Shown: positions 1 to 64,000 of the stretch, piece by piece | Position numbering within the stretch: position 1 is the first letter of the stretch | Layout of the letters: every line of letters begins with the position of its first letter | Source of the DNA: a virus | Length of the DNA: 64,000 nt | IMG/VR virus record: IMGVR_UViG_3300033146_005439 | Coordinates: 1-64,000 of that record | Direction: 5' to 3' (one strand) | The notes under the pieces: generated by a model | The model's database searches: none | What the model saw: the letters and a program-made list of their open reading frames with translations, nothing else | What the model was told of the DNA's origin: nothing | Position numbers and translations under genes: made by a program

Positions 1-1356
1 ATTTAAATCAAAACTTACCTCAATTTGAGGTACTCCTCTTGGGGCTGGTGGTATATCTGCTAAATCAAATCTCCCTAACGTTTTATTGTCACTAGCCATT
101 TCACGCTCACCTTGCACAACATGTATTGTAACAGCATCTTGATTATCTGCGGCTGTTGAAAAAATTTGTGTTTGTTTAGTAGGTATAGTAGAATTTTTTT
201 CAATAAGTGTTGTGGCTACACCACCCAAAGTTTCAATTTTAAGAGATAATGGACATACATCTAATAATAATACATCAGTTACATCACCCATTAAAACACC
301 AGCTTGAATAGCTGCACCCAAAGCAACTACTTCATCAGGATTTAAATTTTTATTAGGTGCTTTACCAAAGAACTCTTCTACCGCTTTCTGTATAGCAGGA
401 ATACGAGTAGAGCCACCTACTAATAATACTTCATCAATATCTTTAGTTAAAATCTTAGCATCATTTAATACTACTTTACAAGGTTCTAAAGCCCTCTTAA
501 TCAAATCTTCTGTCATAGCATCAAATTTAGCTCTTGTAAGTTTGAGGTTCAAATGTTTTGGGCCAGAATTAGCTTTCTCTGCTTCATCTTTTAAACGCTG
601 CATAGCCATTTTATCGTTAGTTAAATCCATACCTTCTGCTTTTTTAAATTCAGCTACCATCCAATCAATTATTTTTTGATCAAAATCTTTACCACCTAAA
701 GCTGTATCACCATGAGTAGCTATAACTTCAGTAACACCATCTCCCACGTCAAGTAAAGAAATATCCATTGTCCCTGCACCAAGATCAAAAATAGCAATTT
801 TTTCTTCTTTATTAGTACAACCATAAGATAAAGCTGCTGCAGTTGGTTCATTAATAATGCGTTTTACATCTAACCCGGCAATTTTGCCAGCATCTTTTGT
901 GGCTTGTCTTTGTGAATCATTAAAGTAAGCAGGCACAGTAATAACTGCTTCAGTTACTTTACTTCCTAAATACTCTTCAGCATATTTCTTTAGCTCTGCT
1001 AACACCGCCGAAGAAATTTCTACAGGGGATATTTTCTCACCATCTATTTCTATTAAAGCTTCTCCAGCAGCTCCTTTTACAATCTTAAAAGGTGCATGCT
1101 TTTTAAATTCTTGAACATCAGGATCATCAAACATACGACCAATTAAGCGTTTTGCTTCAAAAACTGTTTTTTCTGGATTAGTAGTAGCTTGTCTTTTAGC
1201 AGATTCTCCTACTAATTTACCTTCCTTTGTAAAAGCTACTACTGAAGGTGTAGTTCTATTACCTGAAGCATTAACTATAACTTCAGGTTTATCTCCTTCC
1301 ATAACAGCTACACAACTAAAACCAGTACCTAAATCAATTCCAATTATTTTTTCCAT
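1..1356 (-). CDS. dnaK: Hsp70 chaperone DnaK (3' end outside window; absent from ORF track)
   Basis: Manual translation from ATG at 1356: [18 protein letters not shown]...[10 protein letters not shown]...[18 protein letters not shown]...[10 protein letters not shown]...LVGGSTRIP...[13 protein letters not shown]...[17 protein letters not shown]. Frame is open to the window edge. Confidence 0.97.
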
Positions 1357-1359
1357 CTT

Positions 1360-1542
1360 TCAATCCTCCTTGTTATTGTCTAATTTATCCATACAATCTG
1401 AACATAAAACATCCGTTTTCAAAGGTATAGGTTCGAACATATAAATACTTTCTACATATTTATCACACATACCACAATAAATATCTCTTATCGGTGGGTT
1501 ATATGAATTATCTATTTCCCATTTAACTAACTCATTTTTCAT
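1360..1542 (-). CDS. small Zn-ribbon hypothetical protein
   Basis: 60 aa with two CxxC pairs (CGMC, CSDC). GAGG-type RBS upstream; the gene abuts dnaK. Confidence 0.6.
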   Translation of the reverse strand: MKNELVKWEIDNSYNPPIRDIYCGMCDKYVESIYMFEPIPLKTDVLCSDCMDKLDNNKED

Positions 1543-1556
1543 ACCAATACCTCTTT

Positions 1557-1584
1557 ATAATAAGTATTAAAAAATATTTGTCAA
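1557..1584 (-). promoter_or_regulatory. sigma70-like promoter for the 60-aa ORF and dnaK
   Basis: Minus strand: perfect TTGACA (1584-1579), 16-nt spacer, TATTAT (1562-1557), in an intergenic gap. Confidence 0.6.
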
Positions 1585-1597
1585 GTAAAAAATTTAA

Positions 1598-1611
1598 ATT
1601 AATCTAACCTT
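1598..1611 (+). promoter_or_regulatory. putative phage late-promoter motif ATTAATCTAACCTT, copy 1
   Basis: The same 14-mer occurs on the minus strand at 57992-58005. Both copies point into structural-type genes. Confidence 0.5.
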
Positions 1612-1674
1612 AGTAATATAGTAATTCTCGTGTTTAATTTTAACATATAAATATAAATTTAGCAAGGAAAAATT

Positions 1675-3876
1675 ATGGCTGATTATTTTATAGATTTTAG
1701 TGCTTCTAGTAATGGTGATGGTAGTAGTAGTTCTCCATGGAATCAATTCACATCTTCAGAAAATAGTTCTGTAAATGCTGGTGATAAATTATGGTTTAGA
1801 CGAGTAGATCCTGGAGATAACAATAAATATATAGCATGGAAAGCAGGAACATCTAGTACAAACCGTATTTATTATATAGGATGGCCTAAAGAAAATGACG
1901 CATTTTATACTAGTAGACCTTCTAGTATGCGATCTGCTTGGGACCCTGATTCAGAAACATATACTATACAAAGCACTAACAGTGGTTCTACCATTTTAGC
2001 TAACTTAACAAGTTATATTGAAATACATAGATTTAAATTTAGTCATAATTATACTAATTATAATGCAAGCGCTCCTGCAGTTAAAATTGATGGTAAAAAT
2101 AATATAAACATTTACACGTCTATTCTTAGATGTTATACATCTTCAACAAATGCTAATGCAGCTGTGTGCTTTATTAATAATAGTTCTAACATAGTTTTTA
2201 ATGATTGTTATCTTAAACAAGATAATAATGCTACTAGTACCTCCTATTTATATTCTGAAAATTTTAAAATAAATTCTTCCACAGTTACTTTTAATGATAC
2301 AGAGTTTTCTTGGGATACTGTAGATCACATAAATGATACTCGTAAAATGTATGTCTATGTATCTACATCTACATCATGCACATATATAAAAGATTCTACT
2401 TGTGTTTTTAAAGGAGGCTCTTTTAAACTATATTGCTCTACTACTACAATTAATGCTACCACTTATACAGCTGTAACCAATATATTAAATAATGCTACAG
2501 TAACTATGTCAGGCACTAATGTATATTTTTATAACGAAGCGGCTTCTACTGCTGCTACATATAATACAAACACAGCTCCTTTATTTAATGTAGAAAATGC
2601 GTCATTTAAATATATACAAAGTTCTGTAAATTGGCCTAATAGTACAACAGGAGGTTCTGCTAGTTTTTTACGAAGTAGAGGAGCCTCAGATTTATATATA
2701 AATTCAGTAGAGATAACAAATTTAAAACACACTTGTGCATCTTTTCTTTCTATTTATGATAATTTTAATACTTTAAGTTTAACTTCTATAAGTGGTAGTA
2801 TAACATTACCTGCTTCTAATAAATTAGATAAAAGTCCATATTTTTTAGGTTTAAAAAATTATAATTATGTAGAAAATAATGCTACTATAAGTGGTGTTAA
2901 TATTCAAGGATCAGCTATTATATATGATATGTCTAGAGATACAGACAGCATAAGTAAAACACTTGTTGTAGATAATACATCTAATATATTTAAAAATATA
3001 AAAAATATAGCATTAATAACTTCTAATACTGATAATCTAATTTTTAAAAAAGTATCTTTTGATACAGTAGTATTAATGATATCTACATACAATAATTATA
3101 ACTTTTTAATTGGGCAAAGTAACGGACATACAAAAAATTATGTGTTTGAATCGTGCACTACTAATTGTTCTACAAATGCTTTATTAAACATATTCAGTAA
3201 CAATAATAATGTTGCTTATTGTAGGCATAGTTTAGATATTAAAGTAATTGGCTGTTCTGGTAATAGTTATATTATACAAAATAATATCGGTACATATGAT
3301 TTTAAACCTACTAATTTTAAATTATACAGTAAGTATAATACAAATTTCACAAACAATATAAACGAAGCTCCTGATAAATATGAATTAACCACTTTAAATG
3401 ATGACTATGCTTCAGACACTTTAATCACAGAAACAGAAGGTTATTATTTAAAAACATCTTTAGTAGCAAGAGAAGGAGGTGCAGGATTTAGTAACTATGT
3501 AAAAGTTAAAACGGGTATACTTAAATATCAATTCAAATTTCCAGCTCAAGGTGAAGATACCTTATGGGTAAATATACCAAATCCTGGAACATACACCATA
3601 ACTGCTTATTTATTACATGTAGGTTCTAACACATTAGCTAATAATGATGTTGTATTAATAGCAGAAAAATATGAAACTACATATCAACCAGTAAGTAGTA
3701 CTAGTTTACTCACAGATTCTTCTACTTGGAAACCTTCACTTACTAATAGTACCCCTTATAAATTAACTGCAAATATTACTGTATCTTACGGTCAATTTAT
3801 ACCTATATACTTTTATATTAACAACACAAATACAGATAATTCTTTTTATTTTGATCCTCAATTAACCGTAGTATAA
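1675..3876 (+). CDS. beta-helix (pectin-lyase-like) tail fibre/adhesin-like protein
   Basis: N-terminus YFIDFSASSNGDGSSSSPWN is typical of right-handed beta-helix proteins. 733 aa, rich in Asn/Ser/Thr beta-strand repeats. Confidence 0.55.
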   Translation: MADYFIDFSASSNGDGSSSSPWNQFTSSENSSVNAGDKLWFRRVDPGDNNKYIAWKAGTSSTNRIYYIGWPKENDAFYTSRPSSMRSAWDPDSETYTIQSTNSGSTILANLTSYIEIHRFKFSHNYTNYNASAPAVKIDGKNNINIYTSILRCYTSSTNANAAVCFINNSSNIVFNDCYLKQDNNATSTSYLYSENFKINSSTVTFNDTEFSWDTVDHINDTRKMYVYVSTSTSCTYIKDSTCVFKGGSFKLYCSTTTINATTYTAVTNILNNATVTMSGTNVYFYNEAASTAATYNTNTAPLFNVENASFKYIQSSVNWPNSTTGGSASFLRSRGASDLYINSVEITNLKHTCASFLSIYDNFNTLSLTSISGSITLPASNKLDKSPYFLGLKNYNYVENNATISGVNIQGSAIIYDMSRDTDSISKTLVVDNTSNIFKNIKNIALITSNTDNLIFKKVSFDTVVLMISTYNNYNFLIGQSNGHTKNYVFESCTTNCSTNALLNIFSNNNNVAYCRHSLDIKVIGCSGNSYIIQNNIGTYDFKPTNFKLYSKYNTNFTNNINEAPDKYELTTLNDDYASDTLITETEGYYLKTSLVAREGGAGFSNYVKVKTGILKYQFKFPAQGEDTLWVNIPNPGTYTITAYLLHVGSNTLANNDVVLIAEKYETTYQPVSSTSLLTDSSTWKPSLTNSTPYKLTANITVSYGQFIPIYFYINNTNTDNSFYFDPQLTVV

Positions 3877-3877
3877 T

Positions 3878-4837
3878 ATGGCAAAATATATAAATGTACC
3901 AACTCCAGTTTTATTTACTGATAGTACTACAACAAATAGTGGTTTATATAATAAAGCAGGTTATGTTTTATCTCCAAAAACTACCTTTACATATAGCCCG
4001 TTAACACAAATAAATCCTAATGTTTATTTAAAAAATAAACTTATAGCTTTAGATTCTTATGGTATTGAGTATTCTTACGCTTTATTACCTATCACTAAAG
4101 AAACTTTTTCAAAAACTACAGTATCTGGTACAATTCCTGCTTTAGGGTTCTATTACTTTTCTTGGGCAGAAGTTTCTAAAACATTATTTCAAATATATTC
4201 TGATTCTTTATACATATATGCAGCTACTACAGAAGGTCTTGACATATATAATATAGAAACAAGCCTATTAGTATGTACTAAAAACATACCTAATCAACAA
4301 GTGATTACTATTTGTGGTAATCAAACACATATATATTTTGGTACTTCTAATGGAATATATTCTATATATATAGATGACATAACTACTAATTGTAGAAATG
4401 CCTCTATACATAAAGAAAATTTTTCTTTACAATCTAATAATATAAAATACTTACATTTAAATCAAAATGACTTAGCTGTATGCACTGATAAAAGTGTAGA
4501 ATATATAAACTTAACTTCTTCCGGCAACCCCACTTATACTTATATTAATAATGCTTTTAAATGCTACATAACAAAAAAATCTTTATATTACATAACTACA
4601 TCAGGTAACTTATATAATTTAAATTATATAAACAATTATAAAACTAATTGGGTAATACCTACAAAATATTACTCTACAAATGGTACTATTTTTAAAGAAA
4701 ATATTAAATTAACCGATATATATATAACTGAAAAAACAACAACTAGTGGCTTAAATACTATTTTTTGCACAACAACTAGTGGTCTATACATTATAAATGA
4801 GGATAATGATTTTTATTTAACTTATTACTTAATATAA
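3878..4837 (+). CDS. putative beta-propeller virion-associated protein
   Basis: Repeated blade-like units (IYAATTEGLDIY, IYFGTSNGIYSI, LAVCTDKSVEYI, IFCTTTSGLYII). Tightly coupled to the upstream gene. Confidence 0.5.
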   Translation: MAKYINVPTPVLFTDSTTTNSGLYNKAGYVLSPKTTFTYSPLTQINPNVYLKNKLIALDSYGIEYSYALLPITKETFSKTTVSGTIPALGFYYFSWAEVSKTLFQIYSDSLYIYAATTEGLDIYNIETSLLVCTKNIPNQQVITICGNQTHIYFGTSNGIYSIYIDDITTNCRNASIHKENFSLQSNNIKYLHLNQNDLAVCTDKSVEYINLTSSGNPTYTYINNAFKCYITKKSLYYITTSGNLYNLNYINNYKTNWVIPTKYYSTNGTIFKENIKLTDIYITEKTTTSGLNTIFCTTTSGLYIINEDNDFYLTYYLI

Positions 4838-4842
4838 CTATC

Positions 4843-5067
4843 ATGGATATACATTTAAATATACATAACACAAATAAATTAACAAGTGTTTGGTGTGATA
4901 AGAAAGCTAATATTAATAATAAAAAAGTTTATATAAGCACTTTAGATAAAACTTTTATTATTGACTTAAAAAAACAAAACATAGCTGCAGATTATACTGT
5001 AGAAGGTATTCGTGTAGATAAAGTACTTCTAGATTCTAACGATATTACAGATCTTAATGTAGTTTAA
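4843..5067 (+). CDS. hypothetical protein (possible extra propeller blade)
   Basis: 74 aa, 5 nt downstream of the previous gene; contains VYISTLDKTFIIDL, a blade-like segment. Confidence 0.5.
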   Translation: MDIHLNIHNTNKLTSVWCDKKANINNKKVYISTLDKTFIIDLKKQNIAADYTVEGIRVDKVLLDSNDITDLNVV

Positions 5068-5360
5068 TAATTTATAGGTTGAATTATATCTTCAAATAAA
5101 GCTTCTCTTTTTAAACGTTTTAAACCTAATTGTTTTTTTACATAATAAGCTTTATCTTTATTAATTGTACCAGCACCAAACATCATACCTTCAGGATCAT
5201 CTCTATAATCCCAAATACCACCTAAACTTTCTTCACCTTCATCATTTATTTTTACTTCTAAGGCTAAACCTAAAGGATGAAGAAACTGCCTATTAACCTC
5301 TTGCAAATAACCTAATTCTCTAAATTCTTTTATATCCATATATTTTATTTCTTCTGACAT
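5064..5360 (-). CDS. phage hypothetical protein
   Basis: 98-aa ORF at the end of the minus-strand operon (GYLQEVNRQFLHPLGLAL, GIWDYRDDPEG). Confidence 0.75.
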   Translation of the reverse strand: MSEEIKYMDIKEFRELGYLQEVNRQFLHPLGLALEVKINDEGEESLGGIWDYRDDPEGMMFGAGTINKDKAYYVKKQLGLKRLKREALFEDIIQPINY

Positions 5361-5719
5361 TCCAAACCCTCCAAATGATCTAGAGCTTCTTGTAAAGCAT
5401 CTATAAAACTTTGCACCCCTTCTTTTGAATCTATTATAACACCTGTTTGCAGCTTCATATTACCTGTTAATAACAAAGTAGTAGCATTTTTAATACGCCA
5501 CCATAGCTCAGCAAAAAAATCCAAAATAAAGCCCTTATAAGGCCCTTGGCGCATTGTAGCTGTAGTCACCCAAAACTCCATAGTAACCATATCAAAATCT
5601 TTAGGAGATGAAACTTCTATAAAAACTTGTTCCCCACAACCACAAGAACAATTATACACATACCAAACAATATCATCATGTTTAGCTAATAAACAAATAT
5701 TATTAGAAATTTTAGACAT
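5345..5719 (-). CDS. hypothetical protein with CxCxC motif
   Basis: 124 aa, overlaps both neighbours as in an operon; NCSCGC. Confidence 0.7.
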   Translation of the reverse strand: MSKISNNICLLAKHDDIVWYVYNCSCGCGEQVFIEVSSPKDFDMVTMEFWVTTATMRQGPYKGFILDFFAELWWRIKNATTLLLTGNMKLQTGVIIDSKEGVQSFIDALQEALDHLEGLECQKK

Positions 5720-6323
5720 ATTCGAATACTCCTCTAAATGTTTTTCTATGATACTTAGTTATACCAAATTTAACTATAGCATCTTTATGTTTTTTAGTAC
5801 CATAACCAGAATTAGTATCAAAACCATACATAGGATACTTTTTATGTAAAGCCAACATTAAATTATCTCTATAAACTTTCGCAATAATTGAAGCGCAAGC
5901 TATAGATAATGATTTATTATCACCTTTTATTACACTCTCATAAGGAATACTCATATCAAAAGTCATATTACCATCTATTAAAGCATAATCACAAAAAACT
6001 ATTCCTTGTAAAGCCTTCTGCATAGCTACCTTAGTAGCCTCAAGTATATTATATTCATCTACATAATCATTAGAAACTTCATAAATACTACAATCACAAG
6101 TAGTTAAAATTAATTCATTATACTCTTGTCTTTTCTTTTTAGATAATTTTTTAGAATCTTTAACTTTACCTAATAATTTAGAAACTGCTTCTTCAGGAAC
6201 TACAACTGCAGCAGCTACTACTGGTCCACAAAGTACTCCTCGACCTACTTCATCAACACCACAAGGAACGAAACCTTTATCTATTAAATTATATTCTAAT
6301 TCAAAAGTTGGATGTTTATTCAT
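5712..6323 (-). CDS. rnhB: ribonuclease HII
   Basis: GVDEVGRG, DSKKL, LIDGN, KGD-SIACASIIAKVYRD, GYGT, HRKTF. Start moved to the MNKHP ATG at 6323 because the longer ORF overlaps the upstream gene. Confidence 0.95.
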   Translation of the reverse strand: MNKHPTFELEYNLIDKGFVPCGVDEVGRGVLCGPVVAAAVVVPEEAVSKLLGKVKDSKKLSKKKRQEYNELILTTCDCSIYEVSNDYVDEYNILEATKVAMQKALQGIVFCDYALIDGNMTFDMSIPYESVIKGDNKSLSIACASIIAKVYRDNLMLALHKKYPMYGFDTNSGYGTKKHKDAIVKFGITKYHRKTFRGVFEYV

Positions 6324-6498
6324 TTTCTTTCCATATAAAACGTAATTTAACAAAAGAAGGGTTCGTAATAGAAGCACCATTAATAAGTTTAATATCAAAA
6401 TTCTTATTACTAATGGTAACACCATATTTAACTAAATAATCATAAACAGCTTCGGCTAAATCCCCTTCACTTAAATCGACTTGTTTAAATACCTTCAT
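6316..6498 (-). CDS. hypothetical protein
   Basis: 60 aa; fills the gap between operon genes. Confidence 0.55.
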   Translation of the reverse strand: MKVFKQVDLSEGDLAEAVYDYLVKYGVTISNKNFDIKLINGASITNPSFVKLRFIWKENE

Positions 6499-6499
6499 A

Positions 6500-6805
6500 T
6501 CAATCCTCTACATTAGACCTGAAACGACTTAAAATGTCAGGATTAGATAATTTTTCTACTTTTTCCTCTACATTCTCTTGTAAAAGTTCTTTTTGTTGTT
6601 GCTCCACATATTTTTTATAAGCTTTACGCGAAGTTAAATAGTAAGGAACATAAGTAGATTTTACTTTAGTTTTAATAGTTACCTTTTCAGGAGCATATTC
6701 AAATTCCGCGCATCTTCTAGATTTATTTTGTGCAACAGATACTTTTTTTATTTTACAAAACTTACCATTAGTATGTGCACATACTCTACATTTTACTTTT
6801 TTCAT
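6500..6805 (-). CDS. hypothetical Cys-containing basic protein
   Basis: 101 aa; CRVC...C...C at the N-terminus. Confidence 0.65.
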   Translation of the reverse strand: MKKVKCRVCAHTNGKFCKIKKVSVAQNKSRRCAEFEYAPEKVTIKTKVKSTYVPYYLTSRKAYKKYVEQQQKELLQENVEEKVEKLSNPDILSRFRSNVED

Positions 6806-6980
6806 TAGGTGTCTCCTTATATACTTCGTTAATACCTTTTAATTCTAAGTCAATAGCCATACGCATTAATTGATCATATTCTTCAAAAAAACCCCTATCT
6901 CTTGCTATTTCTGCGATCATTCTAATATCTTTAGACATACGAATATTTTTATTAAAATAATATTTTAATTTAAGTAGCAT
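6786..6980 (-). CDS. hypothetical protein
   Basis: 64 aa; overlaps both neighbours. Confidence 0.55.
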   Translation of the reverse strand: MLLKLKYYFNKNIRMSKDIRMIAEIARDRGFFEEYDQLMRMAIDLELKGINEVYKETPNEKSKM

Positions 6981-8091
6981 ATTTTACCTTTTTTAACCAT
7001 TCTGAACTTAGATAAGCTGCTTCAAAAAAATTAGCATCCACAGTATAACCAGTTAGCCATTTAATTACTCTAACATCTGCAGTAGTTATAGGCTTATTAA
7101 TTTTTATAAGACCTCCAGAAATTTTACTACAATCAGCTGTAGGAAATTCACAAATACCAGACTTCTTTAAAATACAAGTATGATTTTCTTTATAAATTAA
7201 TTCATGCTCAAAAGGAACGAGGTCACTTGAAACATTTAAAGAAGCTCTGTTCTTTTTTGCTTCCATACATTTAAATTCCATAATACACCCTTTACAACCT
7301 ACTTCAGAAGGTCTATAATAATGGGCGTTATAATCTCTATCTAAATTATGAGTATAAGAAATTAAACAAGAAGTTTTACTAAAAATAGGCACATCTAATT
7401 CTTTAGCACGTCCTTTAATATAATTAAGCCTATCTAAAGAAATCATCTTTTTATGTCCAAACTTATATCCAGGATAAGGTTGTAAGTCATATCCTCTAGA
7501 CTGCCAAATCTTAACAACATAAGGCTTTCCTTGTAAACCTGAATAACCTACAGCTAAATCATAATAACGTGCTAAATTTAATACATAATCTATTGATTCT
7601 TCACTATCATTTACATTATAAATAATAGGCCTAAATTCAATAGAATACTTATACTGATGTCTTCTATTAAAAGTTTTATGTAAATTAAGCTCAAAAGAAT
7701 CTTTTGAAACACCATTATACTTAATAGGACCATTTTCTAAACCAAAAGTACTAAATGCAAAATGTAGATCTAAATCAAAAGGCCTATCAGGAAACTTGCT
7801 AAAATCACCTTTAGTTATAACAACAACAGGGCCTTTATGTCTAACTTTTTCTAAATTTTCTAAAATAGTAACAGTATTAGCTATTTGAAGTAAAGGATCA
7901 CCGTAAAAAATATTAACTACCACAGGTAATTTGGTAAAAATACTATTTATATCACTCGGCATTGTTGTATAACTAATATTCTTAGACCATTCATCCATTA
8001 ATCTACAGTACTTACATTTAAAACATGTAGTTAAAGAATTACCTATACAAATAAAAGATTTTGAAATATATAAATCATGTAAATAATCCAT
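6970..8091 (-). CDS. radical SAM-like Fe-S protein of unknown function
   Basis: N-terminal CFKCKYC (CxxCxYC variant of CxxxCxxC); GDP, VITK and RPIIxxVND barrel motifs; extra C-terminal cysteines (KTSC, CKGC...C, C...C...C). Confidence 0.75.
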   Translation of the reverse strand: MDYLHDLYISKSFICIGNSLTTCFKCKYCRLMDEWSKNISYTTMPSDINSIFTKLPVVVNIFYGDPLLQIANTVTILENLEKVRHKGPVVVITKGDFSKFPDRPFDLDLHFAFSTFGLENGPIKYNGVSKDSFELNLHKTFNRRHQYKYSIEFRPIIYNVNDSEESIDYVLNLARYYDLAVGYSGLQGKPYVVKIWQSRGYDLQPYPGYKFGHKKMISLDRLNYIKGRAKELDVPIFSKTSCLISYTHNLDRDYNAHYYRPSEVGCKGCIMEFKCMEAKKNRASLNVSSDLVPFEHELIYKENHTCILKKSGICEFPTADCSKISGGLIKINKPITTADVRVIKWLTGYTVDANFFEAAYLSSEWLKKVKYAT

Positions 8092-8101
8092 AAAAATACC
8101 T

Positions 8102-8500
8102 TTAATATTTCTTAATAATAAGCTCAGGTTCTTTTTCTAAAAGCCTTGTAGCTAAATCATCATAAGTTATTAAATAGTCCAAAAAAGTATCAATTTCCTT
8201 ATCATGATTTAAGCGCCACTCCATAGCTGTATCATAACAAGTACTATTTAAGGGATAATCTAAAGCAGCCATATAAATTATCACCTCTTTTTGAGCTTCT
8301 TTTAATTTAGTACAATCATTTATATTAGTATTTTTAGTTAAACAGTCCTCCATAACATTTATACTATTATTTAAAGCTGTTTGTGCTTTAGATAAATCGC
8401 CTGAAATATCACAAGGAGGCTTAAAAGATTCTTGTGCTAAAAGAGTACTACTAAAAAATAATAGAATAAATAAACAATACATAAACTTAGCCATTATCAT
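8102..8500 (-). CDS. predicted secreted/periplasmic protein
   Basis: Basic then hydrophobic N-terminus ending LLA|QE (Sec-type signal); four Cys in the mature part. Confidence 0.65.
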   Translation of the reverse strand: MIMAKFMYCLFILLFFSSTLLAQESFKPPCDISGDLSKAQTALNNSINVMEDCLTKNTNINDCTKLKEAQKEVIIYMAALDYPLNSTCYDTAMEWRLNHDKEIDTFLDYLITYDDLATRLLEKEPELIIKKY

Positions 8501-8933
8501 CTCCTTTAATATTATTTAAATGTTCTATACATCTATTATACACAAAAGACTTAATTAAATGTACATAACTTAAATACCAATCTGTATCCGCCCAATGTAC
8601 TGGCGCTGTTTTAATTACTAAATCTTGTAAAGCTAAAACTTGTGTATGACATAAGTTATACTGTTCATAAGTTCTTTCAGCACACATATTATTTGTATAA
8701 TTACGAGCTTTTAAATTATGAATTAAATATAAAATAGCTATATCTGAAGCTCTATTAGCTATATCATAACAATTTTCTGGCGTTTCCGGATATTTCTCTG
8801 ATGTAAATAAAGTGCTTTCTTTATAAGTATCCTTTAAATCTTTATAAAACATATTTGTAGGCAACACCGCCCTAGCAGAAGTACTCATAAACAGTACAAA
8901 TAGTATAACATAAGTTTGTTTTAAAATCAACAT
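8487..8933 (-). CDS. predicted secreted/periplasmic protein
   Basis: Signal-like N-terminus ending ARA|VL; four Cys in the mature part. Confidence 0.65.
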   Translation of the reverse strand: MLILKQTYVILFVLFMSTSARAVLPTNMFYKDLKDTYKESTLFTSEKYPETPENCYDIANRASDIAILYLIHNLKARNYTNNMCAERTYEQYNLCHTQVLALQDLVIKTAPVHWADTDWYLSYVHLIKSFVYNRCIEHLNNIKGDDNG

Positions 8934-9922
8934 AAATAAGCCTCCTTAGAAATAACTTCTTCAGTTTTAGGCCCAAAACCTAAATGAGTAACTTCAGGTA
9001 ATTTAGTTAATAAAGTATTTAAAGCTTCTTTATTTAAATAATTACAAAAATTCAAAAAAACATAATCTGGTTTTAAATCTCTTAAAGCATCTTTATATTG
9101 CCAAAAAGAAAAAGAAGCTACACGTCTAACACGTTTAGTATTAGTTGTATATTCAGTAGCTAATTTTAAATCTTCCCAAGAAGTTTCTACGCTGTCATCA
9201 TAAAAAGAACCTGAATAACCATTAGGTAAATTACCTACTCGTATAGGATAGGTTCTAATAGTCATAAAAACATTTCCTAAATAAGCTGGATGTAAGTCAC
9301 ATTCATTCAAAGCTCCTTGTACTGTAATATTTCTACTCGTACAATAAGGATAAAATTTAGAATTCAATGATAAACTATAACCTTGAGGTACTTCTAAAAA
9401 AGCAGTAAGACCTTTTTCTAAAGAAGTAGCTAAATCAAAATCTTGTATAAATTCTTGAAGTTCTTTTATGTCTTTAGCCACTTTAGCTGTTCTATTAATC
9501 TTACGAGCCAAAGCAGAACCTACCCCATTTTGTGTAGAAGAAATTTTTTGTATAGGACCTTTTTTTTCAAATAATATATCTTCATCACTTATAATTGTTG
9601 CATTTTTATGTATATACAAACGTTCTTTATCAATTTTATATAAATCTAGTTCTTTTAATAATATACTTGGATTAATAATAGATCCTGAAGGTAAATAAAT
9701 AAAAGAGTCGGGATTAATAATAGCTGAAACAGGTAGTTGTTTTACTACACATTTTTCACCATATAAATAGAAAGTGTGCCCTGCATTAGGCCCTGAAATA
9801 GAAACAGCAATATCTATAGTATAATGCTTACTTAAATAAGCAGCAAATAAACCTTTACCTGTAGAACCAAACTGACCATCAATTAAAATATTTAATTTTC
9901 CTTTTTTAAACAATGTATTCAC
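8927..9922 (-). CDS. purZ: N6-succino-2-amino-2'-deoxyadenylate synthase PurZ (PurA paralogue)
   Basis: QFGSTGKG (Ser where PurA has the catalytic Asp of GDEGKG), PNAGHT, QGYSLSLN-FYPYCTSR, PIRVG, TTNTKRVRRV, PDYVFLNFCNYL (PurA: TKLD), LGFGP. Short 331-aa form. Confidence 0.9.
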   Translation of the reverse strand: MNTLFKKGKLNILIDGQFGSTGKGLFAAYLSKHYTIDIAVSISGPNAGHTFYLYGEKCVVKQLPVSAIINPDSFIYLPSGSIINPSILLKELDLYKIDKERLYIHKNATIISDEDILFEKKGPIQKISSTQNGVGSALARKINRTAKVAKDIKELQEFIQDFDLATSLEKGLTAFLEVPQGYSLSLNSKFYPYCTSRNITVQGALNECDLHPAYLGNVFMTIRTYPIRVGNLPNGYSGSFYDDSVETSWEDLKLATEYTTNTKRVRRVASFSFWQYKDALRDLKPDYVFLNFCNYLNKEALNTLLTKLPEVTHLGFGPKTEEVISKEAYLC

Positions 9923-10595
9923 CTATAAACTCATTTAAAATGTCGAGCTCTTTTAAAGATCTAGGATATTTTCTGCCTAAAACAATAAAATCTCCTCCGG
10001 CACGTAAAACCTCAGAAAAAGTTCCTACATGAACTTGATTTTTATAATCAGCAAGCTGCTTCTTATCTAATACTACTCCTGGAGTTAAAGTCTTTAAATT
10101 AAAACGTTTAGCTAAATAAATATAACTACTGGGAATAACAACACCAAAAGATACTTTATGTTTAGTATTAAAACTAGCTATAGTTGCACACATTAAAGTA
10201 TAAATATAAGATATTCTTTCAGTATCTAACATACCAGAAGAACTCAACATAGATACAAAAAATAAAAAAATACCATGCTCTTTGGCAGCTTTATAAGCAG
10301 CCTCTACAGAAGTTTCATTAAAATTAGCATAAGTTATAGTTAAATATTTAGTCTTACCTGAAAGTTCTCTAATATAATTAGTAATAGTTTCAGGAGTATC
10401 GTAAAGTTTTAAATCTAAAAATAAATCGACTTTATATTTTTCAGCCAAATTTACTATGTATGTATGTTCAAAACGATGCCATAAACTATTTAATTTAATA
10501 GAATGCACTCTACCAGAACTTTGCTTAAAATAGTACTCTAGACCTTGAGGACTTTGACAAATATCTATAGCTCTAACAATAATATTCATTACCAA
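9906..10595 (-). CDS. pyrF: orotidine-5'-phosphate decarboxylase-like protein
   Basis: FLDLKLYDTPET (DxKxxDxxxT), IKL, LTPGV, GGDFIVLGR. Divergent. Confidence 0.75.
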   Translation of the reverse strand: MVMNIIVRAIDICQSPQGLEYYFKQSSGRVHSIKLNSLWHRFEHTYIVNLAEKYKVDLFLDLKLYDTPETITNYIRELSGKTKYLTITYANFNETSVEAAYKAAKEHGIFLFFVSMLSSSGMLDTERISYIYTLMCATIASFNTKHKVSFGVVIPSSYIYLAKRFNLKTLTPGVVLDKKQLADYKNQVHVGTFSEVLRAGGDFIVLGRKYPRSLKELDILNEFIGEYIV

Positions 10596-10801
10596 ACCTG
10601 TCTTGTAGTAGTAGGATCTAAAACAAAAGATTGTCTTCTAGAAACTTGTTTAACATGTGTATTATATAAAATATCTACCCCATGATTATATTCTATAATA
10701 TCACTAGTAACAGTTATATTGGATATCACTTTTAAATCAACACCAATAAGCTTCTTTAACAAAAATATTCTTAACTTAAATAAGTATTTAGTAAACATCA
10801 T
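10589..10801 (-). CDS. hypothetical protein
   Basis: 70 aa; overlaps both neighbours. Confidence 0.55.
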   Translation of the reverse strand: MMFTKYLFKLRIFLLKKLIGVDLKVISNITVTSDIIEYNHGVDILYNTHVKQVSRRQSFVLDPTTTRQVW

Positions 10802-11229
10802 AGACTCCTTATAACATCACTTACTAACTTCCCATCAACAGAAGAACCAAAATGTTTCTTAACTATACCTATAGCCTGCATTTTATTTTTTAATTTTGAA
10901 AAATCTATAGTATTAATATAATCTTTTAATTCTTCTTCAGAAATTTGTGTAGGCATATAAGAAGTAGCAACTAACTTAAGAGTACTTTGTGCAGACTTAG
11001 TTAATTCTGCTGTCTTATCTTCAGCTTTAATGATACCAGTTAAAACCATAATAACTTGTTCATCTGTAGGAATACCAATCACATAAGATTTACCAATCTT
11101 AGTTCCTTTTAAACGAGCTAATTCTCCCATTATAACTTTTAAATCATTAGCTAAATCAGTATTACCTTCTTTACGTGCCTTATTTAAGTCGTTCTTAATT
11201 CTATCATAAGTAAGCATAATAAACTCCAA
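10798..11229 (-). CDS. GatB/YqeY domain protein
   Basis: IKNDLNKARKEG, TDEQVI, YMPTQISEEEL, VDGKLVSDVIR. Confidence 0.85.
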   Translation of the reverse strand: MEFIMLTYDRIKNDLNKARKEGNTDLANDLKVIMGELARLKGTKIGKSYVIGIPTDEQVIMVLTGIIKAEDKTAELTKSAQSTLKLVATSYMPTQISEEELKDYINTIDFSKLKNKMQAIGIVKKHFGSSVDGKLVSDVIRSL

Positions 11230-11232
11230 AAG

Positions 11233-11805
11233 TTAAGTCCATAAATACATTCTAATATGCATTAAACGTTTTAAATTATAAGTATCTTCTAAATCCCAAA
11301 AAGTTTCTAATCTATTTAATTCTTTATAAATTTTTAAATTTTTATCTGTTGATTCTAACCAATGCACATCATCGGTAGCTTCATATAAAAAGTCGATAAT
11401 TAAATCTCGTTTAGGTCTTTCATTTTTCCACCACCAATATAAATCTTCAATTTCAGAAGCTACACAAGCATGATATTTATCAGAATCCCAATTAATAGTT
11501 TCAAAACATTCTTCTTGTTCAACAAATCTTTCTAAAAACTTAAAATTCACATGTAACATCAATTCTGGTATATCATAATATTGTGTAGGATCAAGCCCTG
11601 TGGGACACTTACTATAATTATACTTAGGAATATACTTATGCTTAAATTCCCATAATTTTTGTTCAAAATAAAACTTTTTATAACTAAAATATTTTGGAAT
11701 TGTTTCTTTAAAAAAATATTGTATTTTATGATTCCGTTTATTATAAACATCTATCTCATGAAATTCCTGAAGTGTTCCAACTTTAGGGGTTTTTTTATAA
11801 ACCAT
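11233..11805 (-). CDS. phage hypothetical protein
   Basis: 190 aa; LYWWWK...RP and a C-terminal RMYLWT. Confidence 0.7.
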   Translation of the reverse strand: MVYKKTPKVGTLQEFHEIDVYNKRNHKIQYFFKETIPKYFSYKKFYFEQKLWEFKHKYIPKYNYSKCPTGLDPTQYYDIPELMLHVNFKFLERFVEQEECFETINWDSDKYHACVASEIEDLYWWWKNERPKRDLIIDFLYEATDDVHWLESTDKNLKIYKELNRLETFWDLEDTYNLKRLMHIRMYLWT

Positions 11806-11819
11806 AATTTCCTAAACTC

Positions 11820-12065
11820 CTAGTTTTTATGTAACTTTTTATGACAATCTTCACATAAAGTTATAAGATTCTTCATTGGCTCATTATAAGGATACTTTTT
11901 TGTATATTTAGAATGATGCACACATAAAGTTTTATCAGTAGCCCCACAAGTTCTACATGCCCATTTATCTCTTTTAAATACTAATAATCTTTTCTTTTGC
12001 CATTTAGGATGCTTAAGAGCTCTAGCATATTCCGCTTTAGTTAATCTTTTATATTTTCTAGTCAT
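11820..12065 (-). CDS. small HNH endonuclease
   Basis: RDKWACRTC...VHH...NLITLCEDCHKKLH. Confidence 0.9.
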   Translation of the reverse strand: MTRKYKRLTKAEYARALKHPKWQKKRLLVFKRDKWACRTCGATDKTLCVHHSKYTKKYPYNEPMKNLITLCEDCHKKLHKN

Positions 12066-12082
12066 AATGTATCCTTAAAAAT

Positions 12083-12170
12083 AGAGGGTTAGATGTAGCT
12101 TCGTATTATCAGCCTCGGGTAGACATCACGGCCAGGTTCAAATGGTAGCATCTAGTTTCCCTATCCCTCT
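12083..12170. ncRNA. candidate structured RNA element (unclassified)
   Basis: 88-nt intergenic segment, 42 of 88 bases G+C, closed by AGAGGG/CCCTCT with inner TAGATG/CATCTA or GGGTAGAC/GTTTCCC pairings. Confidence 0.35.
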
Positions 12171-12175
12171 TAGCA

Positions 12176-14560
12176 TTAACCACACCTACTATAAGAACAA
12201 TTAATACATTTTATGCAACCCTCACTAAATATTAAAGACTCTTCTCCACAAGAAGGGCATTTATTTTCTCCAGCTTTTAAATTATAAGTTCCTATATATT
12301 TAGAAAGCACCCTAGAAATAGCTGTAGAAAAAGCAGTAATATTACCGTTACTCTTCTTTAATTGCTCTACTATATAACGTGGGAGAACACCATGCCTTAA
12401 ACCTAAACTTAAAAGTCTTGTCATAGCTTTCTGATCATCATCCATTAAAATACCAGCTAAATCTTTATACACAACAGGTGATCTACGAATAACTACTTCT
12501 AATTCATATTTTCCTCCACCTTGTTTACGTACTATACCATTCTTACAAGATTTTGGCAAGTATAAATCTTCAGTTGAACCACAAAAAATTTCATAAGGTT
12601 TATCATCTAATAAACCAATCAATACCGTCCACATTTCACCTTTAATAGAAGTATGTATAATATCACAAGGTATTTCTTTAGGTCTTTTAGGAGCACAATT
12701 AGGTATAATAGAAACAGGCCTATTATCATCAGCACATACTTTATCCGAACTTTTAGATAAAACAGATCCTATAATATCATTAGGTCTATACGTGGTGCAC
12801 CCTTTAAGACCTAATCTATGTGCTCTAATAAAAATATCTTTATATTCTTCAAAAGAATAATCTACAGGTACATTAATAGTTTTACTAATAGAAGCACAAA
12901 TATACTTTTGAAAAGCAGCTTGCATATTTAAATGAGCATTTACAGATAAATTATCAGTTGTTTCAAAATAATCAGGCACCTCAGAATCTTCACCAAACAT
13001 ATTTGTATAAAGTTCCCAAGAATAAGTTCTAACCGCTTCAACAGTTGTCTCTTCACTGGAACGTTTAACCTTTCTATCATATTCTATAGAAAAAATAGGT
13101 TCAACACCTCCAGATACATTATCCATTACAAGACTGGTAGTACCTGTAGGAGCTATAGTAAGATATCTACTATTACGTACCCCATGTTTAAGTATTGCCA
13201 TTTTTAATTCTTCAGGTAAATCTGATAAAAAAGGACTTTCTACAAATTGAGTTTTCTGAATAGCATCAAAAGTATCCCATTCTTTAAAAGGCCCTAAAAA
13301 TTTAGATAATTCATTACCTACAGCATAAGCTTCATTACGCATAACTTTAGCAATTTCCTCTGCTAAATCTACTGCCTCTAAAGAAGAGTATTTTAATTTA
13401 AGCATAGCAAACATATCACCAAGACCAGTTAAACCTAAACCTATTAAACGTTTTTGTCTAACTATTTCAGCTTGTTCTTTTAAAGGATAATAATTTTTAT
13501 CCAAAATTCTATCTAAAGCGGCCACCATAAAACGCACTACTTTTTTAAACCTTAAAAAATCAAAAGAAGCTTTTTTTGTAAAAGGATTATCTACAAACTG
13601 AGTTAAATTAATAGAACCTAAATTACAAGAAGCATGTGGTATAAGAGGTTCTTCACCACAAGGATTTGTAGCCAAAATATATTCAGACATCCATAAAGTA
13701 TTATAACGATTAATAGTATCTTCAAATAAAATTCCTGGTTCAGCAAAATCATAATTAGAACGAATAATAAGATCCCATAGTTCTCTAGCAGGTAAAGTTT
13801 CATAAACTTCTACAGGATATCCTTTATCTAACCAAGCCTTTATATTACCGTCCCATTCAATGTCATATTGCTCAAAAGAAGTATCTGGAAAAATCAAATC
13901 CCAATCCTTATCTTGTTTTAAAGCTTCTATAAAAGCATCAGAAATATAAACACTTAAATTAAAATTTTTATAAGGTTTATATTTATCAGGTAATTTATCG
14001 CCCTCTCTTTTACAAATAATAAAATCTTTAATTTCAGGATGCCATACACCTAATACTCCAATCTGAGCTCCGCGCCTATTTCCACCAGCTTCTATAGTAC
14101 CACAAGTAGTATCAAAAATACTCATAAAAGATAATACACCTGTAGATCTAGAACCAGTTGACTTTATTACAGAATTCTTAGGTCTTAAAATACTAAAAGA
14201 ATAACCTATACCACCACCAGCTTTCATCACAATAGCTGCTTGAGACACAGCATTCATAATAGATACCATAGAATCTTTTTTAATAGGCAGAACAAAACAA
14301 TTAGATAAAGTTTGGTTCTTTTTATTTGTGCCTAAAGCATACAAACCTCTTCCCGCAGTTAAAGCCAAATGATTACTAAAAATGTCATAATAAGTATCTT
14401 TATAATCATCACCTAATATATTTTTATATGCATTGTCCTCTTCATCAGAAATATTATCAAAAATACCAACCACAATACGCTTATAAAAATCTTCTTCCGA
14501 TTCTTCATTATTTCTATATTTCAACTCCCATATATCTCTACTAAATGCTGTTTTTATCAT
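12176..14560 (-). CDS. nrdJ: class II (adenosylcobalamin-dependent) ribonucleotide reductase
   Basis: SNCFV, GGGIG, RRGA, NPCGE, CNLGSINL, TIAPTGTTS, ISKTIN, GLKGCTTYR; C-terminal domain ends CPSC...CINC. No NrdB nearby. Confidence 0.92.
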   Translation of the reverse strand: MIKTAFSRDIWELKYRNNEESEEDFYKRIVVGIFDNISDEEDNAYKNILGDDYKDTYYDIFSNHLALTAGRGLYALGTNKKNQTLSNCFVLPIKKDSMVSIMNAVSQAAIVMKAGGGIGYSFSILRPKNSVIKSTGSRSTGVLSFMSIFDTTCGTIEAGGNRRGAQIGVLGVWHPEIKDFIICKREGDKLPDKYKPYKNFNLSVYISDAFIEALKQDKDWDLIFPDTSFEQYDIEWDGNIKAWLDKGYPVEVYETLPARELWDLIIRSNYDFAEPGILFEDTINRYNTLWMSEYILATNPCGEEPLIPHASCNLGSINLTQFVDNPFTKKASFDFLRFKKVVRFMVAALDRILDKNYYPLKEQAEIVRQKRLIGLGLTGLGDMFAMLKLKYSSLEAVDLAEEIAKVMRNEAYAVGNELSKFLGPFKEWDTFDAIQKTQFVESPFLSDLPEELKMAILKHGVRNSRYLTIAPTGTTSLVMDNVSGGVEPIFSIEYDRKVKRSSEETTVEAVRTYSWELYTNMFGEDSEVPDYFETTDNLSVNAHLNMQAAFQKYICASISKTINVPVDYSFEEYKDIFIRAHRLGLKGCTTYRPNDIIGSVLSKSSDKVCADDNRPVSIIPNCAPKRPKEIPCDIIHTSIKGEMWTVLIGLLDDKPYEIFCGSTEDLYLPKSCKNGIVRKQGGGKYELEVVIRRSPVVYKDLAGILMDDDQKAMTRLLSLGLRHGVLPRYIVEQLKKSNGNITAFSTAISRVLSKYIGTYNLKAGENKCPSCGEESLIFSEGCIKCINCSYSRCG

Positions 14561-14674
14561 CAGATGCTCCTTTACACTTTATTTAACATACGCATAGCTA
14601 CTTGATAAGACCACCAATCCTTAATATTAAGTAGTGTTTGTATAATTAATTGTTTTTCACTAAGTTTCTGCATA

Positions 14675-15115
14675 TTAAACTACTCCTGTTGAACCAAGAC
14701 CACCTCTATCTTTATTACCCAAAGTATGTACTATTTCAAAATATAAAGTTGGTTGTTTTTTATTTATTCTAAATTGACAAATACGTTCATTAAATCTTAT
14801 TAACGTATCTTTTAAAGCTATAGCTGGAAAATATAAAATATCATTATCCCCATTATAACTTTCATCAATTACTCCAAAATGATTAGCCTGTATAATACTA
14901 AAATTCTTATAAGTACTACTACGAGGCACTATATTCATTTCAAAACCAGGAGGTAACTCTACCGATAAACCTAAGGAAATCAATTTAAAATCACCAGCTT
15001 TTAATTCTACAGTTTCTGCAGCTCTTAAATCTATCCAATCACCTTGGTCTAAACGTTGAGGCAAAATTAAATCATCTACATGGGGTTTAATACGTATAAA
15101 ATAATTAGCAAGCAT
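14675..15115 (-). CDS. dut: trimeric dUTPase
   Basis: [32 protein letters not shown]. Start placed after GGAGG at 15129-15125. Confidence 0.93.
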
Positions 15116-15119
15116 CACT

Positions 15120-15353
15120 CTATTCCTCCACAATCTCATCAATATACAATCTTTTTTGATCTACCTTACAACCTAAAATAACATAGGCACTTACTTTTTT
15201 ATATTCATTTTCTACTTCAGAAGAATAGTAAAATAAAGCACACCAATTACCACATAAAGAATTTTCATTATATGGACATTGACTATTAATATAAATAGGT
15301 TTCTTTGATTGCATTGATTCAAATGCTTTTCCTACATTTTTAAAAACTTTCAT
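15120..15353 (-). CDS. hypothetical Cys-rich protein
   Basis: 77 aa; CPY...CGNWCALF...GC. Confidence 0.65.
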
Positions 15354-15362
15354 ATAAACCCC

Positions 15363-15725
15363 CTAATTATTTTTTATAATATAATGTGGTATAAATTCAA
15401 TAATCTTATCTTCAATAAGCACTCTAAAACTTACAGTAGCTATAGGTTGCTTTTCCAATTTAAAAAGTTCATTCGAGTGTAACATAATAAAACCTTTTTG
15501 TAAAGTAAACTCTATAGGAAAAAATTCCAAGCTTTCAATTTCTAATAAAATATCTTCAGGATATTCTAAAAAAATTCCTGTGAAAATAGTATCTTGCTTT
15601 ACATTAACCAAATGATTATTATTAAATAAAATTAATAAAGAATCATCTGCTAAATCGTACATAACATCTTCCGAATAAACATTTACCAAAACAGGTATAT
15701 CATTTTTTACAACATACATAATCAT
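15363..15725 (-). CDS. hypothetical protein
   Basis: 120 aa; start overlaps the polymerase stop. Confidence 0.6.
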   Translation of the reverse strand: MIMYVVKNDIPVLVNVYSEDVMYDLADDSLLILFNNNHLVNVKQDTIFTGIFLEYPEDILLEIESLEFFPIEFTLQKGFIMLHSNELFKLEKQPIATVSFRVLIEDKIIEFIPHYIIKNN

Positions 15726-18700
15726 TACTCCTGAAATGCTTTACATTTAGAACAAATTAATTTAGAACCATAATGATCATCTGGTACAAATTCCATAACG
15801 TTATGGCCACATTCCTCACCATCAATTTCATTACTACATTCACCTTTAAGCCAACAAGGACCAATGACAGCATCAGTATACATAGGCATTTGTTTAAAAT
15901 ACATATTAAAACCTTCATCTACAGAAGATGTTACAATTTTAGCTACTTCATCTACTTTATCTTTAGGGCATTCTACAACAATTTCATCATGAACACTTAA
16001 CACCAACTTAGCTTCATAAGGCAATTTTGCTAACTTATCCACACAAATAATCATGGCCTTCTTAATTGTGTCTGCATCACTGTTATGGACTATGATTCCA
16101 TTAGCTGTGAAATAATGTATTTTATCGCAAATTAAATCATATGTAGGCTCAACACCCTTGTAATCTAAGCTCACAACCTTTACAAAATCATAATCTAAAA
16201 ATGAAGACAAAAACTCTTTGGCCTTACCCTCAGGTAATTTTTCATAGAATTTTCTCCAACTTAAAAAAGAACACTTACCCAACTTAAATCTTCTTAACTG
16301 TGCCTTCTCATTAGATGTAAAATCAGTAAAATAAGTAGCAGTCTTCCTAAGTTCCCTTTCTATAAGTTTTGGTATAAACGAAGGAACTATACTACCATCA
16401 CCCGTTTTATAATTATACTTATTTGTCTCTAAAGCTTTATTTTTATAATCAACAGAAAAACCTATTAATTCTTTAAATACAGCATTATATCTTTTATGAA
16501 TCTGTAAACGATAAGTAGTTAAACTATTATCATTTTTATATTCTTTTAAGTTAGAATTAATACCTAAAGAAAATAATAAGTTTTGTACACCTGATGCTAA
16601 TTTTTTAGAAACAGTTGTATAAGAAGGACCACTATTTTTTGTAACACCACCATCTGTAGAAAACAAGCCATTCAATAAAGCACCTTTATTCTCTAAACTC
16701 TCAGTATAAAAATACTCTGGAATACTTTTATCTTTATGTATCACATAATCTAGGCCTATATGTTTTAAAAAACCTCTTATAACAACAGAGTATATATTAT
16801 AAGTTGGTAAATCTTCTCTGATTTCATCGTCCCTATGCTGTACACCTAACCTTACACTATACCCAAAAAGTTCTTCTATAAAAGCACAAAACTTGTCTGC
16901 CAACTCTCTTTGTTGTTTAGGACATACAAATCTGATCTGGTTATGCTGGTTATAACTACCATCTCCAATTAAACAACCTATAACAAAAGCTAATTTAGGG
17001 TTCATAGTAGCTGGGTAACTATATTCCTTATATGTTTCTCTCCAATGGCCCTTCTCATATTTATACCCAGATATATCTGTAGTTATACCATTTATAGGGG
17101 TCAAAGGCACCAACAAAAAATCCTCCTTTACATCTATATCTTTTACAACCTTATCCAACAATACTCCAGAATTATTACTTACAACTGGGATTTTATGATT
17201 TAAAGTGATGCCTAAAACTGAGCCATTAGACAACTTTAAATCATAAACTTCTTTTTTACCGGAATATACACCTAGGGCTGAGTCTAAACCAAAGCCTGTT
17301 TCCAATGTAACCTTTCTATCTATATAATTACCAATGTAACCTAACCCGTTTATATTACTATCAAAAACCAAACACCCTTGAATACGATGGTTTTTAGCCT
17401 TACGTTTAACTGCACCAACCACTTTTTTACGCATAGGGTCCGAATAATCAGGTATCTTATAAAAACGTCTTCTACCAGTAATAGTAGTACTACTATGTTC
17501 TTTAATAGCATTATTAGCTGATTCTTCTAACCAAGCAGCTAGTTTAGAATTAACCTTAAAATAACTATTAATAAGTTTTTGTGCTTCATCCTTAGATATA
17601 CCTAACCTTTTACCTAAACCTGTCGCAGAAATACCATAAGCTAAACCAAAAGAAATAGCTTTACTGGCTGTTCTCTGAGGTTTTTTTACTTCTTTATAAT
17701 CTACCTCAAAAATCCTTGAAGCATTAACTGTATGTAAGTCTAAATTATTATGATGAGTTTCAATAAAGTTTGGCTCTCCTGACATATCCCCCATAATAGC
17801 TAATTCTGCAGAATTTTGATCTACAGTAACTAAAGCCTTATCCTCACCAGCAATAAAACAACTTCTAAATTTTTGTTTAGCAGGTATATTCTGTAAATTA
17901 GGATTATTAGAACTCATTCTACCTGTAGAAACCATTTGTTTAAATTGAGTATGAAGTCGTCCTGTCTTTTCATGAATACGTTCTACAACAGCTTCACCAT
18001 AAGTAGTATACAATTTATATAATTTTCTATATTTTAAAATATCATCTATAACAGGATGGCCCGCATATCTTTTTAAAGCAGCTGCATCTGTTTTTTCTAA
18101 ACTTAAACCTAATTTGGTTAAAGCATCTAAAAGTTGTGCTGGACTATCTATATTAATAGACGCTACACCAAAAAGAGTTGTTTGATCTTGAGTTTTAGAT
18201 AAACGATTTTCTATATTAACTTTTAAAGCCTCACCCTCTTTCTCGGCCTCCTGCATAATAATGCGCCATTTTTCTATATCTAAAGTAATACCATTAAGTT
18301 CCATTTCAGCTAAAGGTTTAGTAAACTGCATTTCTAATTCAACAGCTTCATGTAAATTATATTCAGAAACTTTCTGTAATTGCATATTACGTATTATATC
18401 TAAAGTACAAACATCTGTAGCAGCATAAGATAACTGACTTTCTGTAAATTCTTGATAATAATCTTGAAAAGTACCTCTTGGTTCTTTATCCATTTCCATA
18501 TTTAAGTATTGTCTAACTAAAGCAGCTAAACTAAAACCTCGTTGTTTTACACCTAAATTTAACAATTGTTCTACCAACATAGTATCATAAATATTCTCAA
18601 TGTAGTAACCAAACTGAGCTTTTAATACTTTCATATCATAGTTACAATTCTGTAATATTTTTAAAATATTTTTATCTGAAAATAAGTCTTTAAACAAAGA

Positions 18701-18943
18701 ACCATGTATAGATACATCAGGTAAATCACTTCTAACATCAAATACAAAAGCTTTACCAGGGATACCTATCTGAATAAGGGTGGTTTGACAAGTAAAAGGA
18801 TCTAAACCTGTACCCTCAGTATCTAACTCCAAAACAGGGAAATTAGATAAATAAGACAAGACTCTACGAGCTTCCTCTTCTGTTTTTATATATTCAAAAG
18901 GTGGTGGTGGAACTGATACCCTATTAGCCGACATTATACTCAT
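15725..18943 (-). CDS. polA: family A DNA polymerase (3'-5' exonuclease plus polymerase, no 5'-3' exonuclease), intein-containing
   Basis: Exonuclease motifs DTEGTGL, NCNYD, DTM, YAATD. Polymerase motifs TGRMSSNNPNLQNIP, VDQNSAEL (A), RTASKAISFGLAYG (B), IQG|SDAD, VHDEIV (C). Confidence 0.96.
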   Translation of the reverse strand: MSIMSANRVSVPPPPFEYIKTEEEARRVLSYLSNFPVLELDTEGTGLDPFTCQTTLIQIGIPGKAFVFDVRSDLPDVSIHGSLFKDLFSDKNILKILQNCNYDMKVLKAQFGYYIENIYDTMLVEQLLNLGVKQRGFSLAALVRQYLNMEMDKEPRGTFQDYYQEFTESQLSYAATDVCTLDIIRNMQLQKVSEYNLHEAVELEMQFTKPLAEMELNGITLDIEKWRIIMQEAEKEGEALKVNIENRLSKTQDQTTLFGVASINIDSPAQLLDALTKLGLSLEKTDAAALKRYAGHPVIDDILKYRKLYKLYTTYGEAVVERIHEKTGRLHTQFKQMVSTGRMSSNNPNLQNIPAKQKFRSCFIAGEDKALVTVDQNSAELAIMGDMSGEPNFIETHHNNLDLHTVNASRIFEVDYKEVKKPQRTASKAISFGLAYGISATGLGKRLGISKDEAQKLINSYFKVNSKLAAWLEESANNAIKEHSSTTITGRRRFYKIPDYSDPMRKKVVGAVKRKAKNHRIQGCLVFDSNINGLGYIGNYIDRKVTLETGFGLDSALGVYSGKKEVYDLKLSNGSVLGITLNHKIPVVSNNSGVLLDKVVKDIDVKEDFLLVPLTPINGITTDISGYKYEKGHWRETYKEYSYPATMNPKLAFVIGCLIGDGSYNQHNQIRFVCPKQQRELADKFCAFIEELFGYSVRLGVQHRDDEIREDLPTYNIYSVVIRGFLKHIGLDYVIHKDKSIPEYFYTESLENKGALLNGLFSTDGGVTKNSGPSYTTVSKKLASGVQNLLFSLGINSNLKEYKNDNSLTTYRLQIHKRYNAVFKELIGFSVDYKNKALETNKYNYKTGDGSIVPSFIPKLIERELRKTATYFTDFTSNEKAQLRRFKLGKCSFLSWRKFYEKLPEGKAKEFLSSFLDYDFVKVVSLDYKGVEPTYDLICDKIHYFTANGIIVHNSDADTIKKAMIICVDKLAKLPYEAKLVLSVHDEIVVECPKDKVDEVAKIVTSSVDEGFNMYFKQMPMYTDAVIGPCWLKGECSNEIDGEECGHNVMEFVPDDHYGSKLICSKCKAFQE
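16082..17374 (-). mobile_element. intein with LAGLIDADG homing endonuclease (431 aa) in PolA
   Basis: Begins at Cys (CLVFDS) after IQG. Block B ITLNH; LAGLIDADG blocks VIGCLIGDG and LNGLFSTDG. Ends YDL...ANGIIVHN followed by Ser+1; removal restores IQG-SDAD. Confidence 0.95.
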
Positions 18944-18947
18944 ATAA

Positions 18948-20024
18948 TTACCTCATTAGTACAGTTACTTTAAAAATATAATTATAAAAAGAATATTCAG
19001 AAGCCTTACCTTGAATGTAAATAGGCTCTAATAAAACATCTAATGATTTAGATAATTTGTGCCCTTGACTTACAGAAGACGCTTTTTTTAAACACCCCAC
19101 AAAATAACCTGTGACAGTTAGACGAATAGTTTCTACAGGATACTTTTTAATTAATTTACCAAAACTATTTATAGAATTTTTATATTCACCTTTAAACATA
19201 TAACGACATAAATCTATAACAGCAGGATCAGCTACATCTGTGCCTTCAGGTAATAAAAAAGTCCTAACACTATTTAAATCCCATGAACCTTCTGAAATCA
19301 CAGTACCTAAATAACCTAAAGCTTTCCTTAAAATTCCTTTAGACATATCAACAATGTATTGTAAAACTTCAATATTATAATTAATACCATCAAACTGACA
19401 TACATTTTCCAAAGCTTCTAACATTTCTACATCATCAATTGCAGAAAATACAAAATGATCACATCTATCTAAAAAAGCGTTGTCTCCTCGTTTATTAGCT
19501 AATTTTTCAGGCTCATTAGTACAAAAAATAAAATATACATGTTCATAAGCATCCTCCATAACTTTTAAAAGTAAATCTTTTGCTGCAGCTGTTAACTTAT
19601 GGCACTCATCAAAAATAATAATTTTATTCTTTAAACTAAATGCAGAAAAAGATAAATCTTTAACAATAGAAGCTATATCAGCTTTACCACTTTCAGAGCC
19701 TACATTTATTTCTAAATAATCTACACTATTTTGTGCTAAAATAGATAAACAATTAGCACATTTTAAACAAGGTTTAGTAGGATCAGTAGTTTCCGTACAA
19801 TTCAAACTCAAAGCTAAGATACGAGCCATAGTAGTTTTACCTGTCCCTGCAGGACCACTAAAAAGCATAGTATGTGTTAATTTATTTGTTTTCAACCTTT
19901 GAGACATAATCTTTTTTACAGAAGCATTACCTAAGAGTTCTTCTACTCTACAGGGTCTATATACGGTTTTTAAATCGTTTGCAGCTCCTTTTATCTGTCT
20001 TTTTATTAACATAAGTAACCTCAC
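18948..20024 (-). CDS. dnaX: clamp loader, DNA polymerase III gamma/tau-like
   Basis: YRP, GPAGTGKTT, LNC...PCLKCANC zinc module, DECH, FCTNE, DRC. Confidence 0.92.
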   Translation of the reverse strand: MRLLMLIKRQIKGAANDLKTVYRPCRVEELLGNASVKKIMSQRLKTNKLTHTMLFSGPAGTGKTTMARILALSLNCTETTDPTKPCLKCANCLSILAQNSVDYLEINVGSESGKADIASIVKDLSFSAFSLKNKIIIFDECHKLTAAAKDLLLKVMEDAYEHVYFIFCTNEPEKLANKRGDNAFLDRCDHFVFSAIDDVEMLEALENVCQFDGINYNIEVLQYIVDMSKGILRKALGYLGTVISEGSWDLNSVRTFLLPEGTDVADPAVIDLCRYMFKGEYKNSINSFGKLIKKYPVETIRLTVTGYFVGCLKKASSVSQGHKLSKSLDVLLEPIYIQGKASEYSFYNYIFKVTVLMR

Positions 20025-20482
20025 ATAAAATATCGTATATAAATTTCAGTTAATACACCATCACCTTTTAAAGCTTTTAATTGTTTAGCTTTCCTTCGAA
20101 TTAATAAATTTGCATTATTAGGACATACTGTATTAGTTGCCAAACAAGCACATTCTAAATCAGATAATTTGCTGGCTACAAATAAAACTTCTTCTGCTGT
20201 AACATTATACCGTCTCAAAATTTGCAAAAAAACATCTTTCTTACTTTTTTTAGCCCAATAAAAAGGAATATTTTTATTACGAAAAAAATTATAAGAAATT
20301 TTATTATCTGAAGATAAAAAAACAATAGGAAACTTACACTTTAGTTTATTTATAACTTCAAGGTCATCCATATTAAACAATTTATAAGGTACATTACTTA
20401 ACTCATCATAAAAAACTTTACCTTCTGTTAATACACCATCTACTTCAGAAACAATTAATTTTATATTACTCATATCACTCAT
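20021..20482 (-). CDS. KdsC/YrbI-like HAD protein with degenerate active site
   Basis: SEVDGVLTEG (canonical DVDGVLTDG), FNMDD, C-terminal KGDGVLTE. The GDDxxD motif is replaced by ASKLSD. Confidence 0.75.
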   Translation of the reverse strand: MSDMSNIKLIVSEVDGVLTEGKVFYDELSNVPYKLFNMDDLEVINKLKCKFPIVFLSSDNKISYNFFRNKNIPFYWAKKSKKDVFLQILRRYNVTAEEVLFVASKLSDLECACLATNTVCPNNANLLIRRKAKQLKALKGDGVLTEIYIRYFM

Positions 20483-20483
20483 T

Positions 20484-21365
20484 TTAATTCACCTTTTTAC
20501 CACATAGCATACAAACACCTTGCTTATCAATATTTAGTAAACAAGAATGTTCTTTTGAAATTAAAGACATAGTTTCTATACAAAGAACACATTTATCGGT
20601 CCTCTTAGCAATTTCTATTGCTTGTGCATAATGACTTTCTACAAATACTGTAGCATTACTTTGATTAAAATGCAATGCTTTATATTCCGGCGTAAAAGAT
20701 TTTTTTCTTCTTTCTACTGCAGTAGAATACGGCTGCATAATTAAATCATTATACAACACCCCATGCTTATCTAACCATGCTTCTGTTATACCCCTCCAAC
20801 GTTCAATTCTATTAGTACATATACTATGTATCTTAACTTGAGGTAATAAAAAAGGAAACACACCTTTAGAAATTTCATTCATATAAATAGAACCATCATC
20901 ATCAAATACTGCTGGATCAGTACAAATAACACCGTCCATATCAAACATATAGCTCTTGGTGGCTTCAATACCTAAAAAATTCCATTCAAACATACGAGGC
21001 CCATTTAATACTTCTGCATATAGATCTACTTTATTAATAGCTTTTGGGTGAGCGTATATAGCACAAGTAATACAATCATAGTTACGAGCTTCTTGTAAGC
21101 CTTTCTGCATAGCAGCGCCGCCATAAATACTATCATCTACTAAAAGAACCTTTCTACCCTTGGCTCTAAATAAAGAACCTCTGGCACCTACTTTTGGAAC
21201 TTCTCCTATAGCAGCTAAAGGTACTCCTAATAACGTAGCTAAAATCGAAGCAGGTAACATACCACTTCTAGGAATACCTATAACTAAACCTACATCCTTA
21301 GGTATTTTAGAAATTAATTTAGCTTTTATATCAAAACTAAGATCTTTTATAGATTTAAAATTCAT
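20484..21365 (-). CDS. type I phosphoribosyltransferase fused to HAD phosphatase
   Basis: VIGIPRSG and LLVDDSIYGG (PRPP loop), then FDMDGVIC, TNR, K and FVES HAD motifs. Confidence 0.85.
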   Translation of the reverse strand: MNFKSIKDLSFDIKAKLISKIPKDVGLVIGIPRSGMLPASILATLLGVPLAAIGEVPKVGARGSLFRAKGRKVLLVDDSIYGGAAMQKGLQEARNYDCITCAIYAHPKAINKVDLYAEVLNGPRMFEWNFLGIEATKSYMFDMDGVICTDPAVFDDDGSIYMNEISKGVFPFLLPQVKIHSICTNRIERWRGITEAWLDKHGVLYNDLIMQPYSTAVERRKKSFTPEYKALHFNQSNATVFVESHYAQAIEIAKRTDKCVLCIETMSLISKEHSCLLNIDKQGVCMLCGKKVN

Positions 21366-21874
21366 GATTTATTATATTTAATCCTCCATTCAGACCAAGA
21401 AATATTAAAAAATTCCTCGCAAGAAATTTCTTTTAAAAAAAATAACCACTCCTCTTCAGTAGGAGGTGCCTGCATAGTAATAAAAGTCACACCTGAATAT
21501 ATAAGATAAGCTTTTATCATCTCATTAACAAAAATATAAAATCTCTGGGCTAAGTGCTGTTGAGACATTATATGTGCAACATCAATAAATTTAGCTAAAT
21601 ACTGTAGAGAAGCTCTTTTTGATAAACTTTTAATACAGGAAGACTCTTCTCTAATTAAATGTACATATAAAGCTTCTGGATATTTATGTATCACTTGAGG
21701 TAACTTCCAAAACAACCGAGGATCACTCTCTATATGATTATCAGGATAAACATAATCTATATTAGTACTTAAAGTATTAGTTTCATGTGCTGACGTATAA
21801 TAAGGAAAATAACTACAAGCTTTACTAAAAGTTGTAGTACAACACCTACCTGTGCCTAAAATAAAAACCCTCAC
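21362..21874 (-). CDS. sulfotransferase-like / P-loop protein
   Basis: VFILGTGRCCTTT (5'-PSB-like), HE, VHLIRE...SL (3'-PB-like). Confidence 0.6.
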   Translation of the reverse strand: MRVFILGTGRCCTTTFSKACSYFPYYTSAHETNTLSTNIDYVYPDNHIESDPRLFWKLPQVIHKYPEALYVHLIREESSCIKSLSKRASLQYLAKFIDVAHIMSQQHLAQRFYIFVNEMIKAYLIYSGVTFITMQAPPTEEEWLFFLKEISCEEFFNISWSEWRIKYNKS

Positions 21875-22395
21875 TATTTTACTCCTGTTAAACTAAGATT
21901 AATATACCCATGATCATGCCCTCTTATAGGAGCCCCATTCAATATACTAGAAAAACCAGCTAAAGACAACAATTTTTTTAAATATCTTTCGTCAAACACA
22001 GCTCGATGAATATTACCAGGACCACCGTAAGTAAAAATTCTGCCATTTAACCATGTCATAAAATCATCATCATCATTAAATTTGCGCCAAGAATCACCAC
22101 AATGTTTATTTAAATAACAATGAACTAACTTTTCAAAATCAGGAACATGTAATTCTAAACAAGCGTCTTTTTTCAAAACACGGTAAGCTTCTTTTAAAGC
22201 ATCTAAACTCCTATACCACCATATATGCTCTAAAACATGACTAGCATAAATCAAATCTATAGAATTATCTTTAAAAGGTAAAGAATCAATCCCCCAACGT
22301 ACTACAATATCTATGTTATCAGCCTCATAAGGCCCTAAAGTTACCCAAGAATTATCAATTCTTTTATTTCCTGGCCCAATCTCAACTTTATTCAT
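21874..22395 (-). CDS. class I SAM-dependent methyltransferase
   Basis: VEIGPG, LPFKDNSIDLIYASHVLEH, RVLK...VPD. Confidence 0.9.
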   Translation of the reverse strand: MNKVEIGPGNKRIDNSWVTLGPYEADNIDIVVRWGIDSLPFKDNSIDLIYASHVLEHIWWYRSLDALKEAYRVLKKDACLELHVPDFEKLVHCYLNKHCGDSWRKFNDDDDFMTWLNGRIFTYGGPGNIHRAVFDERYLKKLLSLAGFSSILNGAPIRGHDHGYINLSLTGVK

Positions 22396-22402
22396 AATAA
22401 CC

Positions 22403-23311
22403 TCAACTAGTGTAATTTTTAGGTGCCCATTTTAAAGTACCATCCCAATCTAATAATTTATCAGAAAAAACAGCATAATCATTATACTGTTTAGATCCTG
22501 TAGCTTGATACATAGATTCAGGTGTTTTTATAATATCTTTTAAATAGTTATAACGCTCTTCAAAAGTACTGCCTTTTAAACTGCCTCCTGGCCTATTATA
22601 CCCAAAAAACCCTATATGCATCTGTCTATTAACAGATGGCATGATTACATTAAGATCTTCTTCTATTCTAGCTACATCACATAACCTATTTATCAAACCA
22701 GCTTGTTGATGATGCATATCAGTTTTATATCTATAAGTACGATCATGCCAATAACTTTTGTACAAGTCATTTAAAGCACACACAAAAGCGGCTGGATGCT
22801 CATAAAAAGCTTCTTTTGCGCAAGGCCTTACAAAAGTATTAAAAAAGTATTTATTGATAACAGGTGCTTGTGCTGCATAATGCCTATCTAATCTTATATC
22901 ATGAACATCTCCTGAATCATTAAAATTAAAAGAAGATATAACGGACCAAGAAGGCCCAATTAATTTAAATACAGCATCTAAATAAGCAAAATAAGTCTCA
23001 TGAATAAGTATATCATCCTCAATATAAAGTAACCAATCTTGGGTTTTATCAAAAACATATTTAAAACCTTCTAAAATATTAGCAGACAAACCAAATCTTT
23101 GTTTTCTATGTACACATTCATAAGGATAAGGATATTTTTCTATAATATGTAGTATCTCTTGAGGTGCCTCAAATTCAATAATAAAAATAGTTTTCAAAGT
23201 ATAATCTAACTTAAAAAATTCTCTAGCACGTATTTCATAATCAATACTTAATTGTAGCATTTCAGGTCTATTAAAAACCGGACGCATAATATAACGAGTA
23301 GTCATAATCAC
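22403..23311 (-). CDS. GT-A fold glycosyltransferase
   Basis: PVFNRPEML, GLSANILEG, YIEDD, PSVNRQMHIG. Confidence 0.75.
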   Translation of the reverse strand: MIMTTRYIMRPVFNRPEMLQLSIDYEIRAREFFKLDYTLKTIFIIEFEAPQEILHIIEKYPYPYECVHRKQRFGLSANILEGFKYVFDKTQDWLLYIEDDILIHETYFAYLDAVFKLIGPSWSVISSFNFNDSGDVHDIRLDRHYAAQAPVINKYFFNTFVRPCAKEAFYEHPAAFVCALNDLYKSYWHDRTYRYKTDMHHQQAGLINRLCDVARIEEDLNVIMPSVNRQMHIGFFGYNRPGGSLKGSTFEERYNYLKDIIKTPESMYQATGSKQYNDYAVFSDKLLDWDGTLKWAPKNYTS

Positions 23312-23790
23312 ACCTTTTTAGTTAATAAAATAAAATTATTACCTTCTTCTTTATATTCTTGTGGAGCTAAACCAGCTTGACTACAAAAATCAGATAACCA
23401 TTGCCGATCAAAACCTATATAATGAAAATTTTCTTTATACGTTTGACCGCCATATAAAAGCCAACTAGTATGTTGTGCTTTCCCAGGTGTATAATTAGCA
23501 CATATAACGGCTAGATTAGGCACTCTAAATTCTATAAAACCTCCCTTCTTTAAAACCCTTGCCCATTCAATTAAAATGGCTGATGTTCTTGATACAGGAA
23601 AATGTTCTAAAATATCAGAAGCTAATATATAATCAAAGGATTCTTCAGAATAACGAGATAAATCGGTAACATCACCAATAACATCTACATTAGGGAGTGT
23701 TTCTCTAATATCATAATTAGTACATTTATATCCTTTAGGATATTCTTCGTAAGTTCTATTACCACAGCCTAAATTTAAAGTTTTTTTCAT
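23308..23790 (-). CDS. class I SAM-dependent methyltransferase
   Basis: LNLGCG, DVIGD, ILASDILEH, EWARVLKKGG...VPN. Confidence 0.9.
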   Translation of the reverse strand: MKKTLNLGCGNRTYEEYPKGYKCTNYDIRETLPNVDVIGDVTDLSRYSEESFDYILASDILEHFPVSRTSAILIEWARVLKKGGFIEFRVPNLAVICANYTPGKAQHTSWLLYGGQTYKENFHYIGFDRQWLSDFCSQAGLAPQEYKEEGNNFILLTKKV

Positions 23791-23793
23791 TTA

Positions 23794-25200
23794 TTAAACC
23801 TCATTATGTTTCATATATTTTAAATTACCGCAATCCCAAATGCGGTCGTAACCCTCAAGGACTCTATTCTCCCACTCACTTAATACTTGAATATCATCTG
23901 CAGTTTTTCTAAAACTAAATCTATGCTTCCTTTTCTTACCATCAATATACCAATAATTAGGTTTGGTACATCCTACAAAATCAAAACCCAACACATCATA
24001 CAATTTACCAGAAGACCAACGCCTATCAGCATACGAAATAAGTATTCTCCAAGTATAATAATGTTCAAAAAAATTTAACAATTTAGACGCTATACCGATA
24101 ACCTGATAATTTAATTTTGTACAAAACCTATGAAGTTCCCAGACATCAACATAAGCATATCTATACCCTTTAGCCAAAGAAGGCCTAGCAAAAGTCATAA
24201 CAGCTACTAAGTAACCTTCATAAAAAGCCCCTAATTTTATAGAAGCTCCTGCACCATAACCTTGGAGATGATTTTCTTCACAAAAAAGTCTAGCTTCTCT
24301 TGCTGAAATTTCTTGAATAACACATTTTCTAGCATAAAGTTTACATAATTTAGCGGAATTTATAATAGCTAAAAGACGTGATTCAACAATACTCTTTTTA
24401 TATACCCACTCATCTTCAAAAATAGTTATAAGTTGAAAACCTTTACTTATACAGGCTTCCAATTTATTTAAATGATAATACCTATTTTTGCCATTCAACT
24501 CTGAATGCCAATAAAGGCCGCAGTATTCTATAGCTATTTTTAAATCTAATAAAACTATATCTAACTCATAAGGCTTTATTAAACTTCGATTATTACTCAC
24601 ACATTTCACATCATAATCATTTAATAAACTAATAAGTTCATCTTCGGCATAAGATCTTCCAACACCACTGCAAATAGGACATCTAGTTTTCTTACTTATA
24701 AAATTTCCCCATAAAACATAATAAATATGCCCGTTAGCACAAGTACATTTTAAAGGTGTTTTAGAATTTATATAAGCATCTTTTAACTGATATCCTTCCA
24801 CTTCAAGCTTATCTTTAACATACTCCGTAGATAATTTTACACCACCGTAGCAATAAGGACATCTGTGATTACCGTTATTCCAATTATGCCATGAACTTTT
24901 AAAAATATGACCTTCAGGACAACGTAATGTTAACTTTGTAAAAGCATTTTTATATTCAGAAGAAAGTAGACTATATCCCTCTTCACTAACTTTATTATTT
25001 ATATACTCTACAGATTTTTTAAATTTACCGCTACAAAAAGGGCACCCTACCCCACGTCTAAAATGATCCAATCTAATGCTGTGAACATGTCCTTTATCAC
25101 ATTTATATCTTAACTTAGTTTTAGAATTTACATATTCTGATAATAAAACCCACCCTCTTTTTGCAAATGCTTTCTTTATACTTTTTGTACTGTTTCGCAT
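23794..25200 (-). CDS. homing-endonuclease-like protein: three Zn-finger repeats, Vsr/PD-(D/E)XK nuclease, Mom/GNAT-like C-terminal domain
   Basis: Three CxxGH...CPxC repeats; ELDI...AIEYCGLYWHS; IFEDEW; WELHRFC...GIASKL...ISYADRRWSSGKLY. Confidence 0.75.
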   Translation of the reverse strand: MRNSTKSIKKAFAKRGWVLLSEYVNSKTKLRYKCDKGHVHSIRLDHFRRGVGCPFCSGKFKKSVEYINNKVSEEGYSLLSSEYKNAFTKLTLRCPEGHIFKSSWHNWNNGNHRCPYCYGGVKLSTEYVKDKLEVEGYQLKDAYINSKTPLKCTCANGHIYYVLWGNFISKKTRCPICSGVGRSYAEDELISLLNDYDVKCVSNNRSLIKPYELDIVLLDLKIAIEYCGLYWHSELNGKNRYYHLNKLEACISKGFQLITIFEDEWVYKKSIVESRLLAIINSAKLCKLYARKCVIQEISAREARLFCEENHLQGYGAGASIKLGAFYEGYLVAVMTFARPSLAKGYRYAYVDVWELHRFCTKLNYQVIGIASKLLNFFEHYYTWRILISYADRRWSSGKLYDVLGFDFVGCTKPNYWYIDGKKRKHRFSFRKTADDIQVLSEWENRVLEGYDRIWDCGNLKYMKHNEV

Positions 25201-26327
25201 AACGTAGCTTCTAATCTTGTTATCATCTTTTTCCCTATAGTCGTGTCATCAAAATTTGTATTTATATACTCTTTTAACTTCTTCCCTCGTAATTTAGCTT
25301 CTTCTTGATTTTCATAAACATTTCTCATAGTTAACGCTGCCTCATAAATATTTGCTTCTGCCCATAATTGATCTCCTTTATACCAAGGACTATAAGGCAT
25401 ACCAAACACAGGTGACAAAGCATAATCTATAAGATAACTATTATCAGAATTTAAATAAGTAAGTACACCACCAAACCCTGTTTCTATAACAGGCTTACCA
25501 TAGGAACCTGCTATAAAAGGACTTAAACCAAAACCTTCTCCTCTATCTAAAGAAATAAAACAATTAAAACGCTTATATAAAGCTCGCATTTCATCTTCAG
25601 ATAACATATCAGATACGAAAAAAATAGGTGGATAATTATCAAAAACAGTAACCTCTTTTAAACGAGTTATAGTTCTACGAATAGCATCTCTTTCAGAATC
25701 TGAATAATCAGATCTATATGTCTTCATCACTAAAGCCACATCTTCATTATTTTGAAAGGCATACCAATAAGCTTTAATTACAGCTAAAGGATTTTTCCTT
25801 TCAACAAATTGATTAACAAAACCAAAAGTATAAGTACTATCACTTAAGCCTTCTATACTATAAGTAGCAGCTTCTTGTACATCATCGACAGGTATAGCAT
25901 GTGGTAAAGAATAAATAGGTAATGTAACACCACTCCTTTTAAATATATCTACATTCCAATCACAACCTACAAAAATAATATCAGCATTATTATTAATAAA
26001 AGGTGGCCAAGAAGGATGTAATTTAGTTGTCTCCCATATAGTATACCCTACATTAAACTTAGAGTCTTCCCTAAATTTAGGCCAAAATTCTGGAGTACAA
26101 TGCATAATAACTACATTATATTCAATATCTTTTCTAATTAAACTTTCTATAATAGGACCTGCTTTACCTAAATCAGGATTTGCTTTTTCAAAAGATATTG
26201 GTTCTAAAGTTAAAGGTATTCCTAGTTTATGCAATGCTAATATATAACCTCGGGCAGCTTTTGCGTAGCCTGAATTATCTAAACAAGGGCTAATATATTT
26301 AATTCCTTTAATTTTACTCATACACAA
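25176..26327 (-). CDS. GT-B (family 4-like) glycosyltransferase
   Basis: SGYAKAAR, GYTIWET, ERKN, RGEGFGLSPF, PVIETGFGG. Confidence 0.9.
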   Translation of the reverse strand: MCMSKIKGIKYISPCLDNSGYAKAARGYILALHKLGIPLTLEPISFEKANPDLGKAGPIIESLIRKDIEYNVVIMHCTPEFWPKFREDSKFNVGYTIWETTKLHPSWPPFINNNADIIFVGCDWNVDIFKRSGVTLPIYSLPHAIPVDDVQEAATYSIEGLSDSTYTFGFVNQFVERKNPLAVIKAYWYAFQNNEDVALVMKTYRSDYSDSERDAIRRTITRLKEVTVFDNYPPIFFVSDMLSEDEMRALYKRFNCFISLDRGEGFGLSPFIAGSYGKPVIETGFGGVLTYLNSDNSYLIDYALSPVFGMPYSPWYKGDQLWAEANIYEAALTMRNVYENQEEAKLRGKKLKEYINTNFDDTTIGKKMITRLEATLCETVQKV

Positions 26328-26337
26328 CTCCTGCTTT

Positions 26338-26946
26338 TTAATTAGGTAATTTATTAGGTAAATAATCTACATATTGGCATTGTTCTTTTATACTACTAAT
26401 AAAATGGCGCCATTGTTTTAAATTATGATTCCATCTTTGATTAAACATATTTCTTAATACTTTATAATTAGTATTGACTATACGAGATTGTAAAAATCCT
26501 TCTGGAATATTCCATTTAACTCGTTGTAAATCTTCTCCTTTTAAACGTTTTGTATTATTAAAATTATCAGTAACCTCTATTAGAATATCATTAAATATAT
26601 TAATAATCCTACCATCAGTACCTTCTTCAAAATCAAATATAGTTGTAGGTCTTTTTTGAATAGTATGCATAGTAGATGCACTATTTTTAGTAGTCCCTAC
26701 TCTATAAGTATCAAATTCTTGCCACCAACCTCTGGGCGCCTTAATAAAAATCCATAATTGCATAGATTCCAAAAATTTATTATGCCCGCCATCATTAAAA
26801 GCCATCCCACGACAAGTTTTCTTCATTCTATCAAAACGTTCTATTGTCCACCACTCATCAAAAGATATAGCCTCATCTTTAAAAGACAAAGAAGTTCCTG
26901 CTAAAGCCCATTCATAACCAGCTTCACCTAAAATTTTAACCTCCAT
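26338..26946 (-). CDS. divergent ThyX-like (flavin-dependent thymidylate synthase fold) protein
   Basis: GHNKFLE, APRGWWQEFDTYR...NSASTMH, IPEG, NYKVLRN...QR.H: ThyX-like layout with TYR in place of RHR. Confidence 0.65.
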   Translation of the reverse strand: MEVKILGEAGYEWALAGTSLSFKDEAISFDEWWTIERFDRMKKTCRGMAFNDGGHNKFLESMQLWIFIKAPRGWWQEFDTYRVGTTKNSASTMHTIQKRPTTIFDFEEGTDGRIINIFNDILIEVTDNFNNTKRLKGEDLQRVKWNIPEGFLQSRIVNTNYKVLRNMFNQRWNHNLKQWRHFISSIKEQCQYVDYLPNKLPN

Positions 26947-26957
26947 ATAAATCCCCC

Positions 26958-28298
26958 TTAAAAAGATTCTACTTTAATTATGTTATCTTTATTACTTTGT
27001 TCAGATCTCTCTAAACGAAGCTCTTTAACTAAATTATTAAAAATAGAACGCCACTGACCAGATATCTTTCCAGACCATAAAAATTCATCATGCACCCAAG
27101 TATAAGCCTTAGCAGCTTTAAGTTGAGCTTCTTCATAGTTATCATAAACATTTAACATGGTATTAACTAAATCAGGCACATCAACTAAGGGCCTCATTAT
27201 ATCGTTATCATTAGGTACACAAGTCCATAAATTTATATCAGAACCACTATTAACTAAATAACCTTTATCTTCAGTAATTAACTCTCTCATAGCTGTATTA
27301 TTAGGAGAAATAACAGGTTTATTACAAGCCATAAATTCTAACCACTGTAATCCAAAACCCTCACCTAAAGTAGTACTAATACCGCAATCCACAGAATTAT
27401 ACAACATATTAACAACCTCTGTGGGATAACCTTGATTAGGTTCAAATTGATCAGGTAATACAATATCAGAACCTATATTTAAATCTAAATTTTTACATAA
27501 TTCAGCTATGTCCCAACCCTGATCTTTTTTTGCCATATGCAAATAAAGTAAAGATTTGGGACGTTGTTTCTTAAATTCTTTAAAAGCTATCAAAGTTCTA
27601 GGAATATCTTTACGTTGTTGATTACGGTTAATATTCATAAAAATAAAATCATCAGCGCGAGATTTAAAATAATGTCGCCTAAATTCAGAAATAGCTTGTT
27701 TATCTACAGGAAAATAATCGGTATCACTAAAACCATGATAGATAACATCAATATCATTTACTAAATCAAAATTGATTTGTTCCTTAGATCCTACTTGCAC
27801 CATAGATTCCAACATATTAGCAGCTTTCTTAGTTTCTTCTATACCAAATTTAGTATAACTAATTAATTTATCAACAAAACTTAAATTTAAATACCACATG
27901 GGTTTTATAATACTATCTGTAGGATAATACATAATAGTCTTAAAAGGTTTTCTACGTACTGTTACATCCTTAACTTGTTTTTTTAAAGCAGGAATAAGCT
28001 CAGGCAAAAAATCTACTATAAAAGAATCTTGAATTATAAAAAGAATATCAAAGTCGGCTTGTAAAGCATGTTGACAAAACCTCTTACGACCATAAGGATC
28101 TCCTTCTACAACATCCATAGCTGGCCAAATGTTATAAAGTTTTTGATAAGGTGAAGGTAGACCATGATAATTAATCCCAAAAATATCAATTTCATACTTC
28201 CCTGTAGCTTGTAATATACCTAAAATATTTTTTGCTATATTACCAAAACCTGTAACACAAGTTGGTGAATCCATATAAGCTAAAATCTTTGTTTTCAT
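26958..28298 (-). CDS. GT-B (family 4-like) glycosyltransferase
   Basis: DSPTCVTGFG, HG, NRNQQRKD, GEGFGLQWLEFMACNKPVI. Confidence 0.92.
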   Translation of the reverse strand: MKTKILAYMDSPTCVTGFGNIAKNILGILQATGKYEIDIFGINYHGLPSPYQKLYNIWPAMDVVEGDPYGRKRFCQHALQADFDILFIIQDSFIVDFLPELIPALKKQVKDVTVRRKPFKTIMYYPTDSIIKPMWYLNLSFVDKLISYTKFGIEETKKAANMLESMVQVGSKEQINFDLVNDIDVIYHGFSDTDYFPVDKQAISEFRRHYFKSRADDFIFMNINRNQQRKDIPRTLIAFKEFKKQRPKSLLYLHMAKKDQGWDIAELCKNLDLNIGSDIVLPDQFEPNQGYPTEVVNMLYNSVDCGISTTLGEGFGLQWLEFMACNKPVISPNNTAMRELITEDKGYLVNSGSDINLWTCVPNDNDIMRPLVDVPDLVNTMLNVYDNYEEAQLKAAKAYTWVHDEFLWSGKISGQWRSIFNNLVKELRLERSEQSNKDNIIKVESF

Positions 28299-28308
28299 AT
28301 AAATCTCC

Positions 28309-29466
28309 TTAATTTTTAATCTTTCTACTAGCTAAAAAGGCATTATTATAATTTACTTCACATATATCATCCAAACAAGCCTTCAATTTAACATTCTTAT
28401 CTAAATATTTTTTTAATTTAGTAGGGGATAAATTAACTAAACCTACAAAATCTTCATAAGATATGAGTTCACTAATTTTCTTAGCATTATAAGTGGTTCT
28501 TGAATTTTGCCTAAGTACCATTTCTTTACCAGCTACTCTAACAGGCTCTTTATAAACTTTAATCTTATCAATCATAACACTAGCTAATTCTTTTTCTCTT
28601 TTCTCCAATATTTTCTTTACAGATCTAACATGCTCCCATTCTTCAACAAGTTGTTCATTAGACATAGAATTTAAAGGCAAAAAATTATAACCGTCTTTAT
28701 CACAAACATCTATATATTTCTTACAAATACTTCTATAATCGCACCAACCACATAAAACATTTAATGTAGGTTTAGCTTCTTTTTTAGTAAAAGACTTCAT
28801 TTCTTCATATAAAACTGATAAATAATTATTAAAGTCATCTAAATCTTGTTCAGTTCTATAAGTATAAACAATTTCTTGTTTTCTTAACATATCCAAACTA
28901 AGAATTACTCTTGAATATTCAGGATATAATTGTTGAATTACTAAATTATACATTGATAATTGAATATCATGCCGTAACTTATTAGCATCAGGAACTGTTA
29001 CAGATGTTTTATAATCTACAACTAATATAGTATCATCATCTAATTCTACTACTTTATCTATAGCTCCTATAAGAGGTACACCTTTAGAAGTTTTAATATC
29101 TAAAGTATCTTTAAAACCAAAAGAAATTTCTAAACCTAATATTTTTCTACCTAAAGCAAAATTATTTATTCTTTGCTTAACTAAATTTTTACCTTCAACA
29201 ACACCTTCATACTCTTGTATGCCCTCTTTTACTGCACACTTATCATAATAATCTAAAATAACTTTTTTATGCTTCTTAGAAAATTCAGATAAATTTTCTT
29301 CCATCCAAATATTTCCTGCAAACTCTAAAGCAGAATGGCAAGCTAAACCTAGTCTAAAAGAAGGATTATCAGCTTTAGGTGCTTTTTCTACATAATTTAA
29401 TAAGTATCTTTGTTTACATTGTAAAAAAGTTGAAATACGTGAAGCACTTAATTTTAATTCACTCAT
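28309..29466 (-). CDS. PD-(D/E)XK RecB/Cas4-like exonuclease with Fe-S-type cysteines
   Basis: SASRI...C, GLACH, GAIDKV, VDYKT, QLSMY, CGWCDYRSIC. Confidence 0.9.
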   Translation of the reverse strand: MSELKLSASRISTFLQCKQRYLLNYVEKAPKADNPSFRLGLACHSALEFAGNIWMEENLSEFSKKHKKVILDYYDKCAVKEGIQEYEGVVEGKNLVKQRINNFALGRKILGLEISFGFKDTLDIKTSKGVPLIGAIDKVVELDDDTILVVDYKTSVTVPDANKLRHDIQLSMYNLVIQQLYPEYSRVILSLDMLRKQEIVYTYRTEQDLDDFNNYLSVLYEEMKSFTKKEAKPTLNVLCGWCDYRSICKKYIDVCDKDGYNFLPLNSMSNEQLVEEWEHVRSVKKILEKREKELASVMIDKIKVYKEPVRVAGKEMVLRQNSRTTYNAKKISELISYEDFVGLVNLSPTKLKKYLDKNVKLKACLDDICEVNYNNAFLASRKIKN

Positions 29467-29986
29467 CTATAGCCTCCGAAAAATATAAATATCCATATTC
29501 TTTATCTAATCTATATGTATATAAATCTAAAACTAACTGGGTATAGCACATTAATTGTGCTTGAGCATCAATTATATCATTTTCTTTAGAAAAAATCAAG
29601 TCCTTTTTACCTAAAATAGATACCATAAAATTAAAAAGATCTTTTTTTGTTTTTGCTTTAAAAAAAGCTTTGACTGTATGATTACTAATGATATAAGGTT
29701 CTATATTAAGTACAAACATACAACAAAATTTAGCAACTCCAGCAAATTCACTTAAAATTTTTAAAGTCTTAACATTTTTTCCTGAAAAAGTATCCTCAAT
29801 AACTACATGTGTAGGTTTTGTTTTATAAAAAACCTCCCTTAACTGGTTATAAAAAACACATAAACGATCAGCTCTTTCTAATTTTGGACTTGTTTTTATA
29901 AGTCCACCTTTAAAAGATTTACCATCAATTGTATAAGACCAACCAGTACTAGCCGCTGAAATATCTAAACTAAGCAGAGATATCAT
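29459..29986 (-). CDS. ruvC: RuvC-like Holliday junction resolvase
   Basis: [18 protein letters not shown]...K, NDIIDA. Confidence 0.85.
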
Positions 29987-30794
29987 TACAAATCTCCTTT
30001 AAAGTAGCTAATTGCTGTTCATTTAAAGAAGATATATCTGGGTACATTAATTCAAAAAATAAAAGTACATCTCCTCTTGGGCCGCCATTTAAACCTTTCG
30101 GTCCTTTATTAGAAAGCACTGTATGTGCCCCATCCCTCACACCTTTAGGCACATTAAAAGTTATGTTTAAAGTATTTTCAACAAAACCATTAGAACACTC
30201 AGTACAAGGTTTTTCTATTATAAAACCTCTACCTGAACAAATAGAACAAGGTACCTGGGTATGCATCATCATATGGCCTCTGGAATGCTGCTTAACCACC
30301 CTACCAGAACCATTACAAGTTTTACACATAGAACGCTTTTCAGCACAAGTTCCTTGACAATTTGAACAAGGTTCTTTAATTTTAATATCTATAGTTTTAG
30401 AAGTACCAGTAAGAACTTCATAAAAAGTAACTTGTACAGTTATTTTAATAGTAGAACCTTTTTTAGGTTGTGTATTAGAAGTAGAAAACCCTTCTGTAAA
30501 ACCATTCCTAAAATGAGTTCTAAAAATATCATCCATAGAAAAACCACCGAAACCGCCAAAACCCTCAAAACCTGCATTACCTGCAAAAAAACTACCTTGA
30601 TCATAACGAGCTTTTTCTTGAGGATCTGATAAAATACTATAGGCCTCATTAATCTTTTTAAACATATCTTCCGCTGCAACATCTTTATTCTTATCTGGAT
30701 GATACTTAACAGCCAGTTTTCTATAAGCCTTTTTTATTTCTTCAGCAGAAGCCTCTTTAGATACTCCTAAAATATCATAATAATCATTCGACAT
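29970..30794 (-). CDS. dnaJ: DnaJ co-chaperone (shortened C-terminal region)
   Basis: [14 protein letters not shown]-rich linker, DIF, four CxxC zinc repeats, GPRGD. Start set at the MSNDYY ATG. Confidence 0.95.
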
Positions 30795-31098
30795 ATTTAA
30801 CCTCCCATTCAAAACCACAATCTAAACATTTATAAATATTATTATTTTTAAAAGAGGCTGCACCACATAATAAACAAGTATAACCATAATCTACCATATT
30901 ATTAACATTAACAGCTTGATTATAATATTCAAAAACTTCTGAAGGTAATAATAATAAAACTTCCTGTTTAGGTATATACAATTCTGTATCAGGTTTAATA
31001 AAAGTCACACCCTTACATTTATAACAAATATAATAAAACTTATTTTTAGTTGTATAAAAAAGTGAATTATTTATATCACACTCAAGACATTTAACCAT
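30784..31098 (-). CDS. double Zn-ribbon protein
   Basis: Four CxxC pairs; ends CLDCGFEWE. Confidence 0.7.
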
Positions 31099-31478
31099 CA
31101 GGACTGCTCCATAGACTCTTTATCCAAAGGTAAAATAGTCATCACTTGACCTATAATCTCTAAAAAGTCATCTTTAAAATTAAAAGCTATAGGACAAAAT
31201 AACTGATTTTCTTGTAAATCAGGATACATTTTAGCAGCAAAAAGAACTTTAGTTAATAAAGAAATATTAATTAAACTACCATTATTACGAACTAGTTCAA
31301 AAGAGGTCTCATCGTCTTTAAAAAACTCAGGATCTAAATCTTTAAAAGTACCTGAAACAGGCACCTTTAATTTATAACGTTCATCAAACACTTCAAACTT
31401 ATAATTACGAGGTGGTAATAAAGACATAGTAGGAATACCTACATGAATTGAACTTGCACCACTTATATTACTTTCCAT
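31098..31478 (-). CDS. hypothetical protein
   Basis: 126-aa operon-coupled ORF. Confidence 0.7.
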   Translation of the reverse strand: MESNISGASSIHVGIPTMSLLPPRNYKFEVFDERYKLKVPVSGTFKDLDPEFFKDDETSFELVRNNGSLINISLLTKVLFAAKMYPDLQENQLFCPIAFNFKDDFLEIIGQVMTILPLDKESMEQS

Positions 31479-31480
31479 AA

Positions 31481-31807
31481 TTAATCCTCCAAAACAATAA
31501 AATTATCTATAACTACTTCTACCCAAACCATTGTATTATGACCGCCACAATACTTACATGTAGTATCGAAAGAAGACTTCTCTATATGACCTTGTACTTC
31601 TATACGAGTATTTTCAGATAAACTACCCAATTCTTCTGCTAAATCTCCCCAAGCACTAACATTTATAAATTGATTTCTAGTATATTCCGGTGGAACTGGT
31701 ATAGCTAAAGTAGCTTTAAATAAAACAGCTCCACTATCATAAGTATTAAATTTTTTTCGTTTAATACGTCCTATAAGCCTAACAAAATTATCACCTAACA
31801 TAATCAC
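31481..31807 (-). CDS. ssb: single-stranded DNA-binding protein (OB fold, no C-terminal tail)
   Basis: NFVRLIGRI, FINVSAWGDLAE, IEVQGHI, EVVIDNF. Confidence 0.85.
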   Translation of the reverse strand: MIMLGDNFVRLIGRIKRKKFNTYDSGAVLFKATLAIPVPPEYTRNQFINVSAWGDLAEELGSLSENTRIEVQGHIEKSSFDTTCKYCGGHNTMVWVEVVIDNFIVLED

Positions 31808-32819
31808 CTAAATAAGCATAAGCTTGTGTTAAAGTTAAATCTGCAGGGTCTTCACCTTCAGTTGCTTTCATATACACCTTATGAACAGGAATACCTCCTT
31901 TTAATAAAGCTGAAGATAACTTAGTGCCGGTAACACCAGCTTCATCTGGATCTAACATTAAAACCACACCTTTCAAGGCATAATTTTTTAATAGTTTAGC
32001 TTGACCCATAGTAACATTAGACCCCATGACAGCCACAGTATTAAATAAACCATATTCATGAAAACGCCAAACACTTTTAAAACCTTCAACCACAATCAAA
32101 GGTACTGTTGTACCATAAATACGTGCTTTATTTAAATTATAAAGTACCTTATCTTTATTAAAAGGTTTTGTCAACAAATATTTATAATCTTCACCTAAAA
32201 CATTACCAGAAATATCTCTTAAACTATAAGCTAGTAATTTATTATTAACATCCCTGATAGGAATTATATCTCTTACAATATTATAAGCATCTATAAAGCC
32301 ACCTGCAATTTCAAAATGATCTAATGTTTCCTTTTTAAAAGCTCCATTTTTTTCTTCCATAAAAAAAGTAGATCTAAATGGTTTATATAAATTTAAAGCC
32401 TCTTCTGAAACATACTCTGGCAAAGGTGGGTCTACATGTGCTTCTATAAAATTTTTACGCTCTTGTTCATGCTTTCTTCTTGCTGCAGCTAAAGAAGCCC
32501 CTTCATAATCACCTACCATTTCTTTTAAAAAATTTAAAGCAGTTATAAAATCTACTTTAAGTGCAGCTTTAATTAAACCTATAATATCATTTCCATATTC
32601 TTCATGACATTTATGTGTAAAACAAACCCAAGTACGCCTTTCTAAATTAAATCTAAAAGCACTCCTATTATCACCTCCATGTATAGAACAAGGACCTCTA
32701 ATCTCACGAGAATTAGATCTAAGATATTTAATCCCTAATTGATCCAACAAATAAGGTACATCTACTGCTTCTTTTAAAAAAACAAGATCATCTTTCTCAT
32801 ACAAGTGCGTCTGACTCAT
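31791..32819 (-). CDS. dnaG: DnaG-type primase
   Basis: CHC2 finger CSIH...CFTHKC; IIPIRD; KY; LYNL; TOPRIM VVEG and DPDEAG. Confidence 0.92.
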   Translation of the reverse strand: MSQTHLYEKDDLVFLKEAVDVPYLLDQLGIKYLRSNSREIRGPCSIHGGDNRSAFRFNLERRTWVCFTHKCHEEYGNDIIGLIKAALKVDFITALNFLKEMVGDYEGASLAAARRKHEQERKNFIEAHVDPPLPEYVSEEALNLYKPFRSTFFMEEKNGAFKKETLDHFEIAGGFIDAYNIVRDIIPIRDVNNKLLAYSLRDISGNVLGEDYKYLLTKPFNKDKVLYNLNKARIYGTTVPLIVVEGFKSVWRFHEYGLFNTVAVMGSNVTMGQAKLLKNYALKGVVLMLDPDEAGVTGTKLSSALLKGGIPVHKVYMKATEGEDPADLTLTQAYAYLGDYVR

Positions 32820-34266
32820 TCTGAACCTCTCCTTGACCTAATGTATTTATATCCCCGATATCTAAAGTATCACTACCACTAAAAATATGTTTCTCTACTT
32901 GATGCATCATTGGCACTTCTAAAATAGTTAGTTTAGAATGAATAAACTTATAACCTATACCCGCAGAACCGGTTGTACCTCCACGCCTAGAATCTTTAAT
33001 ATATAAACCATAATGACCTATTTCATCTAAATCCCAAGCATTTTCTTCAGCTTCCTTTAAATCACGTAATCCCCAAAAAGCAATAACATCAGCATAACGA
33101 GCTATACGATCTGAATCAGCTACATCACCAGCTCTACTTAACTGAACAGCCGCCAAAAAAGGTATATTTAATTGACCAGACAAATCTTTTAATTTAGTAG
33201 TAACATCACCTAAAATTTGATATTCTTTTCTTCCTTGTTCTATACTGGATAAATCAGGTTCTTTAATATAATCAAAAATACCTAGTTGAATATCCTCCTT
33301 TAATTTATACTTCTTATACAAAGCTGATATTTTATCAACGGAATATCCAGGCAAATAAAAATGAAAAAGTTTACTCGCTTTTAAATACTCTACTGCACGA
33401 AGTACTCTATCATAAATTTCAGCGTTACCTTTAAAACCACCATGTTTAATAATACGTTCATCTACACCACTAATATTAGCTAAAATACGCCCCCGCCATT
33501 CAGGAAAAGTCATCTCTGTATCTATGTATAAAACTGGTTCTTGTTTCTTAATAGAAACATTAGCCGCAATATTAGTAAGTAAAGCACTTTTACCCATCTT
33601 TTTTCGGGCGGCAATAATAGTTAAAGTACCAGGAATTAAACCATCAATTGCTTTATCTAAAAAAGGATAACCTGTGGATAAACCTAATGTCTCTATTTTA
33701 GTATCTTCTATACTTTTAATATAATCTTCTAAACCATCGCCAATATGAATAGGTTCTTCAATAGCTGAACTTTCTAAAGATAAAGTTAATATGTCTGCTT
33801 GTACTTTATTTAAAAATGTATCACTAGGTACCGTTTCTACTTTTCCAGCACTGTCCAATAATTCATATCTATTACGATGCAAACTTACAAATAATTTATA
33901 TTTAGTACTATCATCCAAAAGTTTATGAACGTATAAATCAAAATTAGAAGAATTCACCTCTGTTTTAAATATAGCAGACAAAAAAGATTCATCCTCTAAC
34001 TCTGTATAACCTAATTCACTAGCTATCTTAGTTAAAATAGGAACATCAAAAGAACGCACACCTGTTTTATGTGCTATAAACATTATATTAAATAATTTAC
34101 GAGAATCCTCTGCTAAAAAATCATCTTCAACAACCTTAGACAGTAATGAATAAAAAAGGTCTTCGTTACATAAAGATAAAGCCAAAACAGAACGTTCGTT
34201 ACCATAATCACAAAAAGTTAAACGTACATCATCTGAATCAACTGTGTCTTTCTTGATATAATTCAT
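32797..34266 (-). CDS. dnaB: replicative helicase
   Basis: GLSTGYPFLD, AARKKMGKS, DTEM, DYIK, QLSR, DSDRIARYAD. Confidence 0.93.
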   Translation of the reverse strand: MNYIKKDTVDSDDVRLTFCDYGNERSVLALSLCNEDLFYSLLSKVVEDDFLAEDSRKLFNIMFIAHKTGVRSFDVPILTKIASELGYTELEDESFLSAIFKTEVNSSNFDLYVHKLLDDSTKYKLFVSLHRNRYELLDSAGKVETVPSDTFLNKVQADILTLSLESSAIEEPIHIGDGLEDYIKSIEDTKIETLGLSTGYPFLDKAIDGLIPGTLTIIAARKKMGKSALLTNIAANVSIKKQEPVLYIDTEMTFPEWRGRILANISGVDERIIKHGGFKGNAEIYDRVLRAVEYLKASKLFHFYLPGYSVDKISALYKKYKLKEDIQLGIFDYIKEPDLSSIEQGRKEYQILGDVTTKLKDLSGQLNIPFLAAVQLSRAGDVADSDRIARYADVIAFWGLRDLKEAEENAWDLDEIGHYGLYIKDSRRGGTTGSAGIGYKFIHSKLTILEVPMMHQVEKHIFSGSDTLDIGDINTLGQGEVQNESDALV

Positions 34267-34693
34267 TCTCTCTCCTAGTTAATTCTCTTTTAAATGATGC
34301 AATTAATTCTGAAATAGTTTTATCAATACCTTGTAACATATATACTTCATCTTGTAAAGCTTCTATTTCTATTTGTATAGAAGATAAAGTAGCCGTTTCA
34401 TATATAAGTTTATTACGTGCCTCAGCTTTTGTTTTATATTTTTTTAAATACTCTGGCGTCATTAATTGAAATAAAGTAGCTTCTAATAAACGTTGTTTAT
34501 CATTTAACCTCATTTTTGTTTGATTAAATTGAAATTTAAAATAAATCAAATACTGTGATAAAGCTATCACATATTGACTAATTTCTAGACTAGATACTTG
34601 ATTTAATTTAGAAACATCAAAATGAAAAATAGAATTAACATAATTTTTATTAGGATTTATTTGCTTAAACATATCAATATCATCCTGCATCAA
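34238..34693 (-). CDS. coiled-coil protein (possibly UvsY-like recombination mediator)
   Basis: 151 aa, helical/coiled-coil pattern, between recA and dnaB. Function inferred from context only. Confidence 0.45.
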   Translation of the reverse strand: MMQDDIDMFKQINPNKNYVNSIFHFDVSKLNQVSSLEISQYVIALSQYLIYFKFQFNQTKMRLNDKQRLLEATLFQLMTPEYLKKYKTKAEARNKLIYETATLSSIQIEIEALQDEVYMLQGIDKTISELIASFKRELTRRENELYQERHS

Positions 34694-34932
34694 GAAACCT
34701 CCTTATCCTCATTTTTATTTTCTTTTGTAACATAACAACCAGTACAAAAATAATCAAACTCATAAGTACCTGTTTCATGATTATAAAAATTATACCAATC
34801 AGATTTCATACCCACTTGTTTACATTCTAAAGATAAATCACAATAATGACTATCCCCAGTCATAGTGCCATCTTTTAAAGGTATAAAATCCATACAATCT
34901 TTTATTAATATATCAGTCATGTAGTGCCTCAT
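34690..34932 (-). CDS. hypothetical Cys-containing protein
   Basis: 80 aa; operon-coupled. Confidence 0.55.
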   Translation of the reverse strand: MRHYMTDILIKDCMDFIPLKDGTMTGDSHYCDLSLECKQVGMKSDWYNFYNHETGTYEFDYFCTGCYVTKENKNEDKEVS

Positions 34933-35257
34933 AAATACGAGTTAAAACAAGATCTTGCGTAATCACATCTTGTTTATCATAAAAATAAACTAAAACTAAA
35001 TTAGTTTCTTCACAATATTCAACTTTTAAATTATCCCTTCTTTTTTGGGCATATAAAGCTTTAATATCTGAATGAAAATGACTTACATACTTAAAATGTT
35101 GTTCACCTTGACATTCAATTAAAACTCCTAAAGTTTTAATATAAAAATCAAAGAACAAACGAGTATTTTTATAATATACATAATATTCACATTTTATATC
35201 ATCAAATGGATATAACTTATGTAAAACATTATAAACATTATCTGCTATTTTACTCAT
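34913..35257 (-). CDS. Vsr/DUF559-like endonuclease
   Basis: FDFYI...LIECQGEQH...QKRRD..K..YC. Confidence 0.8.
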   Translation of the reverse strand: MSKIADNVYNVLHKLYPFDDIKCEYYVYYKNTRLFFDFYIKTLGVLIECQGEQHFKYVSHFHSDIKALYAQKRRDNLKVEYCEETNLVLVYFYDKQDVITQDLVLTRIYEALHD

Positions 35258-36318
35258 GTTTTATTTAAAGAGGCGTCTCTTTCTTTCTGAGCTTGATAAA
35301 AAGGAGTTAAACCCACCATAGAAATTACTTGATCTTTAATTTCAAAAAAAACTTCTGGATGCTTATTAAAATAATCCCTAACACCCTTATCACCTTGACC
35401 TATAGTTTCTCCTTTATGATAATACCAAGCTCCCTTTTTTTCAATAATACCTAGATCTACAGCATATGTTATAATCTCATATTCCAAATCATAACCCACA
35501 CCGTAGTATAAAGGAACTATATTAGATTTAAAAGGAGCACTTAATTTATTTTTAACTATTTCACATTTGGTCATGTGCCCTATAACTGTACCATCTTCAT
35601 CTTTAATTCTATTAGCAACAGCTTGTGCCCCAGAAACCTTAATCCTACCTGTAGCATAAAATTTTAAAGCATTACCACCAGTTGTAGTCTCTGGATTACC
35701 ATAACCACCTACTTTATTACGTGTCTGATTAATAAAAATAACACATACATTATTTTTTGCTGCTATAGGGACATACCTAAGTAAAGTAGTACTCATTAAT
35801 CTAGCTAAAAGAGCTATTGTAGTATCACCTATTTCCTTTTGGGCTTGATCTTGTGGTATTAAAGCTGTTACAGAATCTACAACAACTAAATCTAATTCTC
35901 CCGTCTTCATTAATATTTCGGCGGCATCTAAATTTTCCTCTCCAGTAAATAAATCAATTACAATAAGTTTATCTAAATCTACACCCATAGATTCAAATAG
36001 TTGAGGATCAGCGCTATGTTCTGCATCAATAAAAGCAGCAGTCATACCACGTGATTGTGCTTCTGCTATAATAGACATAGCAAGTGTAGTTTTGCCAGAG
36101 GCTTCTCCACCAAAGATCTCGTAGATTCTACCTAAAGCTACACCACCTCTACCTAAATTCATATCTAAACCAATACTTCTAGTAGAAATAGTATCAATAA
36201 TAAGAGGTTTTTCTGACATAGGCTTAACTACATCACCATACTTCTTTTGAATAGCCTTCTTAGCTAAGTCTAATGTAGATACAACTTTTTTAGTCTTACT
36301 ATCTTTTTTCTTAACCAT
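35254..36318 (-). CDS. recA: recombinase RecA
   Basis: GRIYEIFGGEASGKTT, FIDAEH, VVDSV, ARLMS, FINQ, ETTTGGNALKFYA, KNKLSAPF. Confidence 0.97.
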   Translation of the reverse strand: MVKKKDSKTKKVVSTLDLAKKAIQKKYGDVVKPMSEKPLIIDTISTRSIGLDMNLGRGGVALGRIYEIFGGEASGKTTLAMSIIAEAQSRGMTAAFIDAEHSADPQLFESMGVDLDKLIVIDLFTGEENLDAAEILMKTGELDLVVVDSVTALIPQDQAQKEIGDTTIALLARLMSTTLLRYVPIAAKNNVCVIFINQTRNKVGGYGNPETTTGGNALKFYATGRIKVSGAQAVANRIKDEDGTVIGHMTKCEIVKNKLSAPFKSNIVPLYYGVGYDLEYEIITYAVDLGIIEKKGAWYYHKGETIGQGDKGVRDYFNKHPEVFFEIKDQVISMVGLTPFYQAQKERDASLNKT

Positions 36319-36329
36319 ACATAAATCTC

Positions 36330-36902
36330 CTACTTTTTATAAATTAAATCAAAACCTTTATAATTTTTAGCTTCTCGTTCAGACCATAACTTAGCTTTAC
36401 GTTCAGCTTTTAACTGTAAAAATTCATATTCATTACTGTTTAATAAATTAATAACTTTATCAGTTACCCATTTACAATTTACCCACCCAAATAAAGCTAA
36501 AGTAGGACCACTTTTTAAATTCAATTGTTCTTCATATTGAAAAAGACCTTCTATAATAAGAGCTGTATCTATTAAAGCTTCTTTATAAGAAATAGATAAC
36601 TCAACACTACGTTTTTTAACAAAATTAGACAATATAGCCCTATCCTTATCTCTATTAGAAACTAATTTACAAATGTTACCTTTATAATAAGCATACATAT
36701 TATAAAAGTAATCTATCAAATCATCAACAGATTTTAAATCATGCCTTACTGGTTTTTTTACAATAGAATAATCACGACTCTTTAAAAAATCAATACACAA
36801 AGCCTCTAAATCAGCCTCTGTTTTAACTGAACCTCCAAAAAGGTCCCTCTGTTCTAGATCAAATAAAAGTTGCTTAAAAGTATCTAAATAGGCCGCTGTC
36901 AT
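36330..36902 (-). CDS. hypothetical protein
   Basis: 190-aa ORF coupled to the clamp gene. Confidence 0.7.
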   Translation of the reverse strand: MTAAYLDTFKQLLFDLEQRDLFGGSVKTEADLEALCIDFLKSRDYSIVKKPVRHDLKSVDDLIDYFYNMYAYYKGNICKLVSNRDKDRAILSNFVKKRSVELSISYKEALIDTALIIEGLFQYEEQLNLKSGPTLALFGWVNCKWVTDKVINLLNSNEYEFLQLKAERKAKLWSEREAKNYKGFDLIYKK

Positions 36903-38041
36903 ACTCTTCGCCTAATAGGTGTTAAAAGAGCCCTTTGATTATGATTATTAACATCTTTTAAAATAAACAAACCATTTTCATTAGAAAAACAAACTTCCAC
37001 TTGGGTATCATCTATAGCATCTAAACTCTGAACTAAATATTGACCATTTAAATCAATCAACAAATTTTTAGTATGCTCTATAGCACCACTATAAATAAAA
37101 GAAGCATTATCAGCAAATACTTGTAATTGACCGTCTTCTAATTGTAAAGTAACTCGCTTATAATCATCATCAAGAGCGTTTATAAAAGGGACTAAACTCG
37201 ATAGTAATATATATTTATCTATTACAATAGAATCAATATATTGCTCAAAAGTTTCAGTATAATCAGGAAAATTATCTCCAACTAATAATCTACCATGTAA
37301 AGTTGTATTATTGATAACCACTTTAATAAAACCCTTAGATATATCAGCATCGAAAAAAACTGAAGTTTCTGGTTCTAACAATCTTCTAAGAACCATAATA
37401 AATTGATAAGGTATTAAATAAGAAATATCTTTAACATCACTAGTATTATCTACAGAAAACTCTGCTAATTTTAAAGCATCAGTTCCAGCAAAATATATTT
37501 TATCTTCTGTAAATTTTAAATTAATGCCTTGTATAAATAATCTTGCTGAACTAGGATCTGTTGCATAAATAACTTTACTTATAGCGCTCTTTATTACATC
37601 CGAACTTAACACAAAGGAAGGTTCTCCAAAAGCTGAAGGTAAAAACATTTTTTCCGTAGGAAATAAAGGTAGTTTTAAAGAACTTTTTGCTGACTGACCA
37701 TTAGAAAAAGTATTTACAACTTTAACTGTAAAACTATGCTTATTAAGTTTTAAAGATACCCTATCTACACCCTCTTCATCATTCCATATTTTAAAACTAT
37801 TTACAAAAGAAAACAATTTAAAATAAGGAATACAAGCTCTACCAGTTTCTTTTATACTTAAATTATCATAACAAACTTTAGTTACAAATAAACGACCATT
37901 TGTTGCTAAAAAAACAACACTACCATCCTTACGAGCTTCTAAAAAAACTTGCCCAGTTACATCCTGTGCAGCAGGTTTAATAACAGTACTAACAGCTTTT
38001 AACACTTCTTGTAATTCAAATAAATCAATTAATAATTCCAT
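36899..38041 (-). CDS. dnaN: beta sliding clamp
   Basis: 380 aa with three-domain pattern: LATNG, AGTDALKLA, RLLVGDNFPDY, NGQYLVQSL, LLTPIR at the C-terminus. Confidence 0.9.
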   Translation of the reverse strand: MELLIDLFELQEVLKAVSTVIKPAAQDVTGQVFLEARKDGSVVFLATNGRLFVTKVCYDNLSIKETGRACIPYFKLFSFVNSFKIWNDEEGVDRVSLKLNKHSFTVKVVNTFSNGQSAKSSLKLPLFPTEKMFLPSAFGEPSFVLSSDVIKSAISKVIYATDPSSARLFIQGINLKFTEDKIYFAGTDALKLAEFSVDNTSDVKDISYLIPYQFIMVLRRLLEPETSVFFDADISKGFIKVVINNTTLHGRLLVGDNFPDYTETFEQYIDSIVIDKYILLSSLVPFINALDDDYKRVTLQLEDGQLQVFADNASFIYSGAIEHTKNLLIDLNGQYLVQSLDAIDDTQVEVCFSNENGLFILKDVNNHNQRALLTPIRRRV

Positions 38042-38084
38042 ATATACCTCCTTTTAAAAAAATATTATATATCTAATTAAAATT

Positions 38085-38113
38085 AGTATAACATATTAAT
38101 AAAAGAAAGTCTA
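38085..38113 (-). promoter_or_regulatory. sigma70-like extended -10 promoter heading the replication operon
   Basis: Minus strand: TAGACT, 17-nt spacer, TATACT with TG at the extended -10 position. AGGAGG RBS at 38052-38047 before dnaN. Confidence 0.6.
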
Positions 38114-38120
38114 CTAAAAT

Positions 38121-39986
38121 TTAAACGCATTGAATAAAAACATTTAAATTTTTAAACCAATGCTTACGAGAAACTATCGAGTATTTAACATATAAATCTA
38201 TACAATTTAAAGGTAAAGAAGCCTTAATAAAACCATATAAATCTTTTTTAAATAAAGTACCATGTTTTTGTAAAATAAATTTAATCTGCTCATCTATATC
38301 GGAATAATCCTCCAAATTAACATAATCAGATACCCTTACTGAAGATTTACTTCTAGAAGATGCCTTATAATAGTAACTTTCTATATGAAAAGCCCATAAA
38401 TAAGACTTATTCCTATCTAAAGAATATATCTTGTCATAATTTTTTATATAATAATATATAGGTGAACCATCTTCACCAGAATTAATTTTAATGTTTACAT
38501 ACCTAGGGTTTCTGCCAGCTGAAAAATTATTTATATCCAAAACTTGTTCTGTATGTTTAAATTGTTCATACATAGGGGTTGTAGTAAAATTAGGTAAAAT
38601 TTTAGGTTGTATAAAAGCAACTAAACTTTTACTATGTAACTGACCATATATATAGGTATTTAAAGTAACTAAATTACCTCCTATAAGATTAAAAGAATTT
38701 TCTATTTTAGAAGCTTTCTTTAAAGTACCACCATTTATTTTAAATTGTGCGTAAGGCCTATAAGTCTCTGCAGCTCTTATATGTATATAATCTAATACTT
38801 CATAAGAACTTGTATTAATAAAACAACTTAAATCTTTAATATTTCTAGAATAAAAAGTATTATCCCATCCTATAACATAGCCTACTAAATCTTTCTTAAA
38901 TAATATATCACAATAAGCATATAAAACTTTATAATTAGAATTTAGACAATAAGTATTAATCATAGCATATAAATAAACACTTTGTAATAATGAAATAGCT
39001 ATAACAGAACTACTTTTTAATATAGAAGGTTTAATTGAAACAACTAGATCTTTATATAAACGACCTGTATTTATATAAGTAATTAAATCAAAAAGTTTCA
39101 TTGTAGAAATAGTAATGTATAAATCTTTGTATAAATCTTTATTTATATAAGTATATAAAAATTTTGTTTGATTAAAACCCTTAAACCCTTTAATAACACC
39201 ATATAAAACTTTAAAAGGTATACAATAAATAGAACCTATTAAATTTAAATAAGCTAAATTAGCACTTAAATATATATGTAAATCTTTAATAGCATAACTA
39301 TGTAAATAAACACTAAACTCTTTATAAGGAATACTAACTAAATAAGTATTTAAAAATAAACTACTTAAATTTATACCAGTAATATAAGTAGAAAGAAGTT
39401 TATATCTTTTACTAAATATATAACCTTTTAAATAAACATAAGCCCAACCATAAATAAAACTTTTAATACTTAAACTTTGTCTTAAATAAATTTTAAAAAA
39501 AGAAGTTTTTAAATCTAAAAAACCTTTTAAATAAACACCTTCTATATTAACATGTATATCATAAAATTCTATAATATTTATAAAAGCATTTAATTTAAAA
39601 GGTTCTACACTATAAAGTAAACTTTTTAAATCAAAATAAATAGACTTTCCTTGTAAAACACGTATAAATACTTTAAAATAAATATTAGAAGTGTGCTCTA
39701 TATTTCGTATAAAAGCTGTATAAGAAAGAGTATCTGTAAAAGTCATTACTCTAATAAAAGAATGTAGATACAAAGAAGGTATCTGCACAGCAATATAAGC
39801 ATTTAAATAAATACTTAAAGGATTACCATAAATAAAACTTTCTAAAGTATCTGCGGATTTAAAAACACAAGGTAATTTAAGAACTTGTATAGTACCTTTG
39901 GCATAACCTAAAACTATACGCCTACATTCAGTGGCATATACACCACTTAAAGCTCTTGCTTTTAAGTTATCATAATTATAGGTCAT
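38121..39986 (-). CDS. repetitive hypothetical protein (degenerate K-D-L-x-x-Y-I units), probably structural
   Basis: 621 aa with recurring KDLHIYL, KDLYITI, KDLVVSI, KDLVGYV, KDLSCFI, KDLYGFI. Confidence 0.6.
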   Translation of the reverse strand: MTYNYDNLKARALSGVYATECRRIVLGYAKGTIQVLKLPCVFKSADTLESFIYGNPLSIYLNAYIAVQIPSLYLHSFIRVMTFTDTLSYTAFIRNIEHTSNIYFKVFIRVLQGKSIYFDLKSLLYSVEPFKLNAFINIIEFYDIHVNIEGVYLKGFLDLKTSFFKIYLRQSLSIKSFIYGWAYVYLKGYIFSKRYKLLSTYITGINLSSLFLNTYLVSIPYKEFSVYLHSYAIKDLHIYLSANLAYLNLIGSIYCIPFKVLYGVIKGFKGFNQTKFLYTYINKDLYKDLYITISTMKLFDLITYINTGRLYKDLVVSIKPSILKSSSVIAISLLQSVYLYAMINTYCLNSNYKVLYAYCDILFKKDLVGYVIGWDNTFYSRNIKDLSCFINTSSYEVLDYIHIRAAETYRPYAQFKINGGTLKKASKIENSFNLIGGNLVTLNTYIYGQLHSKSLVAFIQPKILPNFTTTPMYEQFKHTEQVLDINNFSAGRNPRYVNIKINSGEDGSPIYYYIKNYDKIYSLDRNKSYLWAFHIESYYYKASSRSKSSVRVSDYVNLEDYSDIDEQIKFILQKHGTLFKKDLYGFIKASLPLNCIDLYVKYSIVSRKHWFKNLNVFIQCV

Positions 39987-39990
39987 GCTT

Positions 39991-42900
39991 TTATATATCC
40001 CACCAAACTCTTAGTTTACTATCAAAATAATCAAAAACAGCTTGTGCTGGTATTTTTGATCGAACATAAATAGCTTTACTATCATTTATACGTATATCAG
40101 AAACTTTTAAAGAAGGAACTACACCTATAGATTTAATATAAGGAACTGAAGAATCTTCCCCAAAATTCTTACTAATTAAGGTTAATTTTATTTGTAAAAA
40201 TCTAAGCCTTTTTAAAAAATAATTATCTTTAGGCACAATACTCCAATTATCAACAGAAGTGTTCCAAAAAGGATCTTCTTTACGTGGTAATATAGTACCT
40301 AATAAAGCATATTCTCTTTTAGACACATTAAAATCATGAGAAAATATAATAGGATATGCAGGCTCATAAGTAAAAGTATTAGAAGGAATAAAATCACTAT
40401 AATATAATATTTTATCTATATTTCTTGTATAATTATTTATATAAGTTATACTATGATTATGTTTATTATATACTATACAATAATAAGTATTAGCTTGTAA
40501 ATAAGTTACATTATTTAAAAAAGATTTAGTATAAATTAAAGTGCCTTTTGCTGAATAATGCCTTATTTCACCATTATTAAAAGATAAAGCTACAAAAAAA
40601 CCTCCTACCTTATCTTCTGTCAAACTTATTACTTTAGAAGGCATTAAAATACTAATAAGAGGTTCATCTAAATTAACTCTATATTTACTTACAAAAACTG
40701 AATTAGATGCGGTAGTACTAACTACCCAACAAGAATTTTCTTCAGCGCTACATAATAAAGAAGGACTTTGTAAAGAAATATTAAAAATCAAAGAAGTATC
40801 TAAACCAATAATAGTTAAATTACTTTGTGAAGTACAAGTATAAAAAATATAATCGGACATATAATGCACACAAAAATCTGTTAAATAATTTAAATATAAA
40901 ACATGTTTAGAACTTAAATCAGATGAATAAATAGCTAATAATAAATTAGGTAATAAAAAAACTATATTATCTGATAAAGTAAAAAGTACTTTAATATATT
41001 CATAGGGCTCTTCAACATCATTAGCAGTAAAATTAGCTGCATGTAAAGACTTACCTGAAATATCTTCCAATTCAATATTAAAACTAGTTGCACGCTGCTT
41101 AATAAATATTCTATTACAATTACATCTATTTTCTGAAATACCTACAATTTTTTGTAAACTAGAACTTAAATCACCTAAATCCTTATAAGTATCGGTATGT
41201 ATATCATATAATTTAGCTCCTACAGGAAATAAATCATTACTTGAAACACACCAAGCAATATCACTAAATAAAAAAGGTGGTTCATTAGATTGTTTTATTT
41301 CTATAGTACTTACATATAAATTTTCATCAACACTTATATTATTTTTACCTAATTCTAAATCAGCAACTACTTTAACATAACTTGCTTTATTAGCTTCTTC
41401 AAAATCTATAACTTTAGTTATATAAACTCCTTGAGATAAAATAGATGTATTAAAATAAGAAGCTAACACTAAATTACCCTTATTAGAATTAGAAGCTACA
41501 TCATAAACTTGTTCTTGTAATATATTTAAAAGACCATCTGAAGATTTATATATAATAGATTGAGCATAAATAATAGTATTATATATAGCTTCATCATTGA
41601 TATCTTTAAATAAAGAAATATTTAATAAAAAAGAACCTTCTATAACTTTAGTAATTTGATTTACTACATAACATTTCCACCATTTATTATCCTCTAAAAC
41701 ATATATATAATAAGTGTCATCAAGTAAATTAATCTTAAGATATTCTTCTCCTAATAAAACATCTGTTTCTAAAACTACATATAAAAGACCAGTTATATAA
41801 TCATACTCATAAATTCTAGTTGCGCCGTAACTAATCCCTCGGGCTTTAGCAGTTATAGTTAATTTTTGAGTACTAGTATTATAATCACAAAATCTAAAAG
41901 AATGTTGCTCATTTATTAAACTAAAAGATTGTATTTCTACACAATTATTTGTTATAACATCATACTCATATAAACACATATTAGTGGAATTTATAGATAC
42001 TAATATAATAAAAGTATTATCATCCTTATAAGTAGCTGATATATACCCTGAAGATATATTTATAGTATAAGCTGTTATATTATTAGGCAAACCATTTAAA
42101 TCATGTTTATATACTTGATCATAATCTATAACATACACACAAGCATTACCAGAATGGTAATATAAAGCAACATAAGAATTAGATAAATAAGGCTGCATAT
42201 CCATATATAAACTAAAAGTATCAGTTAAAATATCATATTTAAATAATTCTTTTAAATTTCCGGGATATTTATGTGCTAATATGTAACAAACTAAATTATC
42301 TTTATCTAAACTCATAGTTTGAGTATTATAAATAAAGCCTAAATCTACTGTAGATAATTGGGGTTGTTTATATTTATACTGCCAAGGAGTATCTAAAGAA
42401 GCTATACTTAAATAATTAGTTGAAGAAACAACTTCAGTGTTCAAAAAAGTTCCAGAATACCAATTGTTATAAACATTAGAAATAATAGTACCTGCATCTA
42501 TACCTTTATAAGGACCTTCTTTATTTAAAGCTAACTGAATATAATCCCCTTTAGTGGTTGGATCAGGATCTATACACACATAGGCGTCCACAGAATCAGG
42601 CTTACAATTATTATATATATAAACAGGCTCTGATTTCCCTTCATAACCTATAGGAGTATCATCTAAATATTCATAATAAGAAGAACCATCTTGACCAAAG
42701 CTAATACAATAATCATTATTTAAAATCTTAAATTCAAAAACTTCAATAGAAATACCACTAACAACACATCTTATATATTTAGCAATAGAAGGTTCTGGTA
42801 AAGTAGCATAATATGCTTGAGCACTAACGTTAGTAACCACTTTCTTAAAATTGTAATTATCATCTTCTTTATAATAAAAATAAATATCGTTTTTATTATT

Positions 42901-43116
42901 TAAATTATTAGCATAAAGTTGTAAGCTATCTAACTTGATTTTATATCCTAAATCTACTTCTAAACAAAGTATGTCAGAATTTTGCAAAATTACACCAGAA
43001 TAAGTAGTAATATTATCTTTAAGTAGATTCAACTCATAAGAAGATAAAGCTACATTACCCACACCTGAAGAAACTGTATATAAATAACTATTATGTATTA
43101 AATTATATGTCACCAA
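39991..43116 (-). CDS. large putative virion protein (discoidin-like N-terminus, beta-propeller-like regions)
   Basis: 1041 aa, beta-rich; LEVDLG...AKYIRC...EFKI resembles a discoidin domain; blade-like repeats. Confidence 0.5.
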   Translation of the reverse strand: MVTYNLIHNSYLYTVSSGVGNVALSSYELNLLKDNITTYSGVILQNSDILCLEVDLGYKIKLDSLQLYANNLNNKNDIYFYYKEDDNYNFKKVVTNVSAQAYYATLPEPSIAKYIRCVVSGISIEVFEFKILNNDYCISFGQDGSSYYEYLDDTPIGYEGKSEPVYIYNNCKPDSVDAYVCIDPDPTTKGDYIQLALNKEGPYKGIDAGTIISNVYNNWYSGTFLNTEVVSSTNYLSIASLDTPWQYKYKQPQLSTVDLGFIYNTQTMSLDKDNLVCYILAHKYPGNLKELFKYDILTDTFSLYMDMQPYLSNSYVALYYHSGNACVYVIDYDQVYKHDLNGLPNNITAYTINISSGYISATYKDDNTFIILVSINSTNMCLYEYDVITNNCVEIQSFSLINEQHSFRFCDYNTSTQKLTITAKARGISYGATRIYEYDYITGLLYVVLETDVLLGEEYLKINLLDDTYYIYVLEDNKWWKCYVVNQITKVIEGSFLLNISLFKDINDEAIYNTIIYAQSIIYKSSDGLLNILQEQVYDVASNSNKGNLVLASYFNTSILSQGVYITKVIDFEEANKASYVKVVADLELGKNNISVDENLYVSTIEIKQSNEPPFLFSDIAWCVSSNDLFPVGAKLYDIHTDTYKDLGDLSSSLQKIVGISENRCNCNRIFIKQRATSFNIELEDISGKSLHAANFTANDVEEPYEYIKVLFTLSDNIVFLLPNLLLAIYSSDLSSKHVLYLNYLTDFCVHYMSDYIFYTCTSQSNLTIIGLDTSLIFNISLQSPSLLCSAEENSCWVVSTTASNSVFVSKYRVNLDEPLISILMPSKVISLTEDKVGGFFVALSFNNGEIRHYSAKGTLIYTKSFLNNVTYLQANTYYCIVYNKHNHSITYINNYTRNIDKILYYSDFIPSNTFTYEPAYPIIFSHDFNVSKREYALLGTILPRKEDPFWNTSVDNWSIVPKDNYFLKRLRFLQIKLTLISKNFGEDSSVPYIKSIGVVPSLKVSDIRINDSKAIYVRSKIPAQAVFDYFDSKLRVWWDI

Positions 43117-43124
43117 AATTTACC

Positions 43125-46100
43125 TCACTCGGAAATTAACCATTCTATTAATAATGCTGCTGTATAGTCTAAATATAAAAAATCTCTACTTTTATCTACA
43201 CTAATATAAACAGACACCACACCACTTACGGGTACTTGTGTATAAATAAGAGGTAAAGTGCCCGTAGATAAATTATGAACTACTTGTTTATTAGGCTCTC
43301 TAATATCTATATAATAATTAGCTTCTTTATAAACCTCTAAAGCATTAGCTAAACTAGATTTACTATAATTATAAATTTTTAAATCCGCAAAAAAAAGATT
43401 GGTAAATAAAGAACCTTCAGAAAAAGCTTGTCTAAGACCGCCACCTAATTTAAAATAAATATTTGTATCTTGTGAAAACTTAAAATAACTTTTAGCACTT
43501 AAAGCCCTTTTACCATCTAAACATAATTCAAAATTATCACCCGAATTATTTACACCTGCAGAAGACATATCCCAAGTAAAAGAAACTGCTACATCTTCTC
43601 CTATATTAAAAAATTTATTAACAGGAGCTCTTTCCAAGTAACATAAATTAGCTTCTTTTAATAAGCCATACTCAAAAGCAAACCAATTGCCCCTTTTTAA
43701 AATTAAAGATATATATTCATTATTATTATTAGATAATGTAAAAAAAACAACTGTCTGTGGGTTTCTAAAAATATCTGAACCATGAGATGTTGTACCTAAT
43801 TTAACTATAAAATCTATTGTACCTCTACTAAAAGAAAGCTTAGTTAAAGGTATAGATAAATATTCATCTTCAAATAAATATAAAGATTTAAAATTATAAA
43901 TATAATTATCACATGTATTTCTTTCTATTCTAAAAGTATCTAACCATAAAGTAACAATGGAACTATCTTTAAAGTAAGGTTGTATTTTTATAGTATTTAA
44001 TTTAAAAGCTTTTCTTAAATCTAAATCTGCATTTAAATAAGTTCCTAAATTATAAGGAAATTTCTCTACCGCTTCAAAAAAACTTAACCTTACAGAATTC
44101 CAACCCGCTTTTAAATCTTTAGGTGTTATCCTAAACTTATACCAAAAAACTGTTTTATCTTCTGTTAAACCTTCTAAATATATATAAAATTTATCTGTAT
44201 TTAAACCTTCAGGCCCTGAAATTTTTAAGTCAAAACATAAAAAATCAAAAATAGAAAAATTTAAATCTACACCTAAAGAATCTCCAGGATTATATAATAC
44301 TTCTTCAAATAAAATATTAGGTCCTAATTTAATAACTAAAGATCTTGAACCTTTTAATACATTTAAACTATCATTAGTTAATATAGTAGTACTATATAAA
44401 GTTTTCCACCACCACCAATATTCAGTAATATTAAAAGTACCTAAACTAAATAAATATAACTTACATAAGGCTCGATCTTTTTTAAAAGAACTATCATTAT
44501 TAAAAGATTGACATTCTGCTGTATTAGCTGTTAAAGCTACCCAATAAGATTGTATTATATAAGAATATAAAAATAAATTTTGAATTCCCCAATCAGTATG
44601 ACTATCCGCATCTTCATTAATAATATAAATATTATATAAACCTGGTTCTTCTAAAACAAAATTACTTATTTGATCTGTCCAATTAGAACCAACCACTAAA
44701 ACATTAATAGTTTGTGAATATTTACCCTCAAAATATAAATATTGATTTTTATAAATATCTGTATTTAAAGCTTGCCATCTTACAATATATTTTCCAGAGT
44801 TTAAATACAAAGAATCTTCTATTTTATATTTTTTACATAAATATAAATCAATTAAAGGACCTTCAAACTTAAAATATAAAATGGAATCTTTCTTTTTATA
44901 AAAGGAAACTTTAGCCGGATCTTCATAAGAGTCCGCGCTATAGGCATAAAAGGCTTCTTCATTAAACCACTCAGCATAATTGACTAAACCTTCTAAACTA
45001 TGGGCACTTATTTGAAAAGAGTCTCTTAAATAATAACATATTACAGGATATTTATGACTATCTATAAATAAATTCGTATTCACTTCTCTATAAACTTTAA
45101 CTTCTTTTAATCCAGTCAAAAAACTTAAACTATTTAAATTAGTAGTAACATCAGTATAGTAAACTTCAATGTACTTAGCATCCAATACTTCAATTTTTAA
45201 ACGCCTCGCCGCAAAAAGTTCAAGTAATACTATATTATTATAAAAATTTCTTGTAGATAAATAAAAATTACTTAATACATTTGTAAAATCATCACCAAAA
45301 AGAGTTGTAGATACTAAAATATTTATTTTTAAAACACCTTCTAATAAAATATCTTTATATAAACCATTATAAATTTCTATACGTGATATATCATAAACAG
45401 CATCAAAAGTTAATATCAAAGAAGGCTGAACTAAACTTTCTTGCGGTTTTTCAAATATCCACCCAGCTAATACTGAAGGATCATAGTTTATGTTGTTATC
45501 AACTACATTATATACTGGAAAAGTATCAACATAATAACTAGTTTGTTCCGTAGAGCATCTATACGCAACATTAGTATCTAATAAATAATCAGTACTAAAT
45601 GTACCTAAATAATGCCAAGAAGTATTAAACTTACCTGTAGGAGTTAATCTATAACGTATGTCAGAGTATATACCTAATTTACTTATAGTAGTAGCTTTAG
45701 TACTTAAACACTCTATTTTTAAAAGTAACCATCTACAATCCAAATAAGTAGAAGAAAATATTACATTATTAATATCATCTATATCATCATTAGAATATTC
45801 TATAACATTACTATATTTATCTATAAAAAGTAGCTCACTTGAATCATCACCACAATAATAATTTCGTATTATATCTAAGCTATATCTTTGTTTTAAATCT
45901 AAAGCTATTAATAAAGTAGTACTATTTACAACTAAATGGGGTTGCTCAACTAAAAAATAATTAGAACCATCCATACTAGTGTATATTAAAAAAGAAGCAT
46001 CATCACTTAAAGCATCTATGAAAATAAATTTATTTGTAGGCGCTTTCTCTTTTAATTTAAAACCTACAAAAGTATCTTTATATAAAATAGCAGGCTTAAA

Positions 46101-49100
46101 CAAATATATATAGTCAATACTAAATAAATCAGCTTGAAAAACATCATAGTTAGTCTTAAAATTATTAAAAGATATTTTTGAAAAAACAGTATCAGGGTAA
46201 ACACCCTTATATAAAAGTATATTATTTATAGAAAAAATAAAAGTATCAGCAACTTTCACAAAAGTTATCAAATTATAAGTGTGTAAACAAAAATTAGAAA
46301 AATAATGTGTATAAAGAAAAGTGGTATCTTTATAAATTGTAACTTTTACTGTACAATCACTAGAACCTACAACACTATCTAAAAAAACTTTTATATGATC
46401 ACCATAATTAATTTCTAAATTATAAGAAATATCATATTGAGAAGACCTAAACCTATTATCACTAACACTATATTTTAAATAAAAATCAACGCCTAAATCA
46501 CCATAAATATTAAATAATTTATACATAGAAAAAAAAGGTTCAGGTTTATCTACGTATATCATTAAGTTAGCACAAGTCTTAAAGGTAACACAACTATCTT
46601 CTTCAGTAACCGTAGCACCTCCAATTAGATCAACTACCCATTCAGACAAAGAACTTCCTTCAAAATCATATTTATAAATATAATCACCTAAAATAAAATT
46701 AGTGTTTGAATTTAATCTTATTTCTTCTCTACCTATATGAGTACCCACAAAAATATAATCTATATCCACCAAAGTATCTTCGTATAATAAAGAAAAATTA
46801 CGTAAAAGATGTACTATATTTGGATCATCAGTTTTTATTAAAAAATAATTTGTAGAAACAGGTTCAAAAACACCTTCGATTTTTGTAGTATCACAATAAA
46901 ATTTTGTAGGTAATTCTAAAGGTACGTCATGTATTAATAAACCTTTAAATTCCCAATAAACAAAATCACAAGATATGTACAATAAACTAGAATCAACTAA
47001 ATTAACCAAACCATAAGTAGGCAAATTTATAGCTATCATACCTTGATTTTCTATAAAAAAAGTTGACTTTTTTACTAAATAAGGCTTTGGCCCATAAGCA
47101 GGCTCTAAAATAGAGTCTACAGAATTTAAAGAGCTATAAAAAATTAAATCAGAAGAATTTAACAACATTTTAGGTAAATTAATATTTAAATCAGCAGGCA
47201 CTTCATAAGGATTAGAAAAATCTAATTTTAATTCTTTACTTTTAAAATGTTTTTTAACATTATTTAAAGAAAGAGCACTTTTATCTGTAGTTACTTGCTG
47301 TTTTGTATTAAATAAAAATTCTTTTAAAGAAAAAGTATGAGCTGATTTAAATTTTAAATTAAAATGTTTATAATTATTAGTTACTGTTGCGGAAAGTCCT
47401 TTTGTATAAACAGCGGTATTAAGTGATTCCTGAGAATTATCATTATTAGTAGCTAAAACACTAGTAATTTCTACTAAAGAACTACTGTATAAACTTTTAG
47501 TATAAATCTCTATCTCAAATAATTTTGTACTATAATGTAAATCTGTAAAAAATCTAAAACCTTTACATTCTACAGGTGTAAATGTATATTCTAAAAAATT
47601 CCAATATAATAAATAACTACATAAATATATATCTTGAGCATGTTCTTCATAAGAAGGTAGTTTTTTAATAACAGGATTTCTCCATAAATAAATATCAACA
47701 TTAGGATCATCACCTTTAAAATAAGTAGTATCATTTACATTAATAGTTTCAAAAGTAGTATCTTTAATATAACTAAAACGTCTATCAGATAAAACAGAAC
47801 CATTAGTATAATTCAAATCATGCAAATAAGCTAAATAAAAATTTTTAAAATTATTAGATTCCTTAAAATATATAGCGATTTTATGTATAGGTAATTGTAT
47901 ATCTTTAGGAAAATATAAATCAAAGGCTATAGGATCTTCTTCATAATCAATTAACTTATCAGGACAAACATAAAATTCAGCTATATCTGGATAAGAGCCC
48001 CTCAACCATTCAGCATCACCATTAACATAAAAATAAGCATGTTTACCATAAGTTTCTAAGCCGTCGGTTGAGGTACCTAAACCTACATTAACATAATCTA
48101 TACCTAATAATCCTGAATCTAAGAATACTTGACCATCGGATAAAGCGTCTTTACCAAAATACATATTTTTATGCTCAACCCACTGTGTATATACTCCATC
48201 ACAAGTTGTCCACCTATGAAAGTGGGTTTCTTCAAATAAATCCACATCAAAACTTAAATCTTTACAAATAGCTACATTATATTCATAAAAAGAATCTTCT
48301 ATATTACCTACTACAAAAATATTGGAAATATCCAAAGGCTTATCAAAAAAAATATCTAAAGATAAATCAACTGCTTTATATTTTGAATGACCATAAAAGG
48401 CTAAACCAGATAAACCTGTAGAGTGTACCTCCGTAGGAATAACAGTATCTATTATTTCTCCTTCTGCATAAAAATAAGTAGCATCTATGGCTAAGTCACT
48501 ATTTAAACTAGCTAAAATTGTAACATTATATAAACCTATAACATCTCCTTTACACAGCATAAAATTACAATCTACTTTAATTAAATTTAAATTTTTAGAA
48601 TATAATTTATCTTCAGCTAAGTTAGGCGTTATCAATTTAGAATAAACCACCTTATAAGAACCATCATTTCTTGGCCTTAAAACTTTTAAAGCTGCACCTT
48701 CATAGGCATAACCTGAAAATCTAAATATATGCATACGACCATTAGCTGTGGCTACATGTGTTATATCTACTATAGTTCTACCAATACTATTAATATTATA
48801 AAGTTCAGTTAAATTCTTAAAAGTAGAAACATCAGATAAGGTAGTAAAAGTATTTACAAAGTCTGCTCTTCCTATTTCAACACTATAATTATCAGGTTTA
48901 TGCGTATAAGCGTCTCTAAAAGCATCATTATCGCGTAATTTATTTTTAGTATTAGTATCTAATAAAACGGTAGCCTTATACTCAAAACCATCAACTATAT
49001 CTAAACCTTGTTCACTTATACCAATAAAGTTAAAAGCACCGTCATAAAAACCTAATAATTCTGCACATTTGCTATATAATATAGTAACTACACTATCCTT

Positions 49101-49958
49101 ACCTAAAGTACCACTTATGATTTTAAAAGTAGAAGATTCTGTATAAATTACTTGAGAATAAGCATAACTACCCACACCTACTAAAGCCAAAGCATTTTCT
49201 ATAAGTACTGCTAATTCTTTACCAGAAATATTTGATAAAGTGCCTAGTTCAATTTTTTCAATACCATAATTATCTATATTTATATATAAAAAATCAGAAT
49301 AATCTGTAATTAAATTAAAATAAGCATCCGTAGAAAAACCTTCTATATAACCTTCTTTACCTGCACCTAAACAATTTTTCGTATAATTAACATAATAAGA
49401 ACAATTTCTATTAGTACATAAAGAAACATCATTAGAATCAAAACTAATATGACTAATATAAAAAATATCATATAATTTAACATCTAAACCTATATAAAAT
49501 CTAATGTCCTTAATGTCATCTTGCCAAGTAATTTTTTCTCTCAAGTCTAACATATAATTATGCCAAGTATCTCTACTAGCATCTATATTAAATTCAAAAG
49601 AGCACTCTTCTGACCAAGTAGTATCTTGTATTCTTTGCCACATAAGTTTAGCTTTAGAAATACCAGGCACTGATCTTTCTATATTTTTATCTTCCCATTT
49701 TAATTTAACATTAAATATATAAAAATCAGCAGCTTTAAAAGGAACAACACCATCAGATCTACCTATATAACAAAAGGTATCTAAAGCAGTGCCAAATAAT
49801 ATAGAATCCCAAACACCATATAAGGCTATATTAGTGTAGATATCCCAACCTTCTACATCACCATTAATACCAAAAGTAGATTGTAATATAGAGTAGGTTT
49901 CAAAACGACAACCCACACTATTACACATATTACGTGACTGTTTTAAAAAATTATACAT
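43125..49958 (-). CDS. giant putative virion protein with discoidin- and LamG-like modules
   Basis: 2277 aa. NVAYRCSTEQTS...LILTFDAVYDISRIEIYN is discoidin-like; GTIDF...VSFTWD...LCLDG...DLKIYNY is LamG-like. Confidence 0.55.
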   Translation of the reverse strand: MYNFLKQSRNMCNSVGCRFETYSILQSTFGINGDVEGWDIYTNIALYGVWDSILFGTALDTFCYIGRSDGVVPFKAADFYIFNVKLKWEDKNIERSVPGISKAKLMWQRIQDTTWSEECSFEFNIDASRDTWHNYMLDLREKITWQDDIKDIRFYIGLDVKLYDIFYISHISFDSNDVSLCTNRNCSYYVNYTKNCLGAGKEGYIEGFSTDAYFNLITDYSDFLYINIDNYGIEKIELGTLSNISGKELAVLIENALALVGVGSYAYSQVIYTESSTFKIISGTLGKDSVVTILYSKCAELLGFYDGAFNFIGISEQGLDIVDGFEYKATVLLDTNTKNKLRDNDAFRDAYTHKPDNYSVEIGRADFVNTFTTLSDVSTFKNLTELYNINSIGRTIVDITHVATANGRMHIFRFSGYAYEGAALKVLRPRNDGSYKVVYSKLITPNLAEDKLYSKNLNLIKVDCNFMLCKGDVIGLYNVTILASLNSDLAIDATYFYAEGEIIDTVIPTEVHSTGLSGLAFYGHSKYKAVDLSLDIFFDKPLDISNIFVVGNIEDSFYEYNVAICKDLSFDVDLFEETHFHRWTTCDGVYTQWVEHKNMYFGKDALSDGQVFLDSGLLGIDYVNVGLGTSTDGLETYGKHAYFYVNGDAEWLRGSYPDIAEFYVCPDKLIDYEEDPIAFDLYFPKDIQLPIHKIAIYFKESNNFKNFYLAYLHDLNYTNGSVLSDRRFSYIKDTTFETINVNDTTYFKGDDPNVDIYLWRNPVIKKLPSYEEHAQDIYLCSYLLYWNFLEYTFTPVECKGFRFFTDLHYSTKLFEIEIYTKSLYSSSLVEITSVLATNNDNSQESLNTAVYTKGLSATVTNNYKHFNLKFKSAHTFSLKEFLFNTKQQVTTDKSALSLNNVKKHFKSKELKLDFSNPYEVPADLNINLPKMLLNSSDLIFYSSLNSVDSILEPAYGPKPYLVKKSTFFIENQGMIAINLPTYGLVNLVDSSLLYISCDFVYWEFKGLLIHDVPLELPTKFYCDTTKIEGVFEPVSTNYFLIKTDDPNIVHLLRNFSLLYEDTLVDIDYIFVGTHIGREEIRLNSNTNFILGDYIYKYDFEGSSLSEWVVDLIGGATVTEEDSCVTFKTCANLMIYVDKPEPFFSMYKLFNIYGDLGVDFYLKYSVSDNRFRSSQYDISYNLEINYGDHIKVFLDSVVGSSDCTVKVTIYKDTTFLYTHYFSNFCLHTYNLITFVKVADTFIFSINNILLYKGVYPDTVFSKISFNNFKTNYDVFQADLFSIDYIYLFKPAILYKDTFVGFKLKEKAPTNKFIFIDALSDDASFLIYTSMDGSNYFLVEQPHLVVNSTTLLIALDLKQRYSLDIIRNYYCGDDSSELLFIDKYSNVIEYSNDDIDDINNVIFSSTYLDCRWLLLKIECLSTKATTISKLGIYSDIRYRLTPTGKFNTSWHYLGTFSTDYLLDTNVAYRCSTEQTSYYVDTFPVYNVVDNNINYDPSVLAGWIFEKPQESLVQPSLILTFDAVYDISRIEIYNGLYKDILLEGVLKINILVSTTLFGDDFTNVLSNFYLSTRNFYNNIVLLELFAARRLKIEVLDAKYIEVYYTDVTTNLNSLSFLTGLKEVKVYREVNTNLFIDSHKYPVICYYLRDSFQISAHSLEGLVNYAEWFNEEAFYAYSADSYEDPAKVSFYKKKDSILYFKFEGPLIDLYLCKKYKIEDSLYLNSGKYIVRWQALNTDIYKNQYLYFEGKYSQTINVLVVGSNWTDQISNFVLEEPGLYNIYIINEDADSHTDWGIQNLFLYSYIIQSYWVALTANTAECQSFNNDSSFKKDRALCKLYLFSLGTFNITEYWWWWKTLYSTTILTNDSLNVLKGSRSLVIKLGPNILFEEVLYNPGDSLGVDLNFSIFDFLCFDLKISGPEGLNTDKFYIYLEGLTEDKTVFWYKFRITPKDLKAGWNSVRLSFFEAVEKFPYNLGTYLNADLDLRKAFKLNTIKIQPYFKDSSIVTLWLDTFRIERNTCDNYIYNFKSLYLFEDEYLSIPLTKLSFSRGTIDFIVKLGTTSHGSDIFRNPQTVVFFTLSNNNNEYISLILKRGNWFAFEYGLLKEANLCYLERAPVNKFFNIGEDVAVSFTWDMSSAGVNNSGDNFELCLDGKRALSAKSYFKFSQDTNIYFKLGGGLRQAFSEGSLFTNLFFADLKIYNYSKSSLANALEVYKEANYYIDIREPNKQVVHNLSTGTLPLIYTQVPVSGVVSVYISVDKSRDFLYLDYTAALLIEWLISE

Positions 49959-50361
49959 GCTTTTTTCTTAGTCTACATTTATCTTTCAAATCTTTATAAC
50001 AATTACCCTCATTATCTACACCAGAACATACACCACAATAAAATAAATCTGTATCAGCATTAATTTTTATAAATTGCTTATTATATTTTACAAAAAAAGC
50101 CTTCTTTTTATAATATAAAGCTTGTTCTAATAAGTATAATCTTACCTTATATTCAATGTCTTTTAAGGTATACTCCACAGATTTACCGCAAGCATCACAT
50201 TTATAGTATAAAGTATCTAAATCAACATCCTCTACTTTTAACTTTAATAATTCTTCTTCAGAATAATCTTTTTCTAATTTAAATACATAAGAATATCTAG
50301 TAGTATCTATATCTAAATCCATAAAACTACCACAATCACAAGGTATCGGTATAAAATTCAT
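49951..50361 (-). CDS. small Cys-rich Zn-binding protein
   Basis: CDC, CDAC, CGVC...C...C in 136 aa. Confidence 0.65.
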   Translation of the reverse strand: MNFIPIPCDCGSFMDLDIDTTRYSYVFKLEKDYSEEELLKLKVEDVDLDTLYYKCDACGKSVEYTLKDIEYKVRLYLLEQALYYKKKAFFVKYNKQFIKINADTDLFYCGVCSGVDNEGNCYKDLKDKCRLRKKHV

Positions 50362-53300
50362 TCCTCATCTTCCTCTTCTGTAGGTTGTTCTTCTTCATAC
50401 TTATTATGCGCTATATAATAATGATCAGCACCAAAATAATCAGGATCTTTTACTATATATTGATTTTTAAATATATTGTAGTAACGCGTTAAAATACCAG
50501 CTGTATTATAAAATTCTCCAGATTGATTTGCTCTAACATATCTATATTCTATAGTACCTTCACCACAAACTATAGTTTCGTAAGGAGGAAAAACATACCA
50601 TTCCCATAAATGACCGCCTGGATAAAATAAAGATTTAGCTTCCACAGGTATAAGAGTACCTGTATCATTATTTCTTAATGTAAAAGACCATTCAGGCACT
50701 CGAGTAACACCTACTCTTTTAAAAAAATTACCTAAAACATCTTTAAGACAAGAATCATATACTATAATACCACTAATAAGTTGACTAGTTTTATCATAAA
50801 GCTCTTTTTGCTTATTTTCAAGTTCTAAATAATCTCCTTCAACTATAACAAACTCATCTTTAATTTCTGATAAACTACGACTATAAAACTTACTTATGGT
50901 TTTTAATTTATGTTTAGTAACTAAAGCTGCACCACTTATACCATAACGAGTGTCTACTTGTACAAGTGTACTTATTTCTTCTGGGTGTCTATGTAAAGTT
51001 CTATATATATCTGTCCCTTGAACAGGAAAATTTCCACAAGAACCTTTTGATACTTTAAATAAACGTTCATAAGTATTTAATTTAACATCTACATCCATAT
51101 AAATACTTTCTCTTAAAGAAAAACCTATTAAATGTATAAATTCTCCTAAATAATTACTTTTATTATTTTCTTCATAATAATTATTTAAATTCCTTATATA
51201 AATAGGATCTATACTTAAAACAAGTTTTACATAAGAAATGCCATATTTAGCTTCTTCAAAGGTCAATTTATGACGCAATTGAAAATCTTTAATCGTAAAA
51301 TCTAAAGTATCTTCGGAAAAAGTTTGCATTATATACTCTTTTTCTACATCTTGACCATTTATACCAAAATACAATCTTATATTAGGTATAGCAAACCACT
51401 TATCAAAACCCAAAGCATCCGTAAATTTACCGTAATTAAAACTTAAATTCAAATACTCTATTAATTTAGGTAGTTTAAAAGTAATCAATATAGTTAAAGA
51501 AGTTAATAAACTCGCTTGTTTATATAGTAGGTCTAAAGGTATAGAACCTGGTATATCTATTAAATTATCCATAGATGAAAACATAGATTCTGGGTCATCA
51601 GTTGGTAAATTTAAATTAACTAAATAATCATCAATAACAAATACTTGTTTAGGTATACCAGTGTCTAATAAGTCTCTCTTTATATGTATAGCTAGGCCTC
51701 TATTAAAAAAGTATTCTTTTTCTTCACCCATATTATTAAAGTAACCTATGGTACGTCTTTCTTTTCTAGCTAATTCCTCTAATTCTTCTGTGGAGTCTTT
51801 TGATTCTTTTTTTTCATATAAAACCCTACCTGCTTTATATTCAGCAATATTATTAGGCATAGACAATGTATATACACCATTTAACCAATCTATACCAGAA
51901 CATAACTTATAATAATGAATATCTTCTTCTATATTAGTAATATCAGAAAAAACAATACCATCTGGAACATCACTAGGATCTTCTACTATATTAAAATCAG
52001 AGTCATATAATAAAGCAGGCCCTTCATCTAAGTAAAAAGCATAATAATATAATTTTGTTTGCTCTTCCTCATTTTCTAAAACACCTATTCTAAAACTAAT
52101 AGTATGTAGCCCTTCAGTAGGTACGCGTCGTCCTTCCCTTAATCTATAGTCATAACCATATTCAGGATAATTAATATCTAAAAAAGGTAAATAATCATAA
52201 ATTAGTTCATCTAAAGTATCATTTAAAAAAGATTCTTCAAATAATTCTGTACGATCCTGCTCTATAATCACCTCTAAAGATTTCCACTCCTGTCTCCAAG
52301 CATGCATAATTGATTCATGTGGTAAAGCTGCATTAGGACTTGCAACATTTAAAGGTTTATAAGTTACATAACCATTTACTCTTTTTAAACCTTCTAAAGT
52401 TTTCTTATTATATTCTGGAACACTCTGTGGATAAGTTATACCAGCTATAGTATGATGATCATAAAAAACATCATTGTATCTTAATGACTCTTCTACAAAT
52501 ACCTCATCTAAATTATGGCTATCTACATTTGTACCTAATAAAATGCCTAATTGATTAATATAACTTGATATATTATCTTCATTAAAATATTTTTTATATT
52601 GATAATCTTCTGCCGCAAAATCTAAACTTGTTAAAGCATAATTTTGTGGAACAGGCATCCATTTATCTCCTAAAAATGAAAATATAGTATCACCAATAGT
52701 TTGATTATAGTAATAATTAAAATTACCTTCACTTCTAAAAGATATTAATTGGTCTCTATAAGTATCACCAAAAGGTGGCATATTTTCACTAGAACATTGT
52801 TGCATATTATATAAATTTTCACCTTCTAAATGCGTTACCATACGAGCAGTACCAGAAAACCAAGCATCACTAGTACGTGTACCATTTATAAAAGTATAAT
52901 CACAGGAACAATCATTAAAAGATAAATGTGTAAATAGTACTCTTCCTAAATTATCTTCAGGCCCTAACATGCGCATATCAAATCTATTATGTTCCCAATG
53001 ATCATAACATTTTTTAGGTACCTGTCCTGGCTCAGTTTCATCATCTTCATAATCTTCAGCTGTACATTCCCATAATTCCATAACACCTAAGTCACCACCA
53101 CCTTGTATGGCTAAACTAGTTTGCTCGTATTTAGCAAAATCTTTACAAGAAACATAAGGATACCACATCCAATAATCTATATGACAAGAAGGTGGCGGAT
53201 AATAAGTATGATCACCACAAGGAGGTGCACTACCTTGAATATCCGTTCTATAATATATTTTAGATGCTTGAACTACATTACAATAACCATTAGGTTTTAT

Positions 53301-55733
53301 AATATGCCAATCATATGTAGCTGACCAAAAATATTTAATTTCTACAGAACTACAATAAGGCTGTTTAACCCAACTAACAATATCTGTCTTAATTTGTCCT
53401 TTAATATAACCAGTTAAAGTACTTTTAAAAGGCACTGATAAAATAATAGGAGCTCTTTCTAAATTAGAAAATATGAATTTAGTACCTTGCCACTCCACTT
53501 CTTGATTAATTTTTTTTACAGCATCTCTATTAGGTTTAGGAGGTTTATTCAAAGGATAAAAAGTTATAAAAGCATCATCTATTTCTTCATAAGAAGCATA
53601 AGGTTTTGTGTTTAACTGATCTGTATCACTATATTTTTCATATATAATAACTTTTTTTATAAATATATTAGCTTTATATAAAGTTGTAAAAGAAGCATAA
53701 TCTTTAGGAGCAATAACTATAGCATTATTTTCCATAGAAGTTAAACCTACATATTTAGTCATGTAATCTATAGTTTTTTCCTCGCCAAATAAAGTTACAC
53801 CTACTAAACTTAAACCTTCTAATTCTAAAGGTCTAATTAAACTATGTAATAACTTAAATTCATCTGGTATATTTAATAAGATTAAACCACTATTACCTAA
53901 AAAATTTAAAGCATTAGTAGCAATACTTATATTTTTATATACAGTTATTTTATACAAATTATAACCTAAAGTATATGACTCTACTGAAGGTGTATAAGTA
54001 GGTGGTTTTTCATTATGATAACAAGTATCTAAGTACCATCCTATAGGTTGAGCTTGTAAACCATCACCACAAACAGATAAAAAATTTACTTCTGCTTTTA
54101 CTGAAAGTGTTTTTAAATGAAATCTTAAATCAAAATAAGGTAAATATGAATATTGATTATGTGAATTATAACAAGTAAAAGAAGTTTGAGCTAATAAAGC
54201 ACCACAAAAAAGTTTCGTTATTTTTATACTATCATACTCAAAGTAAGTATCATTATAAGAAATAACTACTATAATATTTTCCCCAAAACGCGTTTCTACA
54301 TCTATATCAAAATAAGAAGCCCAAATATCTTTATTTAAATTATTAAATACTTTGTCTGAATAAAAAAAAGTTAATAAAAATAAAAATTTTTGTAGTTTAT
54401 TAAAAACATTATCATAATAAAGTCTAGCTTCCTCTGTATCAGGTAAATCTTTTTTTAAAAAAAATAAAGAACTATAATCTACTAATTCTGCAGGATAACC
54501 TATATCTAGTAAACTTAAATTAATAGCTACTACTTTAGTATTTATCTTAGGATTATCACCTAATAATTTTATATACTTATCTTTTTCTCTAGATACTTCA
54601 AAAATATAATCAAACTCTTGAGAGGAAGAAGTCTTATTATAAAAAGTAGAATAAATAATAGGTAAACAAGGAGACTCTTCTAATTCAGTAATTAATGTAG
54701 GATAATCTGCAACTATACCATCTGAAGCATTGCCTTTTGTTAATAAAGTACTCTCGTTTTCTAATTTAAAAGTATCAAAATTAGAAATATATACTCTAAA
54801 AGAATCAATTTTAAAATCTACTATTTCATTATTTAAATAAATTACATCTGGCCTATCACCCCCAAAAGTAAAAATCTCAGGATTAATAAAATAAGTATAA
54901 AAAAAATCAGAAGTCCACCTATTACGTAAAGAATTATATCTTACCTCAAAAATACTATAAGCATTAACTTTTTCCCCAGACTGTAATTTTATATCAGATA
55001 AAGCAGTAAAATCATTATTAGCACAAACAACATAACCATTATAATACTTACACTCCGCTTTAGCGCCGTTACAAGGGTAAATAATAAAATCTTCCTCTTC
55101 TGAAGTATCTATATTTAAAGTTTTAAATTTTTGAGTATATTCAGAATCTGAATGTGTGCATTTAAATTCTGGAAAAATAATAGTATAAAAACCACAATCT
55201 GTAAGTTGATTTTTATCTAATTTATAAAAATAATCTTCATTTCTCCACCAATAACATCTACCAAAAGATACTCTATTATTTAATAAAGCATAATTTATAG
55301 GTAGATGATCACAAACACCAGAATAAGTGGTAAAACCTAAAATAGAAGGTGTATAACAAGAACAATTTAAAGATGTACCATCTGATATAGCATCTGTATC
55401 TGGATTATGAAACACACAATGGTCTTTATTATAACTACTAATAATAGAATAATCTATAGTAGTATCACTTATAGTAACTCTACAACAATCTCTTATGGCA
55501 TCTAACTGATATAAACTAGGTAAAATACAACAAGGTTCTACTTTATTTAGACGAGGTTTATATTTAGTACACCTAAACTCATTACCTATTAAATTACATC
55601 TAGGATAAAAACTAGGTAAATTACCTTGTGTATAATCTACAAAAGTACAAGTAGTATCTTCAAAATTCCAATAAATACAAGTACTAGAAGCATAAATATC
55701 CCAATACTTACAAGGGACCCCAAAATCTTCCAT
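50358..55733 (-). CDS. giant Cys-rich hypothetical protein, probably structural
   Basis: 1791-aa uninterrupted ORF; dense Cys in the N-terminal ~240 aa and in the middle; acidic tail. Confidence 0.6.
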   Translation of the reverse strand: MEDFGVPCKYWDIYASSTCIYWNFEDTTCTFVDYTQGNLPSFYPRCNLIGNEFRCTKYKPRLNKVEPCCILPSLYQLDAIRDCCRVTISDTTIDYSIISSYNKDHCVFHNPDTDAISDGTSLNCSCYTPSILGFTTYSGVCDHLPINYALLNNRVSFGRCYWWRNEDYFYKLDKNQLTDCGFYTIIFPEFKCTHSDSEYTQKFKTLNIDTSEEEDFIIYPCNGAKAECKYYNGYVVCANNDFTALSDIKLQSGEKVNAYSIFEVRYNSLRNRWTSDFFYTYFINPEIFTFGGDRPDVIYLNNEIVDFKIDSFRVYISNFDTFKLENESTLLTKGNASDGIVADYPTLITELEESPCLPIIYSTFYNKTSSSQEFDYIFEVSREKDKYIKLLGDNPKINTKVVAINLSLLDIGYPAELVDYSSLFFLKKDLPDTEEARLYYDNVFNKLQKFLFLLTFFYSDKVFNNLNKDIWASYFDIDVETRFGENIIVVISYNDTYFEYDSIKITKLFCGALLAQTSFTCYNSHNQYSYLPYFDLRFHLKTLSVKAEVNFLSVCGDGLQAQPIGWYLDTCYHNEKPPTYTPSVESYTLGYNLYKITVYKNISIATNALNFLGNSGLILLNIPDEFKLLHSLIRPLELEGLSLVGVTLFGEEKTIDYMTKYVGLTSMENNAIVIAPKDYASFTTLYKANIFIKKVIIYEKYSDTDQLNTKPYASYEEIDDAFITFYPLNKPPKPNRDAVKKINQEVEWQGTKFIFSNLERAPIILSVPFKSTLTGYIKGQIKTDIVSWVKQPYCSSVEIKYFWSATYDWHIIKPNGYCNVVQASKIYYRTDIQGSAPPCGDHTYYPPPSCHIDYWMWYPYVSCKDFAKYEQTSLAIQGGGDLGVMELWECTAEDYEDDETEPGQVPKKCYDHWEHNRFDMRMLGPEDNLGRVLFTHLSFNDCSCDYTFINGTRTSDAWFSGTARMVTHLEGENLYNMQQCSSENMPPFGDTYRDQLISFRSEGNFNYYYNQTIGDTIFSFLGDKWMPVPQNYALTSLDFAAEDYQYKKYFNEDNISSYINQLGILLGTNVDSHNLDEVFVEESLRYNDVFYDHHTIAGITYPQSVPEYNKKTLEGLKRVNGYVTYKPLNVASPNAALPHESIMHAWRQEWKSLEVIIEQDRTELFEESFLNDTLDELIYDYLPFLDINYPEYGYDYRLREGRRVPTEGLHTISFRIGVLENEEEQTKLYYYAFYLDEGPALLYDSDFNIVEDPSDVPDGIVFSDITNIEEDIHYYKLCSGIDWLNGVYTLSMPNNIAEYKAGRVLYEKKESKDSTEELEELARKERRTIGYFNNMGEEKEYFFNRGLAIHIKRDLLDTGIPKQVFVIDDYLVNLNLPTDDPESMFSSMDNLIDIPGSIPLDLLYKQASLLTSLTILITFKLPKLIEYLNLSFNYGKFTDALGFDKWFAIPNIRLYFGINGQDVEKEYIMQTFSEDTLDFTIKDFQLRHKLTFEEAKYGISYVKLVLSIDPIYIRNLNNYYEENNKSNYLGEFIHLIGFSLRESIYMDVDVKLNTYERLFKVSKGSCGNFPVQGTDIYRTLHRHPEEISTLVQVDTRYGISGAALVTKHKLKTISKFYSRSLSEIKDEFVIVEGDYLELENKQKELYDKTSQLISGIIVYDSCLKDVLGNFFKRVGVTRVPEWSFTLRNNDTGTLIPVEAKSLFYPGGHLWEWYVFPPYETIVCGEGTIEYRYVRANQSGEFYNTAGILTRYYNIFKNQYIVKDPDYFGADHYYIAHNKYEEEQPTEEEDEE

Positions 55734-55744
55734 TAAATAAACCC

Positions 55745-57307
55745 TTAAGAATAATCAAAAAATAATCTATAAATTACTTGAGAAGCACCTGTTTCTGAAG
55801 CACCTAACTTTATACCAAACCATATAGGATCAGAAATTAAAGAGGTATTACCTACTAACTCTGAATCATCTGCATTAGTTACTTCACTTAAATTAGCTTT
55901 TGTTGCATGTAAATAAGCCGGAGGTATATCAGAATCAATATCTGTTGGTTGTATATTAGGATAAAATTCAATACCATCTTCGTTACCTGAACCTGCCGGC
56001 TGTCCTGGACCAGCAGTACCAAAATGCATTAAGGTATCCATATTACCGGCATCATGATGTAAAAAAGAACCATGACTATGTAAACCAAAACGAACACTAC
56101 TTAAAATACAAGCACCACTTAATACTTCAAAGCCCACACATTTAACATCGGATTCTGTAGATACAGTAACATTTCCAAAATTAATGCTATCTATATCGTA
56201 ATATTGAGGTAAAGGCCCATGACAAGTAACTTTAAAAGTATCACCCGCCCTCAATTTATCTGAAGAACCATTTGATTTAAAAGTAATATTAACTCCTCTA
56301 GATCCTAAAGACATACTTACACCAGAAGCTGAAGTTAACGCAGCTCCTGCCATATCACCACGTGTAGAAGAATATGCAAAATAAGCTTGACCAGGTAAAG
56401 CATCTAAATTAGTTCCTTCAGCATAATCAGGTTTATAACAATCAATTGTCCAACTTCCAGTATCAAACACTGCATCAGAAAATTTAACCATTAAACCTAA
56501 AGTACCTACATTATACCAATAATCCGGGTATAATAACTCTGTAGCTGAAGTTGAGGAATCACTTACAGGAGAAGAACTCCAAGACATCTTTGGAACATTC
56601 CCCGTACCAGCACCCATCGTAGTACCATTAGTAGTATCTATACTCAAAGTATAAGTAGTATCAGCACTTCCATTATATATACCACCAGTAGTTAATACAC
56701 CATCATAATTTATATTAGATACTGGGTCACCTATACCACGTGAATAGCCTGAATTATCATTTGTTATTACAATAGTATAAATTTCAGGCAAAAAACCTTT
56801 ATACACGCCAGATACATCTAAATAACCTTGATAATTATTATTACTAGCAGCACCCCCAACTTCATCACGAGTATCAAAACCCAAAACTTGATAAGCATTA
56901 TGATCACCTGAAGTACTTATGGCCACAGATGAAGATAAACCTAAACTACCAGAATATATTTTAAAACTATTACCAATACTTTTATTATTTTCCCATAAAC
57001 ATAAAGATTTATCCCAAGTGTCATCATTTTTACCTAAACTTCTTAATTTATTAGTAATATCTTGAGCTATCATACGTGGATCTAAATCTATACCAGAAGT
57101 TAAAGTTATGTAAGGTCCTGAAGAACCATCTAATTGTAAATATAATCTATTTGTTGTAGGCCCTATATTAATTGTATCTCCTATATTACTAAGAGCTGTA
57201 GCTGTTCCTGATGTACCTTTACAGCCTGCACCTCTACCATCACTTATAGTACCACCCAGAGTTACATCATATTGTACCCACCTTGTTTCAGCTGCACACA
57301 TACACAC
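55745..57307 (-). CDS. Gly/Ser/Thr-rich putative virion structural protein
   Basis: 520 aa, beta-rich and GC-richer than neighbours; AAGGAGG RBS; C-terminal YRLFFDYS. Confidence 0.6.
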   Translation of the reverse strand: MCMCAAETRWVQYDVTLGGTISDGRGAGCKGTSGTATALSNIGDTINIGPTTNRLYLQLDGSSGPYITLTSGIDLDPRMIAQDITNKLRSLGKNDDTWDKSLCLWENNKSIGNSFKIYSGSLGLSSSVAISTSGDHNAYQVLGFDTRDEVGGAASNNNYQGYLDVSGVYKGFLPEIYTIVITNDNSGYSRGIGDPVSNINYDGVLTTGGIYNGSADTTYTLSIDTTNGTTMGAGTGNVPKMSWSSSPVSDSSTSATELLYPDYWYNVGTLGLMVKFSDAVFDTGSWTIDCYKPDYAEGTNLDALPGQAYFAYSSTRGDMAGAALTSASGVSMSLGSRGVNITFKSNGSSDKLRAGDTFKVTCHGPLPQYYDIDSINFGNVTVSTESDVKCVGFEVLSGACILSSVRFGLHSHGSFLHHDAGNMDTLMHFGTAGPGQPAGSGNEDGIEFYPNIQPTDIDSDIPPAYLHATKANLSEVTNADDSELVGNTSLISDPIWFGIKLGASETGASQVIYRLFFDYS

Positions 57308-57322
57308 AACCTCCTTATAAAA

Positions 57323-57973
57323 TTATTTTTTTTGTTCTATAGTAAAAATATACTTAACTGTAGGCATATAATTATTATTCATATCTCTTACTCCAGAAAT
57401 AGTTACAGTATAAGTTCTTCCATACATAAAATACATACTTTGAGGTGTTATACTACAAATTAAATCTTTATATGCAGAACCTGCAGCAGATATTGTAGCT
57501 TTTAAATACTTATGTCTAAAATTATAGGTTCTAAATGATGCTGAAAAAAAAGAGGACTCTTTAAAAGTAACATCATTAACCATATTAATACCAAAAGTAA
57601 GCACGTAATCAGTAGGAAAATATTTAACTTTATTATAAATAACTTTATAACCAAAAGTTAAAATATACTCTTTTTCAATACTATCTACACCATTAGTAGC
57701 TACTGCTCTAACTACACAAGATTTTTTAGGATAAAACTTATACTTTATATTATATCCTCCTAAAATAGGTGTATATATACCAGATAAAGTTATAATACCA
57801 CTTGTAGTAGGTAAAAAACAATGAGTTACCTTAGAATTATCTATATAAAGATATGTTCCTGAACAAGTGACACTATTACTATAATCTACAAGATCTACAC
57901 TTAAAGATAACCCTTTATCAATATTTACTATTTCATCTTTTGCTATATTAAAATTCTTAATTTCTATACTCAT
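57323..57973 (-). CDS. Ig-like putative virion protein
   Basis: C-terminal PQ...YGRTYTVTISGVRDMNNN...FT resembles a Big_5-type domain. Confidence 0.55.
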   Translation of the reverse strand: MSIEIKNFNIAKDEIVNIDKGLSLSVDLVDYSNSVTCSGTYLYIDNSKVTHCFLPTTSGIITLSGIYTPILGGYNIKYKFYPKKSCVVRAVATNGVDSIEKEYILTFGYKVIYNKVKYFPTDYVLTFGINMVNDVTFKESSFFSASFRTYNFRHKYLKATISAAGSAYKDLICSITPQSMYFMYGRTYTVTISGVRDMNNNYMPTVKYIFTIEQKK

Positions 57974-57991
57974 AATATACCTACTTATTAA

Positions 57992-58005
57992 AAGGTTAGA
58001 TTAAT
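57992..58005 (-). promoter_or_regulatory. putative phage late-promoter motif ATTAATCTAACCTT, copy 2
   Basis: Exact 14-mer shared with 1598-1611; fills the short gap that heads the 57973-38121 gene run. Confidence 0.5.
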
Positions 58006-60584
58006 CAACTTAAACGTTTCATTATAGGTCTAAATTCGACATCAACTTTAGTGTTATCTAAAACAAAAATACATTGGTCTGGATCTATACCATCATATTT
58101 TGAAAAAATATTAAAAGTCAAATAAGTTAATCTTGTAGGAATAACATCAGCACAAATAGGTAGTAATATAGAATCGGTATCTAAAATTGGTTGTTCTGAA
58201 ATTTTTGTATAAAAAACCCAACTTTTCTTCAATTTATTACCTTTAACAGAATTATCAAAAACTTCTACATAAACAGATACTTTATCTGAAAAATTATAAC
58301 TATGTAAATCACTATAAATAGTATAACCACCAGAAATAGTAGTATAACTATAGTTACTAAACCTATTGTTAATCTTTAAAATTAAAGTATCTAAATTAAT
58401 ACCTGTTCCTTTATCTATAATATCAAAAGTTATACTGTTTTCAATTAAAGCATAGGTACTATTAGGTAAAGGTTCTATATTACATATATATGGCAATATA
58501 TAATCTTCTATCAAACTAAACCAATAATCTAACCTAAATAAATTAGGCTCAGGTGCAGTATCATACACTTCTAAATAAACATACACTAAAGCATTATAGT
58601 GGTACTTATTAGGATTTTTAAAAGAAATCTCTAAACCTTTTAAACCTACACCAACATTAAATTCAGTCACTTTAAAAAAAGAAGATTCTTCTAATAAAAT
58701 ATAACCTGTGTCACCAATATAAGAAACTTCTCTTACTTTAAAAATTAAAGAAGTTTTATCTAAACTATAACCATAAGGACTTAGTCGTAACCATATTTCA
58801 GAATTAAGTGCATTACCATCAGAATAAGGTACAGGCTTAATAGCTTGTATAAAACTAAACTGTGCTATTGTAGAAGTTACTTCATTTGACCCTATAGGTA
58901 AATGCCTACTTAAATAGTTATAAAAAAGAGAAGTATCATCACTAAACTCACTTAAAAAATTTATAGGGCTGGTATGTACTGAATCACTTAACATAGTACA
59001 AAAAATAGCACTGCTTTTTTCAGTTAATTGTAAACAAAATACATTTGATTTAAATAAATAATCTAAATAAAGAAGATTTAAATAAGAAATATACTCTTTA
59101 TAGTAATTAACTTTAAAATAACCAAAAAAATCTAAAGGTTTAAATGTAATAATCTCATAACCATGCGGAGAACTTTCAGCACCTGCTATAAAACTAGGTT
59201 GTAATTTAATAGAAAAAGTACCTTTAACTAAATCTGTACCTAAATTAATATTACCACCATCAGTTGAAGCATAAAAAGTAACAACTTGATCATAAATCAC
59301 ATCTTTAGTGGTATCATACCAACCACTGGTATAATTTATAAGGCACCAACCATCTATATCTGTTAAAACCTTACCATCAGGATCAGAAAAGGTACCACCT
59401 TGATCTCCTGTTCTTGAAAAAGTTACTTCTTTATTAGAAACACCTACATTATATTGATCTAAAACCAGAGCTTTTAAAGTAATTGTAGTATTATTACACA
59501 TAAAACTCGGACCATCCACATAAAGGGTGATGGTATTAACATATGGTAACATAGTATCACTTATAATATTATAATAAGACCAAGGCTTAATACCTAAAGA
59601 ACCGTCTATTTCACTTCTAGCCATATAGTACTTTTGTAATCTTACTACTTCATCTTTATACAAAGCTATATCATCAATAACTAAATAATTACCATAAGCA
59701 TCCACAGTATTCAAAATATAAGATCTTTGTACCTCTTTTTTAATTAAATCATAATACAATAATTGACTTTTTTTTACTATACATAAAAAACTTATATAGT
59801 AAGAACTAAAACTTAAAGCCTCCACATCTTTAAATAAACCTGACTTAAAAAAGGTAAGCACAGCACCAGAAGATTTATCTAATTTATATAAAATACCTTT
59901 ATCTTTATTTAACTCATTATATTCTGCACTTTGTAAATATAAATCATTAAAAATAACAACAGAATCATTTATATTATAATAATTAAAAGGAGCTTGCTTA
60001 TTTTTTAAATATACTAAAGTACCTGAAACAGAAGAAACTTCTACTTTTTCCAAAGCATTTAAATTATTAACATTAGAACTTAAACCTAAGTATAAATAAC
60101 TAGTAGAAGTTATATTAGAAGTATCCGCTATATTTATATAACCTGTACCAGAAACTGTAGAACTACTTAAATGTGTATAATATACTTCAGGTGTAAAAGA
60201 TTGAGTATTAAAAATATAAGAAGAATCACTATAAGATTTAACTAATGAATAATACTTTACTAAAGTACTAGTACTAACTTCTAGTTGCCAAAAAGTCACT
60301 TCTGTATAATAACCAGAAATTGTAGTATAAAGATACTGACTAGTAAGAAACAACATATTATCGACATATACAGTAGTATCTCTAGGCCCAATGTAGTCTA
60401 ACGATATAAAAGTAGTATGTTGTTTAAAATTAGTATTAAAAGAAAAACTATCAATTAAAGTACCACTAGTATTTTTTATATATAAAAAAGAATCTATATT
60501 AGACGTATCAATACTACCATAAGTTCCTAAAATAGGCGTAATACAAAAATTAGAATTATTAAACCTAACATTCTCTTGTACCAT
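58005..60584 (-). CDS. putative virion protein with Big_1 Ig-like domain (paralogue 3)
   Basis: LKALVLDQYNVGVSNKEVTF...TDIDG is Big_1-like; shares blocks with the two upstream genes. Confidence 0.6.
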   Translation of the reverse strand: MVQENVRFNNSNFCITPILGTYGSIDTSNIDSFLYIKNTSGTLIDSFSFNTNFKQHTTFISLDYIGPRDTTVYVDNMLFLTSQYLYTTISGYYTEVTFWQLEVSTSTLVKYYSLVKSYSDSSYIFNTQSFTPEVYYTHLSSSTVSGTGYINIADTSNITSTSYLYLGLSSNVNNLNALEKVEVSSVSGTLVYLKNKQAPFNYYNINDSVVIFNDLYLQSAEYNELNKDKGILYKLDKSSGAVLTFFKSGLFKDVEALSFSSYYISFLCIVKKSQLLYYDLIKKEVQRSYILNTVDAYGNYLVIDDIALYKDEVVRLQKYYMARSEIDGSLGIKPWSYYNIISDTMLPYVNTITLYVDGPSFMCNNTTITLKALVLDQYNVGVSNKEVTFSRTGDQGGTFSDPDGKVLTDIDGWCLINYTSGWYDTTKDVIYDQVVTFYASTDGGNINLGTDLVKGTFSIKLQPSFIAGAESSPHGYEIITFKPLDFFGYFKVNYYKEYISYLNLLYLDYLFKSNVFCLQLTEKSSAIFCTMLSDSVHTSPINFLSEFSDDTSLFYNYLSRHLPIGSNEVTSTIAQFSFIQAIKPVPYSDGNALNSEIWLRLSPYGYSLDKTSLIFKVREVSYIGDTGYILLEESSFFKVTEFNVGVGLKGLEISFKNPNKYHYNALVYVYLEVYDTAPEPNLFRLDYWFSLIEDYILPYICNIEPLPNSTYALIENSITFDIIDKGTGINLDTLILKINNRFSNYSYTTISGGYTIYSDLHSYNFSDKVSVYVEVFDNSVKGNKLKKSWVFYTKISEQPILDTDSILLPICADVIPTRLTYLTFNIFSKYDGIDPDQCIFVLDNTKVDVEFRPIMKRLS

Positions 60585-60588
60585 TTAA

Positions 60589-62409
60589 TTATACCACCTT
60601 AGCCTTAATTAATACTATCCTATCTTCGATACCAGAAGTATAAGCAGTTTGTGCTTTTCCAGAATAATCAAAATAACTTGTAAATACTACAGAACTAGTA
60701 ACATACCCTATGGTATCATCATCGGATACTAAAACTTTCTGACCTATCATACCATCTGTATATTGATCCTTTATTACTATATCTATAGTAGAATAATTAT
60801 GAGTAGTAGCAGGAAGAACAGTAGGATACACATGCATAGATATAAAATCCTGATAAGGTCGTAAAGGAGTTATTTGATAATTAAAATATTTTCCAAAGTC
60901 ATAAGTTGTCCCATAAAAAGTAGCTTTATTTTGTAATCTATATATGTTATCATCAAAAACAGCTAAAGCTTTTACAGGTATTATAGTGTTTCCTATAGTC
61001 TCTAAATTGTCTAAAGTAATACTACCATAATAATTAACGTTATCTAAATTTTTTGTTACTACTCCTGAAATAGCTGTAACATAATCTATATATGTAGCAT
61101 TAATAGAACATACATTAGCTTCCACCAATAACTCCATAGATAAAGCATAATCATTTAAAGAAATCTCAATAAAATTAGAATCTTCTAAAGAAGTAACTTT
61201 CAAAAAAGCATTATTTTGAAAACGTTCAATATTAAAAACATATGACACACCTGATAAAGAACTAAAATAATATATTTGATCATCTATTAAAGTATAAGGT
61301 CTTCCTCCTACAGAATAAGTATCTTCATTTATTATATAACCAAATTCATAATTCTTATGTTCATACACTTCAGAAAGTTTTATACAAAACTTATAAAAAG
61401 AAATTCCAGAACAATTAACATAATTAGGTGTTGAAACTTTAACTTCGAAATTAATGTTTTCTAATAAGTAATAATTAGACCTTAAAGAACTTAAACCTGT
61501 AATAGGTGTTTGTAATATTAAATTAGAACCATCCATATAATAAGATCCTGAAACTAAGGACCATTTATCTAAATCTAAAGTTAAAGCATTAAAATTATCA
61601 GAAAAAGTTGTAGCAGCAGAGTAACCTAATAAATAATCCATTGATAATAAATTTAAAATATTACCTTTTACATATAAAGTTGTATGAATATCTTTATAAA
61701 AATTTAATTTGTCCACTATATGAGTAAACATAGCAGCACTTACATTCTTATATTGATCAGAAACACTAGTTAAAAGCAAAGAACCATTCATACTAGAATA
61801 TCTAGATAAAGTACCATTATTATAATTACTAAATATAAAAAAACTACTTATAATAACAACAGAATCACCTTTTTTATAATTATAACTTAAAGTATTATCA
61901 AAAAATAAAGTGTCATCGACTACTTTAACAACACATAAAGTATCAAAAAAGCCTTCCTTATTAAAACCTAATATCACAAAATTATTTGTAAAAATACACT
62001 TATCAAAATAAGCATCTACTTTTATAAAATTATCTGATATAAAACAGTCTTCCGATAAAGTAGTTACATAACTTTCTACAAAAAAAGCTGAAGAATCTTC
62101 TACAAAAGGTTGATCTATTAAAAAAAATTTATCCAGACTAACTATTCCTTGATTTCTATATAAATGTAATCTTATAACATAAAAATAAGTAGTTTGTTTT
62201 TCCTTAACTAAACACCAAAAACCTATACCATCATATACTAAATGATATAAGTCATATAAATATAAATTAAAATCAATAGTAAAAGTATAAACTTTCTTAC
62301 CATTCGAAGTTATAGCATATAATAAACAGGCCTTATTATCAATATAATAAAAATATATTCCATCAAAAGCCATATGAGAATAGGGGACATTTAAATTAGA
62401 AAAATCCAT
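60589..62409 (-). CDS. putative virion protein with Big_1 Ig-like domain (paralogue 2)
   Basis: PTVLPA...STIDIVIKDQY...GKAQTAYTSG. Confidence 0.6.
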   Translation of the reverse strand: MDFSNLNVPYSHMAFDGIYFYYIDNKACLLYAITSNGKKVYTFTIDFNLYLYDLYHLVYDGIGFWCLVKEKQTTYFYVIRLHLYRNQGIVSLDKFFLIDQPFVEDSSAFFVESYVTTLSEDCFISDNFIKVDAYFDKCIFTNNFVILGFNKEGFFDTLCVVKVVDDTLFFDNTLSYNYKKGDSVVIISSFFIFSNYNNGTLSRYSSMNGSLLLTSVSDQYKNVSAAMFTHIVDKLNFYKDIHTTLYVKGNILNLLSMDYLLGYSAATTFSDNFNALTLDLDKWSLVSGSYYMDGSNLILQTPITGLSSLRSNYYLLENINFEVKVSTPNYVNCSGISFYKFCIKLSEVYEHKNYEFGYIINEDTYSVGGRPYTLIDDQIYYFSSLSGVSYVFNIERFQNNAFLKVTSLEDSNFIEISLNDYALSMELLVEANVCSINATYIDYVTAISGVVTKNLDNVNYYGSITLDNLETIGNTIIPVKALAVFDDNIYRLQNKATFYGTTYDFGKYFNYQITPLRPYQDFISMHVYPTVLPATTHNYSTIDIVIKDQYTDGMIGQKVLVSDDDTIGYVTSSVVFTSYFDYSGKAQTAYTSGIEDRIVLIKAKVV

Positions 62410-62417
62410 TAAAACTA

Positions 62418-64000
62418 TTAAGTCTGAGGTGCACGAGCAGTAACTAAACCTTTACCATATTGTGTTCCAGCAGTTAATTCTGTAACAGCTTTACCATTTT
62501 CATCAGTATTAACATAAGAAGGACCAGAGATATCTCCTAAATTAGCATCAAAACTAACACGACGTCCTACTATAGGCTGTAAGTATTGATCTGTTACATA
62601 AGCTGTAATTATACTTTTACTATAACTATCTGCGGGTAACACTGCCGGTGAAGCAGTTAATGCTATAGCTGCTATAAAAGATTTCATAGGACTTAATATA
62701 TAACCATGTCCAGTAGTTAATATATAAATATTTCCTGAATCAACGCTTAAATCTTTAATCCTTGAAAAATCAATATCATTATCTACTATTTCTGACACAT
62801 AAGCTGAACCATAATAAGGTAAATCATTGGTAAAACTTTTTATATATACTCTACCTCGTGTAAAAATAAAATTGTCATAGATTAAATCTAAAGAACTAGT
62901 ACTATCTGTTTTAACACTAAGAATAAATTGTGCTTCTGTATCATACATATCTACTGTATATAAAGTAGTTTCAGAACTTACTATACCTGATTCTACAGTT
63001 TTATAAAAAAAGCTTACTTTTGTATCATCTAAGCCCTGATTCCTACGCATACCTAATATATAATTAGTAGCGTTAGTACTAATGCCTGAAGCTACAGTGT
63101 CTGTTTCTTTTCTATAAACCACTGAAAAATTACTAAAAGTATTACTACCAAATTCTGTACTATAACCCCTAGAAATAATACAATATCTATTAGATTCCTG
63201 AGGAAAAAGTAAACCTAAAGACTGTTGATAATATTCACCTGAAGAAATATTACTATCAATAATAGAACCACTCACAGTAACTTCAAAATAATCATCAGTA
63301 TAATACTTAGAAATAATAGTATTATTAGTTTCAGAAGTAGAATAAGACCTTAAAGTATTATTATTTATAGTCAAAGAACCACTTAAAGTAACCCATTTAT
63401 TTGAATCAGGTAAACTACCATTAGTACCTGTAAACTCATCATCATATGTAGACCCTTCAACATAAGTTTTATTAATAGTACTAACATCTAAAAAAAGTAT
63501 AGAAGGCCCTTTTAAATATAATAAAGCATCTACTTCTCCGACATCTTTAAATATATCAATGGTTGTAAATGTAGCAGCTTTTACATCTTTATATACACCA
63601 CTACCATATTTTTCTTTAAAAAAACCTGAATGAGAGTCGAACTTATATAAAGCTCCTGAAGTTTCATCTGAACCATTATAATTATTAAACATAAATAAAT
63701 GTTTATGAAATAATATTGAAGTGTTTTGTGCATAATCATGTTGTAAAGAAGAAGTTAAACGTACTCCTCCATATAAAACACTATCCACAACCACTTCTTC
63801 TGATTTACCTAAAGCATTAGGCCCTATAAATAAAGTTGCTCCTTCTATTAAAAAAATATTATTGTAATATTTATTTAAATATAATACGGTATCTCCTTGA
63901 GAAGCATTCTTACTTAAAGTTGTATGATAATGTTCCACAGTAAACGCATCAGCATTATATTTATGAGAACTATTTGCTTCAAAATTAAATGTTTGCTTTA
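62418..64000 (-). CDS. putative virion protein with Big_1 Ig-like domain (paralogue 1; 5' end outside window)
   Basis: Frame stays open upstream of 63938 to the edge (KQTFNFEANSSHKYNADAFTVEHY). C-terminal LTASPAVLPAD...TAYVTDQY...TDENGKAVTELTAG is Big_1-like. Confidence 0.65.
   Translation of the reverse strand, partial: KQTFNFEANSSHKYNADAFTVEHYHTTLSKNASQGDTVLYLNKYYNNIFLIEGATLFIGPNALGKSEEVVVDSVLYGGVRLTSSLQHDYAQNTSILFHKHLFMFNNYNGSDETSGALYKFDSHSGFFKEKYGSGVYKDVKAATFTTIDIFKDVGEVDALLYLKGPSILFLDVSTINKTYVEGSTYDDEFTGTNGSLPDSNKWVTLSGSLTINNNTLRSYSTSETNNTIISKYYTDDYFEVTVSGSIIDSNISSGEYYQQSLGLLFPQESNRYCIISRGYSTEFGSNTFSNFSVVYRKETDTVASGISTNATNYILGMRRNQGLDDTKVSFFYKTVESGIVSSETTLYTVDMYDTEAQFILSVKTDSTSSLDLIYDNFIFTRGRVYIKSFTNDLPYYGSAYVSEIVDNDIDFSRIKDLSVDSGNIYILTTGHGYILSPMKSFIAAIALTASPAVLPADSYSKSIITAYVTDQYLQPIVGRRVSFDANLGDISGPSYVNTDENGKAVTELTAGTQYGKGLVTARAPQT

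Follow-up and report, generated by a model that had tools for sequence, protein, structure and literature searches.

Does a purZ gene that stands apart from the known helper genes of the Z (2-aminoadenine) pathway still bring Z into the DNA of its phage? The question is raised by a viral window of 64 kb, the first part of a 111,382-bp IMG/VR fragment (linear, 0 Ns, 29.4% GC). To our knowledge, the phages whose Z-DNA has been proven chemically all have genomes of ~40 kb, in which PurZ is joined by dATP-destroying enzymes and, in most cases, by a Z-selective polymerase. A preliminary description of the window had instead proposed PurZ in an extremely AT-rich, jumbo-type phage. The record is indeed AT-rich. 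Jumbo-type status is plausible by the CheckV estimate of genome size, which is its sole basis in a record of 111 kb.

CheckV gives a completeness of 42% for the 111-kb record, so that a genome of ~265 kb is expected. A second record of 161 kb is colinear with it at ~50% amino-acid identity, reaches 45 kb past its left end and is estimated to be 61% complete, which points to the same ~265 kb. By these two estimates (42% and 61%), the two colinear contigs leave at least ~100 kb of this lineage's genome uncovered. The purZ region had no match among known phages by megablast, and the structural proteins went nearly all unrecognised by PHROG and Pfam.

The gene itself is a single intact ORF of 331 aa on the minus strand (8927..9922), of the succino-amino-deoxyadenylate synthase (PurZ) type. 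Its listed start is GTG at 9922; a TTG at 9913 sits 7 nt after AGGTGA and, on the sequence, appears the more likely start. The five motifs on which the initial assignment to PurZ had been based were all found in this ORF: GSTGKG (aa 19-24), PNAGHT (45-50), FYPYCTSR (190-197), TTNTK (259-263) and FLNFCNYL (289-296). The protein matches Pfam PF00709, which also holds PurA, at 3e-29, and PHROG 1211 ('2-aminooxy adenylosuccinate synthetase') at 1.6e-61. Its best solved relatives are PurZ of phiVC8 (6FM1, 3e-50, residues 10-323) and of S-2L (7ODX, 4e-46), with weaker matches to archaeal PurA (5K7X, 4e-31), to 7VF6 (3e-30) and to bacterial PurA (~1e-14). Judged by these scores, the likeness to PurZ and to PF00709 is homology rather than chance.

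Reference proteins drawn from annotated phage records separated the families further. By phmmer, the protein matched PurZ of phage OH at 8e-72, of phiVC8 at 5e-53 and of SH-Ab 15497 at 1e-46, with the outgroups well behind (PurZ0 of Wayne and Sapo, ~1e-29; bacterial PurA, 4e-17). The NCBIfam PurZ model, NF038379, was the best of all models (236.5 bits, 3.6e-70); the PurA models scored 42-170 bits against cut-offs of 368-700. The NF038379 score is nonetheless below the strict NCBI cut-off of 300 bits, as is that of PurZ from the 161-kb relative (205 bits). Since PurZ is the best model and yet falls short of its own cut-off, we place the protein in a divergent branch of PurZ.

Residue by residue, we used an 83-sequence alignment and a published list of positions that separate PurZ from PurA (bioRxiv 10.1101/2025.10.22.683976). 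The key residues F18, S20, P226, Y241, W249, T259, S270, F292 and Y295 correspond to F12, S14, P233, Y244, W252, T262, S273, F295 and Y298 of phiVC8, respectively, and H49 is also present. In this alignment, all of the residues reported to set specificity for dGMP and ATP are of the PurZ type. S20 of GSTGKG aligns with S14 of phiVC8 and with the catalytic aspartate of PurA (Asp13). NFCN stands where PurA has its GTP-specific TKxD; F292 and Y295 align with K and V in PurA and with M/F and Q in PurZ0. One difference runs through the whole clade of large-phage PurZ: S244 lies in a column that holds Q in 93% of small-phage PurZ.

In a quick IQ-TREE tree, whose only PurA outgroup sits on a long branch, the protein fell inside an 80-row PurZ clade (SH-aLRT 96), with PurZ0 and PurA outside. 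The PurZ identity that had been proposed from the change of Asp to Ser and from NFxN in place of TKxD is thus what the diagnostic residues, phmmer, NF038379 and the tree all return, and the phylogeny that had been named as a check groups the protein with PurZ and not with PurA. The motifs GS[TE]GKG and [FL]LNFxN are kept in over 100 metagenomic homologues that share 50-66% identity with the protein. Because the ORF is intact and so many homologues keep these motifs, purZ appears to be under selection, and it likely encodes a working PurZ.

Compared with PurZ of phiVC8 (6FM1/6FKO/6TNH), S-2L (7ODX) and Ochrobactrum phage vB_OspP_OH, the protein belongs to the same family, length class and major clade, and aligns with them over its full length, with 37-42% of residues identical. 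All have in common the Ser of GSTGKG, the His of NAGHT, the aspartate loop TTxTKxVRR and the F/Y ATP pocket (FLNFCNYL). The setting is different. In those phages purZ lies in a genome of 38-45 kb beside datZ, mazZ and dpoZ (PrimPol in S-2L), whereas here it lies in a large AT-rich phage, has a PyrF-like gene and unassigned ORFs as neighbours, stands without recognisable helpers, and encodes a protein that scores below the PurZ cut-off. The PurZ enzyme family is already known, and thousands of viral homologues have been predicted; by its sequence, the enzyme described here is a new, divergent member.

A long minus-strand block holds purZ together with genes for nucleotide supply and replication: DnaN, RecA, DnaB, primase, SSB, DnaJ, RuvC, a PD-(D/E)XK nuclease, glycosyl- and methyltransferases, a phosphoribosyltransferase-domain protein (PRTase, 20484..21365), a clamp loader, a DNA polymerase (PolA, 15725..18943), a trimeric dUTPase (Dut, 14675..15142, ~5 kb from purZ), a ribonucleotide reductase (NrdJ, 12176..14560), a YqeY-like protein, a PyrF-like protein (9906..10595), purZ, two signal-peptide ORFs, a Cys-rich ORF and RNase HII. 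The reductase is of class II (B12-dependent, NrdJ-type) with a C-terminal TSCPD domain. The PyrF-like neighbour had been recognised before and belongs, by family and motif, to the OMP decarboxylases: both the DxKxxD motif, here FLDLKLYD, and a GR loop are retained. It adjoins purZ in no related locus examined. Taken together, the PRTase-domain protein and the PyrF-like gene could serve nucleotide supply.

We searched the whole 111-kb record for the genes that accompany purZ or PurZ0 elsewhere. The Pfam HD model gave only a 17-bit match, inside a giant ORF of 7470 aa, and HD_3, YfbR-like, MazG, DUF550 (PF04447), DUF5664 (PF18909) and NDT (PF05014) gave no match in the record. With DatZ, MazZ, DUF5664-DUF550, DmtZ and DutZ from five characterised phages as phmmer queries, the record returned Dut only, weakly; DmtZ of Sapo and Wayne returned nothing credible from it. 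Custom profiles made from 46 DatZ, 42 MazZ and 9 DUF5664 sequences, each of which recovers its own references, found nothing in either the 111-kb record or the 161-kb relative with filters off. Among the scanned ORFs (nearly all of those of at least 100 aa, minus the giant ORF), there was no purB and no nucleotide kinase. The lack of a recognisable DatZ or MazZ, first remarked on for the 64 kb, therefore extends to the full 111 kb. HD proteins do occur in the part of the 161-kb relative that is absent from the 111-kb record, and we rejected them as DatZ: one is a PgpH-like c-di-AMP phosphodiesterase (4S1B, 5e-31) and the other is SpoT-like (HD_4). The HD proteins of a further genome (G004) were rejected in the same way, being SpoT-like and a CCA-adding enzyme.

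The polymerase is a family A enzyme with a 3'-5' exonuclease domain, and the PolA that had been called spliced is interrupted by a LAGLIDADG intein. Its match to DpoZ is 1e-7 at best, compared with 1e-90 to 1e-250 for DpoZ in small-phage loci, which by sequence puts it outside the DpoZ clade.

We collected 81 purZ loci from IMG/VR, 80 by profile search and one (L005) by single-protein search. On contigs of up to 60 kb, which have a GC content of 41-67%, DatZ, MazZ or DpoZ lay within 10 kb of purZ in 69 of 69 loci, and most carry all three. In the 12 loci nearest to this PurZ, most of them on contigs of 67-287 kb, none of the three was found within 10 kb. Eight large IMG/VR contigs in this size range carry PurZ of the same subclade (46-57% identity), also without DatZ, MazZ or DpoZ within 10 kb, and only the one on the 161-kb record belongs to the same kind of phage as ours. 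In the quick tree, large-phage PurZ and long-contig metagenomic sequences form a single 20-row clade (SH-aLRT 90), nested in a group (SH-aLRT 99) otherwise made up of small-phage PurZ with full clusters. The absence of neighbouring helpers is a clade-level pattern.

Two other members of this clade are mutually related large genomes, one of 287 kb with inverted terminal repeats (100% complete) and one of 254 kb (93%). With the present lineage they share only PurZ, the ribonucleotide reductase (254-kb genome) and a Macro-domain protein (161-kb relative). Since unrelated large phages share so little besides PurZ, the sequences suggest that purZ was transferred alone between large-phage lineages. 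Of the 12 loci, four, our window included, have Dut at most 10 kb from purZ and three have the reductase near it; no other neighbour recurs. A gene partner common to all of the purZ-bearing large-phage lineages was also sought: the only candidate was the Macro-domain protein, which we rejected as implausible for the Z pathway.

Our preferred, tentative reading is that a working PurZ leads to partial substitution of A by Z in virion DNA. The enzyme would convert dGMP and aspartate, with ATP, to N6-succino-2-amino-dAMP, and host PurB, guanylate kinase and nucleoside-diphosphate kinase would carry the product on to dZTP, as in the small Z phages; in S-2L and phiVC8, host PurB and host kinases complete this route (PMC8342488). 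The stop of the PyrF-like gene overlaps the listed purZ start by 17 nt, and the two genes may be translationally coupled, with NrdJ, Dut and the polymerase 2-6 kb away. Because purZ sits in a block for nucleotide supply and replication, it is probably expressed during DNA synthesis. The sequenced part holds no dATP-removing enzyme and no Z-selective DpoZ, so dZTP would compete with dATP and the packaged DNA would be a mixture of A and Z. Such a level of Z may suffice to blunt some restriction enzymes, and for a genome of 70% A+T the pathway may also turn surplus dG nucleotides into an equivalent of A. In E. coli with incomplete Z clusters, substitution was lower than with the triad (PMC8342488). 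We thus regard Z in the DNA of this phage as plausible, and its level as probably partial.

A fully Z-substituted genome, with adenine excluded by helpers in the unsequenced part or by non-homologous ones, is in our estimate rather unlikely. It draws on the ~42% completeness of the record and on the 254-kb genome, where a DUF5664-type pyrophosphatase (PF18909, 35.5 bits, above cut-off) is kept 123 kb from purZ, so that known helpers can lie far from the gene. For both reasons the absence of helpers from the 111-kb record proves little, and distant ones may lie in the unsequenced part of this genome. The overall interpretation offered at the outset holds in this measure: the PurZ, the AT-richness and the want of a recognisable DatZ or MazZ stand, whilst a gene missing from 64 kb, or from 111 kb, may still be present in the rest of the genome, and the Z-containing, possibly only partly substituted genome proposed there is a putative one. 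Against full substitution, the 45 kb by which the 161-kb relative extends the known sequence hold two HD proteins that are PgpH-like and SpoT-like rather than DatZ-like, and the complete 287-kb genome has no DatZ, MazZ, HD or MazG match and no known helper.

Within the sequenced part, adenine might be excluded by proofreading by the intein-bearing PolA or by Dut, the sole candidate dNTP pyrophosphatase in the record. In PurZ0 phages, Dut-like enzymes (DutZ, acting on dATP and dGTP) replace DatZ and MazZ, as has been known since 2026, and DutZ keeps all of the canonical Dut motifs (PMC12884076). The Dut here keeps them too; these motifs do not separate the substrate ranges, and purine activity is compatible with the sequence. 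By analogy, then, it could share the DutZ activity on dATP and dGTP, and the favourable signs are its recurrence near purZ in a third of the large-phage loci and the conserved synteny of the two genes in the 161-kb relative. On the other side, it shares 61% identity across 127 residues with the Bacillus subtilis dUTPases YncF/YosS (2XCD, 2e-50) and 24-25% identity with DutZ, and so looks like an ordinary YncF-type dUTPase. The PurZ0 systems of Arthrobacter phage Wayne and Gordonia phage Ghobes (DutZ, DmtZ, DUF5664-1) resemble this locus in having a Dut near the synthetase homologue and no DatZ or MazZ. They differ in that the synthetase here is PurZ (8e-72 to PurZ, 1e-29 to PurZ0), in that we found neither NDT/DmtZ nor DUF5664, and in that Dut is closer to YncF than to DutZ.

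Restriction-site counts bear on the same point. In the record, CATG is under-represented (O/E 0.68, z -5.2), GAATTC occurs 6 times against 23.7 expected and GTATAC 13 times against 33, and GATATC is also rarer than expected; GC-only tetramers are not under-represented. The 254-kb genome has no GGATCC, with 52 expected. EcoRI, EcoRV and BamHI are among the enzymes that dZ DNA resists or partly resists (PMC12944874). A fully Z-protected genome would have less need to avoid such sites, and the avoidance of A/T-containing sites is therefore a weak, indirect hint against full substitution, in line with a partial one. Alternatively, it may stem from ancestry or from enzymes to which Z-DNA remains open.

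A PurZ that acts on nucleotide pools, with no meaningful Z in packaged DNA, is quite unlikely. The enzyme might in that case deplete dGMP/dGTP, supply Z nucleotides to some other process or use another substrate. The apparent travel of purZ alone between unrelated large phages would fit, as would its place among nucleotide-supply genes (PyrF-like, NrdJ, Dut and PRTase) and the clade-wide S244 in place of the Q of most small-phage PurZ. Yet all of the residues known to set the use of dGMP and ATP are kept, and we see no enzyme to use up dZMP or dZTP. Ordinary polymerases accept dZTP, and once it exists some incorporation would be hard to avoid. Finally, it is very improbable that the gene is decaying or that it encodes an ordinary adenylosuccinate synthetase of the PurA or PurZ0-like kind, dependent on IMP or GTP: membership of PF00709 and the score under the NF038379 cut-off would allow it, but the catalytic Asp has given way to Ser and the Lys/Asp pair of the GTP pocket to F292/Y295, the PurA models score far lower, the tree puts the protein inside PurZ and apart from PurZ0 and PurA, and the frame is intact and the protein conserved.

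purZ on its own, in large phages and with a non-DpoZ replisome, differs from the published Z-phage groups with which we compared it (PMC12884076; bioRxiv 10.1101/2025.10.22.683976). Our searches for literature on PurZ or diaminopurine with jumbo or crAss phages returned nothing relevant; Tong et al. 2023 (Nat Microbiol) lies outside the comparison. A broader proposal is that the purZ subclade has spread alone among unrelated large or jumbo phages, which make Z-DNA with ordinary replisomes and without DatZ, MazZ or DpoZ. Taken as a whole this is doubtful, and we put it forward as unlikely but consequential. If true, either nature contains DNA written in a mixed A/Z alphabet or adenine is excluded by a route that has yet to be described, and most base pairs of a 70% A+T genome could carry three hydrogen bonds. 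A lone purZ in phages of 100-290 kb would then imply partial A/Z genomes in nature, or other means of excluding adenine, and would bear on the spread of the Z base, on phage escape from restriction and on the engineering of Z-DNA with fewer genes.

The remaining neighbours of purZ add smaller observations, all on the minus strand. Directly downstream are two small overlapping ORFs (8102-8500 and 8487-8933, together 8102..8933) that matched no family in Pfam or PHROG; both have signal-peptide-like N-termini, in keeping with their earlier description as secreted. Beyond them lies a Cys-rich ORF of 373 aa (6970..8091), for which the earlier label of radical SAM found no support: it has no Pfam or NCBIfam match, and its motif is CxxCxxC, compared with the canonical CxxxCxxC. 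Upstream, a 190-aa protein of a phage-only family (11233..11805) was considered as a hidden MazG-like, all-alpha NTP pyrophosphatase and rejected: it has no Pfam match, its Atlas neighbours are unnamed phage proteins, its AlphaFold model is poor (pLDDT 62), and no PDB structure reached an E value under 1 in Foldseek. The YqeY/GatB-like small protein next to it (10798..11229) adjoins purZ in the 161-kb relative too. Further into the block, the replisome combines the intein-bearing PolA with a clamp and clamp loader of the phage's own.

Among the columns of the PurZ alignment, only S244 (encoded at about 9191-9193 in the window) cleanly divided the large-phage PurZ subclade from small-phage PurZ; this column holds Ser in 95% of the former and Gln in 93% of the latter. 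The residue lies in a loop bounded by the conserved Y241 and W249.

The start of purZ is overlapped by a gene for an OMP-decarboxylase-family (PyrF-like) protein (9906-10595, minus strand) with an intact DxKxxD motif. A PRTase-domain protein is encoded 10 kb from this gene (20484-21365, minus strand), and the two could be a PyrE/PyrF-like pair that supplies pyrimidines. No PyrF-like gene was present at any related purZ locus.

Restriction sites are avoided in the whole record (G000), in its colinear 161-kb relative (G001) and in a 254-kb purZ-bearing genome from another lineage (G007). Across G000, CATG is rarer than expected (O/E 0.68) and there are just 6 GAATTC sites where 23.7 would be expected; GATC is under-represented in G001 (O/E 0.74), where a Dam-type methyltransferase gene lies 1.2 kb from purZ; and GGATCC is absent from G007, with 52 sites expected. 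Within the window, a gene cluster (20021-28298) comprises glycosyltransferases, methyltransferases, a sulfotransferase-like gene and a KdsC-like phosphatase. Located amongst these is a 202-aa ORF (26338-26946, minus strand) that weakly resembles ThyX (Thy1; E 0.0013, 19 bits), which may point to a second modification, of DNA or of glycans.

The family A DNA polymerase of the window (15725-18943, minus strand; Intein_splicing, LAGLIDADG_3 and Hom_end matches) is interrupted by an intein that carries a LAGLIDADG homing endonuclease. The 645-aa PolA of G001 has no intein. Several HNH/CapR/DUF723-type homing endonuclease genes (window 23794-25200 and 11820-12065, both minus strand; G000 99567-100982) are dispersed over the replication and structural blocks.

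The only HD-like match in G000 was weak (17 bits) and fell inside a single ORF of 7470 codons (G000 71610-94022), which lies outside the window and is partly covered by locus L001. G001 has a similar, colinear giant ORF (49% identity over 2123 aa). G001 also encodes a PgpH-like HD c-di-AMP phosphodiesterase (139,645-140,346; 1432-2133 of locus L131; 4S1B, 5e-31), adjoining a gene for an AAA_28 P-loop protein, and a SpoT-like HD_4 hydrolase (1348-1872 of locus L133). Both are candidate anti-signalling genes, and both lie in the portion of the genome that G000 lacks. A NAMPT-type phosphoribosyltransferase is encoded at G001 156,072-157,484.

The phage encodes its own Hsp70/DnaK and DnaJ. The Hsp70/DnaK match (4.6e-203) came from a batch Pfam scan of ORFs without per-ORF labels, and we infer that it belongs to the left-end ORF (window 1-1356, minus strand). 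The DnaJ (29970-30818, minus strand) is full, with its zinc-finger domain included.
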